A stretch of 64,000 nucleotides of DNA from a virus (lineage: Duplodnaviria; Caudoviricetes). The stretch is from the IMG/VR virus record IMGVR_UViG_3300028833_000112, positions 1 through 64,000 of that record. One strand, given 5' to 3'. This document shows, piece by piece, positions 1 through 64,000 of the stretch (positions are counted from its first letter, which is position 1; every line of letters starts with the position of its first letter). The notes beneath the pieces were generated by a model, which was given only the letters and a program-made list of their open reading frames with translations, ran no database searches and had not been told where the DNA came from. The position numbers were made by a program, and so were the translations under genes.

Positions 1-231
1 GAAGAAATAAAGCAATCCCGCTTCAACAGTCAAGTGATTTACGAGGCGACAATCGACGAAGACAAAGAACGGCTTTGGAAAAACAAAGACGCGTGGGCAA
101 AGCTCAACGTAGCCAGTGGCATTGATGCAATCAACGCAATTCTGTGGCCGGGCGAAAAGAATGCTCTGGTTGAAATTATCGGCAGGCTCAGCAAATATGA
201 AATGGACGCTGAAGACTTAATCCGAAAATGA
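1..231 (+). CDS. Tail assembly chaperone (XkdN-like), 5'-truncated by window edge
   Basis: Frame 1 is open from base 1 (EEIKQSRFNSQVIYEAT...LWPGEK...); lies just upstream of the tape measure gene. Confidence 0.7.
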   Translation, partial: EEIKQSRFNSQVIYEATIDEDKERLWKNKDAWAKLNVASGIDAINAILWPGEKNALVEIIGRLSKYEMDAEDLIRK

Positions 232-383
232 TTGAGCGCGGCACGGGTGAGTTGCGTCTCTTGCACGCCATATACGTGAAGAGAAATTTATTACCGAGTG
301 AATACGCAAAGCTGTCGTGGTTGGAGCGGGCATTCGTTCGGCAATCCGTGCTCGCGCAAATCGCGGAAGAGAATCGGAAATAA
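228..383 (+). CDS. Small ORF after tail chaperone (51 aa), probable chaperone extension
   Basis: MIERGTGELRLLHAIYVKRNLLPSEYAKLSWLERAFVRQS...; ATGA overlap with chaperone stop, in the -1 frame; not in the ORF track. Confidence 0.65.
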   Translation: MIERGTGELRLLHAIYVKRNLLPSEYAKLSWLERAFVRQSVLAQIAEENRK

Positions 384-403
384 TTTGAGAGGGAGGCGAG
401 AAC

Positions 404-3400
404 GTGGCAGGCAGGACAATCGAAATCGACGTAATTTTGAATGACAAGACAAACGGAAAAGTCAAAGGTATTCAAAAAGATTTGCAAGCGTTAGACAAGC
501 AAGCCGAGCGGCTGAATCAGCGAATCAAAGCGGTTGGTCTGCAGAAGTTCGCGGCGACACTCAGGCTCATCGACAAAGTTTCTGACCCCGCCTCCCGAAT
601 CAATTCTTTGCTGAAGAAAATCGCGGGCGGCACCTACCGAGTCACCATGCGCATAAATGATTCGGCACTCGCGGGCATTCGCAAAATCGAATCGGCTTTG
701 CTCCGAATCAGCGGGCGCGCGTGGAGTGTCGCGGTGAACGTCAAGGGCGCGGCGATGAATAAACTTAACGGCATGATGAGCGGCGCGCTAATGGGTGCGG
801 GAGTCTTCGCGCCGATGGCAGGCATGATGGGCGTCGGCTACGGCGTCGGCAATGCAATTTCTTCGGCGGCGAGCTTTGAGCAACAGATGTCCAAGGTGCA
901 GGCGATTCGCCAGCTCAGTAAAGATTCGGCGGAGATGAAAGCACTCACTCAGCAGGCAAAAGATTTGGGCATGCAGACCGCTTGGACTCGACAGCAAGTC
1001 GGCGAAGCACAATACTATCAAGCACTTGCAGGCTGGGAGACCCCGCAAATTTTAAAAGCGACTCCACACATGCTGAACTTGGCGAGCGCGGGTGGAATGG
1101 ATTTGGGCGCGGCGTCCGACATGCTCACAGACGCGATGACTGCACTGGGTATTAAAGCCACTGACCGTTTCCAAAACGCGCAAGGCAAATGGATTGATGA
1201 ACCCGAATATTTTGCTGACATGTTCGCGAAGGTGCAGGCGGTCTCGAACACTGATTTGTATCAGCTGAAAGAGGCGACCAAGTACAGCGCGTCGACAATC
1301 GGGACAATGTTCGCGAATATCGGCGGACAGGAAGGCGTGCAAGCTCGGACGGAAGCCGCGCGACAAATGTTGATTATGGCAGGGCTCATGGCGAACGCCG
1401 GGATAAAAGGTTCCATGGCGGGCACGGGCATTAACACAATCTTCAACCGTCTGGCGGGCGAAAACCGCAACACTCACTTCGCTGAAAGACTTCTCGGCTT
1501 GGAGCACGCGTCGGAGAACGGGAACATGCTTATGCCGCTCGATTTTATCAAGGCGTTCAGAAATAAAATTCAAGGCGGCATGAGTGTTGATGACTTCTTG
1601 CAGGTCGCGGAAGAATTGTCGGGCGAAAAGATTCACGCGGACACGAGACGCAAAATTAATTCGACGATTGAGAACGCGCTGAAGAACGGCGGCAAGCTCG
1701 GAAGCTCTGACATGCTCAAAATCGGCTCCATGATGGCGGGACTTGAAAACGCCCCGAAGCTCATGGCAATGGTTTTCCAAGATATTGAGGCGTTGGAAGC
1801 CAAAATGAATAACGTCGAGGGCACGGCGGGACAAATGGCTGAAACCATGCTTGATAACCTTGCGGGTTCGTTTACAAAACTCGGCTCAGCTTGGGACGCC
1901 TTTCAGCAGGATTTGTTCACGGGCACGGCGGGCGACGGCTTAAGAAATTTCGTCGACGCATTGACTGAAATTTTGACGCGCGCGAATAATCTTTTTAAGG
2001 ACGGAATTGACATCGCTGACTTCGGCAAAATTATCGGCGACGTGGTCGGGCGGCTGAAAGATAAAGTCATGGAGCTTGACGGCATTGGAAGTATGCTCGC
2101 GGGCGGCGCGCTTGTCATGGGCTTGAAGAAAATTATTTCGCTCGGACAAAGTGCGCTGAACGTATTCAAAGGCGTGGGCGCGGCAGGGGCAACTGCTCTC
2201 GGCGGGACGGCGGCTAAAGGCGCGGCAGGTGCGGCGGCGGGCATGAGCGTTTCAACCATGAACGTTAAAGCCGGAGTCGTTAATCTTGCGGGCGCGGTCA
2301 AAGGCGGCGGCGGAGGAGTAGCGGGCACGGCGGGCAAAGGCGCGGCGGCTTTAACTCCCGTTGCACTCGCGCAACAAAATCTCGCCAAAGCGCGTGCGGC
2401 TCAAGATACGGCACTTGCGGCGGCATGGGCGGCTCCCGGCGTTGCGTGGCGGCAATCTGCTTTGCGCATGGCTCAAGCTCGAACTGCTCAGGCGGAGACT
2501 GCTCTGGTCAATGCGCGGGTCGCGGCTTACAACGAACAAATTGCCAAACAGAAACAAGCACTTGCACTTGCGCGTGAGGAATCGGCGGTTACTTCAAGAT
2601 TCGCGGGCATGAAGTCTGCAGCGGGCGGCGCGGCTGCTTTTGCGGGATTATTTTCTTTGCTCGACGTGATGAGTCTTAAATCGGCGAATGCAGAAAGATT
2701 GGCGGCGGCACCTGAGGAACAGCGCGCACAAATCGCTCGTGAGAATCGCAAAGCCGAATGGGAAGCAAGCGTCGGAGGATTGGGCTCAGTCGTCGGTGCG
2801 GCGGCGGGCGCGGCTCTCGGTTCTATGATAGGACCCATGGGCACGATGATTGGCGGCATTATCGGTAGCGTTATCGGAGAAAAGCTCGGCAGGTTTGCGG
2901 GTGAGGAAGGTGCGGAGCGTGAAGTCACACGCACTTCAAATGTCAGCCAAGATGAAATTAGGAAACGCGTTGCGGGTTATAAATCTGAAACGCCACCGGA
3001 TTATTCATTCGGGCAAAAGCCGGTACAAACCAATTTTGACGAATACGGAGACTTGTTCACTGCGGGCAGGCGTATGAGTCACAATTTGGCTACCGTGACG
3101 ACGGCGACAGCAAAAACGATAGAAGATTACGGCGTTGCGTTGGAAAATGAATTGGCGGCAAAAAAAGCAGCCGAAGACCTTGCTTGGGCAAAAAGCCGTG
3201 ACTTTACTTTTCAATGGCAAGGACAAAATTCCGCGTTTGAATATTATCAGCAACGCGCGGCGGAAATGGCGGCGAATCCTGCCAATTTCATTCAGCCTAA
3301 GTGGGGCAACGTTGCTCACGCGGCTGAACTCAACGAAGAACAGATGGCGCAAATGGCGGCGATGGAGGGCGGCACGGTTGCAAGTAAAGTTGCGGCTCCG

Positions 3401-4342
3401 TTCACATTGCCTGAAGCTGGCATGCCGCCCGAAATGCCGGATATCACCTCCATGACCGAACAAATTTATTCCGACCTTGAGGCATTGCAGGAAGGAGTCA
3501 GCGAAGTCTTTAGCGGATTCGGCGAGCAGATAACCGAACAGCTGACCACTGCCTTTGAAGGTGTCGGAGAAATTTTCGCCAATTTCGGCACGACAATCAC
3601 CGAGGGGCTCACGACGACTTTCACGGGCGCGGGCGAACAGTTTGCGCAATTCGGCACGATGATTAGCGAGGGCATGACGAGCGCACAGACGGCAGCCGAA
3701 TCGTCCATGACGGCAATTCAAACGACGTTCACGACGACGAAGGACACAATTCAAGCGGCATGGGGTGAACTGCCGGGGTTCTTCGCGAATGTGTTCAGCG
3801 GACTTGGTGGTGCGGCGTCGGCAGCAGGCGCGGCAATAGAAGCGGGGCTCACGGCTCCTATCGGCTCAATCATCGGCGCATGGCAAGGTGCGGCAGCTCA
3901 AATCAGCTCAATAATCAGTTCAATCAGCGCACAGGCGGCGGCCATGCCGAGTATACCCACGGGCGGCGGAAATATCCCTGCACATGCTGAAGGCGGCTTT
4001 ATCACTTCGCCTGAACTTGCACTCATCGGTGAAAAAGGTGCCGAATTAATTTTGCCGCTTACTGATAAAGAACGTTCGCGAGAACTTTTGCGGCAGGCGT
4101 CGGGCGTGCTCGGTTTGAACTCGGAGGAGGACGGCTACTCGATTAGCGGCGGCTCATCGGGCGGCGGCTCAATGTCCGTGTCCGTCGGAGGAATCACCGT
4201 GAACTTTGAAATCAACGGCTCCGATTCGACAGACATCATGGAGGCAATCAAAGGAAATATTCAAGAGATTGGCGACAAAGTTGCCGCTCAAATTTCTAAG
4301 TCGGTCGGAAATATTTTCCAAAATCAAATGGTCGTCGCGTGA
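404..4342 (+). CDS. Tail tape measure protein (TP901 family)
   Basis: 1312 aa, Ala/Gly-rich; FEQQMSKVQAI...AKDLG...ASDMLTDAM...GIKGSMAGT core; C-terminal HAEGG..ALIGEKGAE motif. Confidence 0.95.
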   Translation: MAGRTIEIDVILNDKTNGKVKGIQKDLQALDKQAERLNQRIKAVGLQKFAATLRLIDKVSDPASRINSLLKKIAGGTYRVTMRINDSALAGIRKIESALLRISGRAWSVAVNVKGAAMNKLNGMMSGALMGAGVFAPMAGMMGVGYGVGNAISSAASFEQQMSKVQAIRQLSKDSAEMKALTQQAKDLGMQTAWTRQQVGEAQYYQALAGWETPQILKATPHMLNLASAGGMDLGAASDMLTDAMTALGIKATDRFQNAQGKWIDEPEYFADMFAKVQAVSNTDLYQLKEATKYSASTIGTMFANIGGQEGVQARTEAARQMLIMAGLMANAGIKGSMAGTGINTIFNRLAGENRNTHFAERLLGLEHASENGNMLMPLDFIKAFRNKIQGGMSVDDFLQVAEELSGEKIHADTRRKINSTIENALKNGGKLGSSDMLKIGSMMAGLENAPKLMAMVFQDIEALEAKMNNVEGTAGQMAETMLDNLAGSFTKLGSAWDAFQQDLFTGTAGDGLRNFVDALTEILTRANNLFKDGIDIADFGKIIGDVVGRLKDKVMELDGIGSMLAGGALVMGLKKIISLGQSALNVFKGVGAAGATALGGTAAKGAAGAAAGMSVSTMNVKAGVVNLAGAVKGGGGGVAGTAGKGAAALTPVALAQQNLAKARAAQDTALAAAWAAPGVAWRQSALRMAQARTAQAETALVNARVAAYNEQIAKQKQALALAREESAVTSRFAGMKSAAGGAAAFAGLFSLLDVMSLKSANAERLAAAPEEQRAQIARENRKAEWEASVGGLGSVVGAAAGAALGSMIGPMGTMIGGIIGSVIGEKLGRFAGEEGAEREVTRTSNVSQDEIRKRVAGYKSETPPDYSFGQKPVQTNFDEYGDLFTAGRRMSHNLATVTTATAKTIEDYGVALENELAAKKAAEDLAWAKSRDFTFQWQGQNSAFEYYQQRAAEMAANPANFIQPKWGNVAHAAELNEEQMAQMAAMEGGTVASKVAAPFTLPEAGMPPEMPDITSMTEQIYSDLEALQEGVSEVFSGFGEQITEQLTTAFEGVGEIFANFGTTITEGLTTTFTGAGEQFAQFGTMISEGMTSAQTAAESSMTAIQTTFTTTKDTIQAAWGELPGFFANVFSGLGGAASAAGAAIEAGLTAPIGSIIGAWQGAAAQISSIISSISAQAAAMPSIPTGGGNIPAHAEGGFITSPELALIGEKGAELILPLTDKERSRELLRQASGVLGLNSEEDGYSISGGSSGGGSMSVSVGGITVNFEINGSDSTDIMEAIKGNIQEIGDKVAAQISKSVGNIFQNQMVVA

Positions 4343-4355
4343 GGAGGTGTGAGGA

Positions 4356-5096
4356 TTGGCATTACCACTTGCAGGCTTGGCGCGCGCGGCTAAGTTGGGC
4401 ATAATTGATGCTCAAGGAAAAGTCACGCGCTCCGAAATTTATTTAACTAACGTCGAGACCGAGGAGGAGGTACATCTTTCGATGACGCCCGAAAAAGTTC
4501 AGGTCAAGACGGAGGCTTCATTCAGAAATTATCAAATCGTGGAAGTCGGCGAAGTGCGAATCCCGAAAGGCGAACACCTCACGCAAATTTCTTGGAACGG
4601 GATTTTGCCCGGCGCGGGCATGTTGCTTTATCCCTTCCTCAGTCACGCCGCTTGGGAAGACCCGCAGGAGTTAATCAAAGTTTTCAAACGCTGGCGGGAG
4701 GAAGGTGCGAAGTTGCGGTTGCTCGTCACGCAGACGCCGATTAATTTGGAAGTTTATATCCGCGCGTTCGATTATGAGGCGAGCGGCGGCATGGGCGATT
4801 ATCGTTACTCGATTGACTTAATCGCGGCGAAGGAACTGCAGGTGCTCACCGTGGAGGAAGCGGACGCTCAACGCGAACAACAGGCGCAAAATTCGCAGGA
4901 TGAATTGAATCGCCGAGCTGCCATGAAGTCTGACGCCGGAGTTTGGATTGAAAAAATCGATGACATCTACGCCGCAGTAAAAATTTTGACTGGCAACGGT
5001 TCACTCGCCGACGTGGAGAGAGTTCTGGACGCAAGCGGCATTTCTTCCCCCGATGATTTTATGACAGGCAGCCCACAACTTTTGATTTGGGGATAA
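4356..5096 (+). CDS. XkdP-like tail tube initiator
   Basis: Follows tape measure gene; MTPEKVQV...GEVRIPKG...ISWNG...GDYRYSIDL pattern. Confidence 0.75.
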   Translation: MALPLAGLARAAKLGIIDAQGKVTRSEIYLTNVETEEEVHLSMTPEKVQVKTEASFRNYQIVEVGEVRIPKGEHLTQISWNGILPGAGMLLYPFLSHAAWEDPQELIKVFKRWREEGAKLRLLVTQTPINLEVYIRAFDYEASGGMGDYRYSIDLIAAKELQVLTVEEADAQREQQAQNSQDELNRRAAMKSDAGVWIEKIDDIYAAVKILTGNGSLADVERVLDASGISSPDDFMTGSPQLLIWG

Positions 5097-5164
5097 AAAA
5101 ATCGGCTGATAAAATTTCAACCGCCGTAAGGCTTATTTTTTTACGCGAAGGAAGGTGATAAGAA

Positions 5165-6241
5165 ATGATTGACCTCAGCAAGGTTGAATATCGCGTCGTG
5201 GTCGTGGCGAGTGACGGCACTCAATATGACGTGACGCCGATAACCAGTTCGCTTGGGTGGCAAGAGGGCGAGAAAGAACTTGCGGCGAAGATTAATTGCA
5301 AGTTCGCGTGCGTGATGGTCGACGGCTCTCTTATCACCGACACCGTGAAGATGATGACGCCGATTATAATTTACGCAAGCGACGGCTCCGGCTTTCAAGA
5401 AATGATTCGCGGGAACGTGACGAAACTCGGCTTGACCGAATCGAACGGCGAATTCACTTTGAATATCGAAGCCGCCGACGAAGCTCAAGCCCTCCGCCAC
5501 TCGCAGGACGATTATTATTTTTCTCCCGACGCCGGGACAAGTTCAATCATTGAAAAAATTTTGACTGACCATGGGATTCCTTACACGATTCAAATCAGTA
5601 GCGACGTTAAGCACGAGAAAAAAGTCTATCGCGCAAAATATTTGAGTGACATGCTCGGCGACGTGCTCAAGGATTTAAAAGAGAAGAACGGCGGCACATA
5701 TTTCATCCGCGCGAAGGAAGGCGTCATAGAAATTATTCCACGCGGCACGAACGAAACGATTTGGCATTTTGACATCGACAACAATTCCGTCCGCGTGCAA
5801 GATGAATTCGATTCGACGGACACGGTCACGCAAGTTAAAGTCGTCGGCAAGCAACGCACAGAGGGACATCAATCGGTGGACGCGGTCGTCGACGGGCGAA
5901 CGAATTTAGGGACGCGCACAGTCATTTATCACCGCGACGATAAAACTTCGCTGGAGGAGGCAGAGACCGCCGCGAAAAAAATTCTCTCCGAGAACGGAAC
6001 GATTAAGCGCAAGACAACGGTCGAAGCTCCCGATTTACCTTTCCTAAGGAAGGGCGACCGCATAAGACTTCGTTCATCTGTGGGCGAAGGTTTTTTCTTT
6101 ATCAAAAGCATTTTCCATGACGCTCCGCAACAGAGAATGCGCGCCGATTTGGATTATGATAAAGAGTACTCGAAAGACCAAGGGCTGGAGGATTATGAAC
6201 TCGCCGCCACGGACGAAAGCGGCAGTTCGAATCCGCCGTAA
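5165..6241 (+). CDS. XkdQ/YqbQ-like baseplate hub
   Basis: 358 aa; synteny; TQVKVVG...LRKGDRI motifs. Confidence 0.8.
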   Translation: MIDLSKVEYRVVVVASDGTQYDVTPITSSLGWQEGEKELAAKINCKFACVMVDGSLITDTVKMMTPIIIYASDGSGFQEMIRGNVTKLGLTESNGEFTLNIEAADEAQALRHSQDDYYFSPDAGTSSIIEKILTDHGIPYTIQISSDVKHEKKVYRAKYLSDMLGDVLKDLKEKNGGTYFIRAKEGVIEIIPRGTNETIWHFDIDNNSVRVQDEFDSTDTVTQVKVVGKQRTEGHQSVDAVVDGRTNLGTRTVIYHRDDKTSLEEAETAAKKILSENGTIKRKTTVEAPDLPFLRKGDRIRLRSSVGEGFFFIKSIFHDAPQQRMRADLDYDKEYSKDQGLEDYELAATDESGSSNPP

Positions 6242-6244
6242 GGA

Positions 6245-6679
6245 GTGATTAATGTGGACGGCAAAGCAGAATTCAATCCCGGCGCAAACTCGCTGACGAA
6301 CACGCTCACGCACATGATGAAGAGCGTCGCGGGCGAAATGGGCAAGCCGCAGCTCGCGTTCGGAATAATCAACGCCGATTACTCGCTCACGATTAACGGC
6401 TTCAAGTGCCCGATACCAAAGACTGATTACTCTGTGTGCCGTCAACTTTTATACAACCCTGCGGTGCCGCTGACTGAAACCTACGTCGACGGCGGCCACG
6501 ACCATGAAGGGGTTGTGCCTTACGAAAAACATCAACACGAAGTTAAACTGCCGAAGAAGATGAGACGTCTTAAGCCCGGCGACAAAATTTTGGTTGCGAT
6601 TCTCGGCAATGAGTTTTGCGTGATTGACATCGTGTTCGACGCAAAATGGTTGACGGGTTCCGAGCCGCCATGGACTTGA
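6245..6679 (+). CDS. Baseplate spike-like protein (XkdR position)
   Basis: His pairs (HDH, HQH) and LKPGDKILVA...FCVID motif; synteny. Confidence 0.7.
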   Translation: MINVDGKAEFNPGANSLTNTLTHMMKSVAGEMGKPQLAFGIINADYSLTINGFKCPIPKTDYSVCRQLLYNPAVPLTETYVDGGHDHEGVVPYEKHQHEVKLPKKMRRLKPGDKILVAILGNEFCVIDIVFDAKWLTGSEPPWT

Positions 6680-6692
6680 GGAGGTGAACTGA

Positions 6693-7136
6693 TTGCCAAG
6701 TCTCTATCCAACGATAAATCTTCCTAAGCTTGTGGCTCCAAAGCCGCGGGCAACGGTGCGCACAAATCGTGTTGCGCCGTTTTTTAATTGGCTGACGGGC
6801 GAATTTGAATTCAATCCCGACGGCTCGCCGCGTATGGCAACACCCAAAGAAACTTACGAAACTTGGTGCATAAAAGTTTGTTCGACGGAGCGCGGCAGTC
6901 GTCTCGCCTACTCAGATAAGATTGGCACGGAATTCAACGCGTTGGCCGGCGTCGACGATAACGAGCGAGTCAAGTCTTCAATCATTAGAACGATAACCGA
7001 ATCGCTCATGGTTCATCCGCAGACGGCGTGGGTGAAGAATTTTTCCTTCCGAAACGTGGCGGATAATTTGTGGGTGTCGTTCGACGTGCAAGGTAAAAAT
7101 TTCGACACGCCGAGTCGGCTGGAGGTGAGTGTGTGA
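6693..7136 (+). CDS. XkdS/DUF2634-like baseplate protein
   Basis: WCIK...TERG..LAYS..IGTE...ITESL..HP motif. Confidence 0.85.
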   Translation: MPSLYPTINLPKLVAPKPRATVRTNRVAPFFNWLTGEFEFNPDGSPRMATPKETYETWCIKVCSTERGSRLAYSDKIGTEFNALAGVDDNERVKSSIIRTITESLMVHPQTAWVKNFSFRNVADNLWVSFDVQGKNFDTPSRLEVSV

Positions 7137-8443
7137 GCATAATTAAGTTTGAACTGCCCGAAGAATTCATAGACGCAACTTACGAAAAAATTTTGGCGCG
7201 GATGTTGGCGCGCGTCCCTGACCGGTATGACAAGACCGAAGGCGGATTCGTTTACGATATGATTGCGCCGACGGCTTTGGAGGTCGCCGAACTTATTCAG
7301 TTTTGGCTGGCTCTCGGAATAAAAACCAATTTTCATATTTGGGCTTCGGGGCGTTGGCTTGATTATCACGCGCATGATTGCGGCTTGACTCGACACGCGG
7401 CGACTCACGCTTACACCGATTTGACCGTCGAAACGAACGGCGCGGCAAAATTTCCTGCGGGATTTATTTTCTCTGTGCCAAGCGATGACAATAACCCCGC
7501 GATTGATTTTGAGGTCGTCGAAACGCACAGCTTCACGGAGGCGGGCACGTACACGATTCAAGTGCGCGCGGTCGACGCCGGGACAATCGGCAACGTTGCG
7601 GCGGGTTCGATTGTTATCATGAAGAATCCGATTAAGCCTGTCACTTCGATTACAAATTTGGAGGCGTCAACGGGCGGCGTTGAGGCTGAAAGCGATGATT
7701 CTCTGCGGCAGAGGATTGATGATTTTTACGCGGGACACGGCGCGAGCTACGTCGGCAACAAAGGCGATTATGAACGTTGGGCGCGGGAAATTGACGGCGT
7801 CGGTTATGCTCACTGCATTCCGTGTGCGCCAATGTGGTCAAGCTTTTTCAAAGTGCGCGACGCGAGCGATAACCCTGTGCAAGGAACTTTGGAGCTTCGC
7901 GCGGGTGATTCGCCGAACGAAATTAAAATCGTCGACATAAGCAGCACGGACGAAAATCCGCACACACTCACAGGCGAACTTGCTTATGACGGCGTGAACT
8001 CGGTGCGGCTGGTTATCGCGGATGGCAACGGCGACCCCGCCAATAACGTTTTGCTCAAGCAGGTGGAGGAATATATTTTCGGCACGGGACACAATGATTC
8101 CAAACGCCTTGCGCCAATCGGCGTGGCAAAGTATGAGGTCGTCGCGCCCGCGCTCGCCATGCTCAGTCTTGAACTCGACGTGCAATACGCTACCGGCGCA
8201 ACCAAATCGAAAGTGCGCAGTCGAATCGTTAAGGTCATGATGAATTTTATTCAGTCACTCAGCGACGACGACAATTTCTACGGCGAAATTAAATATTCAA
8301 AAGTCTCCGCGCTTATGAGCAGTGTCGCGGGCATTGAAGACTTCCGCAATTTGAAATTGAACGGCGGCACGATTAACGTTACCTTCCTGCAAGACGAAGT
8401 ACCGTTTATCGACGAGGAGCACGTGACGATTAACGCTTGGTAA
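7133..8443 (+). CDS. Baseplate J-like protein (XkdT)
   Basis: DKTEGGFVYDMIAP, GGVEAESDDSLRQR, GNKGDYERWAREIDGVG motifs. Confidence 0.92.
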   Translation: MSIIKFELPEEFIDATYEKILARMLARVPDRYDKTEGGFVYDMIAPTALEVAELIQFWLALGIKTNFHIWASGRWLDYHAHDCGLTRHAATHAYTDLTVETNGAAKFPAGFIFSVPSDDNNPAIDFEVVETHSFTEAGTYTIQVRAVDAGTIGNVAAGSIVIMKNPIKPVTSITNLEASTGGVEAESDDSLRQRIDDFYAGHGASYVGNKGDYERWAREIDGVGYAHCIPCAPMWSSFFKVRDASDNPVQGTLELRAGDSPNEIKIVDISSTDENPHTLTGELAYDGVNSVRLVIADGNGDPANNVLLKQVEEYIFGTGHNDSKRLAPIGVAKYEVVAPALAMLSLELDVQYATGATKSKVRSRIVKVMMNFIQSLSDDDNFYGEIKYSKVSALMSSVAGIEDFRNLKLNGGTINVTFLQDEVPFIDEEHVTINAW

Positions 8444-8461
8444 TTTGAAAGGAGGTGCCGC

Positions 8462-9634
8462 ATGGTTGTTCTGACTGATTTCGCCGAACGCGCTTTGAAA
8501 AGAATCACGCCGATGTATGAGAACAGTGAATTCATTCAAGAATTTTTCAACGGCATTTCCTTCGACGACGTGCGCGCGTATTTCAAAACTCTCCGCGAGC
8601 AAAGTTTCATTCAGACGGTTGATTGGGGCATTGAGACGCAAGAACACAAATATTCTTTGGAGCCGCGACCCGATTTAACTTTGGAGCAAAGGCGCGCGCG
8701 CTTGGGTATCAAAGCTGCCGTCCACCGCCCGCTGAATCCGAAAATTTTGGAGCAGGCGATAAAAGATTATTACGGGCTGGAGACTTACCTTTTCGAGGGC
8801 GACCCCGGCTTTATTTGGCTCTGCGCCAATTACATGACCGAGGACGGCTTTAACGGCATTATTGAATTTTTGGAGACGGAAAAGCCCGCGCATTTGGGCT
8901 TGAAAGTTTTATTCAATTTTGAAGAGTATACAGGCGGCAAAGTTGACGACATGGAGCCGCGGATTTTTGCGGGCGTGGCGATTGATGATTACGGCGAAAC
9001 CAAAATTGATTTGCCGAAGCCTGACAATGCGCTCGTGAATTTGCGGGTATCGACGGGGCAATTTGTCGAAGGTCAGATAAAAATTTATCCCGCGCTGCCT
9101 GACGACGTTTTGCTTAAACCATACGCGGGCGTCGCGTTGAACGTCGAGGGAGAAATTACAATCGGCTGCCAAAAAGTTTACATACCTTACTCGCCAAATC
9201 TGCCCGTGATTTATCCGCCCGACTCTCCGATTGTCATCCCGCCCGAAAATCCGCTCGACCCGCTTCCCGAATACAAACCGCCTGCCGAACCCGAAGTTCA
9301 AGAATATTATTTCTTGGAGAATCCGATTGCACAGCTCGCCATCGCGGACAAGACGATTGCACGCGGCGCAGAAAATTTTATCACGCCGATTGATGAAATT
9401 GATTCGATTGAATATGACACCGTGAAATTATTTTTTAACTTCCCGATTTCAAAGCACAGGCGCGTGAGAGGTGTCGCCATGCAGAACGCGCGAAACGATT
9501 TGACCGAAAAAGAAATTCAAGCGGTCGGGCAATACGCCGTGGATAACAAATTAATCACGAACACTGCGGGCGAATTGGCTTCGAGTGTGACGAAAGCCGC
9601 GCTTAAAACCCGTGAGGTTACTCAAATTTTCTGA
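8462..9634 (+). CDS. XkdU/YmfQ-like baseplate wedge protein with Pro-rich linker and C-terminal DUF2922-like domain
   Basis: TVDWGI..E..Y.L...LEQRRAR...KPAHL N-domain, then short beta repeats, PPDSPIVIPPENP linker and extra ~75-aa domain. Confidence 0.8.
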   Translation: MVVLTDFAERALKRITPMYENSEFIQEFFNGISFDDVRAYFKTLREQSFIQTVDWGIETQEHKYSLEPRPDLTLEQRRARLGIKAAVHRPLNPKILEQAIKDYYGLETYLFEGDPGFIWLCANYMTEDGFNGIIEFLETEKPAHLGLKVLFNFEEYTGGKVDDMEPRIFAGVAIDDYGETKIDLPKPDNALVNLRVSTGQFVEGQIKIYPALPDDVLLKPYAGVALNVEGEITIGCQKVYIPYSPNLPVIYPPDSPIVIPPENPLDPLPEYKPPAEPEVQEYYFLENPIAQLAIADKTIARGAENFITPIDEIDSIEYDTVKLFFNFPISKHRRVRGVAMQNARNDLTEKEIQAVGQYAVDNKLITNTAGELASSVTKAALKTREVTQIF

Positions 9635-9645
9635 GGAGGACGAAC

Positions 9646-9801
9646 ATGAAAATTGAACTTAATGAAGAGCAACAGCAGATTGCCGAGAAAGTTTTTGAAC
9701 AGCTCGTCGGGCAAACAATTTATTCGGCGAAGGAAATTATAAAATTCGTGCTCGTCAGTCTGCACAAGCACGCCGTGATTCGAGGTGAATCCGATGAGTG
9801 A
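9646..9801 (+). CDS. Small hypothetical protein (51 aa)
   Basis: GAGGAGG RBS; MKIELNEEQQQIAEKVFEQL...; fills the gap in the operon; not in the ORF track. Confidence 0.6.
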   Translation: MKIELNEEQQQIAEKVFEQLVGQTIYSAKEIIKFVLVSLHKHAVIRGESDE

Positions 9802-11170
9802 CGTTTTAACTTTGGCTGAAGGTTTGGGCTTGAATGCGGCGCAACTTGCACAGCTCGAAGAAAATTTGGCGGCTCTCAAAGTCAATACTTTGCTGGCACT
9901 CGACAGCGACGTCGCCCGCGCCAAAGCGGGAGCCCGAATCACGAGCGCGGGCTTGGACATCATCGCGCAAGGCAACGCCGGGGCTCAAATCAAATATAAA
10001 TCTGTTTGGATTGGTGACGCCGTTAAGAACGGGGAAATTGTCACGCCGAGTGACGAAGAAATTTTGTCCATGACAAATTTGGTTCACCCGATTTTGAAAG
10101 CGAACATGGCGGGAGCCGTGCACACCGGCGGCGGAACTTTTACGATTAAATTTATCGTCGACAACTCAACTTATGAGCAGGGTTTTTGGCTGAGAGAAAT
10201 CGGGCTCTTCGCGACCGACCCTGCCACGGGTGTTGATAAACTTTACTGCTACAAAAATGACGGCAAGCTTGCGACGTACATTCCACCCAATGATGGAGCC
10301 GTTGCAAAAAAATTGGTTATCTCACTCGTGACCGTCGTCGACCAAGCAAGCAATGTCACCGCGATTATCGACGCGAAATATCTTTACGTCAATGCGGAGG
10401 AGTTCAACGCGCATGAAGTTTCCACGAATCCTCATCCCGAATTTTTACAAAAGCGCGGTGAGCTCACGGCCTCAAGTTTTTATTGGGCGGCGGGCGACGA
10501 CAATCACTTGCACCCGATAAGCAAATCGAATTTGCAACTTGATATTCTCGGTGACAGCGTTTATGAATTGCCGAATTTAAGCTCGCGAATCGGGCAGACC
10601 GAAATGAATCTTGCAAATCTCTACGCCCAACTCAAAGCCGAATCGGAGATTGGGCTTGCCGCAAATCTTTTACTCTTTGAAGACTTCACGGATTACAGTT
10701 GCATTGATACATTCACCGCGGATGTCCCGATTCAAGTGCGTGACGTTCAAAATTTGTACGTCTCATCATTCGCGGGCATTCAAGAGGGCAGCTGGTACAC
10801 GGTCAGCGACGGCTTGCACAGCCAAACGCTCCAAGTCAAAGCTTTGGCGAGCAACGGTGACAACAAAGCCGTTATCTTCACAGAAAATTTGCTGACCAAT
10901 TTTGATTTAAGTAAGACGAAACTTTATCGCACGACGTGCTCAATGTCCGCGGGGCAAATTACGAGTTCGGGCGGAGAAAAAACTCGCCGCTATGATTTTT
11001 CGACTGACGAATGGACAGGCGAGGCGGCAGGCGTTCCTCAAACTTTAACGACTGCCATAACCGAAACCAGTCAAAATTATTCCAAAGGCGCGGGCAAGAA
11101 CGGCAAATACGCTGACTTCACTTTGGACGGCGAATTTACTTTGACCATGTCGAGTTTGATGAGTGCGTAA
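9794..11170 (+). CDS. Tail-collar fibre protein
   Basis: ITSAGL...IGD...GFWLREIGLFATDP...LY..VTVV and HEVSTNPHP motifs typical of fibre N-terminal domains. Confidence 0.85.
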   Translation: MSDVLTLAEGLGLNAAQLAQLEENLAALKVNTLLALDSDVARAKAGARITSAGLDIIAQGNAGAQIKYKSVWIGDAVKNGEIVTPSDEEILSMTNLVHPILKANMAGAVHTGGGTFTIKFIVDNSTYEQGFWLREIGLFATDPATGVDKLYCYKNDGKLATYIPPNDGAVAKKLVISLVTVVDQASNVTAIIDAKYLYVNAEEFNAHEVSTNPHPEFLQKRGELTASSFYWAAGDDNHLHPISKSNLQLDILGDSVYELPNLSSRIGQTEMNLANLYAQLKAESEIGLAANLLLFEDFTDYSCIDTFTADVPIQVRDVQNLYVSSFAGIQEGSWYTVSDGLHSQTLQVKALASNGDNKAVIFTENLLTNFDLSKTKLYRTTCSMSAGQITSSGGEKTRRYDFSTDEWTGEAAGVPQTLTTAITETSQNYSKGAGKNGKYADFTLDGEFTLTMSSLMSA

Positions 11171-11186
11171 GGTAAGGAGTGAGAAC

Positions 11187-13436
11187 ATGGCATTTAATAT
11201 CGGGAAAGCAAATCCGTTTTCGGGCAACGGCGGTTACGGCTTGGGCGATTACGGCGGCTTGCACCCTCAGGGGAGCGGACGAATTATTAACAGCTATGCG
11301 CAAATAACGAACATTACCGCAAGCACGCCCGATAATTTTAATAAAGTCACAATCGGAGCCACGTACTTAACTACAAATGAAAAATGGCCTGCTCCTTTTG
11401 CCGCGAACACTGAAGTTTTGGTTCACGTCGCGGCCATTAATAAATCGGGCGTTGCTGAAGATGTTCGCCGCGGACGCTGGCAGGTGTGCAGAATAACCGA
11501 GCGAAGTTCGACCACTACAAGCAACGGCTTGGTGCTCACGCTCAATAAAAATCTCAAAAAAGTTTTTCTCGACAGCGGCAACGGATTCGAAGGTTTGTAC
11601 ATTCAGCTGGTGTCCATCCCAAATTTCAAGGACGTCATTCTCGACAGCGGTTGTTCAATTACTTGCCCTGTATTTTCTGCGGGCAACGGTTACGGCGGAG
11701 TCGTGGCGTTCAAAAGCTCAGGCACTTTGACATTTAACGGCGGGCATATCGACGTGGCGGAGAAAGGCATACAAAGTTCGGACGCGACAGCTTTGTGGAG
11801 CAACTCACGCGTGCCCACAGAGGACTGCACCAACGATATTGTTTACAGATACGTCGGCTGGGAAAATTATCGCGCGGTTTATCATCTGCCGCTTAATTAT
11901 CCCGGCGGTGTCGTCTTTGCTCTGGCGAAAAATATGGTGTGTCACGCCGACAGTCGAATCGGCAATCCGAGCCAAACGGGTGTCGCACGTGAACGCGGTG
12001 CCAATAATAATTTGGCGGGCGGCTCCTCTATCTTGCTCGCCGCGGAAAATATTTCGGGCTGGGCACCTGCCATGCTCGCCAAATATCCTACGTCCAAAAA
12101 CAGTAATTATCGCGGGCTCAATCGTTGTTACGTCGCGACTGAAACCACTTTGCCGACGGATGAAGGGCTTTACGCGCTCGATTGCATTTCGGATACCACG
12201 CGCATGGCGGAAACTTTTAACCTCAGTGATATTCAATTCGGCAGCGGCAAAGACGGCGACCGAACGAATTACACTGACCAGCTCAACAGTTACGCGGCGG
12301 TGACAAATGTAAAAAGCAATAACCAATTTGATATTGACGTGAACAATATAAAAAACGGTGGGCTCGCAACGCTTGAAGTCGGGGCTCTTGTGCTTATTCA
12401 TGCGTCGCCGAAGTCAACTTGGTACAAAGAGACGGGGCGGTGCATGTTCTCCAAAATCACGAACTACGCGAACGGTGTCATTACCATTGAGGACGAATTT
12501 TTAGGCATTGACGGCGCGTCACTCGAAACAAAACATTATTACATTCAAATAATCGCCGTGCCGCAGTTCAATAATTTTACTCTGGCAACAGTAACTTATC
12601 CGGCACCTGCGTTCAGTAATGGTTGCGGGGGCATTGCGGCTATCGCGGTCAGCGGCAACTGCAATTTATCGGGCGGCAAAATCCTTGTTGAGAAGTGCGG
12701 CATTTCAGCGAAAGCTTACGGCTCCAGCGGATTAAACTACGTCGGCAATGCGCAAATGTCTAAACGCCTCCCGCTCGGTCAAGGGCATGGTTCCGTGCTC
12801 ATTCTCGCAAAAAATTTAACAATGAACACGGACACTCGAATCGGCTCAAGTTTTACGGGCAACAATCTTAACGGGTTGAATTTCCGTCAGAGTAATATGG
12901 ACGGCACTGAGGTAACTGCAGGGCAACCGTGGTCGGCAGGAACAATTTTTGATGAGTATATAACGAGCCGCAGTAAAAGCTACTTCGGCTTCGGCGAGGC
13001 AGGCGGCGGCGACCGCGGCGGCAAAATCTATGGTTACACCACAGGCGCAGGAGGTTACGGCTCCAATTCCGCTGCTTCGACCGCCAAAACTGACGTCGGT
13101 TATCAAGGCGCGCACGTCCTCATCATTGCCGACAAAATCACGGGCTTTTGCATTGACGCAATTTCGACAGGCGGTTCAGGCGGCAATACTTATACTTATA
13201 AGTTGGCTACATCTGTTGGCAATCAAGGCTCGGCAGGCTGCGGCGGTGCAAGTTACGGTGGAGCAGGCGCAAGTTATCTAAGTTTCCGAGGCGGCAACGG
13301 CGGTTTCATCGGCGGCGGCGCGGGCTGCGGCACCGATATGGATTACAGTGCAGGCGGAGGCGCGGGCGGCTTCGCGTTCGTCTACTGCAATGAAATTTCC
13401 AAACAAAATACAAACGGCATTTCTCTTGAGCGATAA
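11187..13436 (+). CDS. Gly-rich tail fibre/receptor-binding protein with internal duplication
   Basis: Two homologous halves (NSYA...IQ.V.(I/V)P.F...GG.....SG.....GG.I...AKN......RIG) and Gly-rich C-terminus. Confidence 0.7.
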   Translation: MAFNIGKANPFSGNGGYGLGDYGGLHPQGSGRIINSYAQITNITASTPDNFNKVTIGATYLTTNEKWPAPFAANTEVLVHVAAINKSGVAEDVRRGRWQVCRITERSSTTTSNGLVLTLNKNLKKVFLDSGNGFEGLYIQLVSIPNFKDVILDSGCSITCPVFSAGNGYGGVVAFKSSGTLTFNGGHIDVAEKGIQSSDATALWSNSRVPTEDCTNDIVYRYVGWENYRAVYHLPLNYPGGVVFALAKNMVCHADSRIGNPSQTGVARERGANNNLAGGSSILLAAENISGWAPAMLAKYPTSKNSNYRGLNRCYVATETTLPTDEGLYALDCISDTTRMAETFNLSDIQFGSGKDGDRTNYTDQLNSYAAVTNVKSNNQFDIDVNNIKNGGLATLEVGALVLIHASPKSTWYKETGRCMFSKITNYANGVITIEDEFLGIDGASLETKHYYIQIIAVPQFNNFTLATVTYPAPAFSNGCGGIAAIAVSGNCNLSGGKILVEKCGISAKAYGSSGLNYVGNAQMSKRLPLGQGHGSVLILAKNLTMNTDTRIGSSFTGNNLNGLNFRQSNMDGTEVTAGQPWSAGTIFDEYITSRSKSYFGFGEAGGGDRGGKIYGYTTGAGGYGSNSAASTAKTDVGYQGAHVLIIADKITGFCIDAISTGGSGGNTYTYKLATSVGNQGSAGCGGASYGGAGASYLSFRGGNGGFIGGGAGCGTDMDYSAGGGAGGFAFVYCNEISKQNTNGISLER

Positions 13437-13438
13437 TC

Positions 13439-13469
13439 GGAGGGGCGGGCGACCGTCCCTTTTAATTTT
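13439..13469 (+). terminator. Intrinsic terminator-like hairpin
   Basis: AGGGGCGG-GCGA-CCGTCCCT followed by TTTAATTTT. Confidence 0.7.
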
Positions 13470-13495
13470 CCTTTTCATAAGAGGAGGCACGGGGG
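13467..13495. repeat. 29-bp inverted repeat, left arm
   Basis: TTTCCTTTTCATAAGAGGAGGCACGGGGG; exact reverse complement of 14784-14812. Confidence 0.97.
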
Positions 13496-13518
13496 CTCTT
13501 CCGAAAGGAGATTACATT

Positions 13519-13737
13519 ATGGCTTACGTTTTTAACATCAAGCAGTGCGCCACGCTCAAAGGTAAGTCCGCTTACGGCGAATCGCTTACTCTTCCCGGCG
13601 TGACCACCGCGAACATCACGCCTCAGCAAGCCGCCGAGCAAGCCAACAAAATTCTTGCCATTGGCGGCAAAACTATCCTCGCGGACAGAACCATGACCCG
13701 CGTGCAGACGGAGGAGGTCATTGGCGATGGCGAATAA
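13519..13737 (+). CDS. Small cassette protein 1 (72 aa; weak DUF1659/DUF2922-like pattern)
   Basis: AAAGGAG RBS; ESLTLPGVTTANITPQQAAEQANKIL...MTRVQTEEV. Confidence 0.7.
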   Translation: MAYVFNIKQCATLKGKSAYGESLTLPGVTTANITPQQAAEQANKILAIGGKTILADRTMTRVQTEEVIGDGE

Positions 13738-14011
13738 TTCTATCAAACTCACGCTCGGCTACGAGGGCACGGACTTCACGCGCAACCTCACTATCGGCGG
13801 CGTGGCTGATTCTGTCGTCAGCGGCGTGAAAGCTAACATCAAAGCCCTGAATGCGTCCATTGTGGGCGGCACCGACGGCGGGCTTTCTACTTTCTTCCGC
13901 GCCGACGATTACGACGAGACCGAGGGCATTGGTACCTTTTCGGGTATCACCGCCGCGACAATCGTCACGACCGAAACCACGCACATTAATCTGGACGAGG
14001 AGGGTGAATAA
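13727..14011 (+). CDS. Small cassette protein 2 (DUF2922-like)
   Basis: GGAGGAGG RBS; IKLTLGYEGTDFTRNLTI...ITAATIVTTETTHI. Confidence 0.7.
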   Translation: MANNSIKLTLGYEGTDFTRNLTIGGVADSVVSGVKANIKALNASIVGGTDGGLSTFFRADDYDETEGIGTFSGITAATIVTTETTHINLDEEGE

Positions 14012-14517
14012 TGGCTACGAAAACTTCACTCGTCATCAACGCGGTCAATGATGGCAAACAAATTCAAAAGACTTTGACCGACATCAACCCCACGGCGGAC
14101 AACGGCGCGCTCAAAGTTTGGGGGCAAATGCTCAACGGGCTCACGACCAACACTTACGTCAAAACCGACCGCATTGACAAAACCAACTGCGACACCTACG
14201 AAACGAAACTCACACCGAACGTCGCGCTCGACCCCGCCGCCGCTGCGCTCACTCGCTCCGCTTGCCTTGTAGGTGCCAGCCCGCTAATCAACATTACCAC
14301 CGACGGCGAACTTTCCATTGTCAACAACGACAATACGACTTGGTGCACGACATTGCGCCTCGGTGCAGATACCGGCAGATATCGTCTCTATATCGGCGTT
14401 ATCAATGAGGCTACAGTAGCCAATGCCACGGCTCCTCATGATATCGTGATTCGTACCACTGAAACCGATAACTACTACGCGGGCGAATTCATTATCACGA
14501 TTAACCCCGATTCCTAA
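14011..14517 (+). CDS. Cassette protein 3: DUF1659-like domain plus C-terminal beta-rich domain
   Basis: TSLVI...DGKQIQKTLTDINPTADNGALKVWGQMLNGLTTNTYVKTDRIDKT resembles the DUF1659 pattern. Confidence 0.7.
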   Translation: MATKTSLVINAVNDGKQIQKTLTDINPTADNGALKVWGQMLNGLTTNTYVKTDRIDKTNCDTYETKLTPNVALDPAAAALTRSACLVGASPLINITTDGELSIVNNDNTTWCTTLRLGADTGRYRLYIGVINEATVANATAPHDIVIRTTETDNYYAGEFIITINPDS

Positions 14518-14530
14518 GGAGGTATGAATC

Positions 14531-14776
14531 ATGGCTGACGTTATCAAAACTCGCGGCGTGCTCCAGTTGGTTGCCGAGTTCACGGACGGCGACGACCGCA
14601 CAATTACTTTGGACAACCCCAAGACTTCACTCACCGCGTCCGCAATTAATTCCGCTTCCGCTTACGCCAAGGCTAACAACCTGATTGTCGGCGATAAGGC
14701 TTCGGCGGGGTTCACGCGTTTCAAGTCGGCAAAGAAGGTTGCGACCACCACTCGTTACCTTGACTTGACCGACTAA
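14531..14776 (+). CDS. Cassette protein 4 (DUF2922-like)
   Basis: LQLVAEFTDGDDRTITLDNPKTSLTASAI...KSAKKVATT resembles the DUF2922 pattern; AAGGAGG RBS. Confidence 0.75.
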   Translation: MADVIKTRGVLQLVAEFTDGDDRTITLDNPKTSLTASAINSASAYAKANNLIVGDKASAGFTRFKSAKKVATTTRYLDLTD

Positions 14777-14783
14777 ACTTTTT

Positions 14784-14812
14784 CCCCCGTGCCTCCTCTT
14801 ATGAAAAGGAAA
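14784..14812. repeat. 29-bp inverted repeat, right arm
   Basis: CCCCCGTGCCTCCTCTTATGAAAAGGAAA. Confidence 0.97.
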
Positions 14813-14823
14813 GGAATGATTTT

Positions 14824-16800
14824 ATGGCTAAAATGCTCGCTTCTCATTCAATGCGTTTCGGCACAGATAATTTCGGCTGGAAAACGGATGCCTCTACAGG
14901 AGCTATTGGAAATTCAACTATCACGGGCGGCGGCTCGAAAAGCACAATTACATCCGATAACGGCACAACTACCATTGCCGACAGCTCGACGTTTACCTTG
15001 AGCACGGGCGGCGGCGGCAGCATTACCGTGACGGATAACGGCAGTGGAACCGTGACAATATCGGGCGGCGGTTCTGAAACGATTGAGGCTTCGGGCGGCA
15101 ACACCGATTATCAATCCATTCAAGACTCTGCCGGGAAAAATATTTTAGTCCAAGGCGCGGGCGGCAGAAATGTTGCCATTTATGTTGTTTTGCCCACAGT
15201 CGACGATGATGGCGACATGATTGACGAAACCGACGGCACGACCAGCTCAAACGGCTCGGCAGTGACCGCGACTTTTTTGAAAACTGCTTTGCTTAAAGGG
15301 ACACATGTCTGGCTCTGCAAAAATAAATCCGCTGTTTTGGGCTTTGACATCAAAGGGCAAAATTATAATTACAACAGCGATGAAATTAAATGCCGATTTG
15401 TTTTCAGGCACAGCGGTGACAGCAGCAAATATTATACTCTTCGCGCTGAGCAAAACCCCGACACAGGGAAAATTGAAGGTAAGCTTTGTGAGTTCAATTA
15501 TCCGATGGGCAATGACACCGACCGCCTCAAAAGTATTTTGGAGCACGGCAATCACGTCGGCGATATTTATACCATTGAAAGTATCCCCGAATTCGTCGGA
15601 TATAATATCTCACCGTTTTACGCGTTGCAGGCTCCATCTAATTCGGTCGTCGTTCCGTCCATTCGACTCGATTTAAAAACCGAAGTGGCGACCAACAACA
15701 ACGTCAAAGTTGTCGAGACCGAAATTTATCCGCTGGCTGTGAGCGGTACTGCGCCCATTGTCACTGACGTCATTATAGATGATGTCAGCGAAAACAATGC
15801 CTCCGTTACCGTGCTCGCACAAACTTTTGATTTGGAAGGTAACGGCTCAGGTTGGAAGTCCATTGACAGTATCATTAACTCTGAAGCTTATTCAATTCAA
15901 TTCCAAATTACCTACAACGTGACTGCCATTAACGGCGACAACATTGCCAAGCTCAATTCGATTTGCGTCAAACACACTTACGGCGAAATTCTTGTCAAGG
16001 GCATGACGTCTGACCTGTACACCGTCGCCAATGATTATGAAGTCCCGTTGCAAATGTGTTATGTGGTTGTTCGCCACGACCGCATTAATGAAGATTCGGA
16101 GATTGAAGCTTACGTGAACTTTATGCGCCCGACTAAACGCAGAGAAATGCTAAATGTGGGTTCGGGCACGGGCGAGCCGCAAGAAATTATCCTTGGCAAA
16201 AACAAAGTTGCCGACCCGAATATTGTCGCTTCCTCCTTGCGGCTTTACGCGACGCGCGCCAGAACCGACGACCCGATTCTTTTGCGCGACGACCAATATT
16301 CTTTCAGCAGCGACACCGGCGTCGTTACCACTACCATATCAAAGAACGTGCCCATTTATGCCAGCTATGATTACGACCATGACGCAGAAGATTGGTTGCC
16401 GATGACTAAAGAAACCACTCAGCCGCTCAATGACGCGGACGGGCGTTATTCCACTCGATTCACTTATGCTTTGCCTGACGCTCAAGCTCAAGGCAAAACC
16501 AAATCGAGTGTGCTCATCCGCTTGAAGCGCAAAACGGGCACCGTCACGAAAAAAACTTTGGGCACGGGCAACACTCACCGTCAAGTTTTCTTGCTCGACC
16601 ACGTCCCCGATGTCAGCACGATTAAATTCGTCAACGAGCTCACCGACAATGAAGATTCTTCAAATCGCTGGAGCTATGACGAAAATTTGAAGACTCTCTC
16701 TGTGTGGGCGGACAAGGGCAAAACCATTATCGTCAGCTACAGCTGGCAGGGCGAAGAATTTAATATTTATTCGGTCGCGTGCGGCTGGAGTATTGCTTAA
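14824..16800 (+). CDS. Tail/structural beta-rich protein
   Basis: 658 aa in the fibre block; Gly/Thr-rich N-terminus; repeated G.G.G..Q...L...SYD.....L..... modules. Confidence 0.65.
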   Translation: MAKMLASHSMRFGTDNFGWKTDASTGAIGNSTITGGGSKSTITSDNGTTTIADSSTFTLSTGGGGSITVTDNGSGTVTISGGGSETIEASGGNTDYQSIQDSAGKNILVQGAGGRNVAIYVVLPTVDDDGDMIDETDGTTSSNGSAVTATFLKTALLKGTHVWLCKNKSAVLGFDIKGQNYNYNSDEIKCRFVFRHSGDSSKYYTLRAEQNPDTGKIEGKLCEFNYPMGNDTDRLKSILEHGNHVGDIYTIESIPEFVGYNISPFYALQAPSNSVVVPSIRLDLKTEVATNNNVKVVETEIYPLAVSGTAPIVTDVIIDDVSENNASVTVLAQTFDLEGNGSGWKSIDSIINSEAYSIQFQITYNVTAINGDNIAKLNSICVKHTYGEILVKGMTSDLYTVANDYEVPLQMCYVVVRHDRINEDSEIEAYVNFMRPTKRREMLNVGSGTGEPQEIILGKNKVADPNIVASSLRLYATRARTDDPILLRDDQYSFSSDTGVVTTTISKNVPIYASYDYDHDAEDWLPMTKETTQPLNDADGRYSTRFTYALPDAQAQGKTKSSVLIRLKRKTGTVTKKTLGTGNTHRQVFLLDHVPDVSTIKFVNELTDNEDSSNRWSYDENLKTLSVWADKGKTIIVSYSWQGEEFNIYSVACGWSIA

Positions 16801-16813
16801 GGAGGCGAACACA

Positions 16814-16966
16814 ATGCCGGTTATCCGTAAACCACTCACCGAGGAGCAAAAGGAAATCCTCAGAAAAAAAGAAAAGCCGTCCGCTGAGGACGTGCAACAG
16901 GCTCAAGACCAATTGTTCATGTACTTGCTGAATAAAGTTGCCGAGCTGGAGGCGAAGCAGCCATGA
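16814..16966 (+). CDS. Small hypothetical protein (50 aa)
   Basis: AAGGAGG RBS; MPVIRKPLTEEQKEIL...KVAELEAKQP; ATGA overlap with next gene. Confidence 0.65.
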   Translation: MPVIRKPLTEEQKEILRKKEKPSAEDVQQAQDQLFMYLLNKVAELEAKQP

Positions 16967-19900
16967 AGCATTATTATCCTTACGCGCCGAACGCGCCGAC
17001 ACCGATTTACGGCGAAGAGCACGTCATTGAGAACGGGCAAATCCTCCTGAATCATATTCCGTTGGCTGACTCGATTGAAATTGAAGGATTCAGGCAAACC
17101 AATTCGGCCGTTCTCGTCGCGAATCAATTTTATTGCGCTTACGGCTCCGAATATTATTATCGCGAGGCAAATTGCATTGTTCGATTCAACGAGCTGCATA
17201 ACGGCGAAACTGTCCGCGTCAAATATCAGCAGGTCGGCACGATTATCACCGCCAATGACATGAACGAAATTAAAGCGCATTTGGAGAGCAGCGACCTGCA
17301 TTCAAGTTTTGTTTTGCCTGCCGCTTCCGCTGAAACGCGCGGCGGAATTCGTGTCGGGCGCGGGCTGAATGTCAGCGACGACGTTCTTTCTGTCGACGAA
17401 GAAATTTCTGCCATTACTCCTGCCACGCGCGACTCACTTGGCGGAATCATGGTCGGCAGTCGTTTGTCAATTACGGATGAGGGTGTACTTTCCGCGGACA
17501 CAATACCCACGGCAACCAACATTCGGCTCGGCGGCGTGGTCGTCGAATCGGACGCAAATATTGCTCGAACGATTGAAAGATATTTTCCCGCGAGCGGGGA
17601 AACTTTGCCCGTTCACACTCAGGCAATCGCCACGCGTAATTCTCTCGGCGTTGTAAAAATCGGCGACGGTCTTTCAATCACCGAAGAAGGTTTACTCACG
17701 GCTGACGCTCAAGATTTTACACTTACCCCGGCGTCGGCTGATTCGCTCGGCGGAGTAAAAATTGGCAGCGGCTTGTCAATCGACGCGAACGGAGTTTTGT
17801 CCGCTGACGCTCAAGATTTTACGTTGACTGCAGCCACGGCTGATTCATTGGGCGGTGTCAAAGTTGGTTCACGTCTCTCGATTGACTCGAACGGAGTTTT
17901 GTCCGCGGACGCGTTGCAAAGCGCAAGCACTTCGCGGCTTGGTGGAGTTGTCGTCGAATCCGACGCGAACATTGCCCGAACGATTGAGCGTTATTTCCCG
18001 TCGGTCACGGCTGATTCAGAAATTTTGCCCGTGCTCTCCTCAATCCCTGCTGCAACTCGTGAATCAATCGGCGGAGTGATTATCGGCAACGGGCTTTCGA
18101 TTACTGAGGACGGATTACTTTCAGCTGACGCTCAAAATTTTACGTTGACTGCGGCCACGGCCGAATCTCTAGGCGGGATTAAGGTCGGCAACTCACTGAC
18201 AATCACGAACGGCGTTTTGAATTATAATCTGCCGAACGCGAGCACCGTAACCAAGGGCGGCGTTGTTTACGCGGCGGACAATGATATCGCAAACACAATC
18301 GAAAGATATTTCCCGTCGGTTACGGCTGACACAGAAATTATCCCGGCGTTGACTTCGATTCCCGTTGCCACGGCTGAATCACTCGGCGGAGTAAAAATCG
18401 GCAACGGCTTATCGATTACCGAGGACGGATTACTTTCGGCGGACGCTCAAAATTTTACGCTCACTCCTGCCACGCGTGATTCGTTGGGCGGTGTGAAAAT
18501 CGGCGCGCGCCTCTCGATTGATTCACTCGGCGTCCTTTCGGCGGACACGGTTCAAACTTACACATTGACTGCCGCAACCTCTGATTCATTGGGCGGCGTC
18601 TTCGTTGAGTCTGACGAAAATATTTCGCGCACGATTCAAAAATATTTCCCGACGGTCAGCGCGGATGAAATTATTCCTGTGCTCACGTCGATTCCTGTTG
18701 CCACAAACGAATCTCTCGGCGGAGTTATCATCGGCGACGGCTTGACGATTTCGGAGAACGGAATTTTATCAGCCGAAGCTCAAACGTTCACGCTCACGCC
18801 CGCAACTCATGACTCGCTTGGCGGGATAAAAGTTGGCGACGGCTTGTCAATTACGGGCGGCGGTGTCCTCACGGCTCTTGCGCAAGATTTTACATTGACC
18901 GCAGCGACCACAAGTTCTCTCGGCGGAGTGAAGATTGAATCGGATGAGAACGTCGCCACCATGATTGAAAATTATTTCCCAAGTGATTGGGAATTTGTCC
19001 CGGCGTTGACGTCGATTCCGCCCGCAACACATGAATCACTCGGCGGGGTTATCGTCGGCGACGGCTTATCAATCACGGACGGCGGTTTGCTTACGGTTGA
19101 TTCGGTTGCGCCTTACACTTTGCCCGCCGCGTCCGCTGACTCTTTGGGCGGAGTAAAAATCGGTACGAGCTTGACTTTCGTCAACAGCGTGCTCGATTAC
19201 AATTTGCCTGTCGCCTCTTCGACCACACGTGGCGGAATTAAAATCGGACGCGGGCTCACGATGACGGGCGAAATTCTTTCAGCCGATGCGCAAGACTTCA
19301 CGTTGACTGCGGCGACCACTGATTCACTCGGAGGAGTGAAGATTGCCGGCGACGCAGAAATTGCCGCCATGATTGAAGAATATTTCCCGACGGTCAGCGG
19401 CGAAACGATTGCTCCGCTGTATTCGATTCCTGCCGCAACTTATGATTCGCTTGGAGGGATTATTCCCGGTGTCACCATGTCCATCAAAGACGGCGTGCTC
19501 GATTACTATCTGCCCACGGCAAGTTCAACTCAGCTCGGTGGCGTGAAAATCGGGCGCGGGCTCACGATAACGGACGGATTACTTTCAGCCGACGCACAAG
19601 ATTTTACGCTCAAGCCCGCGACCACAAGTCAACTCGGCGGAGTAAAAATCGGCGCGCGGCTTTCAATCACCGCAGACGGAATTTTATCCGCCGATTCGGT
19701 TGCGCCCTACACACTGCCCGCCGCCAGCGACGAAGAAATTTCTTCCATGATTGAAGAACATTTTCCCGAATCGCTGACGCCTGAGCCGTTTACATTGCCC
19801 GCCGCCACGAGGACTTCACTCGGCGGGATTATCGTCGGCGACCGCTTGACGATTTCAAATTCGGGCGTCCTCTCCGCGAATGTGCAGTCTTACACCTTGC

Positions 19901-20175
19901 CCACGGCTTCCGCGTCGACTAAGGGCGGCGTGAAAATCGGCAAGGGCTTGACAATGACGGGCGAAGTTCTTTCGGCGAACGCGGACAATTATACTTTGCC
20001 TGCCGCAACCACTGATTCACTCGGAGGCGTGAAGATTGCCGACGACGCAGAAATTTCTGAGATTATCGAACGATACTTCCCCGCGAGCATTGAGGCGGGC
20101 ACGATTATGGGCGTGCAGTTCGTCGAAGATTCCGACGTCAACACAATGCTCAATAATGTTTTCCCGAACAGTTAA
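16963..20175 (+). CDS. Repeat fibre protein (head-fibre-type repeats) with nine interspersed helical motifs
   Basis: About 19 full ~34-aa repeats (LxxATxxSLGGVKIGxGLSIxxxGxLSA) with a D..I...IE.YFP-type motif after every 2-3 repeats. Confidence 0.85.
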   Translation: MKHYYPYAPNAPTPIYGEEHVIENGQILLNHIPLADSIEIEGFRQTNSAVLVANQFYCAYGSEYYYREANCIVRFNELHNGETVRVKYQQVGTIITANDMNEIKAHLESSDLHSSFVLPAASAETRGGIRVGRGLNVSDDVLSVDEEISAITPATRDSLGGIMVGSRLSITDEGVLSADTIPTATNIRLGGVVVESDANIARTIERYFPASGETLPVHTQAIATRNSLGVVKIGDGLSITEEGLLTADAQDFTLTPASADSLGGVKIGSGLSIDANGVLSADAQDFTLTAATADSLGGVKVGSRLSIDSNGVLSADALQSASTSRLGGVVVESDANIARTIERYFPSVTADSEILPVLSSIPAATRESIGGVIIGNGLSITEDGLLSADAQNFTLTAATAESLGGIKVGNSLTITNGVLNYNLPNASTVTKGGVVYAADNDIANTIERYFPSVTADTEIIPALTSIPVATAESLGGVKIGNGLSITEDGLLSADAQNFTLTPATRDSLGGVKIGARLSIDSLGVLSADTVQTYTLTAATSDSLGGVFVESDENISRTIQKYFPTVSADEIIPVLTSIPVATNESLGGVIIGDGLTISENGILSAEAQTFTLTPATHDSLGGIKVGDGLSITGGGVLTALAQDFTLTAATTSSLGGVKIESDENVATMIENYFPSDWEFVPALTSIPPATHESLGGVIVGDGLSITDGGLLTVDSVAPYTLPAASADSLGGVKIGTSLTFVNSVLDYNLPVASSTTRGGIKIGRGLTMTGEILSADAQDFTLTAATTDSLGGVKIAGDAEIAAMIEEYFPTVSGETIAPLYSIPAATYDSLGGIIPGVTMSIKDGVLDYYLPTASSTQLGGVKIGRGLTITDGLLSADAQDFTLKPATTSQLGGVKIGARLSITADGILSADSVAPYTLPAASDEEISSMIEEHFPESLTPEPFTLPAATRTSLGGIIVGDRLTISNSGVLSANVQSYTLPTASASTKGGVKIGKGLTMTGEVLSANADNYTLPAATTDSLGGVKIADDAEISEIIERYFPASIEAGTIMGVQFVEDSDVNTMLNNVFPNS

Positions 20176-20178
20176 GAG

Positions 20179-20376
20179 GTGATTGGCGTGACGATTTTGA
20201 GCAGAGAACCCGTCAGCGCGGAAGACCAGAAAAAAATCGAAGATATCTTTCGCGAATCGAAATGCCCGCATGAATCGCTGAGCAAAACTTTCGAACGATA
20301 CAGCGGCATGATTGGCAGCGTGATTATCTTCGACAACGTTGAACTCGCTGAACTAAAAGACGACCTGCCCGATTAG
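20179..20376 (+). CDS. Small hypothetical protein
   Basis: 65-aa ORF in operon, followed by a hairpin and T-tract. Confidence 0.5.
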   Translation: MIGVTILSREPVSAEDQKKIEDIFRESKCPHESLSKTFERYSGMIGSVIIFDNVELAELKDDLPD

Positions 20377-20404
20377 GGCTTTTTTATTTGGAAGGGGTGA
20401 TTCA

Positions 20405-20788
20405 ATGCTTTACACACTTACGAGTTCTTTTACGCGCTTGAGTGAAACCACGGGCACGATTCAAAATTCCAGCCAGCACTCGATTGAAGTTTCCAATCAA
20501 GAAGTCTTCGGGACGGGCGTCGTGATTAAGCCGGGAGAAACTTTTTCTTTCAGCAATGCGAATCTCTTTGCGCGCTGTGAAGGGGCTAAAGCTGTCGTCC
20601 GCGTCGTGCCCTTCGTTTTGGGCGCGGGCGGCACGTCCTCAAGTCCAAGCACGCCCGATTACACCGGCGACGTGGAGGACATGTGGAATGATTCGGGCGA
20701 CCCCACTCAAGAAATGTGGGACAACCCGACTGACGAGCCTTATGACGATGAATTTGACAAAGTTATCGATGGCATTTACGGCTTATGA
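20405..20788 (+). CDS. Small structural/decoration protein with acidic C-terminal helices
   Basis: Beta-rich N-domain, then DVEDMW / EFDKVIDGIY motifs. Confidence 0.6.
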   Translation: MLYTLTSSFTRLSETTGTIQNSSQHSIEVSNQEVFGTGVVIKPGETFSFSNANLFARCEGAKAVVRVVPFVLGAGGTSSSPSTPDYTGDVEDMWNDSGDPTQEMWDNPTDEPYDDEFDKVIDGIYGL

Positions 20789-20846
20789 AATGAATTAGCA
20801 CAAAACATTGCCGAGGCTGACACCGATTTTATAGGAGGTGGCGAGT

Positions 20847-21116
20847 ATGGAAGGGGAATTTCTACTCAAATTATTGATGAATGTCGGTGCGCCTGTCGGC
20901 ATTTGTTTTTACACACTTTACGGCGTAAACAACACCTTGAAAGAACAGGATAAAACTTTCAAGGAGCTCACTAAAGTCATGGATATTTTTACCAAAGAAA
21001 TTGAGCGGCGCGATTATGAGCACGCGACCAAGCTTGAGCGGCTCGAAGAAAAAGTGCGCGACCTTACTTTCAAAGTTGATGCTCACTGCCATTCGAACAA
21101 TTCAAGCAAAGATTAA
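20847..21116 (+). CDS. YvrJ-like membrane protein, probable holin
   Basis: LLMNVGAPVGICFYTL hydrophobic segment (YvrJ NVG.P pattern) followed by coiled coil. Confidence 0.6.
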   Translation: MEGEFLLKLLMNVGAPVGICFYTLYGVNNTLKEQDKTFKELTKVMDIFTKEIERRDYEHATKLERLEEKVRDLTFKVDAHCHSNNSSKD

Positions 21117-21197
21117 TTTGATTCATTCTCTCGTTGACTGCAGCAGCGTGGAGTCTGATAGAAGTTGTTAACTTATTTTTTTAGGAGGAATTTTTTT

Positions 21198-22097
21198 ATG
21201 GCTTACAACGCTAACGACATTGCAAAACTCGGTCACCTTGCGTCCCTCGCGAGCAAAACCAAAGCGGCTATCGACGCACTCGACGCCAAGTATGACGGCG
21301 TGCAAGAGAACGTTATCGAAACCGTCAAGGTCAACGGCACTGCTCTGGCTGTCACGGCTAAGACTGTCAACATCGACCTGACCGATTACGCTCTCAAGTC
21401 CGACATCGCCAGCGGCCTCCGCGTCAAAGGTTCCGTCGCTAACTTCGCGGCTCTGCCCGCAGACGCAACTGTCGGCGACATGTACAACGTCACGGCGGCG
21501 GGCGGCACTGACGAAAACGGCGTCGCTATCAAAGCCGGTGATAACGTCGTCAAGACGGAAACGGGCTGGGATAACTTCGGTGGCACTGTTGACCTGAGCA
21601 ATTACGTTCAGAAAGACGGCGCGAAGCAACTCAGCACCGAGGACTTCACCACCGCGCTCAAAACCAAACTCGAAGGCATTGAAGCCGACGCCGACGTCAA
21701 CATTATTGAATCCGTCAAGGTCGACGGCACTGCCCTCACTGTCGACGCCAACAAAGCTGTCAACATCGATTTGAGCGGCAAGGTCGACAAGGTTACGGGC
21801 AAAGGCTTGAGCACCAACGATTACACGACCGCAGAGAAAAATAAACTCGCGGACATCGCTGAAGGCGCGCAAGTCAATGTCATTGAGGCTGTGCAGGTCG
21901 ACGGCACCGCGCTGACTGTCGGTACGGGCAAATCCGTCAACATCGTGCTCAGCGGCAAAGTTGATAAGGTCACGACCGCGACCACCGGCAATATCGTGGT
22001 CTTCGGTGCGGGCGGCGCGCTCGTCGACAGCGGCGTGAAGTTCGCCAGCGATACCGACGTCAACGCCATGCTGGAGGAATATTTCCCCACGGCTTAA
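21198..22097 (+). CDS. Fibre protein with N-terminal HLASLA helix and C-terminal SDTDVNAMLEEYFP motif
   Basis: Three NVIE.VKV(N/D)GTAL.V...VNI.L repeats; GKGLSTNDYT repeats; strongly C-ending codons. Confidence 0.8.
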   Translation: MAYNANDIAKLGHLASLASKTKAAIDALDAKYDGVQENVIETVKVNGTALAVTAKTVNIDLTDYALKSDIASGLRVKGSVANFAALPADATVGDMYNVTAAGGTDENGVAIKAGDNVVKTETGWDNFGGTVDLSNYVQKDGAKQLSTEDFTTALKTKLEGIEADADVNIIESVKVDGTALTVDANKAVNIDLSGKVDKVTGKGLSTNDYTTAEKNKLADIAEGAQVNVIEAVQVDGTALTVGTGKSVNIVLSGKVDKVTTATTGNIVVFGAGGALVDSGVKFASDTDVNAMLEEYFPTA

Positions 22098-22135
22098 TCG
22101 TTGCTTGAAAACTTTTCTATCCATACACTTTGAAG

Positions 22136-22171
22136 GCGGGCGGGCTGATAACTCGTCCGCCGAATTTTTTT
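22136..22171 (+). terminator. Intrinsic terminator-like hairpin
   Basis: GGCGGGCGGG...CTCGTCCGCC then GAATTTTTTT. Confidence 0.65.
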
Positions 22172-22185
22172 AGGAGGAAAAAATT

Positions 22186-23115
22186 ATGTCCGATAATGTT
22201 GTTCTCTCCAAACACTTTGATTCTCTGGCTTCCGCGATTCAGCGTTGCCTCTCGGCAGGGTATGCTCCCACTGCTTACATCCCTGCCGGGCACGAGAGCG
22301 TAATTGATAACGTTGCTTCGACCGTCGATGGCGGCATGTGGTACGAAGTCAACGGCAACATCCCTACTTTGAAAATGCACTACGGCAATCGCGATTATGT
22401 TGTCAATCTCCTTATCAACAACGACGCTTACCTTGTGACCGATTTGAATTTCAGACGCCGCTATGTGATTGACGAGGACACAGGCGAACTTGTTCCGAGC
22501 GGCGGTCAATGCAGTGATTTGTGCGGCGGTACTTGGACGCAATCTTGGAGTGGCGGCGGCATGGATGTTTTCACGGCACCCAACGGCACTCTTTTTTTGG
22601 GCATTGATTTATCGTACAAAGGGTATACATTGACGCAGAATGAGGATTTTAATCTCGGCGGGCAAGACTTCACGATTTCTTTCTGGTATAAACTTGGAGC
22701 CATGGCGAACGGCGAAAGAAAATTCTTTACCATGTACAGCGGTTCAAGCTCTGCCGATTTTGTTATTTACTTCTCCGTCGATTCCACTCGGTCAAGTTTA
22801 CAGCCGGGCGTGAAACTTTTCGGCTCGACCTATTTAAGCGATACCGTAACCACTGCCGTCGAAAACGCTCACTTCGAATTGGATTACGTTCACGAAACAA
22901 ATTCTCTGAAACTTTTCATTAACGGCGAACTGAATTATACAATCTCCCACGCCGTGCCGCTGACAACTTTTAATCCGTTGGTGCTCGGAATCCCGTCCGA
23001 TGATTCGGGCGACAGCACGTCCGGCATTTCCATTGCCGAATTTAAAATTTATAACGGCATTGCACTTCACGCGGATAATTTCACGCCGACTTATACTGCA
23101 TTGAGCGCAAGCTGA
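22186..23115 (+). CDS. Adhesin with C-terminal LamG/concanavalin-A-like domain
   Basis: KHFDSLA N-helix; VDGGMWYE module; LGGQDFTISFW...LKLFING...IAEFKIYNG...NFTP. Confidence 0.8.
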   Translation: MSDNVVLSKHFDSLASAIQRCLSAGYAPTAYIPAGHESVIDNVASTVDGGMWYEVNGNIPTLKMHYGNRDYVVNLLINNDAYLVTDLNFRRRYVIDEDTGELVPSGGQCSDLCGGTWTQSWSGGGMDVFTAPNGTLFLGIDLSYKGYTLTQNEDFNLGGQDFTISFWYKLGAMANGERKFFTMYSGSSSADFVIYFSVDSTRSSLQPGVKLFGSTYLSDTVTTAVENAHFELDYVHETNSLKLFINGELNYTISHAVPLTTFNPLVLGIPSDDSGDSTSGISIAEFKIYNGIALHADNFTPTYTALSAS

Positions 23116-23130
23116 TGAGGAGGCGAGACC

Positions 23131-24087
23131 ATGACTAACGGCACGCATGCAGCACAAAGCAAGCACCTTGATTCACTCGCCGCCGCCGCCAAGCGTTATG
23201 TCCTCTCTGAGATTTTGGACGTGACCACTGCCGTTTCAGCCGAACTCGACAGCATTGCCGACGTTGAATTCATCGAAGGCACGCAGACCGCTTCCACCGG
23301 CGCATGGACGGGCGTCACCAAAGACAGCGCGCTTTACAAAGGCAAAGTCATTATCTACAAACTTCCTTACGCGGGGTCGGGCAACGCGACGCTCAACTTA
23401 ACTCTCGCGGGCGGAACCAAGACCGGCGCGAAAGCTGTTTACCGCTACGGCTCCACGCGCCTTTCCACTCAATACGCCGCAAATTATTACATTCCGCTCA
23501 TTTACAACGGCACTTACTGGTTTGCGCTCGCCGATTACGATGTCAACTACTACGACCGAATCCGCGTCGCCAATGCCATTGCCACTGCTTCGGGCGCGGT
23601 TCAAGCTGTGTGCTTCGTCGGCTCAACCGACGGCACGAACTATAAGCAACTCTCCGCGGGCGCGACCTTCGACGTAACTTATCCCGTCTACTACAACGCC
23701 ACCGCCGTTGCCGACGACGCTGCCATGTCCACGGGCTTGTACTTCGCTATCGGCTCGGTGAATCTTCAAACCGCTATCGGTGACACGACCCGAACTTTCA
23801 CCGCTCAATGTCCCGTCTACCTGAAAGGAACTTTGTCCGGCTCAACCTTCACCGTGCACAGCGATATCCTCACGACCACCGCGCCCACGACCGCCGACGG
23901 CTTCACTTACCTCCGCGTCGGCTTTACTTACGACACCTACCGAGCTTACATTATGCTTTTTGATAATAAATTTTTCGCTTACGTGAACGGCGCGTTCCAA
24001 GAAATTTCGACCGCCATTCCCTTCGTCAGCGATTCCGACGTCAACGTCATGCTCGCGAGTGTTTTCGGCTCCGAGTTTGTTTCTTAA
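23131..24087 (+). CDS. Adhesin/fibre protein with N-terminal KHLDSLA helix and C-terminal SDSDVNVML motif
   Basis: GTQTASTGAWTG...ATLNL...GAKAVY...LIYNGTYW fibre domain. Confidence 0.75.
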   Translation: MTNGTHAAQSKHLDSLAAAAKRYVLSEILDVTTAVSAELDSIADVEFIEGTQTASTGAWTGVTKDSALYKGKVIIYKLPYAGSGNATLNLTLAGGTKTGAKAVYRYGSTRLSTQYAANYYIPLIYNGTYWFALADYDVNYYDRIRVANAIATASGAVQAVCFVGSTDGTNYKQLSAGATFDVTYPVYYNATAVADDAAMSTGLYFAIGSVNLQTAIGDTTRTFTAQCPVYLKGTLSGSTFTVHSDILTTTAPTTADGFTYLRVGFTYDTYRAYIMLFDNKFFAYVNGAFQEISTAIPFVSDSDVNVMLASVFGSEFVS

Positions 24088-24102
24088 CCGAGGAGGGATT
24101 TT

Positions 24103-25473
24103 ATGAACAACGGATTTAATCCCGTCCGCGCCAAACACCTTGAATCAACCGCGAACGTTGCCAAAAGTTTTCTTGCGGCTCAAATTTCGAGCGTGACCGC
24201 TGCCGTGTCCTCCGAACTGGTTAACTTGGACGGCATGACTCTTGATACCGTTCAGCCTGCCGTCAACGGCGCGCTTTGGTATCAGCTCGTCGACGGCGAA
24301 CCGCAACTGCGTATCCATTACGGCGACCACGATTATTCACTCGATAACAGCCCCGGCTTAACCGTCACGCTCAACACCGGCTCAGAAATTTCCTACGGCA
24401 CGCCTGCCACTGCCACGGTTACTTATCGCGGCTCAGGTGTGCTTACCGTTTCGGCGAGTGATTCCAATGTCACGCCCGCTTACTCCGACGGCACGATTAC
24501 AATTCCTTGGGCGGCTGTCACAGGCTCGATTACAATCACTGTCAGTCTTGCCTCCGATGGTACTTACATTGCCGAAGAAAAATCTTTCACCGTCTCCATG
24601 CTCCAAAATAATCCTGAACTGACCGTCACTCCCGCGGCGACCACATTGAATCTTGCGGGCACCACCGCTTCAGTCACGCGCAACGGTTCAGGCGCGATTA
24701 CGGTTTCATCCGATAACGCGGCTGTCACACCCACTGTCAGCGACACGACGATTACGATTCCCTACGCCGTCTTTGATGAGGACACCGACGTTACTTTCTC
24801 CGTGAGTGTTTCGGCTGATTCGGGCTACGCGCCTGACACGAAAACTTTCACCGTCACTTACGTCAGCCCGTGCGTGGTCAACATGCCGTTCACTTCTTCC
24901 GTTACCGAAGATTTGGCGGGTGGCACGTGGACTGCTTCCGGCTCGCCGTCAATTTCAGACAAACAACTTTATTTGAACGGCTCAAGCTATCTGTCCAAGA
25001 GCGGCGGCATTACTCTCGGTGGGAAAGATTTTACTGTTTCTTATTACGTGTTGGGCAATTCGTCATCAAGCACAATCGGGATTTTCTCTTTTACCGCCTC
25101 CGAATCATCCGCTGGTACATATAGGATTTTTTGCTACTTGTGGCACCCCGGCGTAAGCGGAATACACACAGGAATTTGCCTTAATTCAAATACTTACACG
25201 AATGTCGTAGGTAATTTTGGAGGCGCGTTACATCACATTGCTCATGTCTACGAACATAGTAAGTCTACATTTAAAATTTATATCGACGGTGTTTTGAAAA
25301 GCACTCAATCCAACATCTCGCTTTCGCGAACTACTTATCCTTATGCCCGTATCGGTACCTCGCCCAGTTTAAGCGAGGGTAAACTTCAAGGTTACATTGA
25401 CGATTTCAAAGTTTATGACGGGGTGGCGTTGCACACGGCGAATTTCACGCCGCCCGCTCGTTCTTCAACTTAA
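24103..25473 (+). CDS. Adhesin: two Ig-like beta repeats plus LamG domain
   Basis: KHLESTA N-helix; VNGALWYQ module; LGGKDFT...HHIAHVY...IYIDG...GYIDDFKVY. Confidence 0.8.
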   Translation: MNNGFNPVRAKHLESTANVAKSFLAAQISSVTAAVSSELVNLDGMTLDTVQPAVNGALWYQLVDGEPQLRIHYGDHDYSLDNSPGLTVTLNTGSEISYGTPATATVTYRGSGVLTVSASDSNVTPAYSDGTITIPWAAVTGSITITVSLASDGTYIAEEKSFTVSMLQNNPELTVTPAATTLNLAGTTASVTRNGSGAITVSSDNAAVTPTVSDTTITIPYAVFDEDTDVTFSVSVSADSGYAPDTKTFTVTYVSPCVVNMPFTSSVTEDLAGGTWTASGSPSISDKQLYLNGSSYLSKSGGITLGGKDFTVSYYVLGNSSSSTIGIFSFTASESSAGTYRIFCYLWHPGVSGIHTGICLNSNTYTNVVGNFGGALHHIAHVYEHSKSTFKIYIDGVLKSTQSNISLSRTTYPYARIGTSPSLSEGKLQGYIDDFKVYDGVALHTANFTPPARSST

Positions 25474-25485
25474 GGAGGCGATTTT

Positions 25486-26934
25486 ATGACTAATGGAAAC
25501 AACGCGGCGCAAGGCAAGCACCTTGAATCACTTGCCACCGCGACCAAACGATACATCCTCGCGCAAATCCTCGACGTGACCGACGCCGTCAGCTCCGAAC
25601 TCGAAAATGCTTCGGGCTCAGGCGTGCTCGACACAGTCCCCGCCACAGTCAACGGCGGCATGTGGTATGAACTTAACAGCGGCGTCCCTCGATACGTCAA
25701 GCTCAAGCACGGCGACCACACGCTCAGCTTAACGCCGTCAATCGTCAGCATTTCTCCGAACTTGACCGTCACGCCCGCGGCGACACTCGTCCCCGGCAAC
25801 GGCTCGATTACCGCGACCGTCTCTTACTTGGGCACAGGCACGATTACCGTCAGCGGCTCCGATGGCGTTACCCCGACTTACAACGCCTCGACCAAAGTCG
25901 TCACCGTGCCTTACAACGTCAACACGCACACCGCGACGATTACCGTGTCACTCGGCGCAAGCTACGGCTACCTCGCCGAAACCGCGACCTTCAATGTCAC
26001 CATGGATAACGTGAGCCCCAATTTGACTGTCACACATTTAAACTATGGTGAGACGCCTGAATATCCCGGTCATTATTCTGTCTCGTATTTAGGGGACGGA
26101 ACGATTTCAGTTGCCACGGATAATGAAAATATCCAGCCGACTTACGATTCTTCCACAAAGATTATCACTACGCCTTTTTATTATCCCGGTGATGCTTACA
26201 ACGTTGAGTTTAACATTATTGTGACTGTATCACCAAGCGGCAATTACTCAGGGCAAACGGTTACGCATAAAACATCACAGGGCTGCGGTACGGCTGCGCG
26301 TATTTGGAATGTGGGTAGAATTACAGACTCAGTCTTTTACCCGCCCGCTGACCATAATACCGTAAATTACGGTTGGCAAACGTACACAGGCACTCCTTCT
26401 TTTACATCGCGCGGTACTGTTGTTTTCGACGGGGAAACTATTTTGTACAAACCGGATTTCCCCCTTGGCGGGCAAGATTTTGTTCTGAAGTTCTGGGCAA
26501 AATATGAATATGACGTCACGGAACGTACGCGTGCAAAAAGTTTTTATTGGAACGGGCTTGAAATCAGCAACAACTATAACATGTTTCAGTTTCAATACGG
26601 AAGTAAATCGCGCTCCCTTGGTTCCCCGAACGGCATAACTAATTATGAGTACGGCGAATGGATTTATCATTGCGCAATTTATCTCCACGCGGAGCAAACT
26701 CTTACACTTTATATTAACGGTAAACAAGGCATGCAACTTACCGATGTATCAATCCCGCGTACTTCCGCTACACTGTATCTCGGCGGGTATGACCTTAACT
26801 ATGACCATTATCGGTTTAAAGGCAGTATCGATGACTTAAAATTGGTGGAAGCTCCCCGTGCTTGGTGGGAATTGGAAGGCTTCGACCAGTACATTGATGG
26901 CTATTACTATACAAACACCAAACCAACTGATTAA
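25486..26934 (+). CDS. Adhesin: two Ig-like beta repeats plus LamG domain
   Basis: KHLESLA N-helix; VNGGMWYE module; LGGQDF...W...LYING...FKGSIDDLK. Confidence 0.8.
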   Translation: MTNGNNAAQGKHLESLATATKRYILAQILDVTDAVSSELENASGSGVLDTVPATVNGGMWYELNSGVPRYVKLKHGDHTLSLTPSIVSISPNLTVTPAATLVPGNGSITATVSYLGTGTITVSGSDGVTPTYNASTKVVTVPYNVNTHTATITVSLGASYGYLAETATFNVTMDNVSPNLTVTHLNYGETPEYPGHYSVSYLGDGTISVATDNENIQPTYDSSTKIITTPFYYPGDAYNVEFNIIVTVSPSGNYSGQTVTHKTSQGCGTAARIWNVGRITDSVFYPPADHNTVNYGWQTYTGTPSFTSRGTVVFDGETILYKPDFPLGGQDFVLKFWAKYEYDVTERTRAKSFYWNGLEISNNYNMFQFQYGSKSRSLGSPNGITNYEYGEWIYHCAIYLHAEQTLTLYINGKQGMQLTDVSIPRTSATLYLGGYDLNYDHYRFKGSIDDLKLVEAPRAWWELEGFDQYIDGYYYTNTKPTD

Positions 26935-26959
26935 TATGGCTTACTGAAAGGAGATTTTC

Positions 26960-27529
26960 ATGAAAGGGATTGACGTTTCAGTTTTCAACGAGAATGTCGA
27001 CTGGCAAGCTCTGAAGGACGCGGGCATTGACTTCGCCATCTGCAGGACGGGCTTCGGCAAGAGCGGGCTCGACGAAAACTTCCAACACAACGTCGAGGAG
27101 GCTCACAAGGCGGGACTCATTTGCGGGGCGTATCACTATTCCTACGCGTTGACGCCCTCTGACGCCATTACCGAAGCTCTTTTCTGCAAGCGCATTATCG
27201 CCGAAGCCGGGGTTTTGCTCGAACTGCCCGTGTTCTTCGATATGGAGGACGCAGACGGTTACAAATCTCGCCACGGATTTTCTTTCACTCGACGCAATGT
27301 GACTAACATCTGCCGCGCGTTCATCGATTCAATTAAGCCGCTCGACTGTGGAGTTTATGCCTCTTGCTCGTGGCTGGAAGATTGGATTGACTGGCAATCG
27401 CTTGGTTGCCCCGTGTGGAATGCAGCATGGAGCGGGCATGATGACATCAAAGGATTCTGTTGGCAGTTCACGGACGAAATGCTTATCGGCGGCAAAAAGT
27501 TCGACGGAAATATTTTGTACGGGAGATAA
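26960..27529 (+). CDS. Endolysin, glycoside hydrolase family 25 (catalytic domain only)
   Basis: MKGIDVS...GAYHYS...PVFFDME...GVYA...W.A.W...WQFT. Confidence 0.92.
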   Translation: MKGIDVSVFNENVDWQALKDAGIDFAICRTGFGKSGLDENFQHNVEEAHKAGLICGAYHYSYALTPSDAITEALFCKRIIAEAGVLLELPVFFDMEDADGYKSRHGFSFTRRNVTNICRAFIDSIKPLDCGVYASCSWLEDWIDWQSLGCPVWNAAWSGHDDIKGFCWQFTDEMLIGGKKFDGNILYGR

Positions 27530-27532
27530 ATC

Positions 27533-27775
27533 ATGCAAAGGCTTCATGCAGTCGGACGGACGATTGACGGCAAAGTTTTGTGTTACGACCTCACGCCCGC
27601 CATCGAACGGTTCTTCGCGATTAAAGGCGTTGCTCCTCACTCGATTAAATTTTCTGTGGAGGAGCATGACGACACCAATTTCAAAAATTGCGAGGACGAA
27701 CTCAAAGATTTTCTTCGCGAACGTTGGGAACGTTTCAAAAAAACAAAAGCGACCGCCACCATGTATGGAGGATGA
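27533..27775 (+). CDS. Hypothetical protein
   Basis: 80-aa ORF directly after endolysin. Confidence 0.55.
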   Translation: MQRLHAVGRTIDGKVLCYDLTPAIERFFAIKGVAPHSIKFSVEEHDDTNFKNCEDELKDFLRERWERFKKTKATATMYGG

Positions 27776-27978
27776 TCATGCGCAAGGTACAACTTTACGG
27801 GGAAACAACCATCGGACGCGGGGTCGTCATTGAATTGACGCCCGTCATTAAAAAGCTCTGTAAACAAAGAAATGTCGAGTTCACCCACCTTAGAATTCTT
27901 GCCGGCTACGACAAGGAAGGCGACGAAATTTTTTGGGTGCATAACCTTTGCGACGTTGGTACTGACAAAAAAGAATAA
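27772..27978 (+). CDS. Hypothetical protein (weak YopX-like GYDKEGDEI motif)
   Basis: GGAGG RBS; overlaps previous stop. Confidence 0.5.
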   Translation: MIMRKVQLYGETTIGRGVVIELTPVIKKLCKQRNVEFTHLRILAGYDKEGDEIFWVHNLCDVGTDKKE

Positions 27979-27990
27979 ACAAAAATTTAA

Positions 27991-28020
27991 AGGCAGTCCA
28001 ATACGGGCTGCCATTTTTTT
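27991..28020 (+). terminator. Intrinsic terminator (end of late operon)
   Basis: GGCAGTCC-AATAC-GGGCTGCC-ATTTTTTT. Confidence 0.8.
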
Positions 28021-28054
28021 GTGTGAAGATTGAAGTCATGAGGAGGTTACTTGA

Positions 28055-28282
28055 ATGGCTGTGAAAAAATTTAAGTTCCGTTGGTTCGATAAAGCGGGCA
28101 ATCCTATTTGCGAAACATTTACTCTTCCCGACAACGTAGCTATGTTAATCGGAACTGATTGCGATGGGCGCGAAGTTTACGAGGGCGATAAGGTCATGGG
28201 AAAGGACGGCAAGATTGGCTCGGCGAAACTCGAAGCGCAAGAATTTATCGGCGGGTTCAAGCTCGTGGAGGTCGTGGCATGA
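28055..28282 (+). CDS. Mini YopX-like protein
   Basis: KFKFRW...IGTDCDGREVYEGD. Confidence 0.7.
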   Translation: MAVKKFKFRWFDKAGNPICETFTLPDNVAMLIGTDCDGREVYEGDKVMGKDGKIGSAKLEAQEFIGGFKLVEVVA

Positions 28283-28587
28283 AAGAGTATAAATTTCGCT
28301 GGCGTGCTGCCGACGGCTCGATTCTCTATCGAACGATTGAGTTGCCCGATGACGCCGCAATTTTTATCGGCACAGATACGGCATGGAAGGACGTTTACGA
28401 GGGCGATTGTATCAGCGTGCCTGATTGTTTTTGGCGCGCTACAGCTACACTCGGCGTTCGCGGGCGCAAGTTTCGCCTGAAAGAATCTGCATTCACTTGG
28501 CAGAAGACTAATCCGAAATATTTCTTCGGCAGCTTTGTTAAGCCTGAGCCGCCGCCTAAGATGTGGAGTGGGTATCATGAAAATTAG
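28279..28587 (+). CDS. Mini YopX-like protein
   Basis: MKEYKFRW...IGTDTAWKDVYEGD. Confidence 0.7.
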   Translation: MKEYKFRWRAADGSILYRTIELPDDAAIFIGTDTAWKDVYEGDCISVPDCFWRATATLGVRGRKFRLKESAFTWQKTNPKYFFGSFVKPEPPPKMWSGYHEN

Positions 28588-29056
28588 AGTCGCGGGCTTT
28601 GAGCCTGAAAGTTTCGTCGACGGCAACGGAATTCGATTCACGATTTTTTTCCAAGGGTGCACGCGTCATTGCAAAGGTTGCCATAATCCGCAGACACATG
28701 ACTTGAACGGCGGCATTGAGATGACCACGTATGAAATTATCCGCGAGATGGCAAAAAATTCTTTGGCGAGTGGAATCACACTTACGGGCGGGGAACCTTT
28801 GCTCCAGCTCAACGCCGCCATCGAACTCGCCAAAGCCGCTCAGCAGCTCGGATACAACGTTTGGTGCTACACCGGCTTTACTTACGAGAACTTGCCGCCG
28901 GGAGCTGACCGCCTGCTTGATTATATTGACGTGCTCGTCGACGGCGAGTATCGCGAGGACGAACGTGACCTTGAGTTACTCTTTTGCGGCTCAAGAAACC
29001 AGCGCGTCATCGACGTGAAACAATCCCGCGCGCAAGGGCGAATCGTCTGCCGATAA
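28577..29056 (+). CDS. nrdG: Anaerobic ribonucleotide reductase activating enzyme (radical SAM)
   Basis: SFVDGNGIR..IFFQGCTRHCKGCHNP (CxxxCxxC); TGGEP; WCYTG; DVLVDG; GSRNQR. Confidence 0.92.
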   Translation: MKIRVAGFEPESFVDGNGIRFTIFFQGCTRHCKGCHNPQTHDLNGGIEMTTYEIIREMAKNSLASGITLTGGEPLLQLNAAIELAKAAQQLGYNVWCYTGFTYENLPPGADRLLDYIDVLVDGEYREDERDLELLFCGSRNQRVIDVKQSRAQGRIVCR

Positions 29057-29299
29057 TTGTCTGCGCCTTGTCTGCACGGCGATAAATTTTCTCCCGAATC
29101 CGACTTCGCTCGTGACAGCAAAACGCCTGCATAATTACGCGATACTCACCTAATTTTTTTCTCCGTCTTGGGAAGTGATTTACCTTGATTTACCTCGGTG
29201 TGTCATGCTTCTCATAAAGATTCAAGTCCTTTCATTGCATAACTGCCGCCGCTTTCAAGAAATTTGTCTGCGCTTTGTCTGCGTCAGTGATTTGTCTGC
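29057..29299. other. Putative attP with integrase arm-type sites
   Basis: TTGTCTGC at 29057, 29068, 29264, 29275 and 29292 (two pairs with 11-bp period) flanking a ~190-bp gap; tandem GATTTACCT pair; directly downstream of integrase. Confidence 0.75.
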
Positions 29300-30474
29300 A
29301 AATTTTGTGTCCAAAGCTCGGCTAAATTTTCTTGTAGCTTCAGCGTGTTGTGTGTGTAAAGATTTTGTGTGATGAGTGTATTCGAGTGACCCAATCGATA
29401 TGCAACCGCCTTTGCCACTCCGCCCTGCTCAATTAATTGCGTGGCGTGTGTGTGGCGGAATGAATGCGCATTGAGCCCTTCGTCGCAAAGCAATTTCGTT
29501 AGAGCACCGCGCAATACCAATTGCCCGTCCGTCTTAACACACACCAGAGAAATTTGTTCGCCGACCGCCGATAATTTTTTCGGCTGACGACGGATGTGCC
29601 CGTCCGCTTCTTTGTAAACGCAAGTGTAATATTCACCGAGTGTCGCTTCATTCTCTGTCAAAAGATTTTTCCAGCGCGATAACTCTCCGAGTAAAAAATC
29701 GTCGACCAAAATGTATCGCTTGCTTGATTCGGTTTTAAGTGTCGTGAGAAAGTAGCCGCGCTTCTTCAAGTAAATCAGTTGCTGGGACAAATTTATTTTC
29801 TTCGACGCGAAGTCTATGTCGTCCCATGTCAAGCCGAGAACCTCTCCTATCCTCATGCCCGTGTGATACAATAGGAGCAGCGGAATATAATACGCCGTGC
29901 CGAACGGATATTTGCTCAGCAGTTTAGCAAATCGTTCGGGCGAAATGATTTGCCGCTTGACGACATTGCGCGGGGCGTTCTTGGGCACCTTAATGAAGCT
30001 CGCAGGATTTGAGTTAATCAGTTGCGACGGGTAAACCGCATAATTCAGCGCATTGCTCAGGAAAGCGTGTACACATGAAATTGTGTTGTATGACAGACTT
30101 AACTTTTGCAGGTCGCGAATCCATTTATCGAGCAACGCCGGTGTCAGTTCTTGCACTTTTACTTCGCCCAAATACGGCGCGATTCTGTTTGCCAAGTACG
30201 AGCGATAAACTTGCAAGGACGTTGGTTTGACATTGAGCGCGACCACATTGTCCAGCCATGCCGTCATAAAATCTTTCAGCGTGATTGCCTCCGATGTAAT
30301 TCCGATATTGCCGTGGAGAAAATCATTGAACGCCTCGACGCCGGCTTTGTACGCGGCCGCCTTTGTTGGGAACCCGCCCTTCTCCACCACTTTGCGCTTG
30401 CCGTCAGATTTTTTCCCCGCTTCGAAAATGTAGCTGAAAGTTTTGCCGCGTTTGCGCACTCTGACCTGCGCCAT
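29284..30474 (-). CDS. int: Tyrosine integrase
   Basis: Arm-binding N-domain; TGMRIGE, LKT, HSFRHTHAT, LGHS, Y catalytic motifs. Confidence 0.96.
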   Translation of the reverse strand: MAQVRVRKRGKTFSYIFEAGKKSDGKRKVVEKGGFPTKAAAYKAGVEAFNDFLHGNIGITSEAITLKDFMTAWLDNVVALNVKPTSLQVYRSYLANRIAPYLGEVKVQELTPALLDKWIRDLQKLSLSYNTISCVHAFLSNALNYAVYPSQLINSNPASFIKVPKNAPRNVVKRQIISPERFAKLLSKYPFGTAYYIPLLLLYHTGMRIGEVLGLTWDDIDFASKKINLSQQLIYLKKRGYFLTTLKTESSKRYILVDDFLLGELSRWKNLLTENEATLGEYYTCVYKEADGHIRRQPKKLSAVGEQISLVCVKTDGQLVLRGALTKLLCDEGLNAHSFRHTHATQLIEQGGVAKAVAYRLGHSNTLITQNLYTHNTLKLQENLAELWTQNLQTNH

Positions 30475-30479
30475 AAGAT

Positions 30480-32048
30480 TCACCCCTTGCCCTCCCACGC
30501 GGAGGGCTTTTTTTGTTTGCGTTCTTCCTTGAGCAAAAATTTTACTCGCTCATGCGCCGCCGAAAGTAATTCACTCACGTCGTGCCTGAATGATTCGCTG
30601 CGTGCCACGTCGGGGATTATGCCTTCGCGCTTCAATGACACGTTCGCGAAAAAAATTTCTGAACGTTGCGGGCTCTCGGCTAAAATTTTTTCTGTGAGTG
30701 GATAACCGTGCTCCGAAAATTTTTCCGTCAGCAATTCGGTCAACGCGTCGCGAAATTTGTCGGGATAATTTTTTATGTACCGCTTGTTCGTGAAGCCGAC
30801 CGCGCCCGCCAATTTCATGAGTGCGCCCGCGTTCAAAGACGATTTGAAATGCGCGAGGCACGCCAGTAACGTCGGCGACAAATTTATTTCTTCAAGCAGC
30901 AGCCGATTCAAAACGTCGGGGCGATTGCGGATGAGGCACGCCGCCACCAACGCCGTGCTTGAGTAGGCGTCAAAAGAATTGTTGACGTGATGAGCGCGCA
31001 ACCTCCGAATCATTTCAAACGCGCGGTTGAATTCGTCCACGTTGCCCGCCAGTAACCGCCGCTCCAAGCCGTAATAAAAAATAAACACGTAACCGATTTC
31101 AATTTCCGCCTCGACGTTGCGCAACCAGTTCAAATAAGTCGCGCGCGCGTTCGGCGTCATCGTCGCGTATGACGGATAATAATCCAGCTTGGGCGCGGGC
31201 GTGACCGATACGCCGAGAAAATCTGTCGTGCGAATCAAACTTGGCTCTTCCTCGCGCGGAAAAGTTATCGAAAAAAATTTTGCCGTGAACGTCGGGAGCG
31301 TCGCCGAATAATTTTTTCTGCGTCCGTCGCCGAACCAGAGCATTTGAATAACTTCGGGCGGAATTGCGTTGAGTGCTTGTTCCAAATCGCCGCCGCTCGG
31401 CACCACTGCCCTGCCGGATGAAGTTCGCGCCGCCAAAATTTTTCGCGCGTAATTTTTTGACGCTTCGGGCATATACTCCAGCCGATTCAGCGTCGCCAAA
31501 ATTTTTTCCACGCGTTTTTCTTTTGCCGCGGCTCGTTGCAGATTTTCAAGCTCAGCGATTTGTTTGCCGAGGTATCTGTCGATTGCCGCGTCGAAGAGAT
31601 TTATCTTTTGCTCCGGTCGTTGCAACCGTTCAAGTTCTTTTCTGTACACATCAAAATCCGCTGAAGGTATCGCCGCCAATTTTGCCCCGAAGCGCAGGCA
31701 GTCGCCGTATCTGTCGTTGACCGTCTCAATGTTCGCCGAAGTCTCCACCAAATTCATTGACTCGATAAAAATATTTATTAAGCGGGCGGCGTCCGCGGTT
31801 TCATTTGAATATGGCATGGGCGGCAGTTGCGCCGGCGTTTCTTTGACTTCATAAATCGTGTCGCGCGCGTCTTGATATGAGCCGCCCGATTTCCCGCCCG
31901 CGCTGAAGATTATGTACACGAACAGCCCGACCGCCGACAGTGCGAGGAGTATCTGCCAATACTCGCCGATGAATTTTATGACAGCCCACAGCACCGCGAC
32001 GATTATTAAAATCGCTATCCAACCGCCGTCATTTTGCTTCCGCGCCAT
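30480..32048 (-). CDS. Membrane-anchored TerB-N domain protein (lysogeny-module moron)
   Basis: Two N-terminal hydrophobic segments; YYPSY..MTP..RATYLNWL...IGYVFIFYYGLERRLL. Confidence 0.8.
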   Translation of the reverse strand: MARKQNDGGWIAILIIVAVLWAVIKFIGEYWQILLALSAVGLFVYIIFSAGGKSGGSYQDARDTIYEVKETPAQLPPMPYSNETADAARLINIFIESMNLVETSANIETVNDRYGDCLRFGAKLAAIPSADFDVYRKELERLQRPEQKINLFDAAIDRYLGKQIAELENLQRAAAKEKRVEKILATLNRLEYMPEASKNYARKILAARTSSGRAVVPSGGDLEQALNAIPPEVIQMLWFGDGRRKNYSATLPTFTAKFFSITFPREEEPSLIRTTDFLGVSVTPAPKLDYYPSYATMTPNARATYLNWLRNVEAEIEIGYVFIFYYGLERRLLAGNVDEFNRAFEMIRRLRAHHVNNSFDAYSSTALVAACLIRNRPDVLNRLLLEEINLSPTLLACLAHFKSSLNAGALMKLAGAVGFTNKRYIKNYPDKFRDALTELLTEKFSEHGYPLTEKILAESPQRSEIFFANVSLKREGIIPDVARSESFRHDVSELLSAAHERVKFLLKEERKQKKPSAWEGKG

Positions 32049-32274
32049 CGCCGCCCCGCTCTTTACCGTTCATGTAAACTGAACCGCCGACCGCCACTAT
32101 ACTGTTGTCAGTGGCTTGGTTGTTGCTCATTAACTCCATGCGCGCGAAAAATTTTCCGTGCCTCGCCAGAGTCTGGCACATGGTCAGCGCGAACTCCCGG
32201 CAGTCGACACTCATCGCGCGATATGTGCCAACCAACTGTTTCTCGTCCGTCGTGAGTTCCACCAATTCATTCAT
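32029..32274 (-). CDS. Small protein resembling repressor C-terminal region
   Basis: LTTDEKQLVGTYRAM resembles LNADEQELIRQYRAL of the adjacent repressor. Confidence 0.55.
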   Translation of the reverse strand: MNELVELTTDEKQLVGTYRAMSVDCREFALTMCQTLARHGKFFARMELMSNNQATDNSIVAVGGSVYMNGKERGGDGAEAK

Positions 32275-32376
32275 CTCAATCCCTCCAAAAGAAAAATCCC
32301 TCGGCATTTCTGCTTTGGGATTTTAATATTTTTTTAGCCAAAAGGCAAATTCATTTCGCGATTTTCACCAAGTTGC

Positions 32377-32784
32377 TCACCCAGCTCCAATCGCAGTCGG
32401 CAAGTCTTTTTGAAAAGACGCCAGCGCGTCATCATACTCGCCTTTTAATGTTCGTTGAATGCGACGTTGCCCGGCGGCATCCAGTGCTCGATACTGCCTG
32501 ATTAATTCCTGTTCGTCAGCGTTCAATGGTTCTTCCGATTTTTCGTAAAAAATTATTTCGCCATGACCGAGGCCATCCGCACTTATGCCCAGTTCGGCAC
32601 AAATTTTGAACACGTTGCCCAGCCCTGAATTTAGTACACCGCGCTTTAAAATGCTTACGACTGTTTGATTTGGCAACCCTATTACTTCCGAGAACGCCGA
32701 CACGCTTTTATAGCGCGCCAAAATTAAGCACTTCAGCCGCTCCTCAACTGTTCCTGCTTGTTCTTCGGTAACCACGACTTTCAC
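32377..32784 (-). CDS. CI-like HTH repressor (no peptidase domain)
   Basis: SVSAFSEVIGLPNQTVVSILKRG...KICAELGIS; divergent from Cro-like gene. Confidence 0.85.
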   Translation of the reverse strand: MKVVVTEEQAGTVEERLKCLILARYKSVSAFSEVIGLPNQTVVSILKRGVLNSGLGNVFKICAELGISADGLGHGEIIFYEKSEEPLNADEQELIRQYRALDAAGQRRIQRTLKGEYDDALASFQKDLPTAIGAG

Positions 32785-32837
32785 CTCCTTTTGTTATAGA
32801 GTATACATTACCCCTTACGATTTTTCAACCTTTTTTT

Positions 32838-32910
32838 ATGAATTTTCATTGGCGCACATTGACATTTATTAAAATTCATATATAATAAGCGTGGTTATGA
32901 ATATTCATAA
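32838..32910. promoter_or_regulatory. Lysis/lysogeny switch: three operators and rightward promoter
   Basis: ATGAATTTTCAT (32838), ATTAAAATTCAT (32868), perfect palindrome TTATGAATATTCATAA (32895-32910); TTGACA 32859 and TATAAT 32881. Confidence 0.8.
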
Positions 32911-32927
32911 ATCGAGGAGGTGAAATT

Positions 32928-33143
32928 ATGTATCCGAACTTGGAAGCTGAGCTTAAGCGGCGCAACTTCAAACGAGCCGACATTGCCAAATGTTTGGGGA
33001 TTGGTCTTTCAGCCGTCTCTGACAAAATGCAACACAAAAGCGACTTCTCTCTTGCCGCCGCCATCGCGATTAAAAAATTCCTCGGCGTCGATTACAGCCT
33101 CGAATATCTTTTCGCCAGAGATGACGAACCGCAGACAGCTTGA
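32928..33143 (+). CDS. Cro-like HTH protein
   Basis: MYPNLEAELKRR...DIAKCLGI...SLEYLF. Confidence 0.88.
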   Translation: MYPNLEAELKRRNFKRADIAKCLGIGLSAVSDKMQHKSDFSLAAAIAIKKFLGVDYSLEYLFARDDEPQTA

Positions 33144-33173
33144 ACTCCGTCGTTCCTTGAGAACCGAATAGAG

Positions 33174-33899
33174 GTGAGCTTTATGAACGATTTGGTTTTC
33201 CTGAAAAACAAACAGCCCGTGACCACGAGTTTGATTATCGCTGAGGGCACGGGCAACGAGCACAAGTCGGTTATCCGCCTCATCAACGAGCATAAAAAAT
33301 ATTTTGAGCGTTGGGGCAAAATTTATTTTAGCGATTTGAAATCGCCAAATAAAAATGACGACCTTCGCGGACGCCCGACTAAAGTTGCTTATCTCAATGA
33401 ACCGCAGGCGACGTTTCTCATCACACTCCTGCGCAATACAGAAATCGTTCTTGAATTCAAAAATGAACTCGTAGACCGATTCTATAAGATGCGCGAGATT
33501 CTGCTCAACCAACAGAACGCTCAGTGGCAGGAACTTCGTGCGGCGACCAAGACCGGCTACAAAACTTTGTCGGACGCTGTGCATATGATTTATCAGCTGG
33601 CGGTGGCGGCGGGAAGTAAAACCCCCGAAAAAAGATTTTATCAAAATTTCGCAGGGCTCATAAACCGAACACTCGGTATCGACCCGAAATCGCGTGACGT
33701 GCTCGAACTGTGGCAACTCTTTGAAGTTGAGAAACTCCAATTCATTGCGCAAACGGTTATCGAAGGGCTCGTTGCTCAAAAAGGCGTCGATTATCATCAG
33801 CCTTACAAAGCATGCAAAACCGCGTTCGAGAGTTATGCGCGGCTGTCATACATCAACGAACGCTTGCTGGTCGCGTGCCATGAACTTCAACAATCTTAA
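33174..33899 (+). CDS. Rha family regulator
   Basis: TTSLIIAEG....HKSVIRLI...GRP...YLNEPQATFLIT...FK..LV..FY.M. Confidence 0.88.
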   Translation: MSFMNDLVFLKNKQPVTTSLIIAEGTGNEHKSVIRLINEHKKYFERWGKIYFSDLKSPNKNDDLRGRPTKVAYLNEPQATFLITLLRNTEIVLEFKNELVDRFYKMREILLNQQNAQWQELRAATKTGYKTLSDAVHMIYQLAVAAGSKTPEKRFYQNFAGLINRTLGIDPKSRDVLELWQLFEVEKLQFIAQTVIEGLVAQKGVDYHQPYKACKTAFESYARLSYINERLLVACHELQQS

Positions 33900-34230
33900 C
33901 GAACTGCGGGAGGCTGCCGAATATGCCGAGCGCATCCAAGCCGCCGCGAAAGAAATTATCCCGCTCATCGAAGCTCTTAAAAACCTCGAAGGCAAAATGA
34001 TTATCCCGGCTCCGACTGACCGTTTGGTTAAGGCGGGCGAAGCTGCCAAAATCCTCGGCGTGAGTAAAACTTCTATCAGCGACTTCGTGCGGGTGGGACT
34101 CCTCGTTCCCGTCTACGTCGACTCCGAACGCAGAAAATTTTGGCTCAGCGATGTCATGGCTCTGCCGAAAAAATCTCCGTGGTCAGTCAAAGATTCAGGC
34201 GATAAACGCGGGCGACGGGAAAAATCTTAA
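33880..34230 (+). CDS. Excisionase-like HTH protein
   Basis: LVKAGEAAKILGVSKTSISDFVRVG...RKFWLSDV. Confidence 0.65.
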   Translation: MNFNNLNELREAAEYAERIQAAAKEIIPLIEALKNLEGKMIIPAPTDRLVKAGEAAKILGVSKTSISDFVRVGLLVPVYVDSERRKFWLSDVMALPKKSPWSVKDSGDKRGRREKS

Positions 34231-34237
34231 TTAAGTG

Positions 34238-34455
34238 AGGTGAACCTTCCGCCTCGCAATCTACGTGTCGGCAGCCTTCCTTGCGTCGGCACATATTAAA
34301 CTCAAAAACCAAACCGTCGCCTTGCGTTTTTTATAACTGAGGCGCGAGCAGTGCTCCAAGGTACCGTTTGATGTTCATTCAAAATTTAATCGTGAACAGA
34401 AAGACCCTAAACCTTACGCTCTAAATTTTTGAACACACGCACTGCCCGTTGCCTT
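34238..34455 (+). ncRNA. Putative structured RNA/leader
   Basis: Two hairpins with CCTTCC loops, plus long stem GGCGCGAGCAGTGC...GCACTGCCCGTTGCC with inner AAAATTTA/TAAATTTT pairing. Confidence 0.4.
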
Positions 34456-35038
34456 TTTCATGAGGAGGTATGTTATGGAAACGACGGTCGAATATCTTAT
34501 CATCCCGCCCGACGGCAAATTCGAAAAGACACCCGAACAGGCAAAAATGATTCGCGCGTTGTTCTCCGATGAAGACGGCATTGACAAACTCAATATCAAA
34601 TTCCATGAGATTTACTCCGTCGAGACTCCGGCAAAAAACAATAAGAGTTGCAACAATGCCATCGGCAACGGAGCATTCGTCAACGTGAGGTGATTCGCGT
34701 GTTCGTCTTCGACAAGGATGAAGCCATGCGCGCGTTCCTCGCAAGACGTCAATCGATACGAGCCGTGGCGCAGGAAGCAGGTGTCAGCGGTTATACGCTC
34801 CAAAAAGCATTCCTCGGTCAGCCGTTGATGTCAGAACCCGCTGCCAAAATCGCCATAGCTCTCGACCTTGAGCCGAAGTGGATTGACGCGCCACACAAAA
34901 GGAAGGACACGTCATGAAGAAGCGTTGCAAAAGATTGTGCGACCGCTGCGACGGGCAATCTCATCTGAGTAAGTTTTGCCCCGCGACGTGTTTCAAACGC
35001 CGGGACAAGCCCGAACAATCGCAGAGGAGTGAAAAACC

Positions 35039-35215
35039 ATGTTCAAAAAAATCTTCAGAACGCTCTTAATCATCACAATCGTGGCGACGGTGCTTAATCT
35101 CTTAAGCGCGGAGTACGGCTCGGCAAGTCGTTTGCTCAATTACATCATGGGCTTTTTGAACGGCGCGAGTTGGGTCGTGCTCTTCGAAGTTTACAAAAAC
35201 GGGGAGGATGATTAG
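35039..35215 (+). CDS. Small membrane protein
   Basis: AGAGGAG RBS; hydrophobic; GFLNGASW motif; not in the ORF track. Confidence 0.6.
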   Translation: MFKKIFRTLLIITIVATVLNLLSAEYGSASRLLNYIMGFLNGASWVVLFEVYKNGEDD

Positions 35216-35410
35216 ATGCTTGAACATCTGACTGTGGCTAAACTCTTCGCGCTGACCGTGGCGACCGTCGTGGCGACTCTGCGCCTCGTCGGCTCCGTCG
35301 TGTTCTTCGAGCCGCCCGCCTTCTTCGGATTCGCATTCGGATTTTTGAACGGCGCGAGCTGGATTGGGCTTCTCACTCTTTATCTTCGCTATTGGGAGGA
35401 ATTCGCATGA
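35216..35410 (+). CDS. Small membrane protein, paralogue of previous
   Basis: Hydrophobic; GFLNGASW motif. Confidence 0.6.
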   Translation: MLEHLTVAKLFALTVATVVATLRLVGSVVFFEPPAFFGFAFGFLNGASWIGLLTLYLRYWEEFA

Positions 35411-35542
35411 GTTATGCACAGTTAAGACTTGAAACGTGGCGTCTGTGGAAGGCGTGGCAAGATGAAACCGACCCGAAGCTCAAGGAAGAGCGGCGCAAAA
35501 TTTTTCAGCAAGCGCGGATTGAATTTTTGAGGATGAGGAACC

Positions 35543-35830
35543 ATGAGACTAATTAAATTTCGCGGGCGCACTCGGAACGGCGACGTTTATTACGGTGGCT
35601 GTATGCAAATCTTGCACACAGGCACAACCTATATCGTCGGCGGTAGTGGTGGTGGCAGTCATCGTAAATTTTATCGCGTTAAGCCTGAAACTATTCAACA
35701 GCTTGTCGGCTATGACCGCAACGGCGAGGAAGTCTACGAGGGCGACACACTCATCGACGACCCGGAGAATGAATTCACCGCAGAAATTTACATGCGCCCT
35801 GAACAGATTGAACGGCTAATTTTAAGATAA
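35543..35830 (+). CDS. YopX-like protein
   Basis: IKFRGR...VKPETIQQLVGYDRNGEEVYEGD. Confidence 0.8.
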   Translation: MRLIKFRGRTRNGDVYYGGCMQILHTGTTYIVGGSGGGSHRKFYRVKPETIQQLVGYDRNGEEVYEGDTLIDDPENEFTAEIYMRPEQIERLILR

Positions 35831-36221
35831 ACGCAGTCGACGTGCTCCGCCTCTCTTTCGACATGACGACTCCGCCGAAAACTTGGCAACGGCTCGTCGA
35901 CTGATTTTTACGCTTGCTAAGTGTCGGGCGTCGGAAATATTTCAGAGCAAAAGCTCAAGGAAAAGGATGTGAATTCAACCTCCGCCTTAACGCTGACGCC
36001 CCACACTTTCATAAAGGAGATTGTATGGAGCCGATTACGATTAACTGCGAAGGCTTGAGCAAGAAACGAATCGTTGAGCTGGCGGACAAACTGCAACCGC
36101 TTTATCGCATGGTCACTATCGACGACGAAAAAATTTTTCTCGATAAGCCGACCTGCGAAGACTCCTCAGCGGTTCTGCCTTTTATCGTTGCTCAATACTT
36201 CGCCGACGAGAGGCATTCGTC

Positions 36222-36560
36222 ATGAAGTGTCAGAGATGTGGGCGTGAACTCGGCGATGTACATTACAAGCAAAAGTATTGTGCGGTTTGTCGATGGGAAG
36301 TGAAACGCGAACGTGACCGCAACTATTACAGAAAGAAAAGAGCCTTGAAGAAACTCCTCAAAGCCGAAGCCCAAAAACTTAAACCGCCTGCCCCGCCGAA
36401 GCGGGCGACCTGCTTGCACTGCCACAAAAAATTTGAACCGAGATATCGCGGAGAAAAATATTGCTCCGAAGAGTGTTACGAGCACAGCCCGTTCAGAATC
36501 ATGTGTCGGCAAAACCCGCGCGTGCTGAAATATTTTTACCGACTGATTGAAGAGGATTGA
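36222..36560 (+). CDS. Cys-rich zinc-finger protein
   Basis: CQRC, KYCAVC, CLHC, YCSEEC. Confidence 0.65.
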   Translation: MKCQRCGRELGDVHYKQKYCAVCRWEVKRERDRNYYRKKRALKKLLKAEAQKLKPPAPPKRATCLHCHKKFEPRYRGEKYCSEECYEHSPFRIMCRQNPRVLKYFYRLIEED

Positions 36561-36654
36561 GCATGGAATTTTTACTCGCACTGACCTTCCCGATTTGGAG
36601 TGCGCCGCTTCTCGTTTTGCTCGGTAAAGCCGGGGCTCGCGTCTTAAAAATCTT

Positions 36655-36951
36655 TTGGAGGTGATTCACCTGACTGAAGAGCAAAAAGAAATTGAACGCA
36701 GATTTGAACTCGGTATCTGCCAATTCAACATGCTGATTGAGTATGAAAGAAAACACGTACCGCACGACCTCACCTTCGATGGCGACCCGACTCTGCCACA
36801 GATATTGGAAGCCGCGCGTGACGCTTTCATGGAGTTGCACGTTGATTGGCGGGCGCACATCGGCGACCCTGTGATGGACAAGCGCGAAGCCGTCAGCCGA
36901 TTGCTTGTCAAACTCGCCGCAGACATCGCAAACGGCAAAGTTGATTTATGA
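36655..36951 (+). CDS. Hypothetical protein
   Basis: ORF with RBS in the early operon. Confidence 0.5.
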   Translation: MEVIHLTEEQKEIERRFELGICQFNMLIEYERKHVPHDLTFDGDPTLPQILEAARDAFMELHVDWRAHIGDPVMDKREAVSRLLVKLAADIANGKVDL

Positions 36952-37184
36952 GGAGTGATTCATTTGGAAATTACATTCGTCGGTTCGCCCGAAGAGTGGC
37001 ACGCGACCTTTGACCACTGCACGCCGAAAAAGTGTGAATCAAAATCTTTCGTTCGGAAAAATATTCTCCACGGCTACGAGTCCGTCGAAGACGACGCAAT
37101 CAGGGGACGAACTTGCGCACCGACCTTTCTCGGACGACGAATATGCCCCAAATTTCAGGCTGAGCAAAACTAATACGCTGTAAG

Positions 37185-37562
37185 GTTGACCCCTGCCGCT
37201 AATCGGCGCGGGCGGCAGGTGTGAGCCTTTAGCCGAGGCTCAAGCCATTCCCTCTATTCATTTTTCAAAGAACTCAATCGCAAGATTGACACCAGCCGCC
37301 GTTGTTCCATGACCTCCAAATGACGGCGGTGAGTGTGAGTCTTGCAAAAGACTCAAGCAGTGGACGCGAGTGACAGTTCAGCCGAAGATGAATTGCGATT
37401 CGCCGAAACTGCAAGCCCTTTCGTGGGCGGTTGCTTGATAAATCTCCTTTCAGAGAGCCTCCGTGCTCAACGAGCCCCTACGGGGGCTCAACACGCGAGC
37501 AACAGATTAGTGCCGTGGTCGACATCAACCCCGGCGTCGGTTCGAGTCCGACTGCCCGCCTA
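37185..37562 (+). ncRNA. Putative structured ncRNA ending in a tRNA-like domain
   Basis: At least 8 hairpins incl. GCAA and TACG tetraloops; T-arm GTCGG-TTCGAGT-CCGAC at 37536-37552. Confidence 0.55.
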
Positions 37563-37601
37563 TCATCAACGCACGTCACGTGCAGAAAGGAGGAGAAACA
37601 G

Positions 37602-38000
37602 ATGGCAAAAACTTTTGACCTTACCGACGAGGAACTCGATGCTTTTGCTTCTTGGATGGCATATGAAATAATGTGCCCTTTCTCTATGGACAAATCTTGT
37701 TACAAAAAATCTTATCCCCGAGACGTGTTTCGCATCTCTTATCGTAAATCTGTTTGGCTTTGCCATGAACACATAACCATCGTTGCATTGTTTATCAAAC
37801 ACATTCTTTACGAATTTAATAAAACAGGCAAAACAACTGGATTTGATTGGTTAGGGATATTGGAAACCCTTACTGAAATGATTGGGATGAAAAACTCATT
37901 AATTGACTACAGCCGCGATATTGATTTAAGGGCGATTTGCATGTCATTTACTGAGAAATTCCCTGACTTTGTTAAGCTTGTCGAAGAAGGTGATTTTTAA
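37602..38000 (+). CDS. Hypothetical protein
   Basis: AAGGAGG RBS; AT-richer ORF. Confidence 0.6.
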   Translation: MAKTFDLTDEELDAFASWMAYEIMCPFSMDKSCYKKSYPRDVFRISYRKSVWLCHEHITIVALFIKHILYEFNKTGKTTGFDWLGILETLTEMIGMKNSLIDYSRDIDLRAICMSFTEKFPDFVKLVEEGDF

Positions 38001-38767
38001 TGTGGCTCTATGACATTGATTATGACATTTATTCCTCAGACCACACACGAAAAATTTATGTTGTCCGCCACGAGCAGAAAAAAGTTGAGCATGTGGTCAG
38101 CAGAGCCTCACATCAGTATATATGTCAGGACAGAAAGCGCGAAGTATTTACCGTCGTTGAAGATTGGCATACTCCTGAAAGTCAAGGCAACACCGGCGAC
38201 TTTGGTTATTATATTTTTTATAACCCCCACGATGCCGCCTACTTCATTGCTTGGCTTGCTATGAAACTCAATTCACCGCTCCAAAATGCATTGTTGCAGT
38301 CTGCAGACGAAATTATCACTCGAATTACCCGGGAACATAACAGATATTACAAGAAAGCTGCTAAGCTGAAAGAAGCGAAGAAATCGAAAATTAAACCCAC
38401 ACCGCCGCCTCCTCCACCGCCCAAGAAAAAGTCGAAAAAAGATTTGCCGAGTATCGAGCAGATGAAACTCAAAAATTACAACAAGCACGTCTATGCGTTT
38501 GACATGAATAACGGCAAAATCAAAATCGGCGTGACCAATGACATCCCAACTCGGAAAAAAGCACACGAACACTCTAATGGGACAATCATAACGCGTTATT
38601 GTTACACGCAGATGATGCCGAATCAAGGCGCGCTGAATATTGAAACTATGTGTCTTAAAGCTTTTGATGACCGCAGAGCACCCGTCGGCGAATTAGTTTT
38701 TGCTTCATTTGAAGAAGTTAAGACGCAGCTTCAATTTCTCGCAAATCTTGAATTCACGACCGAATAA
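38000..38767 (+). CDS. Protein with poly-Pro linker and C-terminal GIY-YIG/T5orf172-like domain
   Basis: HVYAF....KIKIGVT.....R. Confidence 0.6.
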   Translation: MWLYDIDYDIYSSDHTRKIYVVRHEQKKVEHVVSRASHQYICQDRKREVFTVVEDWHTPESQGNTGDFGYYIFYNPHDAAYFIAWLAMKLNSPLQNALLQSADEIITRITREHNRYYKKAAKLKEAKKSKIKPTPPPPPPPKKKSKKDLPSIEQMKLKNYNKHVYAFDMNNGKIKIGVTNDIPTRKKAHEHSNGTIITRYCYTQMMPNQGALNIETMCLKAFDDRRAPVGELVFASFEEVKTQLQFLANLEFTTE

Positions 38768-38836
38768 TCCCTTAACCCTCTCGATTTTTGAATCCCGCTG
38801 CTCAGTGACGGGCGGCGGGCTTGAAAGATTGGAGGA

Positions 38837-40012
38837 ATGCTTATGTCTAAAAGATTAATCAGAGCCTCAACGTTTTACGCGGACACCGGGCGACCGTTTG
38901 ATTTGTTGGTGACCGACGACCTCAAGCAATTTTATATTGACTTGGAGCAGCTGGCGGTGTCGATGGACGATTATCACGAACAACCGATTGGCACGACGTC
39001 GGCTGAAGTTCTCGCGCATCAAATCAGAAGATTCTTCGAGACAAAAATTAACGGAAAAAACAAATTCCTTATGAGCGTCGAGCGGCTCAAGGAGCACTCG
39101 GAAAACTGCGACGAGCTTATGTTTTATGAACTTAGGCTCAGCAAAACTTTCCCCACTGAAATTTTTGAAGCGGTCAAGCGTCCGTTCCCCGCGCCTATCA
39201 AAATTTTGAATACTCCGCCCACATTGGTTTACGACACCGGCGAGAAAAATCCCGAAAAACAAATTCGGATTTACGAGAACGCGGACGAGTACTTGATTGA
39301 CCTCGGCAACATTAACTACTTGCTCACGGGCAGTTGTGATTGGTCACCCGCGCTCGTCAAAGCCGTGCTCCGTGATTACAAAGTTTACACGTGGAGGCAC
39401 AGCAGATATTTCTGCGGTTTGGACGCCGTGCCCGATATTTTCACCGACATCGGCACGAAGGAAGCACGCAAACTGATAAGACGATTCGCCAAGCAAGTTT
39501 TCATGTCTCCAACGCCGGAAAAAATTAATTTCGTCAAACTCAACTGCAAACTCTTTCATGACGAGCCATGGGAGGACGGCGAATTCAAAATCTACAGAGG
39601 CGTCGGCTTCGTTCAGAACGGTTTCTTCTTCAGGACGGACGAGCTTGGCGATTTGCTGGCGGGCGATGATTGCGACCGCGAAGCTGCATTGGATATGGCG
39701 GCTCATGAACTCGGCGAATTCAAAGACAAATCCAATTTCCGTTTCTATTGCCGACTCGATTACACCGATACGGTTGTCCGCAACTATCTGGCAAAGCTGT
39801 GGAACGGCGAGAACGAGCATAATAAATTCATTCAACGCGGCTGGAGTTTCATCCGCTGGTTCCATGACTTCCTGCCGAAATTCTTCAAACAACACGGTAT
39901 CAACTTCGACGCGTTCTTCGGACAGTTTCATCATGCGAACGCTTACGAGGAAGAAACCGAGCCGACTCCGCTGGAAGATTATTTGAGAGAACAAACCGCG
40001 ACAGATTTTTGA
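38837..40012 (+). CDS. Hypothetical protein (391 aa)
   Basis: Long ORF with GGAGG RBS. Confidence 0.65.
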   Translation: MLMSKRLIRASTFYADTGRPFDLLVTDDLKQFYIDLEQLAVSMDDYHEQPIGTTSAEVLAHQIRRFFETKINGKNKFLMSVERLKEHSENCDELMFYELRLSKTFPTEIFEAVKRPFPAPIKILNTPPTLVYDTGEKNPEKQIRIYENADEYLIDLGNINYLLTGSCDWSPALVKAVLRDYKVYTWRHSRYFCGLDAVPDIFTDIGTKEARKLIRRFAKQVFMSPTPEKINFVKLNCKLFHDEPWEDGEFKIYRGVGFVQNGFFFRTDELGDLLAGDDCDREAALDMAAHELGEFKDKSNFRFYCRLDYTDTVVRNYLAKLWNGENEHNKFIQRGWSFIRWFHDFLPKFFKQHGINFDAFFGQFHHANAYEEETEPTPLEDYLREQTATDF

Positions 40013-40097
40013 AGGAGTACTTATGATTCGGATGAAGCTAACGCGCCCGAAAAGACCGACGCGCCCCGCGTCGACACCGACCGAAGGAGTGATTCAA

Positions 40098-40349
40098 ATG
40101 ACTGACACCGAGAAGGATTATAAGGCGGCATTCATGGCGTTGCTGAAGGATTATCAACACGATGTCTACGAGTACGATTCTTACGATTATTGCCACGGTT
40201 GTTGCCCGTTTCGTGACGAGTTCAATAACGGTTGCCCCGCGTGCGTGTATGAAGAGTATCACGATTCCGATTACGACGCTTACAAGATTGACGAGGACAA
40301 ATGTCGCGAAGAAATTTTCAAGTGGTATGTGGAGAAAGCAAATGGCTGA
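40098..40349 (+). CDS. Cys/Tyr-rich small protein
   Basis: YC..CCP; ends VEKANG. Confidence 0.55.
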   Translation: MTDTEKDYKAAFMALLKDYQHDVYEYDSYDYCHGCCPFRDEFNNGCPACVYEEYHDSDYDAYKIDEDKCREEIFKWYVEKANG

Positions 40350-40596
40350 TTACGGGATTGAACATTATGTCGATGAGGACACGTTCTATATTCGGCAACC
40401 GCATTGCTCGACGAGTGTGCGCGTGGTAAAGCGCGATTACAAACGCGTGATTGTCAAGCCGTTCTGGGATGTGGAAATTTCCGCCGACGGCGACCACTGG
40501 CAGAACGTGTACACTCTCGCTGACAAAGACAGTGCCATCGAAGCTTGCGCGCGCTTGGCTGAATTCATTGACCGCGAGGCGAGTAAAAATGACTGA
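40342..40596 (+). CDS. Hypothetical protein
   Basis: Overlapping start with GGAG RBS. Confidence 0.5.
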   Translation: MADYGIEHYVDEDTFYIRQPHCSTSVRVVKRDYKRVIVKPFWDVEISADGDHWQNVYTLADKDSAIEACARLAEFIDREASKND

Positions 40597-40813
40597 GCAC
40601 GAGCAAAAACTTCAGCGAACTGTCGAATGGCTCCTTGCTTTGATTGAAGACGCCATCGACGCGGCCGACGATTATTGCGCGAATCGTTGTCCCGTCCGTG
40701 AGCCGAGCGGCTTTTGCCCCGCCGAAGACCGCGTGGACGAATATGACGTGCGCGATTATCGGGAGTGCATGGATTTGAGAGTGGAATTTTTTGTGGAGAA
40801 AGCAAATGGATGA
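40589..40813 (+). CDS. Cys-rich small protein, paralogue of 40098-40349
   Basis: YC...CP; ends VEKANG. Confidence 0.55.
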   Translation: MTEHEQKLQRTVEWLLALIEDAIDAADDYCANRCPVREPSGFCPAEDRVDEYDVRDYRECMDLRVEFFVEKANG

Positions 40814-42311
40814 GTTAATCACGACGCAAGACAACGCGGTTGCTCTGCCGCAACTTGAACTCGAAATTAAATTTTATCTCGGTCAGACCGCGCAGAACAT
40901 AATTGAAGTGGGCAAGCGGCTGATTCAAGCAAAACAGCTCGTCAAACACGGACACTGGCAGAACTGGCTGGAGAAAAATTTTCAGCTGAGTCAACAAACC
41001 GCAAGAAAGTTTATGGAGTGTGCTGAACGATTCGGCAAAATGCTCGACGTCGAGCGTTTTAAACCTTCGCAACTTACGGAGATGTTAGCACTGCCGTCAG
41101 CCGAGGAGACGGAGAAGTTTATCGCCGAGAAAGCCGCTGAGCAGAAAAACGTCGCCGAAATGACGATTAAAGAGCTCCGCGAAGAAATTGCCAAGCACAA
41201 GAAGAAAATCGCTGAGCAGGATGAGACAATCGCCGCGCGTGACAAAACCATCGTCGACAATAAAAAGGCGTATCAAGAATCACTCTTCAAGCTGGACGAG
41301 GCGCACAAGAAAGAAGTCACCGACCTGAACGATGAGCTTGCCGACGTTCAAAGCGAACTCGCCGACAAGAAAGACAAACTTGAGGACGCGGAAAAGGAAC
41401 TCAAGGAACGCCCGACCGTGACCGTGCCGCCCGAAGATTATCAGCAGACAAAGAAAGACTTCGCCGCCGCGCAGATTGAACTCGGCAAAGCACAAGCCGC
41501 CATTGAAAACCAAGCCAAAGACTTTGAACGGCAAAGCAAGGAAGCGCAAGAGGCTTTCGACAGCCAAAACCAAGAACTTCAAAAGAAGCTTGATAAGGCT
41601 AACAAAGAGAAGAAAAAACTCAAAGAGCGGCTTGAAGCTAAAGAAGAAATTGTCGCACAGGTCGAAGAAGACGCGCCACCGCCTACATTGTTTATCGGCA
41701 ACGGAATCGGCTTTGTGCCCGATGAACCCTACAAGCTTCTGCTGACCGACCCGCCCTATTCGACGGACGTTGACGACGTTGATGAATTCGCGCAAAGCTG
41801 GTTGCCGAATGCGCTCCGCTATGTGCGCCATGACGGATTCGCTTACGTTTTCATCGGCGCATATCCCGACGAGCTTCGCGCTTACCTGAACATTACGCCG
41901 CCCGAACATTTAAATCTGTGTCAAGTGCTCGTGTGGACGTATCGCAACACACTCGGTAACAACCCGAAAGACCGGTACAAACTTAATTGGCAGGCGTGTT
42001 TGTTCTATCGCGGTGTCGACGCTCAAAATCTCGATTGTCCTGTGACCAATGAGCAATGGGCAGTTCAAGATATTAATGCGCCTGATGGCAGATTGGGTAA
42101 CCGTGACCACACTTGGCAAAAACCCAATGAAATTGCCGAACGCTTTGTCCGTCACTCGACACAAAAAGGCGACACCGTCTTTGACCCGTTCGCTTGTACG
42201 GGAACGTTTCTCCTTGCCGCCGCGAAATTTGGGCGCAAAGCTTACGGTTTTGAAATTAATCCCGATAATGCCGCTCTGGCTTTTAAGAGGGGGTGCACTA
42301 ATGGGGCTTAA
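40806..42311 (+). CDS. DUF3102 - coiled coil - beta-class N4/N6 DNA methyltransferase fusion
   Basis: IIEVGKRL..AK....HG.W..WL (DUF3102); TDPPY, H.WQKP, DPFACTGT. Confidence 0.85.
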   Translation: MDELITTQDNAVALPQLELEIKFYLGQTAQNIIEVGKRLIQAKQLVKHGHWQNWLEKNFQLSQQTARKFMECAERFGKMLDVERFKPSQLTEMLALPSAEETEKFIAEKAAEQKNVAEMTIKELREEIAKHKKKIAEQDETIAARDKTIVDNKKAYQESLFKLDEAHKKEVTDLNDELADVQSELADKKDKLEDAEKELKERPTVTVPPEDYQQTKKDFAAAQIELGKAQAAIENQAKDFERQSKEAQEAFDSQNQELQKKLDKANKEKKKLKERLEAKEEIVAQVEEDAPPPTLFIGNGIGFVPDEPYKLLLTDPPYSTDVDDVDEFAQSWLPNALRYVRHDGFAYVFIGAYPDELRAYLNITPPEHLNLCQVLVWTYRNTLGNNPKDRYKLNWQACLFYRGVDAQNLDCPVTNEQWAVQDINAPDGRLGNRDHTWQKPNEIAERFVRHSTQKGDTVFDPFACTGTFLLAAAKFGRKAYGFEINPDNAALAFKRGCTNGA

Positions 42312-42921
42312 CTTTAATGAAGCAATGAGTGTGACACGCCAAGATTTTGGGAAACATGTCGCGCCTTTATTTCGCTCAATGTGGAGCGGGTGTGAAATAT
42401 ACTCAAACGAAAAACATCCAGACCCATTGCGCCGACTTTTGGACGATTACGCAGGGAAAGATTATGTAATTTTTCATAAGGAGTGGGGAATGCCGTTCTC
42501 TTTGGCAAGCAGAATTCAACGCACGGGCTTCAGCTATGACACTTTCACCGTTCGCAACAAACGCGACAGCGGCTCGGCTACTGAATACGAAAAACGACGC
42601 AAAGCAATTGTCGCCGGCGGCGAATATCCAACGCTGACACTTCAAGCTTATTTGACTAAAGATGGAGCTTCACTTTTGAAGTTGGCTATTGTGAGAACTG
42701 TCGACCTTTTTGAGTATCTTAGGTGTAACGAAGGTAAGCTTGAAAAAAAGCATACAGGTACCGAACAATCCGGTCAAGCTGAATTCATTGTAGCTAAATG
42801 GTCTGAACTGGGCAGAAAATATGCCGTCAGTGTTTTTGAACCTAAGGATAACGGCTGGCTCAAAACTTACCGAAACAATACAGGGCAAGTAAAAGAATTT
42901 TTGAGGAGGCAATCTTCATGA
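42301..42921 (+). CDS. Methyltransferase-associated protein, possible nuclease fold
   Basis: LDDYAGKD...ASRIQ...TFTVR..R.SG..TEYEKR; overlaps MTase stop. Confidence 0.55.
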   Translation: MGLNFNEAMSVTRQDFGKHVAPLFRSMWSGCEIYSNEKHPDPLRRLLDDYAGKDYVIFHKEWGMPFSLASRIQRTGFSYDTFTVRNKRDSGSATEYEKRRKAIVAGGEYPTLTLQAYLTKDGASLLKLAIVRTVDLFEYLRCNEGKLEKKHTGTEQSGQAEFIVAKWSELGRKYAVSVFEPKDNGWLKTYRNNTGQVKEFLRRQSS

Positions 42922-43298
42922 ACAAAGTATTTCTCAGCGGGAACCTGACCCGCGATATCGAGCTCAAAGAGACTCAGAGCGGCAAATCCTACGCGCGAAT
43001 CGGAATCGCAGTCAAGCGTCCCTTCTCCAAGGACAAAGACGCCGTTGACTTCCTCAACCTCGTCGTCTGGGATAAAACCGCCGAATTCATGAACAAGTAC
43101 ATGGGCAAGGGCTCTCGCGTGCTCGTCGAAGGGCGAATCCAAACGGGCAGCTACGAGAAAGACGGAACCAAGTTCAACACTTTTGATATTGTTGTCGACA
43201 ACGTGGAATTCGCGGGCGGCGACAAACGTGACTCCAAACCCAAAGCCCATGACGAATTCGACGGCGAACCCATACCGCCCGATGACACTCCGTTCTAA
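42918..43298 (+). CDS. ssb: Single-stranded DNA-binding protein
   Basis: MNKVFLSGNLTRD...KGSRVLVEGRIQ...DDTPF tail. Confidence 0.95.
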   Translation: MNKVFLSGNLTRDIELKETQSGKSYARIGIAVKRPFSKDKDAVDFLNLVVWDKTAEFMNKYMGKGSRVLVEGRIQTGSYEKDGTKFNTFDIVVDNVEFAGGDKRDSKPKAHDEFDGEPIPPDDTPF

Positions 43299-43301
43299 GC
43301 C

Positions 43302-44030
43302 ATGAAGCGCGAAGACAAATATCTGATTGACCACAAACGCCTTGCCCAACTCGCGTCGAAGTCTGCGAGCGATTTGTTTAACAGAAGAGCCCCATTTCAT
43401 TTCAAAGCCCTTAGGTTGCGGAAAGTATTCTCCGCCACCGATGCCAAAGCTGTTGCTGATTATCTCGGCGTGGACGTTTCCGAGTTCGGCGAGCTGTTCA
43501 CGCCGGAGCAACAAGTCCAAGAGTGTTTGCGGCTGAAAGATTTGCTCAAGTCTTTAATGCAAGAGATAAATGAATCCTTTCGCGCGGAACGCAAACTCAA
43601 CGCCGAAATTCAATTGCTCATATTCAAAACTTTCGGGACGCAACTCGAAGACCTCAAGCAGCACACGACCGAGCTCCGCGATAAGGCAGACAAAATCGCA
43701 GGGCGGCTTAAAGCGTTTGGTAGAAAAATTCCTGCCATAAAGAACGCTCAAGGCGGAAGTGTGGACGGCGACGCGTGGTGGTATCTGCCCGACGCCTCAG
43801 GACATTTCGCCGCGTCAAGAATCCCCGTCGTGAATCTCGCCAAAGAAAAATATGCCAAGCGCGGGCTCACCATTCGGCAGGCGCGCGACAGCATGAACAT
43901 CGGCGGCGACAAAAATTTTCTCGACCGCACTAACTCAATCGTGGCGGAACTCGCAGAAATTTTGGACGTGTACATTAAAAAGGGCTTCGGCGATTTGTAT
44001 CTGCTCGAAGTCTTACCCAATCTCATTTAG
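43302..44030 (+). CDS. Hypothetical protein
   Basis: 242-aa ORF in operon. Confidence 0.55.
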   Translation: MKREDKYLIDHKRLAQLASKSASDLFNRRAPFHFKALRLRKVFSATDAKAVADYLGVDVSEFGELFTPEQQVQECLRLKDLLKSLMQEINESFRAERKLNAEIQLLIFKTFGTQLEDLKQHTTELRDKADKIAGRLKAFGRKIPAIKNAQGGSVDGDAWWYLPDASGHFAASRIPVVNLAKEKYAKRGLTIRQARDSMNIGGDKNFLDRTNSIVAELAEILDVYIKKGFGDLYLLEVLPNLI

Positions 44031-44039
44031 GAGGGCAAC

Positions 44040-45149
44040 ATGAAATTTTCTTGCTATAAATCTGATTTGGTGGAGGCGTTGAGCTTCGTCAGCCGTGCCG
44101 CCGCCGTCAAACCCATGACGCCCGTCCTCAGCGGCGTTTTCATCCGCACCGAGGGCAGCGCGGGCGTCGAACTCCAAGCCAACAATAATTCCACGGCCAT
44201 TGCCGCGAAAATCCCCGTCAACGTCGAAGTCCCCGGCGCGACCGTCGTCAACGCAAAACGTTTCCTCGACTTCGCGCGCAATATGCCCGACGACACAATC
44301 ACGCTCACGCTGGAGGATAATACTCTCGCGCTCGAATCGGGCGGCGCACACGTCGACCTGCTCACCATGAACCCCGACGACTTTCCCAAAATCAAAGCCG
44401 AGGAGATGCCGAACACTTTCAAAGTCAGGGTGCCCGTGCTCGCTGAGTTAATCCGCCGAACTGTCTACGCCGTCGCAAAGGATGACTCGCGCCCTGTTTT
44501 TACCGGCGTCAACTTTATCCTCCGCGGCGAAGATATTACGGCCACTGCATCCAACACTCACCGCCTTGCGTTCGCCAAAGACAAACTCGTTGAAGACTGC
44601 GGAAATATTTTTGAATTCGTCATCCGCGGCGACACTCTCCGCGATATCCTCGCGCGCCTCGATTCCAAAGACGCCGAAGAGATTGTCACGATTAATTACA
44701 ACGGCAAATCCGCCGCGTTCCTGTTCAATAACGTTTTCGTGACCACGCGCCTTATTGAAGGGCAATTCCCGCCTTACGACCGCGTCATCCCGAAAGAATC
44801 TGTGCTCCACGTCAAAGTCAACACCGCCGAACTCAAGGAAGCCGTAAGATTTGTTTCGGGCATGAGCAAGGAAACCGAGTACAACACGATTAAATTTGAC
44901 ATCACACGGGACGGCATTGACATCTCGGCGAACTCGCCCGAAGTCGGCGGCGCATCCAGCCCCGTCGAAGCCGACGTGGACGGCGACGAGCTTATCATCA
45001 ATTTCAACGTCGATTACATTTCCGACGTGCTCAAGGTCGTGACCGATGAAAAATTGCTCCTCGAATTCAACGACCAATACTCGCCCGTGAAAGTCACCGA
45101 GCCGGGCAACGCGAATTTTATTTATATCGCGACGCCCGTGCGCACCTGA
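44040..45149 (+). CDS. dnaN: DNA polymerase III beta sliding clamp
   Basis: PVLSGV, DFP, SRPVFTGV, HRLA, RLIEGQFP.Y.RVIP, FN..YI.D, PVR; 369 aa. Confidence 0.93.
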   Translation: MKFSCYKSDLVEALSFVSRAAAVKPMTPVLSGVFIRTEGSAGVELQANNNSTAIAAKIPVNVEVPGATVVNAKRFLDFARNMPDDTITLTLEDNTLALESGGAHVDLLTMNPDDFPKIKAEEMPNTFKVRVPVLAELIRRTVYAVAKDDSRPVFTGVNFILRGEDITATASNTHRLAFAKDKLVEDCGNIFEFVIRGDTLRDILARLDSKDAEEIVTINYNGKSAAFLFNNVFVTTRLIEGQFPPYDRVIPKESVLHVKVNTAELKEAVRFVSGMSKETEYNTIKFDITRDGIDISANSPEVGGASSPVEADVDGDELIINFNVDYISDVLKVVTDEKLLLEFNDQYSPVKVTEPGNANFIYIATPVRT

Positions 45150-45150
45150 A

Positions 45151-46134
45151 ATGATTACCATACAAACACCGCGCGCGCCGATTAAAATTTTTGCCACGGG
45201 CACGGGGAAATTTTTCTTCCTGCAGAAAAGATTGTTCGCCGCTTTGGGTTTCAGCGAACGCTCCGAACTCGGCGAAACTGTCGTCGACATGTGTCGTTAC
45301 GCACTCGCGCGGAGGAGAATCGGCAGGCACTATCTCCTCGACCTGCAATTGCTCGTCAGGGATATCCTGCCCGTCCTCCTCGAAATGTTCGACGAGTCGC
45401 CCGAAATTGTTTCCGCGCGCGAAGTCCACAAACTTTTGAGCAAAGGGCTGAACCAAATCATGAATCAACCTGTTGCGCCGTTCAAAAAATTTAAGCCGCC
45501 CGAAGAATCCGAGCAACTTGAATATCTGCCGAAGATTGGCTGGTGCGTGCTGAACAATGTGCCCATCAACGCCTACAAGAACGACGCGGGCGAAATTTTT
45601 CTCCAATGTAACCATCTGCTTCAGGCGTTGGGGCTCTCGCGAACCAAATCTTTGACTGCGGGCGACTTCGGCAGATTTTTGACCGAACATAATTTGCCGC
45701 GCAAGATGCTGACCGACGGCGTTGAAAATTTCGGCAAACGCCCTGTCATTGTCCTCAAGGCCGCCGACGTCCGCGACGTGCTCCTGCCCAATATTTTGTC
45801 CGGCGCAATTAAATTTAATACCGCCGATTCGAAACGCCGCAATGCTCGGATTATCCTCGACGATTTGAATAATTATCTGGAGGGAAAAGTTATGCCGCCC
45901 GAAAACGTGAAACCCGAAGTTGCAGAAATTAAAAGTGACACGACACCGACCGAAAAAGAAATGCCGACCGCCGTCAGCGAAAAAGAAAAATTGGACGCCA
46001 CACGCGCGCTTATCGATGAGCTTGTGGCCGTCACCGGCGTCCCGAAAGATTTTCTCGCCAAATCTCTTTACGATTACAAAGCCGCTGAGTTGAAACGTTG
46101 GCGCGAGGGGTTAATCAATGGCGCGCAAATTTGA
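45151..46134 (+). CDS. Hypothetical protein, possibly degenerate BRO-like domains
   Basis: FFFLQKRLFAALGF and EIFLQCNHLLQALGL segments. Confidence 0.5.
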   Translation: MITIQTPRAPIKIFATGTGKFFFLQKRLFAALGFSERSELGETVVDMCRYALARRRIGRHYLLDLQLLVRDILPVLLEMFDESPEIVSAREVHKLLSKGLNQIMNQPVAPFKKFKPPEESEQLEYLPKIGWCVLNNVPINAYKNDAGEIFLQCNHLLQALGLSRTKSLTAGDFGRFLTEHNLPRKMLTDGVENFGKRPVIVLKAADVRDVLLPNILSGAIKFNTADSKRRNARIILDDLNNYLEGKVMPPENVKPEVAEIKSDTTPTEKEMPTAVSEKEKLDATRALIDELVAVTGVPKDFLAKSLYDYKAAELKRWREGLINGAQI

Positions 46135-46591
46135 AGCCACGGGCAAGGCAGTTGTCTACACTCGCGACGGCGTGGAAATCGTCGATGCCGAAGTCCGCCG
46201 CTCGTTCAACGTGCACTGCGACACCTGCACTTACAAACTTAAAAATTTTCAAAAGCCTCACATCTTAGTGGGAGGGGCGCGAACTGTGCCGACAGATAAC
46301 AAATACGCACAAGCCTCATACGAACTCGAACGCATTGAACAAGCTGCCAAGTATGCGTCGACAAAATTCTTTCGGCTCATGCTCGACCTGCAACGTTGCG
46401 CGCAATGGGAACCGATTCACCCGTCCAATTCGCCCTTCGGCTGGGGCTGCTTCCGTGATAACCGACGGCGACCTTTGCCGACCAGTGACCCTGAACTTTA
46501 CAAACTCTTCGACTTCACGCCCGCGATGATTCGTTTTGTGGAGGAACATTACAATGATGAGTTACTCGACGCCCGAAGCGCGCAAGGATAA
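46118..46591 (+). CDS. Stand-alone fragment resembling the C-terminus of Eco57I-like (type IIG) R-M proteins
   Basis: KY..TKFFRLML....Q...SDPELYKLFDFT...IRFVE. Confidence 0.5.
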   Translation: MARKFEATGKAVVYTRDGVEIVDAEVRRSFNVHCDTCTYKLKNFQKPHILVGGARTVPTDNKYAQASYELERIEQAAKYASTKFFRLMLDLQRCAQWEPIHPSNSPFGWGCFRDNRRRPLPTSDPELYKLFDFTPAMIRFVEEHYNDELLDARSAQG

Positions 46592-47021
46592 AAATTCTGC
46601 GTATCACAAGCACGCTGAAGTTTTCACGCCTGCGGGTCTTGCCTTCGATATGATTCTTAACGAGTATGTGCGCGAACTCGTTCAAGACGTCGACAAAACT
46701 GCCTTCGACCCCGCTGTCGGGCAGGGGCAATTCCCGTGCGCCGAACTCGTCTGCAAACTTTTTTACAACATTGACCGCTTGGATGAGGACTTGGCTCTCC
46801 GCGCGCTCAAATCTCTCTACGGCATCGACATCCAAGAATCTTCCGTGCGCCAAGCCCGCGAACATTTAATTCTTACGCTCTGTGATTCGTTCCGCTTCTT
46901 TACCGGCAAGGAGTTCACTCGCCTCGCCGAAGCTCAAGCAATCGCCGAAGAAAATATCTTCCAAGGCGACAGCTTGAAAATTATGGAGGAATGGACGAAT
47001 CCGCAGGGCTCTTTGTTTTGA
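46554..47021 (+). CDS. Stand-alone SAM-binding half of an adenine methyltransferase
   Basis: AEVFTP, DPAVGQGQF (motif I), YGIDI, IFQGDSL; no NPPY. Confidence 0.75.
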   Translation: MMSYSTPEARKDKNSAYHKHAEVFTPAGLAFDMILNEYVRELVQDVDKTAFDPAVGQGQFPCAELVCKLFYNIDRLDEDLALRALKSLYGIDIQESSVRQAREHLILTLCDSFRFFTGKEFTRLAEAQAIAEENIFQGDSLKIMEEWTNPQGSLF

Positions 47022-47921
47022 GGTAACGTTTTGATTCGTGACAGAGGAGGATAACCATGAGCGCGAATTTTATCTTCACCGACAGGCACGGGAAGCAATG
47101 GGTTGACGCTGAATATTTGCGCAAGCACTTCGGCATCACCGACGCCGGGAAAAAGTTCTTCTACGATTATGATTTTTGGCGCGCCAAGGCTGAGCACTAC
47201 CTCACGCTCGCCCGCAAAGCTCGGCAGGAGCAGACGCGTCGCTGATTTTTAAGGAGTGATTGGTTATGGAGCTGAGAGAAGTATTGAAAAATTTTTGGGT
47301 CAGACCTGAAGCTGTGGATTATGTCGAGGTAATTAACGAATCCGATGACACAGTAGCCTTGTGGAGCGTGGAAATTGGAACTCGTGGCGGGCAACGTTTA
47401 ACCACCGGCAAACTGTTCGACACTGAAAAAGACGCGCGCAACCATGCCTGCTATGTGCTCGGTGTGCTGCTCGCGGCAAAGGATTGAGCCATGAAGACAA
47501 TTACTCAAGCGACGTTTGCTTATCGCGGCTCAAAAATTATCGCGCGGCAAATCCGCGACAAAAGCACCGACAAATTTTTCTGCTGGCACGGGCTCATTGA
47601 TGGCGAGGAGGAATTCCCCGTCGCCGCCCGTTCCCTTCAGCAGTTCGAAAAAAATTTCGTGCTTCAAATGAATGACTTGGAAGCCGCAATTAATATCGAG
47701 GAGGGAATCATCCGTGAAAACAAACAACACCAGGACAATTGAATATCGCGGGCACTATATCATCGTGCAAGAAATGTATGAAGGCTCCGATGGTAAATTT
47801 TCCTGCTGGTACGGTGAGCCCGACGGCATTGAAAACCTTTCTATCACCGCCAACACACTTAAGGAATTTATGAAAATTTTTATTAATATGGTTGACAACA
47901 TTGAAAGCAAGGAGGAAGCCA

Positions 47922-48554
47922 ATGAAAATAATTGAACCATCGGCAACGCTCGTCGACGAAATTAACCCCGATGAAATTCTGCTCAAGCTGGAGACTTGCG
48001 GGCGCGTCTCTCATCAATCCAGTGGTCGCCCGTTGCACACTCGCGGAGCACAAGAACGCGCCGAAAGTTTTGTCCGTATGCTCATCAAGCGCGGGCACGA
48101 ATCCGTCCTTGAACACGTGTCGCTTGCCTTCCACATCATCTGCGACCGCGCTATCCAAAATGAACTCGTTCGTCACAGGCACGCAAGTTTTACGGTTGAG
48201 AGCACCCGCTACGTCAAATACGACGAGCTTGAAGTCATTGCGCCGCGTTGGCAAGAGCAAACTTTTCTTTATCGGAAATGGTATTCGCACATGTGCGAAG
48301 TTGAAGACACCTATAAGGATATGATTGAACATGGTGCACGCCCTGAAGATGCTCGCTCCGTTTTATCTAACTGTGTTAAGTCCGAGTTGTACATGGCTTG
48401 CAATTTAAGGGAGTGGAGACATATTTTGAAGTTGAGGACGGACAAGGCGGCTCATCCGCAAATGCGCCAAGTCATGAATCAAGTGCTTGCCGTGTTCAAA
48501 GAGAAATTGCCCGTCATTGTGGAGGATATTAATTATGATAGGTCAGCTTGGTGA
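47922..48554 (+). CDS. thyX: FAD-dependent thymidylate synthase
   Basis: GHESVLEH, ELVRHRHAS...STRY, EDARSVL, NLREWRH...R....AHPQMR. Confidence 0.95.
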   Translation: MKIIEPSATLVDEINPDEILLKLETCGRVSHQSSGRPLHTRGAQERAESFVRMLIKRGHESVLEHVSLAFHIICDRAIQNELVRHRHASFTVESTRYVKYDELEVIAPRWQEQTFLYRKWYSHMCEVEDTYKDMIEHGARPEDARSVLSNCVKSELYMACNLREWRHILKLRTDKAAHPQMRQVMNQVLAVFKEKLPVIVEDINYDRSAW

Positions 48555-49073
48555 CAAAGGTGAGTACCGTGAAATCTTGCGGGTCGACTTCACCGACGAA
48601 AAAGAATATCGAAAATTTGTCGATGATATTGCTCAATCAATCCTGTGCGATTTTAACTTCAATGAAGATTTGGAAGAAAATATCGCGCACGAAATAATCG
48701 AGCGGCATCTTACCACGTTGGCAGAAGCTTTGCTCGACAGCTTAATCGCCCAGCTGCCTGCTAATAAGGAGGGCAACGGAAATGAATGAAACTGATTTTA
48801 TGAGCGACATTTTGTTCGGCGACAAAGAAAAAATTTCCGACGCCTTGAAATCATACGTGGCGAGCGAAATGCAACCGCTCCTCGCGCTGACCACGGCAAT
48901 CGAAGCCCAGCTGAAACTTGAAACGCTGACAAATTTGCTGGTCGCCAAGGGTGTTATCGCTCAAAAGGAGATTGACGCCGCCAACGCCCTCGCCGAACAA
49001 TCGGAAGCCGGTTTGTTTGTCACCGAGATGACACAAAAATTAACTCACCTGTCTGATTTGATGAGGAAGAACG

Positions 49074-49748
49074 ATGAGAAATAATTTTCTGACCATCCCC
49101 GGCACCAACTACGAAATCAATTCCGAGCTCATCTGTCGCAACAAAAAGACCGGCTACGTGCTCAAGAAGCAGTTGGATAAAAACAAATCGTTCTACTACA
49201 GCTTGCGGCGGCTCGACCAGACTTTATTTTGCCGTTCGCCAAAATTTCTTCGTCGAATCGCTAAAGCCGCTGCCGAGAAGTCAACTTTCGAACCGATTTA
49301 CTCACTCGATTGTAAGTACGAAATTAACAAGCAGGGTGTCGTGCGGAATGTCGCGACCAAATTCGTCCTTAAAACAAAAGCAAACGGTAAATGCGTCTCG
49401 ATTCAGCTGAGTGCTCATAAATATATCAGCCGCGCCATCGCCGACCTGCTCTGGGAGGCTCACGGCAAAATTATCAAGCGACGTTTCAGACCCTGCCCGT
49501 GTTCAGCCGAGAGCAAAAGTGGGAAAAAATTTTTTGACAATCTGGCTCAGTGCGCACGCTTTTTGTCCCCGAAAGTTTTCTTGGCGGTTAGCACAATAAA
49601 AAATTATTTATGCTGCCGCAACTCGACTGTCGGCGGATGGAAGATTACTTACCTCAAGGCCACACCCGCCAGCCCACAGCTTGAAGCCCACGGGTTGAAT
49701 TGCGAGGCTCGCCGTATGAAAAAATTGGATAAGGAGTTGGGTTTATGA
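49074..49748 (+). CDS. Protein with two NUMOD4-like repeats, no evident HNH site
   Basis: IPGTNYEIN....RNKKT...LK and KYEINKQGVVRNVAT...LK. Confidence 0.5.
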   Translation: MRNNFLTIPGTNYEINSELICRNKKTGYVLKKQLDKNKSFYYSLRRLDQTLFCRSPKFLRRIAKAAAEKSTFEPIYSLDCKYEINKQGVVRNVATKFVLKTKANGKCVSIQLSAHKYISRAIADLLWEAHGKIIKRRFRPCPCSAESKSGKKFFDNLAQCARFLSPKVFLAVSTIKNYLCCRNSTVGGWKITYLKATPASPQLEAHGLNCEARRMKKLDKELGL

Positions 49749-50152
49749 TTTGTCCGCACTGCAAAAAATCTTTCGAGCAGACCGAAGCGCGTGAAATTTT
49801 CTGCTCCGAGTGCAACGAAGAAATTTATCGGCAGTTGCGAGCCAAACGCCTCAAGCACAAACTCCCGCCTGATGGTTACAGTCAATTCGTCGCTAAAAAA
49901 TTCGTCGGCTTTGATTGGGTGGAGGGCAACAGATTATATTATAACAACGGCAACGACGCCTTCTATCTGTCGTTTTGGATAATCAAAAATCCCCCTCGGC
50001 GCGGGCGGCTCATCGGCGAGGCTTGGGTTGACCCCGACCACATTTATCAATTCTGTCTAAGCGACCCGCCGTCTGAAGAAAATCACTACAACACTCGCGC
50101 TGCATTCAAAGATTTTTTGGAAGATAAAATTTTTCGCGTTAAGGAGTGGTGA
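49745..50152 (+). CDS. Zinc-finger hypothetical protein
   Basis: CPHC...FCSEC. Confidence 0.5.
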   Translation: MICPHCKKSFEQTEAREIFCSECNEEIYRQLRAKRLKHKLPPDGYSQFVAKKFVGFDWVEGNRLYYNNGNDAFYLSFWIIKNPPRRGRLIGEAWVDPDHIYQFCLSDPPSEENHYNTRAAFKDFLEDKIFRVKEW

Positions 50153-50160
50153 CTCTTAGA

Positions 50161-50190
50161 AAAAAATAACCGCCCGAAGGCGGTCTGAAT
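50161..50190. terminator. Terminator between convergent genes
   Basis: A-tract then ACCGCC-CGAA-GGCGGT. Confidence 0.65.
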
Positions 50191-50970
50191 TTAATCTTCC
50201 GCAATACCGAGCTGAAGAAATTTTCCACTCAGCTGTTTGGTGAACTTGTAACCGTCTGAACGAATTGTGCGCGAGTTTTGCAGGTCGTCGACAATCGTTT
50301 CGCCGAGACCCAACCCGCCATAAACGACGTCGGGGTCAGTGGTGTCCGAGAAGGTTTGAATCAGCAAATCATAAACCAACAGCGAGCCGGCGAAGATGTT
50401 AGGGTCTTGAATTGTTGTCCGCAGCGTTGCGCCCGTGACTCCATCGCCGACCGTCGCCACTATCAATTCCATTTGCCCGCCTTCAGCCATGGGATAAGTG
50501 ATGGTGTTGCCACGCTGTGAGCCAGTGCCCATCGCCGCAGTTCCGTATACACCGAACGCATTTGCGAGCCGTGTCATCCGCGATTCAAAATCAGATTTGA
50601 ATTCGGAAATTGTCAGGCGTCGAGCGGCACGTTCGGCTTCACGGGCGGCGCGTTGCTCCTCCAAGGCTTGTTGTTCGGCTTGGCGCGCGACGAGCGTTTC
50701 TTCCAAGTGGCGTTTGCTCTCCTCGGACTTGCGGCGACTCTCTTCGAGTTCGGCATCGCGCTTGGCGTTCAGCTCTGCGGGCGTCAGTTTTACTACTTCA
50801 GGTTGCTCGGCTTTCTGCTTGGTTTGACGCTCGTGAATTTCTTTTTGGACTTGAGCCATTTCACGGTCAGCTTCGTGTTTCCGCTCAACAGATACCAATA
50901 ATGACGCGAGTGCCACAACGACCACAGTAATTGTTATAGCAATTGTAATTCGTTGTTCTTTTTGACTCAT
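50191..50970 (-). CDS. Membrane-anchored coiled-coil protein
   Basis: ITIAITITVVVVALASLLV hydrophobic segment, coiled coil, globular C-domain. Confidence 0.7.
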   Translation of the reverse strand: MSQKEQRITIAITITVVVVALASLLVSVERKHEADREMAQVQKEIHERQTKQKAEQPEVVKLTPAELNAKRDAELEESRRKSEESKRHLEETLVARQAEQQALEEQRAAREAERAARRLTISEFKSDFESRMTRLANAFGVYGTAAMGTGSQRGNTITYPMAEGGQMELIVATVGDGVTGATLRTTIQDPNIFAGSLLVYDLLIQTFSDTTDPDVVYGGLGLGETIVDDLQNSRTIRSDGYKFTKQLSGKFLQLGIAED

Positions 50971-50983
50971 GTGGTCACCGCCT

Positions 50984-51631
50984 TCACGCCGTCGCTGCAG
51001 GCTGAGGAAGAGGCGCGGTTGGTGTTCTTGAATCCTTCCACGCTTCCAAAACCTTAAGCAAATTTGTCGTCTCACGGTCAAACGTCTGCGGGCGCGGCTC
51101 GTCACTCAATCCCAACAGATAATCGGTCGTGACGTTATATTCTTTTGCGAGCTTAAGAATTGACCTTACAGGCGGAGCCGCCTTCCCATACTCATAATAC
51201 TGATATGCTTGGCTTGTAATACCGAGTAATGACGCAACATCTTTCTGCTGCAATTTAAAATCGCGCCGAAATCTTTTCAATGCTTCTCCTACAGTTAATT
51301 TCCCGGTCGTTTTGATAAACGCTACAAAATGCGGCTTATGACTTCGAACTTTAGGGGAGCAACTTTCGCCGCCATCGGATTGATTATAACCGTTGGGCAC
51401 TTTGCATTTGAGGACTTTAATCCAGAAACGCTCACGCTCTTTGGTTAGTTCAGGCGTCGCGCACTCTTCGACGACTTCAATCGTGAAGTTTTCGAGCCCG
51501 CATTTGCGCATGGCGTCACCGAGTGGCGTTTTGGCTGCGGCGTGCTGAAGAAATCTCTTTTCAAGCGGTTGCCGTGTCTGCCCGATGTACGGTTTGCCGT
51601 TGAGCCGATTCGTGATTTTGTAAATGACCAT
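50984..51631 (-). CDS. GIY-YIG nuclease - XRE HTH fusion
   Basis: VIYKITNRLNGKPYIGQT...R...E..E..WI.....NGYN; then LKRFR....QKDVA..LGI..QAY..YE...DYLLG. Confidence 0.85.
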   Translation of the reverse strand: MVIYKITNRLNGKPYIGQTRQPLEKRFLQHAAAKTPLGDAMRKCGLENFTIEVVEECATPELTKERERFWIKVLKCKVPNGYNQSDGGESCSPKVRSHKPHFVAFIKTTGKLTVGEALKRFRRDFKLQQKDVASLLGITSQAYQYYEYGKAAPPVRSILKLAKEYNVTTDYLLGLSDEPRPQTFDRETTNLLKVLEAWKDSRTPTAPLPQPAATA

Positions 51632-51956
51632 ATGTGCTTCCTCCGAGAATGCGGTCAACTTTTCCAAGGACTTGCCACAACGCGTCACGGCAATCAATCA
51701 TTTCCCCAGTCCACGAAGGGTCGGTGGTTCTGGGGCGCGGCTCATCGCTTAAACCCAACAAATAATCAGCAGAGACATTGAATTCGTTTGCCAAATTTAT
51801 AACAAGAGTAACCGACGGTGACATCTGGTCTTTCTCGTACTTAATATACATTTGTGGAGCCAGCCCGACTGCCGCAGCTACCTTGTTTTGCTTAAGCTTG
51901 AATGCCTCACGGAACCGTCTCAGATATTTCCCAATATATTTTCTTTCAGTTGCCAT
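51561..51956 (-). CDS. XRE-family HTH regulator
   Basis: LRRFR....QNKVAAAVG...YIKYE...FNVSADYLLGLSD. Confidence 0.8.
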   Translation of the reverse strand: MATERKYIGKYLRRFREAFKLKQNKVAAAVGLAPQMYIKYEKDQMSPSVTLVINLANEFNVSADYLLGLSDEPRPRTTDPSWTGEMIDCRDALWQVLGKVDRILGGSTYGHLQNHESAQRQTVHRADTATA

Positions 51957-52045
51957 TTAAAACACCTCCCTGTTTTCGCCAGTATACCACCAAACCAAAA
52001 GGTTTACAAGCAAAAAATTTTTTTCGCGAAAAGGGTTACAAAGGG

Positions 52046-52073
52046 TTGACAAGTTAAGAGAAAAGTGTATAAT
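52046..52073 (+). promoter_or_regulatory. Consensus sigma-70/A promoter
   Basis: TTGACA-16 bp-TATAAT, preceded by AAAGG(G/T)TTACAA direct repeats. Confidence 0.8.
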
Positions 52074-52162
52074 GTCGGCAGAAGTTAAGGAAAACGCAAA
52101 CACAAAGAACCCCACCGAAGGGGCGAAGGAAACCAAAAGAGATTCTGAGAGGAGAAACTAAA

Positions 52163-55084
52163 ATGAAAAACGCAACCACCAAAGCAGCGAAGGTCTTCAC
52201 GGAAGAGCAATTCCAGAACGGCGCAACCTTCACCATGACTGCGAAAGAAGCTATCGAGGCTATCGAGGCAACCGCCAACGACACCTTCAACTACGACTGG
52301 ACAATCAACGCCATGTACACCGATAACGACGGCGAACTGCAGATTGGCACCGAGCGCATTTTCGAACGCAACGACCAGAGCTTCAAAGGCGATTGGGTCA
52401 GCTACAAATTCGTCGAAGTGTGCGACGCCGACGGCAACCTCGTGGAAGTTAAAGTTATCCGCGGTATCAACGCCCGCACCTACATCACCATCAACATCGT
52501 TGCCGAGACCGAAGAGAACGTCGAAGTCGAAGAGACCACGACGGAGCAGGTCGCCGAAGTCAACACGATGAACGCGGTCGAAAAACTCGCCGAAATCAAA
52601 GCTGAGCAAGACAAAATCAACGACGCGCAAGTTTACTACTACACGACCAACCGCGGCAACGTCTACACCGCAAGATACGGCGAGACCGGAAGCACACCGC
52701 GCGGCAAATGGTACACCTGCCACGAGATTGCAGGCTTGAGCGAACAGAACGTTATCAGCCTCGCAACCGAAACCGAGAGCGGCGAATTCGTCAACATGCT
52801 CTGCAAATTCATCGCCACCGAAACCGACGGCTCCGAAGAGAACGCCGACACCAACGAAGTGTTCAGCCTTCTGCCCACGCTCGACGAAGTCGACGAAGAC
52901 GACGACACCGACGAACCCGAAATCCTCGACGCGGACAAATGGGTGAACCTCTACTTCTCGCCCGCACACGAGAAAAACGGCTCGACTTACGTGAAAATCG
53001 GCGACAACAAACTCAGCTTCAGCCGGCACGGACTTTATTCAATCACGGACGAACGTCACGGATTTGAGCTCAAGTTCAGCAACGGCAAGAAACTTTTCTA
53101 CACCACGGGGTTCCACACCGGCATAATGAATAGCTACCGCCACGTCATCAGCGCGAAGAAAGTTATTGAAACCTACATGAACCACGAACTCGCCGCCGAA
53201 CAGGAGAAAAACTTCCGTAACTTCTTCCTCACCGACGCCCGCAAAAACTCCACGGGTTTCTACAACGTCGTGACCACTGTGACCTTCGCGGACGACGTCG
53301 ACCACAATTACGGCGTGAACTTCGATAAATTCTCCGACGCCCAAGCCTTTGTCGAGGAAGTTAAAAATTTTGTCGGTAACGTCCCCGCCTACATTACTAT
53401 CCGCAGCCACCAAAATATTTACTACCACCGCACGCAGGACGGCTCCGAAACCTACAACGTCGACCCCGAACAGCTCAAATTGATTGACGAGTACGCGGTC
53501 AGCAAATCGGCTTTCAACGTCGCGGTCGAGGCCGAGGAAAAAGCGGCGGCAACCGTCGAATCGGAACCGACAGGCAAAATGAAATGGGCGGCTGAACTCC
53601 TCGACGACTACACTTACGAATTTGAGGGCGACTGGGAAGCAGGTAACGGCGGACTCGCGCGTCACTACAAACACTTCAACCGCGACGGCGAACACTGCGG
53701 CAAGGTCGTCGAAGTCTTCACTGACAAAACCAGCTTTATCCTCGACCACGTGAACATCGTCGACAAAAGTATCCGCACCTACTACTACATCAACGGCGAG
53801 AAGCTCAGCTACCTGAACGGCGAATTCAACTTCATCTGGAGTGACAAGTACAAAGCGGGCGTGAGCGTGGTCGGCGGCAGACACCTGCAGGTTGAAGTCC
53901 CTGACGGTCAGTGGAAGAAATACAAAAACTTCATGGTCGACGACGACGAATTCTTCCAAATCTTGAGTGAGCGCGGTGCCTGCTCCTTCGAGACCGAACC
54001 GCCCGAAATTCCCGCGACCGTTGCCCCTGTCGAAACTAACCTGACCGACAAGTACCAAGCGGCTCTCGAAGGAGTCTACGTCGAAGATGAGGCCGGTGAC
54101 TTCGTGCCCGCCGCAGGTATGACCAACGTCGCTACAGACAACCTTATGGTCTACCGCAAAGGCGACAGCGGATTCATGGAGGAAGACCCCGATAAATATG
54201 TTGAACTCCTCGACATGGAGGAAGAATTGGAGGATGTCATGATGGACAAAAAAATCGCTGAGGGAAATCACAAGCTTGACGAAGCCGGACTTGATACTGA
54301 AGTGTTCAGTCTCCTCCCCACGCTCGAAGAAACCGACGAGGATGACGAAACCGACGAACCCGAAATCCTCAATGCTGACATCTGGGTTAATATCAACCAC
54401 TCGCCCCAACAAGATTGCGCTTTCGTCACAGTCGGTACCGACGACCTTTACTTTGAAGGAGTCAAGCTTGTTAGCATTCTGAACGACGCGTACGACTTTC
54501 GCCTTAAATTCACGCCCTTCGGCAGAAAACAATTCAGCTACAGAGGCGAAATCATCAGCGCAAAGAAAGTTGCCGATATCTACATGAGTCAATTGGCGGC
54601 AAAGGAAGCTGCCGGTGAACTCAAGCTGCCACTCGTTGACTCCTTCACCGTCAAGCGCGACAGGCTGATTGCCGAACGTGACGCCGCCAATGCAAAACTC
54701 AAGAGAGCTGAGGAAGCTCTCAAAGCCGCGAAACTCGCCGCCTTTAACGCCGACGACGCTGCCATGAACTTCATGGAAGACGCGGTCGACGAATTGAGAG
54801 AACGAATTGACCTGCCCGATGAAGTCCTTGAAGTCAAAACCATGGAGGGTAACCTTGCTTATGTCAATGCCGAAAGCGTCTACGTGAACTTCGACGACAC
54901 CAAGTTCACTCTCCGCGGCGATTGCTCCGAACTCAACGGATTGACCCTCGGCACCTACGACACGCCCAAACAGGTTATGACCGCTGTCGAAAAATTCAAG
55001 GCGGCTATCGAGCGCGGCGATAAAAGATTTGACTTCAATCAAAAACCCGACGCGCAAAACTTCAACCAAGCACTCGTCGCGTAA
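52163..55084 (+). CDS. Large acidic multidomain early protein (973 aa)
   Basis: GAGGAG RBS; strongly C-ending codons; internal duplication EVFSLLPTL...DEPEIL.AD.WVN...ISAKKV. Confidence 0.85.
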   Translation: MKNATTKAAKVFTEEQFQNGATFTMTAKEAIEAIEATANDTFNYDWTINAMYTDNDGELQIGTERIFERNDQSFKGDWVSYKFVEVCDADGNLVEVKVIRGINARTYITINIVAETEENVEVEETTTEQVAEVNTMNAVEKLAEIKAEQDKINDAQVYYYTTNRGNVYTARYGETGSTPRGKWYTCHEIAGLSEQNVISLATETESGEFVNMLCKFIATETDGSEENADTNEVFSLLPTLDEVDEDDDTDEPEILDADKWVNLYFSPAHEKNGSTYVKIGDNKLSFSRHGLYSITDERHGFELKFSNGKKLFYTTGFHTGIMNSYRHVISAKKVIETYMNHELAAEQEKNFRNFFLTDARKNSTGFYNVVTTVTFADDVDHNYGVNFDKFSDAQAFVEEVKNFVGNVPAYITIRSHQNIYYHRTQDGSETYNVDPEQLKLIDEYAVSKSAFNVAVEAEEKAAATVESEPTGKMKWAAELLDDYTYEFEGDWEAGNGGLARHYKHFNRDGEHCGKVVEVFTDKTSFILDHVNIVDKSIRTYYYINGEKLSYLNGEFNFIWSDKYKAGVSVVGGRHLQVEVPDGQWKKYKNFMVDDDEFFQILSERGACSFETEPPEIPATVAPVETNLTDKYQAALEGVYVEDEAGDFVPAAGMTNVATDNLMVYRKGDSGFMEEDPDKYVELLDMEEELEDVMMDKKIAEGNHKLDEAGLDTEVFSLLPTLEETDEDDETDEPEILNADIWVNINHSPQQDCAFVTVGTDDLYFEGVKLVSILNDAYDFRLKFTPFGRKQFSYRGEIISAKKVADIYMSQLAAKEAAGELKLPLVDSFTVKRDRLIAERDAANAKLKRAEEALKAAKLAAFNADDAAMNFMEDAVDELRERIDLPDEVLEVKTMEGNLAYVNAESVYVNFDDTKFTLRGDCSELNGLTLGTYDTPKQVMTAVEKFKAAIERGDKRFDFNQKPDAQNFNQALVA

Positions 55085-55390
55085 TAACCTTTGCCACGCG
55101 GGGTGAGTATACTTGACTAAGCCGTTGACTCTCGCCCCGCTTTGAGCGAACATGACACCCGAAAGGAGGTGCCGCTAATGTTCGTTTGGTACGCTGACAG
55201 CGTTAAGAAGGAAGCCCGCGAGATTTACGCTCAGGTCAAAGTGCACGGCTGCAAAGCTTGCCCCCGCCGCGAGTGGTGCGAAAAGCGTTTCGAGGATTGC
55301 TACTTGAATATTCTTCGCGAGCTTCAAACCCGTTACGACTACAAAGTTGACCTGCAACAAAATTACGGAATTTACTGAGGAGGTCAGACC

Positions 55391-55687
55391 ATGCAAATCA
55401 ATTTCGACTACCACGGCTCGACCAGCCATCTTGGTGCCGAGGAGGTCGACGGGCTTATCAAAGGACTCGCCGCTTGCCTGCCCGAACGCCGCTATGAATT
55501 CTTCAGCGTCAATCGCGAATCGGTCGATGTCGCAGGCTCCTATGACGACGAAGACGGCTACGTTGATATCGCGACTGATATCGAGTGGACGCTCAGCAAT
55601 TACGACGTTGACTGGCAGGGCGGGCACGAGCCCGAAGACTCCGAGCCCGACTGGGACAGAATGCCCGGCGGTGTCGACTTCTACTAA
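55391..55687 (+). CDS. Small acidic protein
   Basis: GAGGAGG RBS; D/E-rich; EPDWDRMPGG. Confidence 0.65.
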   Translation: MQINFDYHGSTSHLGAEEVDGLIKGLAACLPERRYEFFSVNRESVDVAGSYDDEDGYVDIATDIEWTLSNYDVDWQGGHEPEDSEPDWDRMPGGVDFY

Positions 55688-55818
55688 AAAAATTAACGCC
55701 GACCGAAGCCGACGTGCTACAAAGAAACTATTCACATAAACCGCTTGAATTGTAACACGTCGGCGGATGACGCGCAAGGAAAATTTTCAAAGAGCTAGAA
55801 TAATCCAAGCGAGTATGT

Positions 55819-56037
55819 TCACGGCAGACGCGCGGGGTTACTCGACCGCCCAACCAAATAATCAATCGACACATTGAAAAAATTGGAGAGAGACAGCAAC
55901 ACATCGTAAGCAGGTTTTCGGGAACGTCGCTCATATCCTTTGATACCCTCGATACTGAGTCCCGCACCTTCAGCCAATTGTTTGCGAGTCAAGCCGTGAG
56001 TCTGTCTCAAAGAGTAAATTCTATCAGCGTAATCCAC
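55819..56037 (-). CDS. XRE-family HTH repressor
   Basis: RIYSLR...LTRKQLAE..G.S...IKGYE...KP....FNVSIDYLVGR; AGGAGG RBS. Confidence 0.85.
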   Translation of the reverse strand: MDYADRIYSLRQTHGLTRKQLAEGAGLSIEGIKGYERRSRKPAYDVLLSLSNFFNVSIDYLVGRSSNPARLP

Positions 56038-56273
56038 GGCAATCCCTCCTGAAAAGTTTTTGTTGACAGTTGCAAATGCGCCTGCTAATATACGCAAAGG
56101 TACAAACGCACAAGCGGCTGGTTCAAACCACGTAACCTGAAGCGAGAAGTACGACGCTCCCGGTAAAAGGCAATAAACATTCAAGAATTACCAAAGGAGA
56201 TAATTCTTGCTAAGTTGCGCAAAGTGTATCATGGATAACAATTTTTGTCAAAGAAAAATTTGGGAGGTCGACA

Positions 56274-57038
56274 ATGGACATTCAAATCTTTAAACACCCC
56301 GAATTCGGCGACGTGCGTGTCGCCAACAAGGACGGCGAGCCGCTGTTCGTTGGCAAGGACGTGGCAATCGCGCTGGGCTACTCGAATCCGCGCGACGCGT
56401 TGGCAAAACACGTGCCCGACAAATTCAAAAGGGTGTCGCAAATCGCGACCCCCGGCGGCAATCAGGATATGACGCTCATCACCGAGGCAGGCTTGTATAA
56501 GCTGGTCTTCGCGAGCAAGTTGCCCAAGGCGGTCGAGTTCTCGGATTGGACGTGCGAAAAAGTCATCCCGTCGATTCGCAAGCACGGCGTGTACATGACG
56601 GCGAAGACTGCCGAGGAGATTCTCTCCAATCCCGACTTTATTATCGAGTTGGCTCAGCAGGTCAAAGCGGCGCGCGCACAAATCGAGGTGCTCAATACTC
56701 AGGTCGCTGAACTGCAGACGCGGGCAAGCTACTGCGACGTGGTGCTCCAATGTAAGGAACTGGTCACGACGTCCGTTATCGCCAAAGATTACGGCTACAG
56801 TGCCAAGGCGTTCAATAAACTCCTTCACGAACTGGAAGTCCAATTTAAGCAGAGCGATATCTGGTTGCTTTATCAGAAATACGCCGCGCAAGGCTGGTCG
56901 CAAACCAAAACTCACGTCTACTACGATGATGAAGGCAAGCCGCACGGCAAACCCCACATGTATTGGACGCAAAAAGGGCGGCTCGGTCTCTACGAATTTC
57001 TCAAAGCCAACGGCATTTTGCCGCTGATTGAACAGTAA
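56274..57038 (+). CDS. Antirepressor (BRO-N plus ANT/KilA-C)
   Basis: FGDVR....EPLFVGKDVA..LGY...EAGLYKL...VIPSIRKHG; IAKDYG.SA..FN...WTQKG. Confidence 0.93.
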   Translation: MDIQIFKHPEFGDVRVANKDGEPLFVGKDVAIALGYSNPRDALAKHVPDKFKRVSQIATPGGNQDMTLITEAGLYKLVFASKLPKAVEFSDWTCEKVIPSIRKHGVYMTAKTAEEILSNPDFIIELAQQVKAARAQIEVLNTQVAELQTRASYCDVVLQCKELVTTSVIAKDYGYSAKAFNKLLHELEVQFKQSDIWLLYQKYAAQGWSQTKTHVYYDDEGKPHGKPHMYWTQKGRLGLYEFLKANGILPLIEQ

Positions 57039-57173
57039 AAAGTACTCCCAAAGTTTCATGTCAGCTCTCCTCTTTGAGGATAGCCCCTCTCTTCATAGCG
57101 GAGAGCTGAGATGAGTCTTTGGACACAAGTTCAAAGCGTTCTTTCAAAATTGAATATGGAAGGAGGTGACGAA

Positions 57174-57953
57174 GTGAAAATCAGTTTGATTGACTATTTC
57201 AAAGCGTTTCACCGTTACAGCAAAGAGCATGAGCTTTCGGCGAGTGCGCGAAGTCTGGGATTCAGCTTAATTGGCGAATTCAACGCGAGACTGTGGCCGA
57301 GGGAGTTGTGCTTTTCGGATAACGAGCTGGCGACTTTGTCAGGAGTCCGAACGAGAGAGACGATTCGCGACGCGAAAAATCTGCTCAAGGAATGCAAATG
57401 GATTAACTTCAGCCCCGGCAAAAATCGTAAGTCTGTCATCCAACTTTTACCCGACAACTTGGTAGACAACTTGGTAGACAACTTGGTAGACAACTTACCC
57501 GACAACTTACCCGACAACTTTGGGGCGGGCTCTATTAAACGCGCACGCGAAGACGCAAAAGACGTTAAGACAAATTTCATCCCCGTCACCGTCGCGGGCA
57601 CGCGCGAAGACTTGGATAAGGTGGAAGATTATTGGCGGGAGCTCGGCGGCGGTCGCTTGACGGTCGAGCACCTGTCGAAGCTTGAGGTTTGCCTTGACCG
57701 TCACGGATTTGATTGGGTCATGGCAGTGATGAAGGAAGCCGCTGACTCCAACGGCAGCCGATTCGGTGCAAGTCCCAAATACCTGTTCGCGGTCATCGCG
57801 GGTAAAGAAAAAGGCGGTGAACGTCGTGAGCAACCAAAACGCAGCGAGCAAACTCAACAACCGTTCGTCGTGCCCGATAACCCCGTCTACGTCCCGCCTG
57901 CTCTCCGAAACATTTTCCCGGCAGGAATTATCGGGAACACGGGCACGGCTTGA
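57174..57953 (+). CDS. Replication initiator (DnaD-like)
   Basis: N-terminal wHTH-like region, internal iterons, ..KYL..V C-domain; precedes helicase loader. Confidence 0.75.
   Translation: MKISLIDYFKAFHRYSKEHELSASARSLGFSLIGEFNARLWPRELCFSDNELATLSGVRTRETIRDAKNLLKECKWINFSPGKNRKSVIQLLPDNLVDNLVDNLVDNLPDNLPDNFGAGSIKRAREDAKDVKTNFIPVTVAGTREDLDKVEDYWRELGGGRLTVEHLSKLEVCLDRHGFDWVMAVMKEAADSNGSRFGASPKYLFAVIAGKEKGGERREQPKRSEQTQQPFVVPDNPVYVPPALRNIFPAGIIGNTGTA
57453..57520. repeat. Iteron-like repeats (probable origin)
   Basis: Six GACAACTT at 12-bp period, with GGTA x3 then ACCC x2 spacers. Confidence 0.85.
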
Positions 57954-58707
57954 GAAAACCTACGGCGCGCTCACTAACTCCGATATCGTCAAGATTCTCT
58001 CGGCGGAACGCGAGCTCAAGACTTGCGAGAAGTGCAAGGGCAAATGCCTGAAGACCAGCGACCGCTACTCGCAACCGAAGATTCGCACAGGTGACAATAT
58101 CCACGTGGACTTCGCGCCGTGCAAGCACAGCATACCACAGAACGTTCCTTACGCCGGCAAAACACTTAATGATTATTGGTTCGCGAAGGAGAATGCGGCG
58201 GCGACTCAGACCGTCCACTGGTACTTAACCGAGAAACCCCCTGACATGGGCATTTACCTCTACGGCGGCTTCGGGTCGGGCAAAACTCTTCTCGCGTCCA
58301 TCGTCGCGCAAGAATTCATTCGAGCCGGCAAGCAAGTAATTTTCGGCGACGTGCCGAGTTTACTCAGCCGAATCAAGGCGACGTTCGATAAGGGCGGAGG
58401 CACGCAAGAGGTCGTTGACAGCTACAACAACTGCGACCTGCTCATACTCGACGATTTAGGCGCGGGGCAATCTACCGAGTGGTCGGTCAGCGTGCTCTAT
58501 CAGATTATCAACGCGCGCTATGCATCGGGCAGGCGATTGATTGTCACAAGTAATTTCGATTTGAACGGGCTGGAGCAGAGGCTGGTCGTTAAAGATAAGG
58601 CGGGGAAAGTTGTCGACGCCTTGACGGCAGGGCGAATCGTCAGCCGTTTAAGTGAAAAATGTGTCCAAGCATTCTTGGGCGCGAAAGACAGGAGGAGAGA
58701 AAAATGA
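57826..58707 (+). CDS. DnaC/IstB-like ATPase (helicase loader)
   Basis: GGFGSGKT, LLILDDLG, IVTSN, RIVSRL. Confidence 0.9.
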   Translation: MSNQNAASKLNNRSSCPITPSTSRLLSETFSRQELSGTRARLEKTYGALTNSDIVKILSAERELKTCEKCKGKCLKTSDRYSQPKIRTGDNIHVDFAPCKHSIPQNVPYAGKTLNDYWFAKENAAATQTVHWYLTEKPPDMGIYLYGGFGSGKTLLASIVAQEFIRAGKQVIFGDVPSLLSRIKATFDKGGGTQEVVDSYNNCDLLILDDLGAGQSTEWSVSVLYQIINARYASGRRLIVTSNFDLNGLEQRLVVKDKAGKVVDALTAGRIVSRLSEKCVQAFLGAKDRRREK

Positions 58708-59240
58708 AATTGGTAACACAGGACGGGCGCAAGCTTGAACTGAGCCGCGAACTTGACTTGTTCGTCAGCGGATTCTTGAAAGGCAACGGTCATGGCGCAA
58801 CCGTCACGGTCACAATGTTCACCAAGCCAATTCTGCGTAAAGGGTGCATTTTCCCCGACAAAGAAGTTGTTGAACGCTACGGGACGGTCGCCGAATATTC
58901 GACGAACACCGGCAGAGAAAACGCCGCCAAAGCACTCGAAAAAGCGTGGGCGGACGGCGCAACCGAATTCATCATGCCGCAGGACACGGGCGAAAAATCT
59001 TTGGCGGAGCAGTTCGAAGATTTTTGCGACGCTCACAGCTTGAGACTGGTCAGCATGAATGAATTGGGCTACTCGACTTACGACACCGCACGTAACTGGC
59101 GTTTGTGGAAGACTACGGACGAATTTGAGCGGCGCGGGATTCTGGTCGCGGGTGAAGAGTTCGACAACTACGCGGGTTACTACATTGAATCACTCAGGAA
59201 GTGGCAGTCTCTGCAAGCGCGGGAGGCGAAGACGGCATGA
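58704..59240 (+). CDS. Hypothetical protein
   Basis: AGGAGG RBS; Y.....A..ALE...A...G..EFIMP motif also seen in 59552-59782. Confidence 0.55.
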   Translation: MKLVTQDGRKLELSRELDLFVSGFLKGNGHGATVTVTMFTKPILRKGCIFPDKEVVERYGTVAEYSTNTGRENAAKALEKAWADGATEFIMPQDTGEKSLAEQFEDFCDAHSLRLVSMNELGYSTYDTARNWRLWKTTDEFERRGILVAGEEFDNYAGYYIESLRKWQSLQAREAKTA

Positions 59241-59889
59241 CCCCGGCTGAATACATTGTCGCGAAAGACCGCTGGCGCGAACTTGCCGAGAGTGGTCGCC
59301 TTGACGAACAGCAACTGAATTTTCTGGGCGAAGTTCTCTTCAACAATCGCCCGCGGGAAATGAAGGTCGTTGACCTGAGTGAGTATCGTGAAAGGCGGCG
59401 GAGTGCATGAAATACGTGATGATTACTTGCGCGTGTTGCGGCAAACAAGAATTTCGCGCATACAACACAAAGTATTGCTTCGAGTGCAAGAGAACGCTCC
59501 AACGCGAGAAAATGCGCGAGTATTCAGCAAGACGCAGGGCGGAGAAGCGTAATGAAAATCATTAAGTCAGGCGAAGTCGTTGCTCAAATGCGTGACACAC
59601 CTAAAGACTTCGAGGGCGGCTGCAAAGGCGGAGTTGTCTGGTTGGTCGTCGGCGATTCGGAAGTCAAACTCGCGCGCTATGAATCACCCGAACGCGCGGG
59701 CGAGGTGCTCAATGCTCTGCATGACGCATACTTTGCGGGCAATGATGAATTCATCGTGCCTGAAGAGGAGACAAACAAATAAGCGGCAAACCCATAGGTC
59801 GCCGCAAGATTCCGAAAGTTAAAACTAAAAAAGAAACCGTAGGAATTATATAACGGCGACCTTGGGCTTGTCAAGTATGGTGAGGAACC

Positions 59890-61479
59890 ATGGCTAAGAA
59901 AAAATCTGCAAAGACTCTCGTGGTCAAGAGCGAGCACAGAAAAAATTTCGTCAAAGCTTTGAATCAGTTCAATGCTTACGGCTACTCGCGATTCAACGTC
60001 TTCAATGACTTCCTCCATCTGTCGGCTATCACGCTCGCTAACAGCAGCGACCCGTATAATTTGGCGAACGCAAAGGCAACGGTCGACGAACGCGAAGCTC
60101 AATACAAAAACATAATCGGCAAGTACAAGCCCGAACTCCAAAACTTGTTCGGAGAAATGCTCGGCGAAATTGTTCTTGAAATGGAAAGCTACTGCCCGAA
60201 TCATTTGACTGACGTGCTCGGAGAAATTTTCCACAGCTTGGAGTTTCACGACGAGTGGAAGGGGCAATTCTTTACCCCGCAATGTGTCAGCGATATGTGC
60301 GGCATGGTGTTGACCGATAACAATTCTTTGAACGCGGCAATCGCGGAGAAAGGTTTCATCACGGTCAACGAGCCGTGTTGCGGCAGCGGGTCAATGATGC
60401 GACGAATTCGAGGACGAGCAATGACGCTCGGCAGTCTCTTCGACGGGCTGGGCACATGGCAACTGGCAGCGGCGAACGTCGGGATTAAAACTTTGTGGTC
60501 GAGTGAACTTGATTCATTCTGCCGATTCATTACGGCGCGCCACTTCCCCGATACCGTTCAACTTGGCGACATCAATCACATAACCGACGCACCGCACGTG
60601 GACATCATCACGGCAAGCAGTCCGTGCCAAAATTTGTCCGTGGCGGGCAATAGGAGTGGTCTTCATGGCAACCAAAGCAAATTGTTCTTCAAAGCAGCTG
60701 AGCTTGTTCGACAAATCCGTCCTCGATTCTTTGTATGGGAGAACGTGCCCGGCGCATTCAGTTCAAACGGCGGGAATGATTTTCGTACCGTCCTCGAAGA
60801 AATCTTGCAGGAGCCCGTTCCTCTACCTCGACACTGGAGCAATGCAGGATTGGTTGACGGTCGAAACGCTCAAGTCGGCTGGAGACTTCTCAACGCTGAA
60901 CACTGGGGAGTCGCCCAACGACGTAAAAGAATCTTCCTTGTCGCAGATTTTGGAGGACGACGCGCCGGCGAAATACTCTTTGAGCCCGCGAGCGTGTCAG
61001 GGGATTCTGAGGCGGGCGAAAGCTCACAAGAAAATTTTGCCGCCCGAACTCGAAGCGATTTTAGTTGCACAGTCTACGACAACCACTGGAAAGACAGCCG
61101 AATCAAACGGTTAGGCGACGTTGCTCCGACGGTCAGCGCAATGTACGGCACCGGCGGCAACAACATTCCGCTTGTGACTTACGGCTTAGGGCGCGACGCA
61201 TTCAATCAAGGACACAATGCCAAATATATGCCAACAATTGAATATGATTTATGCCCCCCCCTCATGGCGCGTGGTGCCGCCGCCTGTGCCACGCAATCAC
61301 GCGTAAGGCGGCTGACTCCAAGGGAGTGCGAAAGACTTCAAGGTTTGCCCGATTCATTTACGGCAGGCGGGTCGGACGCAAAACGTTACAAAGCACTCGG
61401 CAACGGTTTGGCTCTTCCTTGCGCCGAATACGTTCTGAGGAGAATCACAGAGATAATCCGAAAGGAGGCTGAACAATGA
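59890..61479 (+). CDS. Truncated N6-MTase N-terminus fused in frame to a C5 cytosine methyltransferase (C5 part from 60421)
   Basis: GQFFTP, EPCCGSG; then SLFDGLG, SPCQ, WENVPG, QRRKRIF, RRLTPRECERLQG, ALGNG. Confidence 0.85.
   Translation: MAKKKSAKTLVVKSEHRKNFVKALNQFNAYGYSRFNVFNDFLHLSAITLANSSDPYNLANAKATVDEREAQYKNIIGKYKPELQNLFGEMLGEIVLEMESYCPNHLTDVLGEIFHSLEFHDEWKGQFFTPQCVSDMCGMVLTDNNSLNAAIAEKGFITVNEPCCGSGSMMRRIRGRAMTLGSLFDGLGTWQLAAANVGIKTLWSSELDSFCRFITARHFPDTVQLGDINHITDAPHVDIITASSPCQNLSVAGNRSGLHGNQSKLFFKAAELVRQIRPRFFVWENVPGAFSSNGGNDFRTVLEEILQEPVPLPRHWSNAGLVDGRNAQVGWRLLNAEHWGVAQRRKRIFLVADFGGRRAGEILFEPASVSGDSEAGESSQENFAARTRSDFSCTVYDNHWKDSRIKRLGDVAPTVSAMYGTGGNNIPLVTYGLGRDAFNQGHNAKYMPTIEYDLCPPLMARGAAACATQSRVRRLTPRECERLQGLPDSFTAGGSDAKRYKALGNGLALPCAEYVLRRITEIIRKEAEQ
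60665..61114 (+). CDS. Overlapping alternative-frame ORF, M.EcoHK31I beta-subunit-like
   Basis: AGGAG RBS; SSLSQILE...KYSLSPRACQGILRRA.....LP..L..IL. Confidence 0.6.
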   Translation: MATKANCSSKQLSLFDKSVLDSLYGRTCPAHSVQTAGMIFVPSSKKSCRSPFLYLDTGAMQDWLTVETLKSAGDFSTLNTGESPNDVKESSLSQILEDDAPAKYSLSPRACQGILRRAKAHKKILPPELEAILVAQSTTTTGKTAESNG

Positions 61480-63161
61480 GAATCAGAAAAATCCGCTGGT
61501 GGAACTATCGCGGGCTCGACGACGGAGAAATTGTCGCGGACGGAGCCGATGTGATAATCCGCGGGCAAAATGGCGTGGGCAAGACTTCAATCGCGTCAAT
61601 CGTGCCGTTCGTGCTGTTCGGGAAGGATAAGGACAAAGTGCGGCGATACGAGGACGGCTTGGAGGTTCGCGACGACGGTCTGCTCCACGGTGCCGAAGTT
61701 GAATTCGACAACGGCACAATCTTTAGGCGCGAGGTCGACGGCAAGGACGGGTTTTATTACGTCGACGGCGTGCTCATGACGATGACAACTTTTAATGCAA
61801 AGGTCGCCGAGTTCCTTAATCACGGCGGCGAGTATGTTCTGAATCCGTTTTTCTTCTGCGAGGGGAAATCGCCCAAAATTCAGCGCAACACTCTGGAAAA
61901 AATATTCGGCACTGTAAGCGACAAAGATATTTTGAGCACATCCGAATTTGAAGAGTTGGCGCAAGAAATCGGCGGGCAATCCTTCGACGCATTCATCACG
62001 AGCACGCAGAGCCAAATCAAAAATTTGCGGGGAAAATTAATGGATATCCCGGCGCGAATTGATGAGATTGACCGACAGCTGGCGGATAATCCCTACGACG
62101 CGAAAGTTGCCGAGTCATTGCAAGCCGAGCGCGACGAGTTAGACCGCGAACGCAAAGCACTGCAGACGGCGGAGAACGAAGTCGCTAAAGAATTGTCGGC
62201 GGCAAAGATTGAGCGTGAGCGGTTGGCTGCTCCGAGCGCGGCGGCGAGTCGTTTGGCGGATTTGATTGAGGGTAAAGAGTTTTACTCGCAAAAAGTGGAA
62301 AGGCAACACGCGCGAGTAAGACAGCTCCTCCAAAAGCACCGCGAAATCAGCAAGCGTGAAGTGAGTATTTGCCCGGCGTGCGGTCAGAAGTTGTCGGAAG
62401 AAAAATTTGCCGCACTTAAAGAATCCCAGCTGACTGAAGTTGTCGCTGAGGGTAGATGTGAACGCGCCGAGGAACAAAAACTTGAACAAATTTTGCGTGA
62501 CATTAACACACAAATCGAGACGGTGAAAGAAAAACTCGCGGCGGAGAAAAATCCTGCCGAACAACTTGCCGCGCTCGACGAACGGATAAAAACTCTGGAG
62601 CAGCAGGCGGCGGATGAAAAAGTTCAGCGCAAAGAACGGCTGGCGAAATTCGACGCGGACATCAAAGAGATTGACCGTTGCATTAATGATTTGAAGTCGG
62701 CGGCGAAAGCCCAGAAACGAATCGGAGAGTTGCGCGCTGAGGAGAAGGAATTGAATCAGCGAATCGTCGACCTTGAACACCTCGTGCACTTGGCGAAGGA
62801 CGCGCGCAATCGCAAAATCGAATTGACGGAGAGTCAAATCGCTGACCACTTTGAGTACGTGAAATTTAAAATGTTCAAGCTGGTCGTGTCGACAGGCGTG
62901 TTCGAGCCGACGTGCGAGGCAATGCTCCATGGCGTGCCGTACTCGCTGTTGTCGAAGGGCGAAAAGCTCAAGGTGGTCTTGGACATCTTTCGCGCGCTGC
63001 AGAAAAAATTCAAGGTGGAGATGCCGTTGCTCATCGACGACGCGGAGAGTTATACGCGCAACAGTTTCGTTGAACAGCCAAACCAACTTTGGTTGTTCAA
63101 GGTCAGCGACGAGGAGCAGTTGGTTATCGAAGTGAAAAAGGAAGCGAGGCGTGCGGCATGA
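61476..63161 (+). CDS. SMC/Rad50-like ATPase
   Basis: GQNGVGKT, coiled coil with CPACGQ hook, LSKGE, LLIDDAE. Confidence 0.9.
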   Translation: MRIRKIRWWNYRGLDDGEIVADGADVIIRGQNGVGKTSIASIVPFVLFGKDKDKVRRYEDGLEVRDDGLLHGAEVEFDNGTIFRREVDGKDGFYYVDGVLMTMTTFNAKVAEFLNHGGEYVLNPFFFCEGKSPKIQRNTLEKIFGTVSDKDILSTSEFEELAQEIGGQSFDAFITSTQSQIKNLRGKLMDIPARIDEIDRQLADNPYDAKVAESLQAERDELDRERKALQTAENEVAKELSAAKIERERLAAPSAAASRLADLIEGKEFYSQKVERQHARVRQLLQKHREISKREVSICPACGQKLSEEKFAALKESQLTEVVAEGRCERAEEQKLEQILRDINTQIETVKEKLAAEKNPAEQLAALDERIKTLEQQAADEKVQRKERLAKFDADIKEIDRCINDLKSAAKAQKRIGELRAEEKELNQRIVDLEHLVHLAKDARNRKIELTESQIADHFEYVKFKMFKLVVSTGVFEPTCEAMLHGVPYSLLSKGEKLKVVLDIFRALQKKFKVEMPLLIDDAESYTRNSFVEQPNQLWLFKVSDEEQLVIEVKKEARRAA

Positions 63162-63469
63162 GAGAGATTAAATTCCGCTGGATTGACAAACATGGGATTA
63201 ACTATCGGTCAGTCCTGTTGCCCGATAACGCGGAGCAAATGCTTTACGTCGACAAAAACGATACCGAAGTCTACGAGAACGCAATTGTTTTCGAGGGCAG
63301 TAGCGAATCCCAAATTTTTGCTGAAGCTACGGATTATGCCGCCGAGTATGAGGATTATATCAGCTTGGACGTCGTAGAGTTGATGCGCAAAGACGAGCAA
63401 GATAACCCCGAATCCTCCGAGCTCTACCCGCGCATTTATCACAAGTCGCTGACATTGGCGGAGGAGTGA
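63158..63469 (+). CDS. YopX-like protein
   Basis: MREIKFRW...DKNDTEVYE. Confidence 0.7.
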   Translation: MREIKFRWIDKHGINYRSVLLPDNAEQMLYVDKNDTEVYENAIVFEGSSESQIFAEATDYAAEYEDYISLDVVELMRKDEQDNPESSELYPRIYHKSLTLAEE

Positions 63470-63474
63470 GCAAC

Positions 63475-63774
63475 ATGAAGCGAATTAGATTCCGCGGAAA
63501 CTATTTGGGCAGCCGCTCGCGCGTCTATGGCGATTATGTGCACAAAGGCGACAAAGAATATATTTTCGACGGGGTTATGCCTCTCCAGTGCACAGATATT
63601 GTTCAGCTGATTGGAATTGACGCGGACGGGAAAGAAATTTACGAAGGTGATTATGTGGAGGTTGTGCACGACGGCAAGCAATACGTCTACCAAGCACACC
63701 TTGAGGGATTCGCGACGGGCAAAGACGGCATCTACCTGACCTCGAAGCAGCTCTCCACAGCACGGAGGATTTGA
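63475..63774 (+). CDS. YopX-like protein
   Basis: IRFRG...QLIGIDADGKEIYEGD. Confidence 0.75.
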   Translation: MKRIRFRGNYLGSRSRVYGDYVHKGDKEYIFDGVMPLQCTDIVQLIGIDADGKEIYEGDYVEVVHDGKQYVYQAHLEGFATGKDGIYLTSKQLSTARRI

Positions 63775-63775
63775 G

Positions 63776-64000
63776 ATGAGAGAGATTAAATTCCGCGGGC
63801 GGCGTGTCAAAGACAACGGCTTTGTGTACGGAGGACGTTGCATTGTCTTGCGCGGTCGCACGTTAATTCACGACGAGGAAACTGAACAAGATGTTGATGT
63901 TAATCCTGACAGTGTAGCGCAATTACTTGGTCACGACAGCCACGACAACGAGGTTTACGAAGGCGATAAACTCACCGACAGTCAAGGCAACAACTACATC
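63776..64000 (+). CDS. YopX-like protein (3'-truncated by window edge)
   Basis: MREIKFRGRR...AQLLGHDSHDNEVYEGD. Confidence 0.75.
   Translation, partial: MREIKFRGRRVKDNGFVYGGRCIVLRGRTLIHDEETEQDVDVNPDSVAQLLGHDSHDNEVYEGDKLTDSQGNNYI

Follow-up and report, generated by a model that had tools for sequence, protein, structure and literature searches.

SroA and SroB of the staphylococci, a DUF1659 and a DUF2922 protein, are reportedly encoded by a strictly co-occurring pair of adjacent genes, which in Staphylococcus aureus is induced by SigS and was reported to modulate mRNA stability (bioRxiv 10.1101/2022.10.19.512975). These genes are chromosomal and controlled by a sigma factor, lie outside any phage context and encode no additional domains. 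We found the same two Pfam families, in adjacent small genes and in the same order (DUF1659 followed by DUF2922), in a stretch of 64,000 nucleotides from a virus of the Caudoviricetes (positions 1–64,000 of IMG/VR record IMGVR_UViG_3300028833_000112; hereafter the window). Unlike the staphylococcal pair, the phage cassette has four genes, c1–c4, and one family is also found on a baseplate protein and the other on an Ig-like domain (Table 1). The window, which encodes a GH25 lysozyme (26960–27529), appears to belong to a lineage of temperate, contractile-tailed phages that infect Selenomonadaceae of the rumen. We tentatively read DUF2922 and DUF1659 as a heterodimerising plug-and-socket pair that would dock c3 on the baseplate wedge for auxiliary host-surface binding; two widespread domains of unknown function would then probably be a docking pair rather than parts of a filament.

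Table 1. Features of the window discussed in the text
Feature	Coordinates	Strand	Basis
Baseplate wedge protein, 390 aa	8462–9634	+	Pfam; 57 homologues, many full-length with PF10076 and PF11148
Gp48/XkdU-type N-domain, wedge aa 12–145	8495–8896	+	PF10076 Phage_Mu_Gp48; phrog_521
Pro-rich linker, about aa 240–283 of wedge	9179–9310	+	Read from translation
Tethered DUF2922 domain of wedge ('socket')	9416–9631	+	PF11148; hhalign against c4; predicted binding of c3 N-domain
Terminator-like hairpin just past the Gly-rich fibre-like gene (757 aa)	13439–13462	+	Pattern scan and fold
5' arm of 29-nt perfect inverted repeat	13467–13495	.	Equivalent arm pairs, of other sequence, at 18 other loci
c1, 72 aa, predicted beta-beta-alpha-beta fold	13519–13737	+	Homologues and model
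c2, 94 aa, divergent DUF2922-like with insertion	13727–14011	+	Pfam matches of family; hhalign against c4
c3, 168 aa, DUF1659 N-domain ('plug', aa 1–62) and variable Ig-like C-domain	14011–14517	+	Pfam and model
c4, 81 aa, free DUF2922 protein	14531–14776	+	PF11148, 32 bits
3' arm, overlapping ribosome-binding region of next gene (ATG 14824)	14784–14812	.	Complementary to 5' arm
YvrJ-like small membrane/coiled-coil protein	20838–21116	+	PF12841, sub-threshold

The wedge gene adjoins an upstream Baseplate_J gene (7133–8443), the order seen in Mu, P2 and PBSX, and its product shares the PF10076 N-domain of Mu Gp48, P2 gpI and PBSX XkdU (42.7 bits against a Pfam cut-off of 37.4; phrog_521 tail protein, E 8e-19). 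The Pfam models of those proteins span 139–150 positions, whereas the 390-aa phage wedge continues through a beta-repeat middle and a Pro-rich tether, which differs in length between homologues, into the extra C-terminal domain that a preliminary description had read from the translation. We found this domain to be DUF2922 (PF11148, aa 338–390), above the Pfam cut-off at 27.4 bits against 25.5, and at 30.7 bits when searched in six frames. It had also been aligned by eye with c4, and profile–profile comparison returned the same register (hhalign, 93.9% probability, E 1.6e-7); pairwise BLAST gave no match between the two. The fusion is present in dozens of metagenomic homologues, and the C-terminal part of the wedge is shared by no cultured phage in our collection. 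Column majority across the wedge homologues reaches 68% in the C-domain and 67.5% in the N-domain, against 47.5% in the middle and 38% in the linker, the least conserved part. Because the C-domain is conserved as much as the N-domain that integrates into the baseplate, and because the same domain is also borne by a wedge of another family (PF09684; P0055, 22% identical to the window wedge in the N-domain and 51% in the C-domain), the fusion appears to have been selected. The wedges of two loci (L048 and L050) bear a tandem pair of DUF2922 domains.

The gene order of the cassette, always with c1 first and c4 last, recurs unchanged at over 20 Selenomonadaceae prophage loci, and in at least nine Selenomonadaceae genomes, as well as in L005 and L010, a wedge fused to DUF2922 lies 3.5–6.6 kb upstream on the same strand. 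The cassette had been described as alternating DUF1659/DUF2922 pairs, which holds for c2, c3 and c4 and therefore not for all four genes, as c1 matches no profile. The c2 protein has no Pfam match itself; its family (98 representative relatives) includes 12 of 66 members that match DUF2922 (PF11148), and it aligns with c4 across the full length (hhalign, E 7.7e-4). DUF1659 is borderline at aa 3–58 of c3, with 22.6 bits in one search and 24.4 bits, above the cut-off, in another, and many c3 homologues carry PF07872. The 61 homologues found for c1 are about 71 aa long and match no Pfam family; profile comparisons gave no similarity to anything, and c1 (model pLDDT 88) resembles the c3 N-domain solely in its predicted beta-beta-alpha-beta order. 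The C-domain of c3 (model pLDDT 89) is an Ig/cadherin-like sandwich by fold matching (Z 6–7), in keeping with the extra beta domain noted earlier, but the suggested kinship with the SPNLTV repeats at 25474–26931 found no counterpart in sequence similarity.

Modelling wedge residues 305–390 together with c3 residues 1–64 gave an ipSAE of 0.66, against 0.01 for the best of three controls; 58 of 80 solved complexes attained the ipSAE mark, as did 2 of 110 mismatched pairs, counts that apply here only approximately, our own alignments having been used. The three runs had 100% of contacts in common, with a partner pLDDT of at least 85. The predicted interface is a pseudo-symmetric, dimer-like, helix-on-helix contact that includes the invariant N26 and T45 of c3 and the conserved R344, E351, I352, Y358, L364 and N367 of the wedge, and the model has no sign of strand complementation. 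The model supports binding of the wedge DUF2922 domain to the DUF1659 domain of c3, the case being one structure-prediction job of a kind that close cousins of the true partner also pass; the actual partner of c3 may therefore be c4, and that of the wedge c1 or some other protein. Shared families, joint conservation in several relatives and the passed controls suggest that the tethered domain and the proteins of the cassette are parts of one system, as had been proposed.

The preliminary description went further, with the modules polymerising, DUF1659-like and DUF2922-like in alternation, into a filament or appendage nucleated by the tethered wedge domain. One phage does hold five paralogous modules, three of which stand alone as single-domain proteins; the predicted 15-residue first strand of c1 could pair with another sheet, and the best fold match of c1, a weak one at a Z of only 3.9, is the oligomer-forming phi29 p6. 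In metatranscriptome contigs of depth 2–6 from one study, cassette RNA also seems to exceed in abundance that of the fibre genes on either side, as for a high-copy component. However, the only modelled interface joins the two partners through a helix–helix contact of their most conserved surfaces instead of strand complementation, and such a closed interface would not propagate. On the wedges compared, module arrays did not exceed two, the only many-stretch match (P0171) having been examined by Pfam alone. Given the dimer-like interface and the lack of any sign of polymerisation, we read the pair as a docking system over a filament, which seems quite unlikely.

Natural fusions of the modules point the same way. 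DUF1659 is joined to the Ig-like domain in c3, LamG to a c2-like module in P0100, and a DUF1659-like module to LamG in a 485-aa protein of L045; modules are thus joined either to a baseplate anchor or to binding-type domains, which suits the docking of display domains and not a filament. The N- and C-domains of c3 are 98% and 62% identical to those of one homologue (P0059) and 55% and 85% identical to those of another (P0065), a mosaic pattern which shows, at the level of sequence, that the two domains recombine independently. Among loci c3 ranges from 138 to 219 aa, with two copies at one locus, and in a strain about 94% identical elsewhere the C-domain has been replaced at 14213–14299 and 14405–14518. 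By these comparisons c3 behaves as a receptor-binding accessory with a putative adhesive role.

Several loci suggest a different reading, in which the cassette is an autonomous non-virion unit (a moron, lysis-associated or regulatory) akin to SroA/SroB and expressed alone, the wedge domain being a secondary acquisition with another role. Several relatives keep the cassette with no tethered DUF2922 detected, among them L046, whose wedge has only 210 aa, and L043, whose wedge has 577 aa and ends in a different C-terminus. In L042 the repeat-bracketed cassette lies outside any tail module, beside Bro-N, DnaC-like and host genes, which implies a role independent of the wedge socket. Four-gene versions that are compact and lack the Ig domain sit in non-phage contexts, next to genes whose products have double-glycine leader peptides. 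All these loci count against docking, as do the S. aureus homologues reported as regulators, for which an effect on sigS mRNA stability was described (bioRxiv 10.1101/2022.10.19.512975). Autonomy would also fit the terminator-like hairpin ahead of the cassette (similar hairpins occur at only about 6 of 19 related loci), the weak resemblance of the c3 N-domain to the T4 antitoxin Dmd (Z 5.2, rmsd 2.4 Å, 51 aligned residues) and the RNA contigs, which span only 13501–14784 with the fibre genes silent, as in a lysogen-expressed gene set. The cassette also has XhlA-like or YvrJ-like membrane proteins in its vicinity; the YvrJ-like gene of the preliminary description is present 6 kb away, but its PF12841 match scores 18 bits against a cut-off of 29.5. 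On the other hand, a pattern scan found no promoter-like site upstream of c1, the wedge fusion is strongly conserved, and in at least ten loci the cassette lies inside the row of fibre genes, co-oriented and tightly packed. Ig-like and LamG fusions, moreover, make little sense for a cytoplasmic regulator lacking a signal peptide. We consider an autonomous unit unlikely.

Tail-fibre assembly proteins are encoded directly after fibre genes, and in the window the cassette directly follows a tail-collar-type fibre gene (9785–11170; phrog_7037) and the Gly-rich 757-aa gene, with more fibre-like genes behind it. Its small proteins, free of enzymatic motifs, could accordingly serve the fibre proteins encoded alongside as assembly factors or chaperones, in transient contact with the wedge socket during fibre mounting, and free c4 could hold c3 until hand-over. 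We hold this to be very unlikely, as the hypervariable surface-type domain of c3 would be superfluous for a chaperone and the cassette is also found away from fibre genes.

Inverted repeats, mostly of 25–36 nt, bracket the cassette at 19 loci (the window and 18 others). Their arm sequences are unrelated between loci while complementarity is preserved, and their positions are constant, between the stop of the upstream gene and the c1 ribosome-binding site on one side and between the c4 stop and the next gene on the other. The arm duplex amounts to −39 to −73 kcal/mol in 18 of the 19 loci and to −21 for the 19-nt pair of L015. Like the invertible segments of Mu (G) and P1 (C), the cassette is a unit of roughly 1.3 kb in a tail gene region between inverted repeats of about 30 nt, so the repeats could be the recombination sites of an inverton-like on/off switch of the cassette. 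In the window the arms form a perfect 29-nt repeat, a suitable size for such sites, arm position and complementarity are kept at 19 loci, and a tyrosine recombinase is encoded at 29284–30498. The cassette nevertheless lacks the invertase, the opposite-strand gene set and the flipped copies of Mu G and P1 C: the record (87% complete) has no serine invertase, the opposite strand has no genes, and three DNA runs, in contigs that drop rare variants, gave no strand-changing joint. Cassette and tail genes are co-oriented in all ten loci where tail genes are visible, the arms have no clear common core for one recombinase family, and G-U outnumbers A-C among sense-strand arm mismatches (15 to 7). Inversion thus appears highly improbable. 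Because complementarity is kept, mismatches favour G-U, orientation never varies and the RNA contigs of one study cover only the cassette, the arms most likely pair with each other in the late mRNA as a long-range stem, by which the cassette transcript would be processed or stabilised separately. RNase III processing stems flank rRNAs; here, in contrast, the bracketed unit is a four-gene mRNA segment.

In the docking arrangement that we tentatively favour, the peripheral wedge of the Mu Gp48/P2 gpI type would hold its DUF2922 socket on a flexible Pro-rich tether, and c3, a DUF1659 plug with a fast-evolving Ig-like domain, would dock on it, surrounding the baseplate with auxiliary modules for binding the host surface. 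The free modules c1, c2 and c4 would act as placeholders, chaperones or adaptors, pairing with one another and with c3. While the binding of wedge and plug is predicted from the complex model, we infer that c3 is the DUF1659-like protein on the wedge, that it is located in the virion and that its role is adhesive. In cohesin–dockerin, the CBA120-type branched tailspike adaptors and, in lactococcal phages, the accessory baseplate protein BppA, interaction modules on a scaffold recruit interchangeable binding domains, and the mode of working proposed here would be similar; there is, however, no homology, the phage fold is a beta-beta-alpha-beta unit of ~60 aa and its binding is predicted. T4 Hoc displays Ig-like domains on the phage virion, and c3 is comparable in that its C-domain is an Ig/cadherin-like sandwich that varies between strains, in a protein with no enzymatic motif, but this domain would attach via a separate docking domain and not within a capsid or tail protein.

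The window covers the first 64 kb of an IMG/VR record of 94 kb that is estimated to be 87% complete, and its gene row (table) identifies the region as the baseplate and fibre module of a contractile tail. Sheep-gut MAGs assigned to Selenomonadales/Selenomonadaceae contain one fragment at 93% identity along with several relatives, and the sequencing runs in which the stretch was found are gut metagenomes, from sheep or otherwise. Each of the runs X5-X11 (seven gut metagenomes from four studies) holds about 0.37 of the sampled words of 12800-15500, so one sub-stretch of this interval is near-identical across many samples. The YvrJ-like gene that the preliminary description placed at 20847 (gene 20838-21116) keeps a weak likeness to YvrJ (PF12841; 18 bits, E 0.0021) and lies under the 29.5-bit cut-off of that family.

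Genes of the baseplate and fibre region and of the stretch downstream, in window positions
Feature	Position	Strand	Remark
Tape measure	404-4342	+	
YqbQ-like protein	5165-6241	+	
Baseplate_J	7133-8443	+	E 5e-40
Wedge protein	8462-9634	+	directly after Baseplate_J
Tail-collar-type fibre	9785-11170	+	
Gly-rich 757-aa protein	11163-13436	+	
Four small genes, c1 to c4 (cassette)	13519-13737, 13727-14011, 14011-14517, 14531-14776	+	after the Gly-rich 757-aa gene
658-aa protein, 1070-aa repeat fibre, further fibre-like genes	downstream of c1-c4	+	
GH25 lysozyme	26960-27529	+	
Radical-SAM/4Fe-4S (Fer4_12) gene	28535-29056		between lysis region and integrase
Integrase-type tyrosine recombinase	29284-30498		14.5 kb from cassette

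The wedge protein consists of a Mu Gp48-type N-domain, a Pro-rich stretch of variable length and a C-terminal DUF2922 domain. The N-domain (aa 12-145) matches PF10076, of the Mu Gp48/P2 gpI type, with 42.7 bits against a cut-off of 37.4, and this score together with the position after Baseplate_J places the protein in the Mu Gp48/P2 gpI group (PF10076/PF09684). We found that the protein does run through its Pro-rich linker into an extra domain, as had been read from the sequence, and that this domain matches DUF2922 (PF11148) with 27.4 bits, and with 30.7 bits in a six-frame search, above the Pfam cut-off of 25.5. Its likeness to c4, drawn by eye, was recovered in the same register by profile-profile alignment (93.9% probability, E 1.6e-7); pairwise BLAST detected no similarity between the two. 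Most of the 57 wedge homologues align from end to end, many have both PF10076 and PF11148 in their annotation, and in a 25-homologue alignment the C-domain is conserved to the level of the N-domain, far above the middle and the linker. A DUF2922 domain is also carried by a P2-I-type wedge with a very different N-domain (the metagenomic homologue P0055), and two tandem C-terminal DUF2922-like domains are found in the wedges of two related loci, L048 (3029-4162, minus strand) and L050 (8220-9638, minus strand). A further locus, L049, has a single tethered domain and an additional free c4-like gene (6087-6344). Within the cultured-phage collection, only the N-domain of the wedge was matched, at about 26% identity. 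The observation itself, DUF2922 both tethered to the wedge and free in the cassette, is real and recurrent.

The cassette had been described as alternating DUF1659/DUF2922-like pairs, and three of its four proteins bear this out to differing degrees. The c4 protein matches PF11148 above the cut-off (32.0 bits; 31.2 bits in the six-frame search). The window's own c2 has no PF11148 match, 12 of its 66 family members do (best E 1.6e-4), and hhalign relates c2 to c4 with E 7.7e-4 and 25% probability; judged by sequence, c2 appears to be a divergent DUF2922 protein. The N-domain of c3 is a borderline but reproducible DUF1659 match (PF07872; 22.6 bits by hmmscan and 24.4 in the six-frame search, cut-off 24.1), with the orthologue in L009 scoring 30.4 bits and PF07872 found in 13 of 36 c3 homologues (35 plus the window's own protein). 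For c1 no profile similarity supports a place in the scheme: none of 43 members has a Pfam match, hhalign gave E 0.44 against c3 and detected nothing against c2, c3, c4 or the wedge C-domain, and a protein-atlas search returned noise (score 0.80). The c1 model (pLDDT 88) has the strand-strand-helix-strand order of the c3 N-domain, and its likeness to c3 is limited to this predicted secondary-structure order. Pairwise BLAST among the modules and sequence searches of the PDB gave no matches, and none of c2, c3 and c4 has a family in PHROGs. One 83-aa metagenomic protein, P0179, joins the N-terminal half of c2 at the helix to the C-terminal half of c1, as a natural or an assembly chimera, and hints at c1/c2 homology or recombination. 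Both P0179 and P0173, a Baseplate_J protein with a c2 piece, look like chimeras and were set aside as evidence.

In the predicted model the C-terminal domain of c3 is a beta sandwich (pLDDT 89), with cadherin, S-layer and adhesin Ig-like domains as its best structural matches (Z 6-7). The resemblance to the SPNLTV repeats of the adhesin, proposed earlier for this domain, did not appear in sequence comparison. Foldseek returned only Fab-type two-domain matches for the c3 model (TM about 0.29). Among solved structures the DUF1659-type fold has no convincing relative; the best BFVD match (E 0.06), that of the c3 N-domain to T4 Dmd (Z 5.2) and that of c1 to phi29 p6 (Z 3.9) all fall in the range seen for common small arrangements.

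The order c1-c2-c3-c4 is kept in the window and in the related loci L005, L007 and L010, and also at about 20 loci from 23 of 262 Selenomonadaceae species genomes; a search of IMG/VR gave only two related loci. The adjacent c3 and c4 genes, DUF1659 then DUF2922, are 14 nt apart, and this order is the same in all related cassettes. By length c3 varies from 138 to 219 aa among relatives, with one duplication, and its N- and C-domains have differing evolutionary histories. A strain in run X4 (5036-bp contig, about 94% identical elsewhere) has 14213-14299 and 14405-14518 of the Ig-like C-domain replaced by unrelated sequence of similar length. The L021 cassette holds tandem c3 paralogues of 191 and 195 aa (1765-2925), and its bracket is longer to match, with 1924 nt between the repeat arms. 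In L007 a 62-aa DUF1659-like ORF (18047-18235), scoring 20 bits against a profile of the c3 N-domain, overlaps the beginning of the adhesin-like gene that follows the cassette.

Complex prediction was run for a single pairing, wedge aa 305-390 with c3 aa 1-64. The model reached an ipSAE of 0.66 (0.65, 0.68 and 0.66 in the separate runs), against 0.01 for the best of three controls; of 80 solved complexes 58 reach the ipSAE mark, as do 2 of 110 mismatched pairs, a rough calibration since our own alignments were used. Contacts were 100% shared between runs, and the pLDDT of the partner was at least 85. In the predicted contact helix faces helix, the segment after each helix touches the loop at the end of the partner's strand 2, and the most conserved residues of both domains are taken in. 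The model supports binding of the wedge C-domain to the c3 N-domain. Complex prediction can also accept a close relative of the real partner, so in vivo the partner of c3 may be c4, and that of the wedge a different module.

This predicted interface bears directly on the idea, raised in the preliminary description, that the small proteins self-assemble into a filament. A strand-complemented filament would need a contact between subunits that can propagate, by donor strand or through two distinct faces; in the one pair modelled the interface is helix to helix and looks like a closed dimer contact. The filament is not supported as stated, and we have not adopted it, since the predicted contact, in a model of a single pair, is dimer-like. 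Our best reading, held tentatively and at a little under an even chance, is that the tethered DUF2922 and the DUF1659 domain of c3 form a plug-and-socket docking pair that would display the variable Ig-like domain on the baseplate. Natural fusions fit such docking: P0100 (479 aa) is a LamG (concanavalin-like lectin) protein with a C-terminal c2-like module, L045 encodes a LamG protein with an internal DUF1659-like module (4751-6205, minus strand), and c3 itself joins DUF1659 to an Ig-like domain.

The cassette is bracketed by a perfect 29-nt inverted repeat (arms 13467-13495 and 14784-14812) that encloses exactly the stretch from the c1 ribosome-binding site to the c4 stop codon. Arm pairs of 19-36 nt (25-36 nt except in L015) recur in these two positions at 19 loci, 18 besides the window; the loci listed are the window, L005, L007, L010 and L015-L031. 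The arm sequences are largely unrelated between loci while their complementarity is preserved, with a duplex energy of -39 to -73 kcal/mol in 18 of the 19 (L015, -21 kcal/mol). A transposon or MITE as the source of the repeats is out, as arm sequences vary by locus and the position is constant.

Invertible segments such as Mu G, P1 C and invertons are likewise bracketed by inverted repeats, but they come with a dedicated invertase and occur in both orientations, neither of which was found for the window's cassette. No serine invertase (PF00239) is present in the 94-kb record (87% complete), whose sole recombinase is the integrase-type tyrosine recombinase; no strand-changing joints were seen at the repeats in the contigs of three DNA runs; and cassette and tail genes run in the same direction in 10 of 10 loci where the latter are visible. 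Read on the sense strand, arm mismatches lean to G-U (15 against 7 A-C). Contigs from one sheep-gut metatranscriptome cover 13501-13691 and 13960-14784 and none lies in the flanking fibre genes, no sigma-70-like promoter was found upstream of c1, and a terminator-like hairpin stands 5' of the 5' arm in the window but in only about one third of the loci. Given the missing invertase and flipped junction, constant orientation, G-U bias, cassette-only RNA contigs and preserved complementarity, we favour over a DNA switch a long-range RNA stem that would process or stabilise the cassette transcript, the RNA data being contigs of low depth from one study.

Several observations speak against a purely structural role. 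The one paper on the DUF1659/DUF2922 pair reports that it is regulatory in S. aureus, as SroA/SroB (bioRxiv 10.1101/2022.10.19.512975). Among related loci, the cassette is present beside a short wedge in L046 and beside a wedge with a different C-terminus in L043. The repeat-bracketed cassette of L042 (2302-4320, minus strand), followed by an XhlA-like coiled-coil/TM protein, is at a prophage end and adjoins Bro-N/ORF6N and DnaC-like genes and the host genes phoH, ybeY and coaE, and so lies outside any tail module. Compact four-gene versions (L033, 1275-2160; L039, 1015-1900; L040, 1009-1897), encoding proteins of 77, 84, 61-65 and 80 aa, have neither the Ig-like domain nor the bracketing repeats; they sit in Selenomonadaceae chromosomes near several small double-glycine (...VAGG) leader-peptide genes, a RelE/HigB-like (toxin-like) gene and a replication-type HTH gene.

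Small proteins of the DUF1659 and DUF2922 families are widespread and, to our knowledge, have no accepted function. With one module on a baseplate wedge, its partner on Ig-like or lectin-like domains and a confidently predicted heterodimer, whether the pair binds becomes a direct question; binding would explain their strict co-occurrence, provide a new modular principle for attaching the host-recognition parts of phages, and open a way into the host range of phages of rumen Selenomonadaceae. A separate lead, on how the RNA of phage late operons is processed, comes from the covarying long-range repeat that flanks the four-gene mRNA segment. On a wider and, we think, unlikely reading, DUF1659/DUF2922 would be a general portable heterodimerisation pair, dockerin/cohesin in miniature, with which phages attach exchangeable Ig-like or lectin-like binding domains to the baseplate and which cells use in holin/hydrolase cassettes; the module genes would be cut from the late transcript by the covarying 30-bp stem, the cassette forming a 1.3-kb loop, as an mRNA counterpart of rRNA processing stems, and so have their own expression level. 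The SroA/SroB-type pair is reported to be controlled by an ECF-type sigma factor and to affect mRNA stability. Near the window's cassette no sigma factor gene was found; the adjacency of DUF1659 followed by DUF2922 is shared by c3 and c4.

Follow-up and report, generated by a model that had tools for sequence, protein, structure and literature searches.

A covarying inverted repeat encloses a four-gene cassette in a phage tail operon and may form a long-range RNA helix processed by RNase III

Host RNase III cuts the polycistronic early and late transcripts of phage T7 into separate, stabilised messages, and gene dosage in long phage late operons is usually ascribed to translation signals and local RNase sites. 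In bacterial rrn operons, leader and trailer sequences form stalks around 16S and 23S rRNA that are cut by RNase III (PMC6582327, PMC6144821). The 23S rRNA of Coxiella burnetii carries an ORF-bearing intervening sequence that is excised by RNase III (PMC4990558). Furthermore, long-range intramolecular RNase III targets are documented in mRNAs of Bacillus subtilis (PMC11780869), and the 5' and 3' UTRs of the icaR mRNA of Staphylococcus aureus pair with each other (PMC3868564).

Here we describe a four-gene cassette in the tail operon of a virus of the Caudoviricetes, a prophage of a rumen bacterium. The stretch of DNA analysed, referred to as the window, comprises 64,000 nt (positions 1 to 64,000 of IMG/VR record IMGVR_UViG_3300028833_000112). 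Within it, the segments 13467-13495 and 14784-14812 lie 1288 nt apart and are complementary at 29/29 positions. The arrangement resembles the rRNA stalks in that complementary segments 1-3 kb apart flank an RNA, form a helix of at least 20 bp, covary and are part of a long polycistronic transcript. In contrast to the stalks, the cassette helix encloses the mRNA of four phage tail genes rather than a structural RNA, and its cleavage is a prediction. With the Coxiella-type intervening sequence the cassette shares the character of an optional ORF-bearing insert with a long closing stem and with filled and empty sites; the flanks would likewise be joined by base pairing alone after excision. However, it lies between protein-coding tail genes and not in an rRNA helix, is three times longer, carries four genes unrelated to the S23p family (DUF1659/DUF2922), and its arms are not heptamer arrays.

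In the B. subtilis targets and icaR, pairing of mRNA segments hundreds of nucleotides apart gives rise to an RNase III site that affects the fate of the mRNA, as is proposed for the cassette. In icaR, however, an anti-Shine-Dalgarno sequence pairs with the Shine-Dalgarno (SD) sequence of one monocistronic mRNA, unlike in the cassette helix, and conserved bracketing of a portable multi-gene cassette is not described for the B. subtilis sites. The T7 sites are local intergenic hairpins, whereas the partners of the cassette helix are 1.3 kb apart and enclose a message. A full-text literature search yielded no description of a conserved, covarying helix that encloses a portable cassette of several genes within a structural operon of a phage.

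The cassette and its place in the tail region

The locus belongs to the part of a contractile-tail prophage that encodes baseplate and fibres. The features of the locus and its surroundings are as follows.

404-4342: tape measure, first in the order of the region
8462-9634: Mu Gp48-like protein after Baseplate J, ending in a DUF2922 domain
11187..13436, plus strand: upstream tail gene F, 749 aa, no family; directly precedes gene E in cassette-less relatives
13439..13462, plus strand: terminator-like G+C-rich hairpin and T-run abutting the left arm; 10-pair stem followed by TAATTTT, kept in the minimum free energy (MFE) fold
13467..13495, plus strand: 5' arm of the putative long-range helix; outer end A/T-rich, inner end G/C-rich; equivalent position in 27 other loci
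13519..13737, plus strand: gene A, 72 aa, conserved small protein without assigned family; in all 28 stem-closed cassettes
13727..14011, plus strand: gene B, 94 aa, DUF2922-like paralogue of gene D
14011..14517, plus strand: gene C, 168 aa, N-terminal DUF1659 domain; C-terminal part variable in length and sequence
14531..14776, plus strand: gene D, 81 aa, DUF2922 (Pfam E 1.2e-7, above cut-off)
14784..14812, plus strand: 3' arm of the putative long-range helix; outer end reaches into the purine-rich ribosome-binding region of gene E
14824..16800, plus strand: downstream tail gene E, 658 aa, no family; conserved N-terminus ...NTMRFGTD
29284-30498: tyrosine integrase, the sole tyrosine recombinase of the record, about 14.5 kb from the cassette

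The tape measure gene is followed by genes for a YqbQ-like hub, a sheath initiator and Baseplate J. After the Mu Gp48-like gene come a tail-collar fibre, F, the cassette, E and a 1070-aa fibre with head-fibre repeats. Three Laminin_G_3 proteins, a GH25 lysin and the tyrosine integrase are encoded further downstream.

An initial annotation, made from the letters alone, had described exact 29-bp inverted repeats around exactly four small genes with C-ending codon bias, a left arm abutting a terminator-like hairpin and a right arm overlapping the purine-rich stretch before the ATG at 14824. This description holds in every part. The arms are fully complementary and enclose four ORFs on the same strand; C occupies the third codon position in 46% of cassette codons as compared to 32% in the other tail genes; and both the hairpin with its T-run and the overlap on the right side are present. 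The repeat is also unique. At up to three mismatches, the arm has two copies in the window as compared to 0 in 100 shuffles, and the whole 94,211-base record contains the same two and no more. The next best long-range inverted repeats in a scan of the window are chance pairs of 70-90% complementarity, and no further copy of the arm core was found in IMG/VR. The hairpin at 13439-13462 ends the upstream tail gene F and may, in addition, shield the upstream RNA at its 3' end once it has been processed.

The families of B and D were merged by jackhmmer, and an hhalign comparison of the two gave a probability of 80.7% (E 1.3e-5). The DUF1659 match of gene C (Pfam E 9.8e-5, 22.6 bits) falls slightly under the 24.1-bit cut-off. 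Gene C varies between 67 and 232 aa among the loci, and its segment 14218-14518 is not covered by the contigs of a relative of about 96% identity. A kinship of gene A with the DUF1659 domain of C was considered and is unsupported (hhalign probability 1.8%). The AlphaFold model of gene D has a pLDDT of 90; a fold search with it against the PDB gave no match at E <= 0.001, and a PDB sequence search returned chance matches only. The sole functional report found on the domain pair is a preprint on S. aureus SroA/SroB, a DUF1659/DUF2922 pair that reportedly affects the stability of sigS mRNA (10.1101/2022.10.19.512975). The locus described here links DUF1659/DUF2922 cassette proteins to a myovirus baseplate.

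Conservation of pairing and of the insert

Gene D has 64 homologues of 99-46% identity. Relatives of the locus were gathered with an alignment of gene D from IMG/VR, genome contigs and metagenome contigs. Within a set of Selenomonadaceae genomes, 35/262 contributed loci, and wider flanks were then added. The relatives are carried by genomes of Selenomonadaceae and Selenomonadales from the gut of sheep, goat and deer, and the window sequence itself is present in sheep-gut metagenome runs. GenBank phages gave no DNA match, and IMG/VR gave no relative of E, whether searched with the single protein or with an alignment.

An inverted repeat of 22-53 nt occupies this position in 28 non-identical loci (the window and 27 others). 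Its 3' arm lies 5-101 nt downstream of the D stop codon and the loop measures 1023-1924 nt. One locus (L091) is an exception, with a 3' arm 342 nt past the D stop and a fifth gene after D; a fifth gene inside the loop is shared by L025. The helix is present in every cassette locus that has adjoining E-like or F-like tail genes and a searchable flank. Cassettes or lone D homologues outside the E/F tail context have no helix; these are L011, beside a Rep-like gene, and about 25 other loci.

The arms of the relatives differ in sequence and keep their complementarity. By cross-complementarity they fall into 20 classes that do not pair with one another: each arm scores 19-30 with its own partner, as compared to an off-diagonal median of 5. 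Of the innermost 20 pairs, 98.2% are paired, as compared to 44% (at most 56%) after shuffling of the partners between loci, and 4-6 pair types occur in each column. Moreover, between loci with arms similar enough to be aligned, 36 changes alter both sides of a base pair and preserve the pairing, and a further 16 alter one side to give a wobble pair. Comparison with related phages had been proposed in the initial annotation as a way to separate RNA pairing (complementarity kept, sequence varied) from a recombinase site (sequence fixed). The compensatory double changes and the 20 classes in 28 loci follow the former pattern, which supports an RNA stem.

The arms go with the cassette. Cassette-less F-E junctions (L110/111, L112/113, L114 and L129) have spacers of 0, 15, 26 and 28 nt. 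As these empty junctions are tight and carry no arms, arms and cassette form one unit. The unit also occurs elsewhere: a stem-closed cassette lies between E and an amidase-like gene in L009 and L106, after a sheath-like gene in L108 (the amidase-like and sheath-like genes being named from their N-terminal sequences) and after a divergent gene in L077 and L080.

Both arms are largely located in untranslated spacers, and their distances to the neighbouring genes are constrained. In nearly all loci, 16-28 nt separate the end of the 5' arm from the start of gene A; thus, the SD sequence of A lies just 3' of the helix, and it does so in every case. The next start codon mostly follows the end of the 3' arm by 4-24 nt, and the upstream stop codon mostly precedes the 5' arm by 0-35 nt. 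In four loci, this stop codon lies within the outer part of the 5' arm. The helix is polar, with 76% GC at the inner, loop-proximal end and 38% at the outer end. A hairpin with T-run is found just 5' of the 5' arm in 9/28 loci, and four relatives have a terminator-like hairpin before the 3' arm. The helix itself was also considered as an intrinsic terminator, which was rejected because there is no consistent U-run past the 3' arm.

The overlap of the right arm with the ribosome-binding region of E exists in the window and is not a conserved feature. The perfect arm contains the SD sequence of the downstream gene in the window, and the whole of it in 4/19 loci; in the remaining 15/19 the SD sequence lies outside, and its predicted pairing there (4.13 nt) equals that of a control with shuffled flanks (3.99 nt). 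Masking of the downstream ribosome-binding site was therefore rejected as a conserved function.

RNA-level evidence and a possible processing pathway

The perfect helix of 29-30 bp has a predicted energy of about -58 kcal/mol. Both the MFE and the centroid fold of the 1394-nt RNA from 13437 to 14830 retain this closing helix together with the upstream hairpin. RNAduplex, when applied to long windows, returned meaningless structures with long interior loops, which were not used. Among the loci, mismatches lean towards G.U on the sense strand (25 vs 12, p=0.047), and the duplex energies, added up for 27 loci, are 65 kcal/mol more favourable on the sense strand (Wilcoxon p=0.07). This lean in wobble and energy is weak and suggestive only, and may reflect mutational asymmetry.

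In one sheep-gut metatranscriptome run, retrieved with the query 12800-15500, contigs of 100% identity cover 13501-13691 and 13960-14784. The rest of 11563-17500 is uncovered; the same run has one 186-nt contig far upstream in F, with neither the 3' part of F nor any of E. The covered block thus ends no more than 6 nt from the inner edge of either arm (contig ends at 13501 and 14784). These are a handful of contigs of 2-5x depth from one study, without strand or true ends, and an RNA library can contain DNA; they give a weak hint that cassette RNA outlives or outnumbers the flanking RNA. Uncovered parts in runs X3, X5 and X12 were taken as absence only if contigs from that run ended at the arms. 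The contig start at 13501 also raised the idea of a promoter in the 5' arm, as in a moron model. This was rejected: a consensus promoter scan of the sense strand from 12800 to 15400 found no promoter-like site, the arms of the relatives have no common motif, and in the window a hairpin with T-run lies 4 nt before the arm.

We propose that the two arms pair in the sense transcript of the late (tail) operon and so form a long-range RNA helix. Once transcribed, the 3' arm would pair with the 5' arm 1.3 kb upstream and thereby close the four-gene insert into a loop of the transcript, as the leader-trailer stalks do around 16S and 23S rRNA. Because both arms lie in untranslated spacers, ribosomes on genes A to D would not melt the helix. 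With a length of at least two turns, the helix would be a substrate of host RNase III, and a double-strand cut is its most likely consequence. RNase III (PF14622) was found above cut-off in 5/5 Selenomonadaceae genomes carrying such prophages. The cut would part the cassette mRNA from the messages of F and E, and a duplex stub would remain that clamps both of its ends, 5' and 3'. The small DUF1659/DUF2922 proteins would thereby reach a level independent of that of the flanking tail genes and above it.

It appears quite probable that the helix functions at the RNA level. For the full pathway, in which the helix closes the cassette in the late transcript, is cut by RNase III and yields an end-clamped cassette mRNA, we estimate a probability of roughly 0.55. 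One of two options in the initial annotation had been an RNA stem of this kind, cut by RNase III to release an end-paired or circular mRNA and to damp the downstream gene. Its long-range stem is supported by the conserved pairing, while we infer RNase III cleavage, the clamped ends with an end-paired or circular product, the effect on expression and the downstream damping. Several considerations weigh against the pathway. Concerted evolution of the arms by a DNA-level process would also preserve complementarity. If the terminator-like hairpins work efficiently, transcripts with both arms would be rare, unless terminators are read through in late transcription. Finally, terminating ribosomes would open part of the helix in the four loci with a stop codon inside the 5' arm.

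Alternative readings and wider meaning

The main rival is a helix that acts as RNA without being cleaved. It would loop out the cassette and bring the stop codon of F near the start of E, so that coupling by termination and reinitiation is kept or the folds of the flanking regions are insulated, and the ribosome-binding site of E would additionally be masked in part of the phages. All of the covariation evidence fits such a role equally well. The very tight empty F-E junctions (0-28 nt) also speak for it, as do the short distances from the F stop to the 5' arm and from the 3' arm to the next start codon at filled sites, and the location of the E SD sequence inside the arm in the window and the few loci like it. 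However, this location is not conserved, and the same module is found between E and the amidase-like gene, between the sheath-like gene and its successor and after a divergent gene, where there is no coupling of F to E to be kept. Moreover, a perfect helix of at least 22 bp would be cut by RNase III in any case, and the RNA contigs restricted to the cassette would be left unexplained. We regard a role without cleavage as unlikely.

Two readings at the level of DNA fit the data poorly. The arms might be terminal inverted repeats of a non-autonomous mobile cassette, moved by a transposase or recombinase in trans, and complementarity would then reflect the need for identical ends. This would agree with arms and cassette being one unit, with filled and empty F-E sites and with the occurrence of the same stem-closed cassette at four or more different junctions. 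Yet no transposase is encoded in or beside the cassette, whose proteins are DUF1659/DUF2922 or family-less, and the flanks (TTTTAAT before the left arm and GGAATGA after the right arm) show no target duplication, both as the initial annotation had stated. Furthermore, the record has a single pair of arms, the length of the arms varies from 22 to 53 nt, and their fixed distance to the start codon has no reason in a DNA end. No common motif was found at the outer ends of the 28 arms. As the arms belong to 20 unrelated classes without such a terminal motif, no single enzyme could recognise them. A mobile cassette is thus a highly improbable explanation.

The other option of the initial annotation was a site-specific inversion switch that turns the cassette on or off through an invertase in trans, a role that the phage integrase might also take. 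Such a switch recalls the invertible tail-fibre segments of Mu, P1 and e14, which are flanked by perfect 26-34 bp inverted repeats. The G, C and P segments of these elements share with the cassette perfect repeats of about 30 bp, a length of 1-4 kb and a place in the phage tail region, and the record does encode one tyrosine recombinase. In contrast to the segments inverted by Gin, Cin and Pin, the cassette has no invertase and no alternative genes on the opposite strand, its orientation is fixed and its arms are unrelated in sequence between relatives. It is oriented as its E-like or F-like neighbours in 23/23 loci and inverted in 0/23. A single contig spans both arms in the source sample, and four runs contained no strand-switch joint, although these are contigs from which rare variants can escape. 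No serine recombinase (PF00239) is present in the 94-kb record, which is 87% complete, and no recombinase-sized ORF flanks the cassettes of the relatives. The statement that no invertase lies nearby was thus correct: the sole tyrosine recombinase is an arm-binding integrase 14.5 kb away, near which there is no third or partial copy of the arm. DNA inversion is disfavoured, and we give it the least credence of the readings considered here.

Returning to the RNA helix cut by RNase III, a more far-reaching interpretation can be offered tentatively. The cassette might be the mRNA counterpart of an rRNA intervening sequence, i.e., a portable module whose own closing helix would allow insertion between tightly coupled late genes without disturbing them. 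In the transcript, RNase III would excise the looped-out insert. The outer half of the helix would keep the flanking messages paired, and its inner half would clamp the cassette message. We hold this extension to be possible but rather doubtful.

A conserved helix that spans 1-2 kb around a multi-gene insert would extend the logic of the rRNA stalks to mRNA. It would account for an accessory cassette being inserted between coupled structural genes and still reaching an expression level of its own. A covarying inverted repeat in the untranslated spacers that flank an optional insert provides a signature by which such modules can be searched for, and the 20 natural helix variants of like architecture make the system directly testable.

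Cassette make-up and placement in relatives

The cassette is neither fixed in its gene content nor confined to one position. In some of the stem-closed cassettes, in which the inverted-repeat arms enclose genes A-D, a fifth small gene encodes a coiled-coil protein (MKTQLRSKVAAETKERADKLDDIDKRLAKV...), and its place differs between two relatives' loci:

L091, 3818-4087: fifth gene, coiled-coil protein, after D
L025, 3170-3448: fifth gene, coiled-coil protein, between C and D

At both loci the arms are shifted outward and the extra gene remains enclosed. One prophage in host genome G120 carries two loci on the same contig. At the first (L087), a single D-like gene lacking A-C and the arms sits immediately between the tail genes F and E, and a complete stem-closed A-D cassette (L106), flanked by E and an amidase-like gene, lies ~3.5 kb downstream of it. 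In a Selenomonadaceae MAG (L011, 3994-5237), all of A-D are present and the arms are absent; the neighbours are an rpoB-like ORF on one side and a rolling-circle Rep-like gene on the other. Thus, occurrence of the cassette is not limited to tail operons.

Downstream genes in the window

Further downstream, the window holds the following genes:

22186-26934: three consecutive paralogous Laminin_G_3 proteins (309, 318 and 456/482 aa)
26960-27529: GH25 lysin, next after these paralogues
30480-32048 (-): TerB_N-domain protein, 521 aa

The Laminin_G_3 (concanavalin-like) domains are C-terminal in all three paralogues, which are located downstream of the 1070-aa fibre. The TerB_N gene and the start of the tyrosine integrase gene (29284-30498) overlap.

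DUF2922 and the variable half of gene C

Two further features bear on the cassette proteins:

8462-9634: Mu Gp48-like baseplate protein with DUF2922 at its C-terminal end (domain match)
14218-14518: C-terminal half of gene C, a gap in X5 contig cover

DUF2922 spans residues 338-390 of the Mu Gp48-like protein (E 3.2e-6, above the cut-off). Hence, this small domain occurs in the window in two forms, as free-standing proteins (genes B and D) and as a fusion with a baseplate wedge protein. AlphaFold models protein D (14531-14776) confidently (pLDDT 90) as one helix with three long β-strands packed on it, for which a Foldseek search of the PDB returned no significant match. The two forms of DUF2922 suggest that the products of the cassette are parts attached to the baseplate.

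Contigs of run X5, from a ~96% identical relative, cover both flanks of 14218-14518 and leave this stretch uncovered. Across the 28 stem-closed loci, the gene C product ranges from 67 to 232 aa and retains the DUF1659 N-terminus. A retained N-terminus followed by a variable remainder matches what a swappable specificity domain would show.

Follow-up and report, generated by a model that had tools for sequence, protein, structure and literature searches.

The long tail fibre of T4 (gp34-gp35-gp36-gp37) is made of separate proteins placed end to end, which are encoded in assembly order. In CBA120-type phages, several receptor-binding proteins (RBPs) with conserved N-terminal modules form one complex on the baseplate. 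This tailspike complex of the Ackermannviridae comprises TSP1-4 (PMC11414711). In Klebsiella podophages, experiments showed that a conserved N-terminal peptide docks onto a branching domain (PMC13352976). The secondary RBP of Klebsiella phage KP32 is recruited by such a short conserved peptide, its first 29 aa; removal of the peptide or of its docking partner abolishes incorporation, and the heads behind the peptide can be swapped (PMC13352976).

Here, we analyzed a 64-kb stretch of DNA from a tailed phage (the window, 64,000 nucleotides), for which the original prediction had proposed that a 1070-aa fibre carries nine copies of a short motif, M1, onto which five downstream proteins with a related N-terminal helix (N-helix) would dock. 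By analogy, the KP32 branching domain with its docking peptide is the closest known system; the five window proteins likewise carry a common N-terminal helix before different bodies, which is not a sign of homology. However, RBP1 of KP32 carries its acceptor as a folded T4 gp10-like domain, whereas in the window this part would be taken by a C-terminal helix of 12-14 residues, often present in several copies on flexible tails. The proposed joints would also be serial, through three or more proteins, and the hosts of window-type phages are Negativicutes and Clostridia. Pfam and PHROGs searches at the sequence level found no T4 gp10-like branching domain in the 1070-aa fibre, only phi29-type repeats and tail-fibre families, and no sequence similarity to the KP32 system. 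Thus, the earlier view that such a peptide-pair grammar was undescribed stands in part: peptide docking is known in Klebsiella phages, but a description of this pair was not found in the literature, Pfam or NCBIfam searched. Nothing relevant came from full-text literature searches with the motif strings, nor did the fibre, the E-type protein (described below) or the profiles of M1 and of E-type find a relevant sequence in the PDB.

Other systems are more distant. CBA120-type docking uses folded, position-specific N-terminal domains, in contrast to one generic peptide pair, and no homology to those tailspikes was detected. The T4 fibre is similarly built end to end from separate proteins, although its joints are pair-specific rather than a reusable motif, and it is not homologous to the window system. 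The likeness to cellulosomes that was originally drawn holds as logic, that is, a scaffold with repeated acceptors and cargo with a common plug; membership in the cohesin-dockerin families was ruled out, as none of the ten proteins had such a Pfam match. Moreover, the cellulosomal acceptor is a domain, whereas that of the window is a peptide whose multi-site use is doubtful. The 1070-aa fibre matched the phi29 head fibre gp8.5 (PF11133) with 98.6 bits (cut-off, 24.6), but in the repeat only (profile positions 223-245, many times) and without the capsid-binding base. Its gene lies not in a head module but in a contractile-tail baseplate module, after the tape-measure and baseplate genes.

Organization of the gene block

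The features of the block are as follows, with roles (anchor, extender, cap, plug, socket) given as proposed.

14824..16800, + strand, 658-aa protein before the anchor fibre, conserved upstream partner of this anchor family
16963..17292, + strand, N-terminal attachment domain of the 1070-aa fibre (aa 1-110)
17293..20175, + strand, fibre rod of phi29-head-fibre-type repeats, eight super-repeats (105-137 aa) each closed by an M1 helix
20405..20788, + strand, 127-aa small anchor protein (aa 1-76 named SET domain here)
20838..21116, + strand, 92-aa small membrane/coiled-coil protein between the fibre genes, possibly holin- or XhlA-like (weak evidence)
21198..22097, + strand, E-type extender, 299 aa; type b N-helix, nt 21198-21305; C-terminal hairpin, then M1 at nt 22029-22094
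22135..22161, + strand, terminator-like hairpin (10-bp stem with 8 G-C pairs, then a T run) at the boundary between the E-type gene and four a-type genes
22186..23115, + strand, cap protein, 309 aa; a-type N-helix, nt 22186-22302 (57 bits); LamG head
23131..24087, + strand, plug-plus-socket protein, 318 aa; a-type N-helix, nt 23131-23256; C-terminal M1, nt 24010-24075
24103..25473, + strand, cap protein, 456 aa; a-type N-helix, nt 24103-24228 (67 bits); repeated beta modules, LamG head
25486..26934, + strand, cap protein, 482 aa; a-type N-helix, nt 25486-25608 (77 bits); repeated beta modules, LamG head
26960..27529, + strand, GH25 endolysin (PF01183, E 2.2e-22), downstream edge of the block

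The 658-aa protein had no Pfam, PHROG or NCBIfam match, and its C-terminal end resembles proteins preceding homologous anchors at three loci (L058, L061 and L130). The attachment domain of the fibre showed 33-36% identity to the N-domains of short anchors of 229 aa (L058), 247 aa (L130) and 239 aa (L062), in which two to three tandem M1 units follow the N-domain in place of rods. The fibre is missing from the assembly of the nearest MAG. The 127-aa protein, a sixth member that the original count of five had overlooked, has a tail of M1-like units in degenerate form (aa 77-127, nt 20633-20785), and its homologues in L024, L066 and L057 carry a clear M1 at the end. Matches of the 92-aa protein to Pfam YvrJ and DUF948 were both sub-threshold; similar small membrane proteins occupy the same place in L007 and L021.

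As predicted, three of the proteins are LamG proteins: Laminin_G_3 (concanavalin-like lectin, PF13385; threshold, 27.6 bits) was found in those starting at 22186 (41.3 bits, E 2.3e-10), 24103 (45.2 bits, E 1.4e-11) and 25486 (31.9 bits, E 1.7e-7), and was absent from the other two plug proteins. A relative was modelled confidently with a jelly roll fold. The body of the 23131 protein is a widespread receptor-binding body present in >200 proteins with other N-termini; no cultured phage matched the 23131 protein in a tblastn search.

M1 is a portable C-terminal tag

Using the pattern D-x-x-[IV]-x-x-M-[IL]-x-x-[VY]-F-[GP] as a six-frame regex, we found 11 M1 copies in the window and none elsewhere in its 64 kb. 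Nine lie in the fibre ORF (16963-20175), as regex and profile both bore out, and one ends each of the 21198 and 23131 proteins (D at 22050 and 24031), the two plug proteins named in the prediction. The fibre copies were positioned as shown (profile match in aa, nucleotides, D of the motif).

190-211, nt 17530-17595, D at 17551
327-348, nt 17941-18006, D at 17962
432-453, nt 18256-18321, D at 18277
544-565, nt 18592-18657, D at 18613
654-675, nt 18922-18987, D at 18943
790-811, nt 19330-19395, D at 19351
917-937, nt 19708-19773, D at 19729
1021-1042, nt 20023-20088, D at 20044
1049-1070, nt 20107-20172, D at 20128

Each internal copy stands where the second half of a phi29-type repeat would be and ends a super-repeat of 105-137 aa; the ninth lies in a 28-aa piece at the rod end. 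All 11 copies scored 26-40 bits with the M1 profile, which gave 152 coding-strand matches of at least 12 bits across 69 viral loci and 0 on the opposite strand. AF2 predicted M1 as a helix of 11-12 residues.

In the first 19 loci, with the window fibre excluded, 25 of 29 M1-bearing proteins had M1 at a distance of 0-14 residues from the C-terminus (28/32 when counted by profile matches). The proteins that end in it include tail fibres (phrog_27381 and phrog_7037), phrog_33094, phrog_19695, SET-domain proteins and a gp6-like head-tail adaptor, in which Pfam Phage_connect_1 (aa 4-78) is followed by an extension ending in M1. Often, two to three copies are separated by linkers rich in Pro, Glu, Asp and Gly. 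Thus, unrelated anchor proteins carry M1 as a portable tag at their C-terminus, often in tandem on flexible linkers. That it is an intrinsic element of phi29-type rods was ruled out, as 115 of 120 phi29-type fibre homologues lack it.

The N-terminal helix and its types

The pattern [KG]H[LF]xS[LT]A opens five genes (matches at 21231, 22210, 23161, 24133 and 25516) and occurs nowhere else in the six frames of the window. Thus, the five related N-helices were confirmed, but the shared part is a domain of ~40 aa in four of the five proteins and not the 11 residues first noticed. The helix begins at residues 1-12 and was predicted by AF2 to span 21-28 residues. The a-type N-domain has its own M1-like second helix, and in a 248-aa relative (L023) a true M1 follows the N-helix immediately; this suggests that the a-type plug may cap itself. 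AF2 of a natural protein with the two elements adjacent produced both helices, at low confidence (pLDDT 50-60). IMG/VR scans (single-protein, short-alignment) for the a-type helix or the fibre gave no match, nor did a scan of JGI metagenomes.

M1 is nearly identical in all phages, and N-helices are diverse. Likeness of M1 pairs was 0.604 within loci and 0.602 between loci, indicating no cognate or concerted evolution and, hence, no signal of co-variation with a partner.

Gene order and fused forms across phages

The 21198 protein belongs to phrog_38190 (E 1.7e-18) and to what we call the E-type family, having a type b N-helix (58 bits), a C-terminal hairpin with M1 (40 bits) and a length within ~180-340 aa. 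A search with the E-type profile gave 1545 clusters at 50% identity. In its AF2 model (mean pLDDT 50), only helix 5-32, hairpin 265-281 and helix 285-295 were confident, so the model is usable only for the secondary structure of both ends.

After dereplication at 80% identity, 26 E-type lineages were compared for gene order. Directly upstream of E-type, the gene ended in M1 in 17/26 lineages compared to 48/948 other genes (Fisher p 2e-15, a statistic that ignores shared ancestry and is not phylogenetically independent). The other nine upstream genes were mostly ORF-calling artefacts or had a degenerate M1. Directly downstream, an N-helix profile match was observed in 7/25 cases compared to 9/377 (p 1e-5, with kinship ignored). 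In the fibre anchor family, E-type was the next gene in 5/5 members with M1 and in 1/4 without it, and the cultured Faecalibacterium phage FP_Taranis has the same gene order. Some N-helix proteins, such as small ones in L007 and L021, have no upstream M1-bearing gene. In these profile searches, M1 was C-terminal, the N-helix N-terminal and the gene order enriched across phages, which supports the prediction in part.

In 13 of the best 150 E-type representatives, the SET domain is fused straight to the E-type body, and neither an N-helix nor M1 was found at the junction. In one fused form (P0216), aa 1-77 match aa 1-76 of the window 127-aa protein (E 2e-16) and aa 87-223 match E-type aa 37-176 (E 3e-43); its second junction kept an M1-like helix, which counts against the proposed joint. 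Another (P0188) continues into a LamG protein body (E 8e-71) and lacks both the E-type M1 and the a-type helix.

A candidate joint between M1 and the N-helix

We consider the block probably to be a host-recognition apparatus of separate proteins joined non-covalently through M1 and the N-helix of the next protein, judging from sequence. The proximal protein would end in at least one M1, a short capped amphipathic helix, and the next would open with a helix of 25-40 residues, the two forming a joint that is most plausibly a small helical bundle, with three M1 helices around an N-helix trimer. In the window phage, the 1070-aa fibre and the 127-aa SET-domain protein would serve as anchors, the E-type (21198) and 23131 proteins as extenders and the three LamG lectin-like proteins as distal caps. 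The predicted docking of N-helix on M1, with extenders and LamG caps, is thereby favoured, in part and indirectly, by gene order, M1 portability and the fusions lacking both elements; physical contact, joint geometry and the order of assembly are what we infer from them. Against it count the near-identity of M1 beside diverse N-helices, the absent co-variation, the M1-like helix within the a-type N-domain and the N-helix proteins that lack an M1-bearing gene upstream.

The branched, multi-site part of the prediction did not find support. It is doubtful that the fibre is a scaffold whose nine M1 nodes each take a trimeric plug protein; if true, one fibre would bear several kinds of lectin head and extender like a brush, and the virus particle would have a combinatorial adhesin of cellulosome-like design, with a generic peptide socket common to thousands of gut and rumen phages. 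The terminal sockets are at least as many as the five plugs and could alone suffice for all of them, and it is sterically difficult to imagine coaxial docking at an internal node. Conservation of the internal copies was 0.955 on the hydrophobic face, 0.863 over the rest and 0.82 at exposed positions, with no extra conservation on the exposed face.

Special conservation of only the hydrophobic face would also be compatible with M1, together with the preceding hairpin, being a foldon-like C-terminal trimerisation nucleus, the N-helix being an N-terminal coiled coil and attachment using other surfaces. At the C-terminus of trimer-type fibres, M1 does come after a beta hairpin, foldon-like in position and size; partner co-variation is absent, and an ESM Atlas Fibritin_C cluster appeared among look-alikes of the E-type features, as a lead only. 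Nevertheless, such independent folding is unlikely, as it leaves unexplained the tandem M1 that non-fibre proteins, for instance the head-tail adaptor, carry on flexible tails, the joint loss of M1 tail and N-helix in the 13 fused forms and the 115/120 related rods without M1.

The class pattern, in which anchors have M1 only, extenders both elements and caps the N-helix only, fits equally well if each element, M1 or N-helix, bundles with its own kind, in which case the extenders would be reversed and attached by their C-terminus; the near-universal M1 sequence is as expected of a self-associating unit. However, the fused proteins run from SET domain through E-type body to LamG from N- to C-terminus, which places the split sites between a C-terminal M1 and the next N-helix. 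Since this arrangement also needs C-terminally attached fibres, contrary to the usual polarity of tail fibres, we regard it as quite improbable. Even less credible is that the conserved ends are mainly recombination linkers for module swaps between genes or phages, with no docking role. The 23131 body does occur with many unrelated N-termini, and the two C-terminal M1 copies of the window have 32 nt in common at 91% identity, but over 132 nt the N-helix regions are just 72% identical in nucleotides, distant phages of Negativicutes and Clostridia have M1 conserved as protein sequence, and neither the strictly terminal position of M1 nor the fusions would be predicted.

Discussion

The preferred reading, a joint between M1 and the N-helix, extends a known theme and founds no new one, because Klebsiella phages are already known to dock proteins through a conserved peptide. 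What is new here is probably the M1/N-helix variant of the joint, comparable to the Klebsiella connectors but undescribed for these phages. Many gut phages, like this phage of a rumen bacterium, seem to assemble their host-recognition fibres from separate proteins in series. Should the joint be real, very common 'hypothetical' genes in phages of gut and rumen would encode the segments of a single modular fibre that a generic socket and plug hold together, with the E-type family alone amounting to ~1,500 clusters at 50% identity. It would also explain how receptor-binding heads, including DGR-diversified tips and LamG lectins, are exchanged and stacked. Furthermore, the joint would give annotators two short profiles by which to recognise fibre components, and would provide residues to target in host-recognition studies of anaerobe phages, most of which are not yet culturable.

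The fibre block and its motifs

The IMG/VR virus record is 94 kb long, and the window covers its first 64 kb; the nearest relatives are prophages within rumen Selenomonadaceae MAGs. The genes upstream of the fibre block, among them a LysM-type tail protein, a baseplate hub, and further tail-fibre genes, are the module of a contractile-tailed, PBSX-like phage. The main features are as follows.

404-4342, tape-measure gene, upstream of the fibre block
7133-8443, baseplate wedge J-like genes, upstream of the fibre block
16963-20175, 1070-aa fibre
Fibre N-terminal domain, ~110 aa
Fibre rod, eight super-repeats of 105-137 aa, each with two or three phi29-head-fibre-type repeats plus a truncated repeat running into M1
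Fibre end piece, 28 aa, with the ninth M1
20405-20788, 127-aa SET-domain protein
21198-22097, E-type protein
22186, 24103, and 25486, LamG proteins
23131, putative plug-plus-socket protein
26960-27529, GH25 endolysin, ending the fibre block

Two motifs were analyzed, namely M1 (D-x-x-[IV]-x-x-M-[IL]-x-x-[VY]-F-[GP]), a putative socket, and the N-helix, a putative plug at protein N-termini. A six-frame scan found 11 copies of M1 and five of the N-helix, only in the genes named in the original prediction and within 6 nt of the positions reported there. A 22-column M1 profile (A6) scored 26-40 bits on each of the 11 copies and, on 69 viral loci, gave 152 coding-strand matches and 0 on the opposite strand. 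The observation is confirmed, and the three LamG assignments were borne out. The N-terminal helix is indeed common to the downstream proteins, but in four of the five it is a domain of ~40 residues rather than the 11 described. All five N-helix proteins were found, but a sixth member had been overlooked, the 127-aa protein, whose tail contains degenerate M1-like units.

The C-terminal M1 copies at 22041-22072 and 24022-24053 have 32 nt in common with 91% identity, compared to 72% for the N-helix regions; the M1 tag was possibly copied recently. A strong terminator-like hairpin at 22135-22161 (10-bp stem, 8 G-C pairs, T run) has the E-type gene on one side and the four genes with the a-type N-helix on the other, and the proposed caps, the LamG proteins, may be transcribed separately from the fibre or via read-through. 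Small membrane/coiled-coil (holin- or XhlA-like) genes also lie within the fibre-segment block, both in the window (20838-21116) and in prophages L007 (1933-2392) and L021 (11336-11912), so several plug proteins sit between the lysis genes and the endolysin, which is an odd position for virion genes.

M1 ends unrelated proteins

M1-ended proteins come from several unrelated families: tail fibres (phrog_27381 and phrog_7037), phrog_33094 (104 aa), phrog_19695 (186 aa), and the small SET-domain protein. In L059 and L060, the gp6-like head-tail adaptor (aa 1-97 match Pfam Phage_connect_1 and phrog_40) has a C-terminal extension ending in a hairpin and M1; next to it in the head module come an E-type gene and then a receptor-binding protein. 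In many anchors, M1 is present two or three times with Pro/Glu/Asp/Gly-rich linkers in between, and this linker-spaced tandem M1 looks like docking peptides, not rod elements.

In these two siphovirus-like prophages, the entire chain (L059:5608-7674 and L060:5943-7814) sits in the head module, with the major capsid gene on one side and the head-closure genes on the other, which suggests neck or collar fibres. An M1-like peptide (V-A-T-D-E-A-V-N-D-M-L-D-E-V-F, aa 84-98, 19.7 bits) also occurred in a Septu defence protein of a Selenomonadaceae MAG (L067:486-2402, G193:C220), a 638-aa fusion of PtuA ATPase (E 1e-101) and PtuB/HNH (E 2e-61); this may be a coincidence, or the peptide might serve as bait for the plugs of phage fibres.

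The E-type family and the N-helix proteins

The 21198 protein was a member of a large unnamed family, here called E-type, whose members open with a type b N-terminal helix, continue with a body that varies among them, and close with a hairpin and M1 (alignment A7). When 1.84 billion representatives were searched with a profile, 1545 clusters matched at E <= 0.001 and 140 at E <= 1e-30. In PHROGs the family is phrog_38190, listed as unknown function; Pfam and NCBIfam had no entry matching the E-type, the 127-aa protein, or the a-type helix, and solved structures gave no sequence match.

The a-type helix (K-H-L-E-S-L-A...) was rare, with ~17 proteins in a 5.8-billion-protein collection. It was strong in 6/262 Selenomonadaceae genomes, all of which fall among the 23 genomes with M1. 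In the relative P0007, a 23131-type body separates this helix from the ensuing beta element, indicating that the helix is the real shared unit. The 23131 body is itself widespread and attached to quite different N-termini; therefore, these proteins are modular.

In gut metagenomes, the 23131-24087 body was common in 451-454-aa proteins (P0010-P0120) with a distinct N-terminus, M-A-I-K-A-S-A-..., which is another attachment system carrying the same head. A 111-aa protein on the minus strand of L023 (9724-10059) consists of an a-type plug and four tandem M1-like units (D-F-D-S-A-L-D-S-A-F), making it a candidate one-to-many adaptor. Two small proteins adjoining the capsid genes of L021 (16551-17519, minus strand) start with a third helix type (G-L-x-x-F-K-x-x-Q-D) and end in a shortened M1 (A-E-I-D-A-M-F).

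Gene order in other phages

Five Selenomonadaceae prophages (L007, L009, L021, L023, and L024) shared the order small M1-ended protein, E-type, one to three a-type proteins, and endolysin. Seven genes in a row start with a helix in L009, and all except the last end in M1 or its short form. In the cultured Faecalibacterium myophage FP_Taranis, a tail fibre attached to the baseplate terminates in M1; the phage also carries an E-type gene, a 137-aa protein with a helix at its start, and the DGR target protein. In L009, the fibre chain ends with a 632-aa protein with a DUF6273 C-end; next in line are a 153-aa protein and then a reverse transcriptase (RVT_1, E 6e-12; 10295-14345, G003:C12), together probably a DGR diversifying the chain tip as in FP_Taranis.

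IMG/VR was then scanned with the E-type alignment, yielding 69 loci that, pooled with earlier loci, formed 26 E-type lineages at 80% identity. By crude ORF calling and uncorrected for shared ancestry, the gene immediately upstream of E-type ended in M1 in 17/26 lineages compared to 48/948 other genes; by eye, the remaining nine were mostly ORF-calling artefacts or degenerate M1. The gene immediately downstream matched the N-helix profile in 7/25 compared to 9/377, likewise uncorrected for ancestry, and most of those without a match still open with an amphipathic helix too divergent for the profiles used.

Fused forms

Among the best 150 E-type representatives, 13 begin with a SET domain that passes straight into the E-type body, none with a type b N-helix or M1 at the junction. 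P0216 aligned over aa 1-77 with aa 1-76 of the window 127-aa protein (43% identity, E 2e-16) and over aa 87-223 with E-type aa 37-176 (51%, E 3e-43), so that nine residues replace the M1 tail and the first 36 E-type residues. Its C-end is a LamG without the a-type helix, the M1-like helix being retained at that junction. In P0188, the E-type body is joined directly to that of an a-type LamG protein (42%, E 8e-71, the match starting at residue 42 of the L007 protein), and neither the E-type M1 nor the a-type helix is present. These fused proteins establish the polarity, SET domain proximal and LamG distal, and the split sites fall exactly at the boundary of a C-terminal M1 and the N-helix that follows. 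They are the strongest computational argument that M1 and the N-helix would form a joint.

Proposed terminal joint and branching

In the original prediction, the N-helix docks on M1 and the 1070-aa fibre is a branched, multi-site scaffold. Gene order, the portability of M1, and the fused forms make the joint likely, but branching is unproven. The fibre repeats matched PF11133 (98.6 bits), and the fibre is the same anchor as the short M1-tailed anchors, with rods inserted between the M1 units. Internal M1 (7-9 copies) was confined to the five closest relatives among the best 120 rod homologues and absent from the other 115. In the anchor family, the E-type gene came next in 5/5 members with M1 and 1/4 without, although these are small numbers. 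Conservation in five fibre orthologues was 0.955 at hydrophobic M1 positions compared to 0.863 for the remaining rod, with no extra conservation of exposed M1 positions (0.82). The five plugs would already have enough sockets in terminal positions: the fibre end offers two, the E-type and 23131 proteins add one apiece, and the 127-aa protein has between one and three degenerate units. Coaxial docking at an internal fibre node is unlikely, the axis there being occupied.

The AF2 model of the E-type protein was of low quality as a whole (mean pLDDT 50) and was best in helix 5-32 (about 75) and in hairpin 265-281 with helix 285-295 (about 80). For an L023 protein with a true M1 directly after its helix, AF2 placed one helix at 3-23 and, beyond a break, a low-confidence one at 29-40, and it modelled the LamG jelly roll confidently. 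The a-type domain contains its own M1-like second helix, which may be self-capping. M1 was near-identical across phages and the N-helices highly variable; M1 likeness did not differ within (0.604) and between (0.602) phages, hence no sign of cognate pairing. We infer the M1/N-helix contact and its geometry. Given these limits and negative results, including the sufficient terminal sockets and the occupied axis, we consider a terminal joint somewhat probable and a multi-site scaffold rather improbable.

Comparison with known systems

In T4, gp34 to gp37 are joined end to end. In Klebsiella podophages KP32, K11, and KP34, RBP2 residues 1-29 dock on a T4 gp10-like branching domain of RBP1; incorporation is lost when either of them is deleted, and the docking peptide can also carry heads of foreign origin (PMC13352976). 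Ackermannviridae carry a branched tailspike complex (PMC11414711). The present system would work like these, with which it has no detectable sequence in common. Here, however, the acceptor would be a short helix at the C-terminus, in many cases present several times on a flexible tail, the joints would be serial, and the pair appears generic over Negativicutes and Clostridia phages. In Faecalibacterium DGR prophages, the neighbouring target proteins were treated as of unknown role, these ends being unmentioned (PMC11792537). The appeal of the putative M1/N-helix joint lies in its breadth and direct testability.
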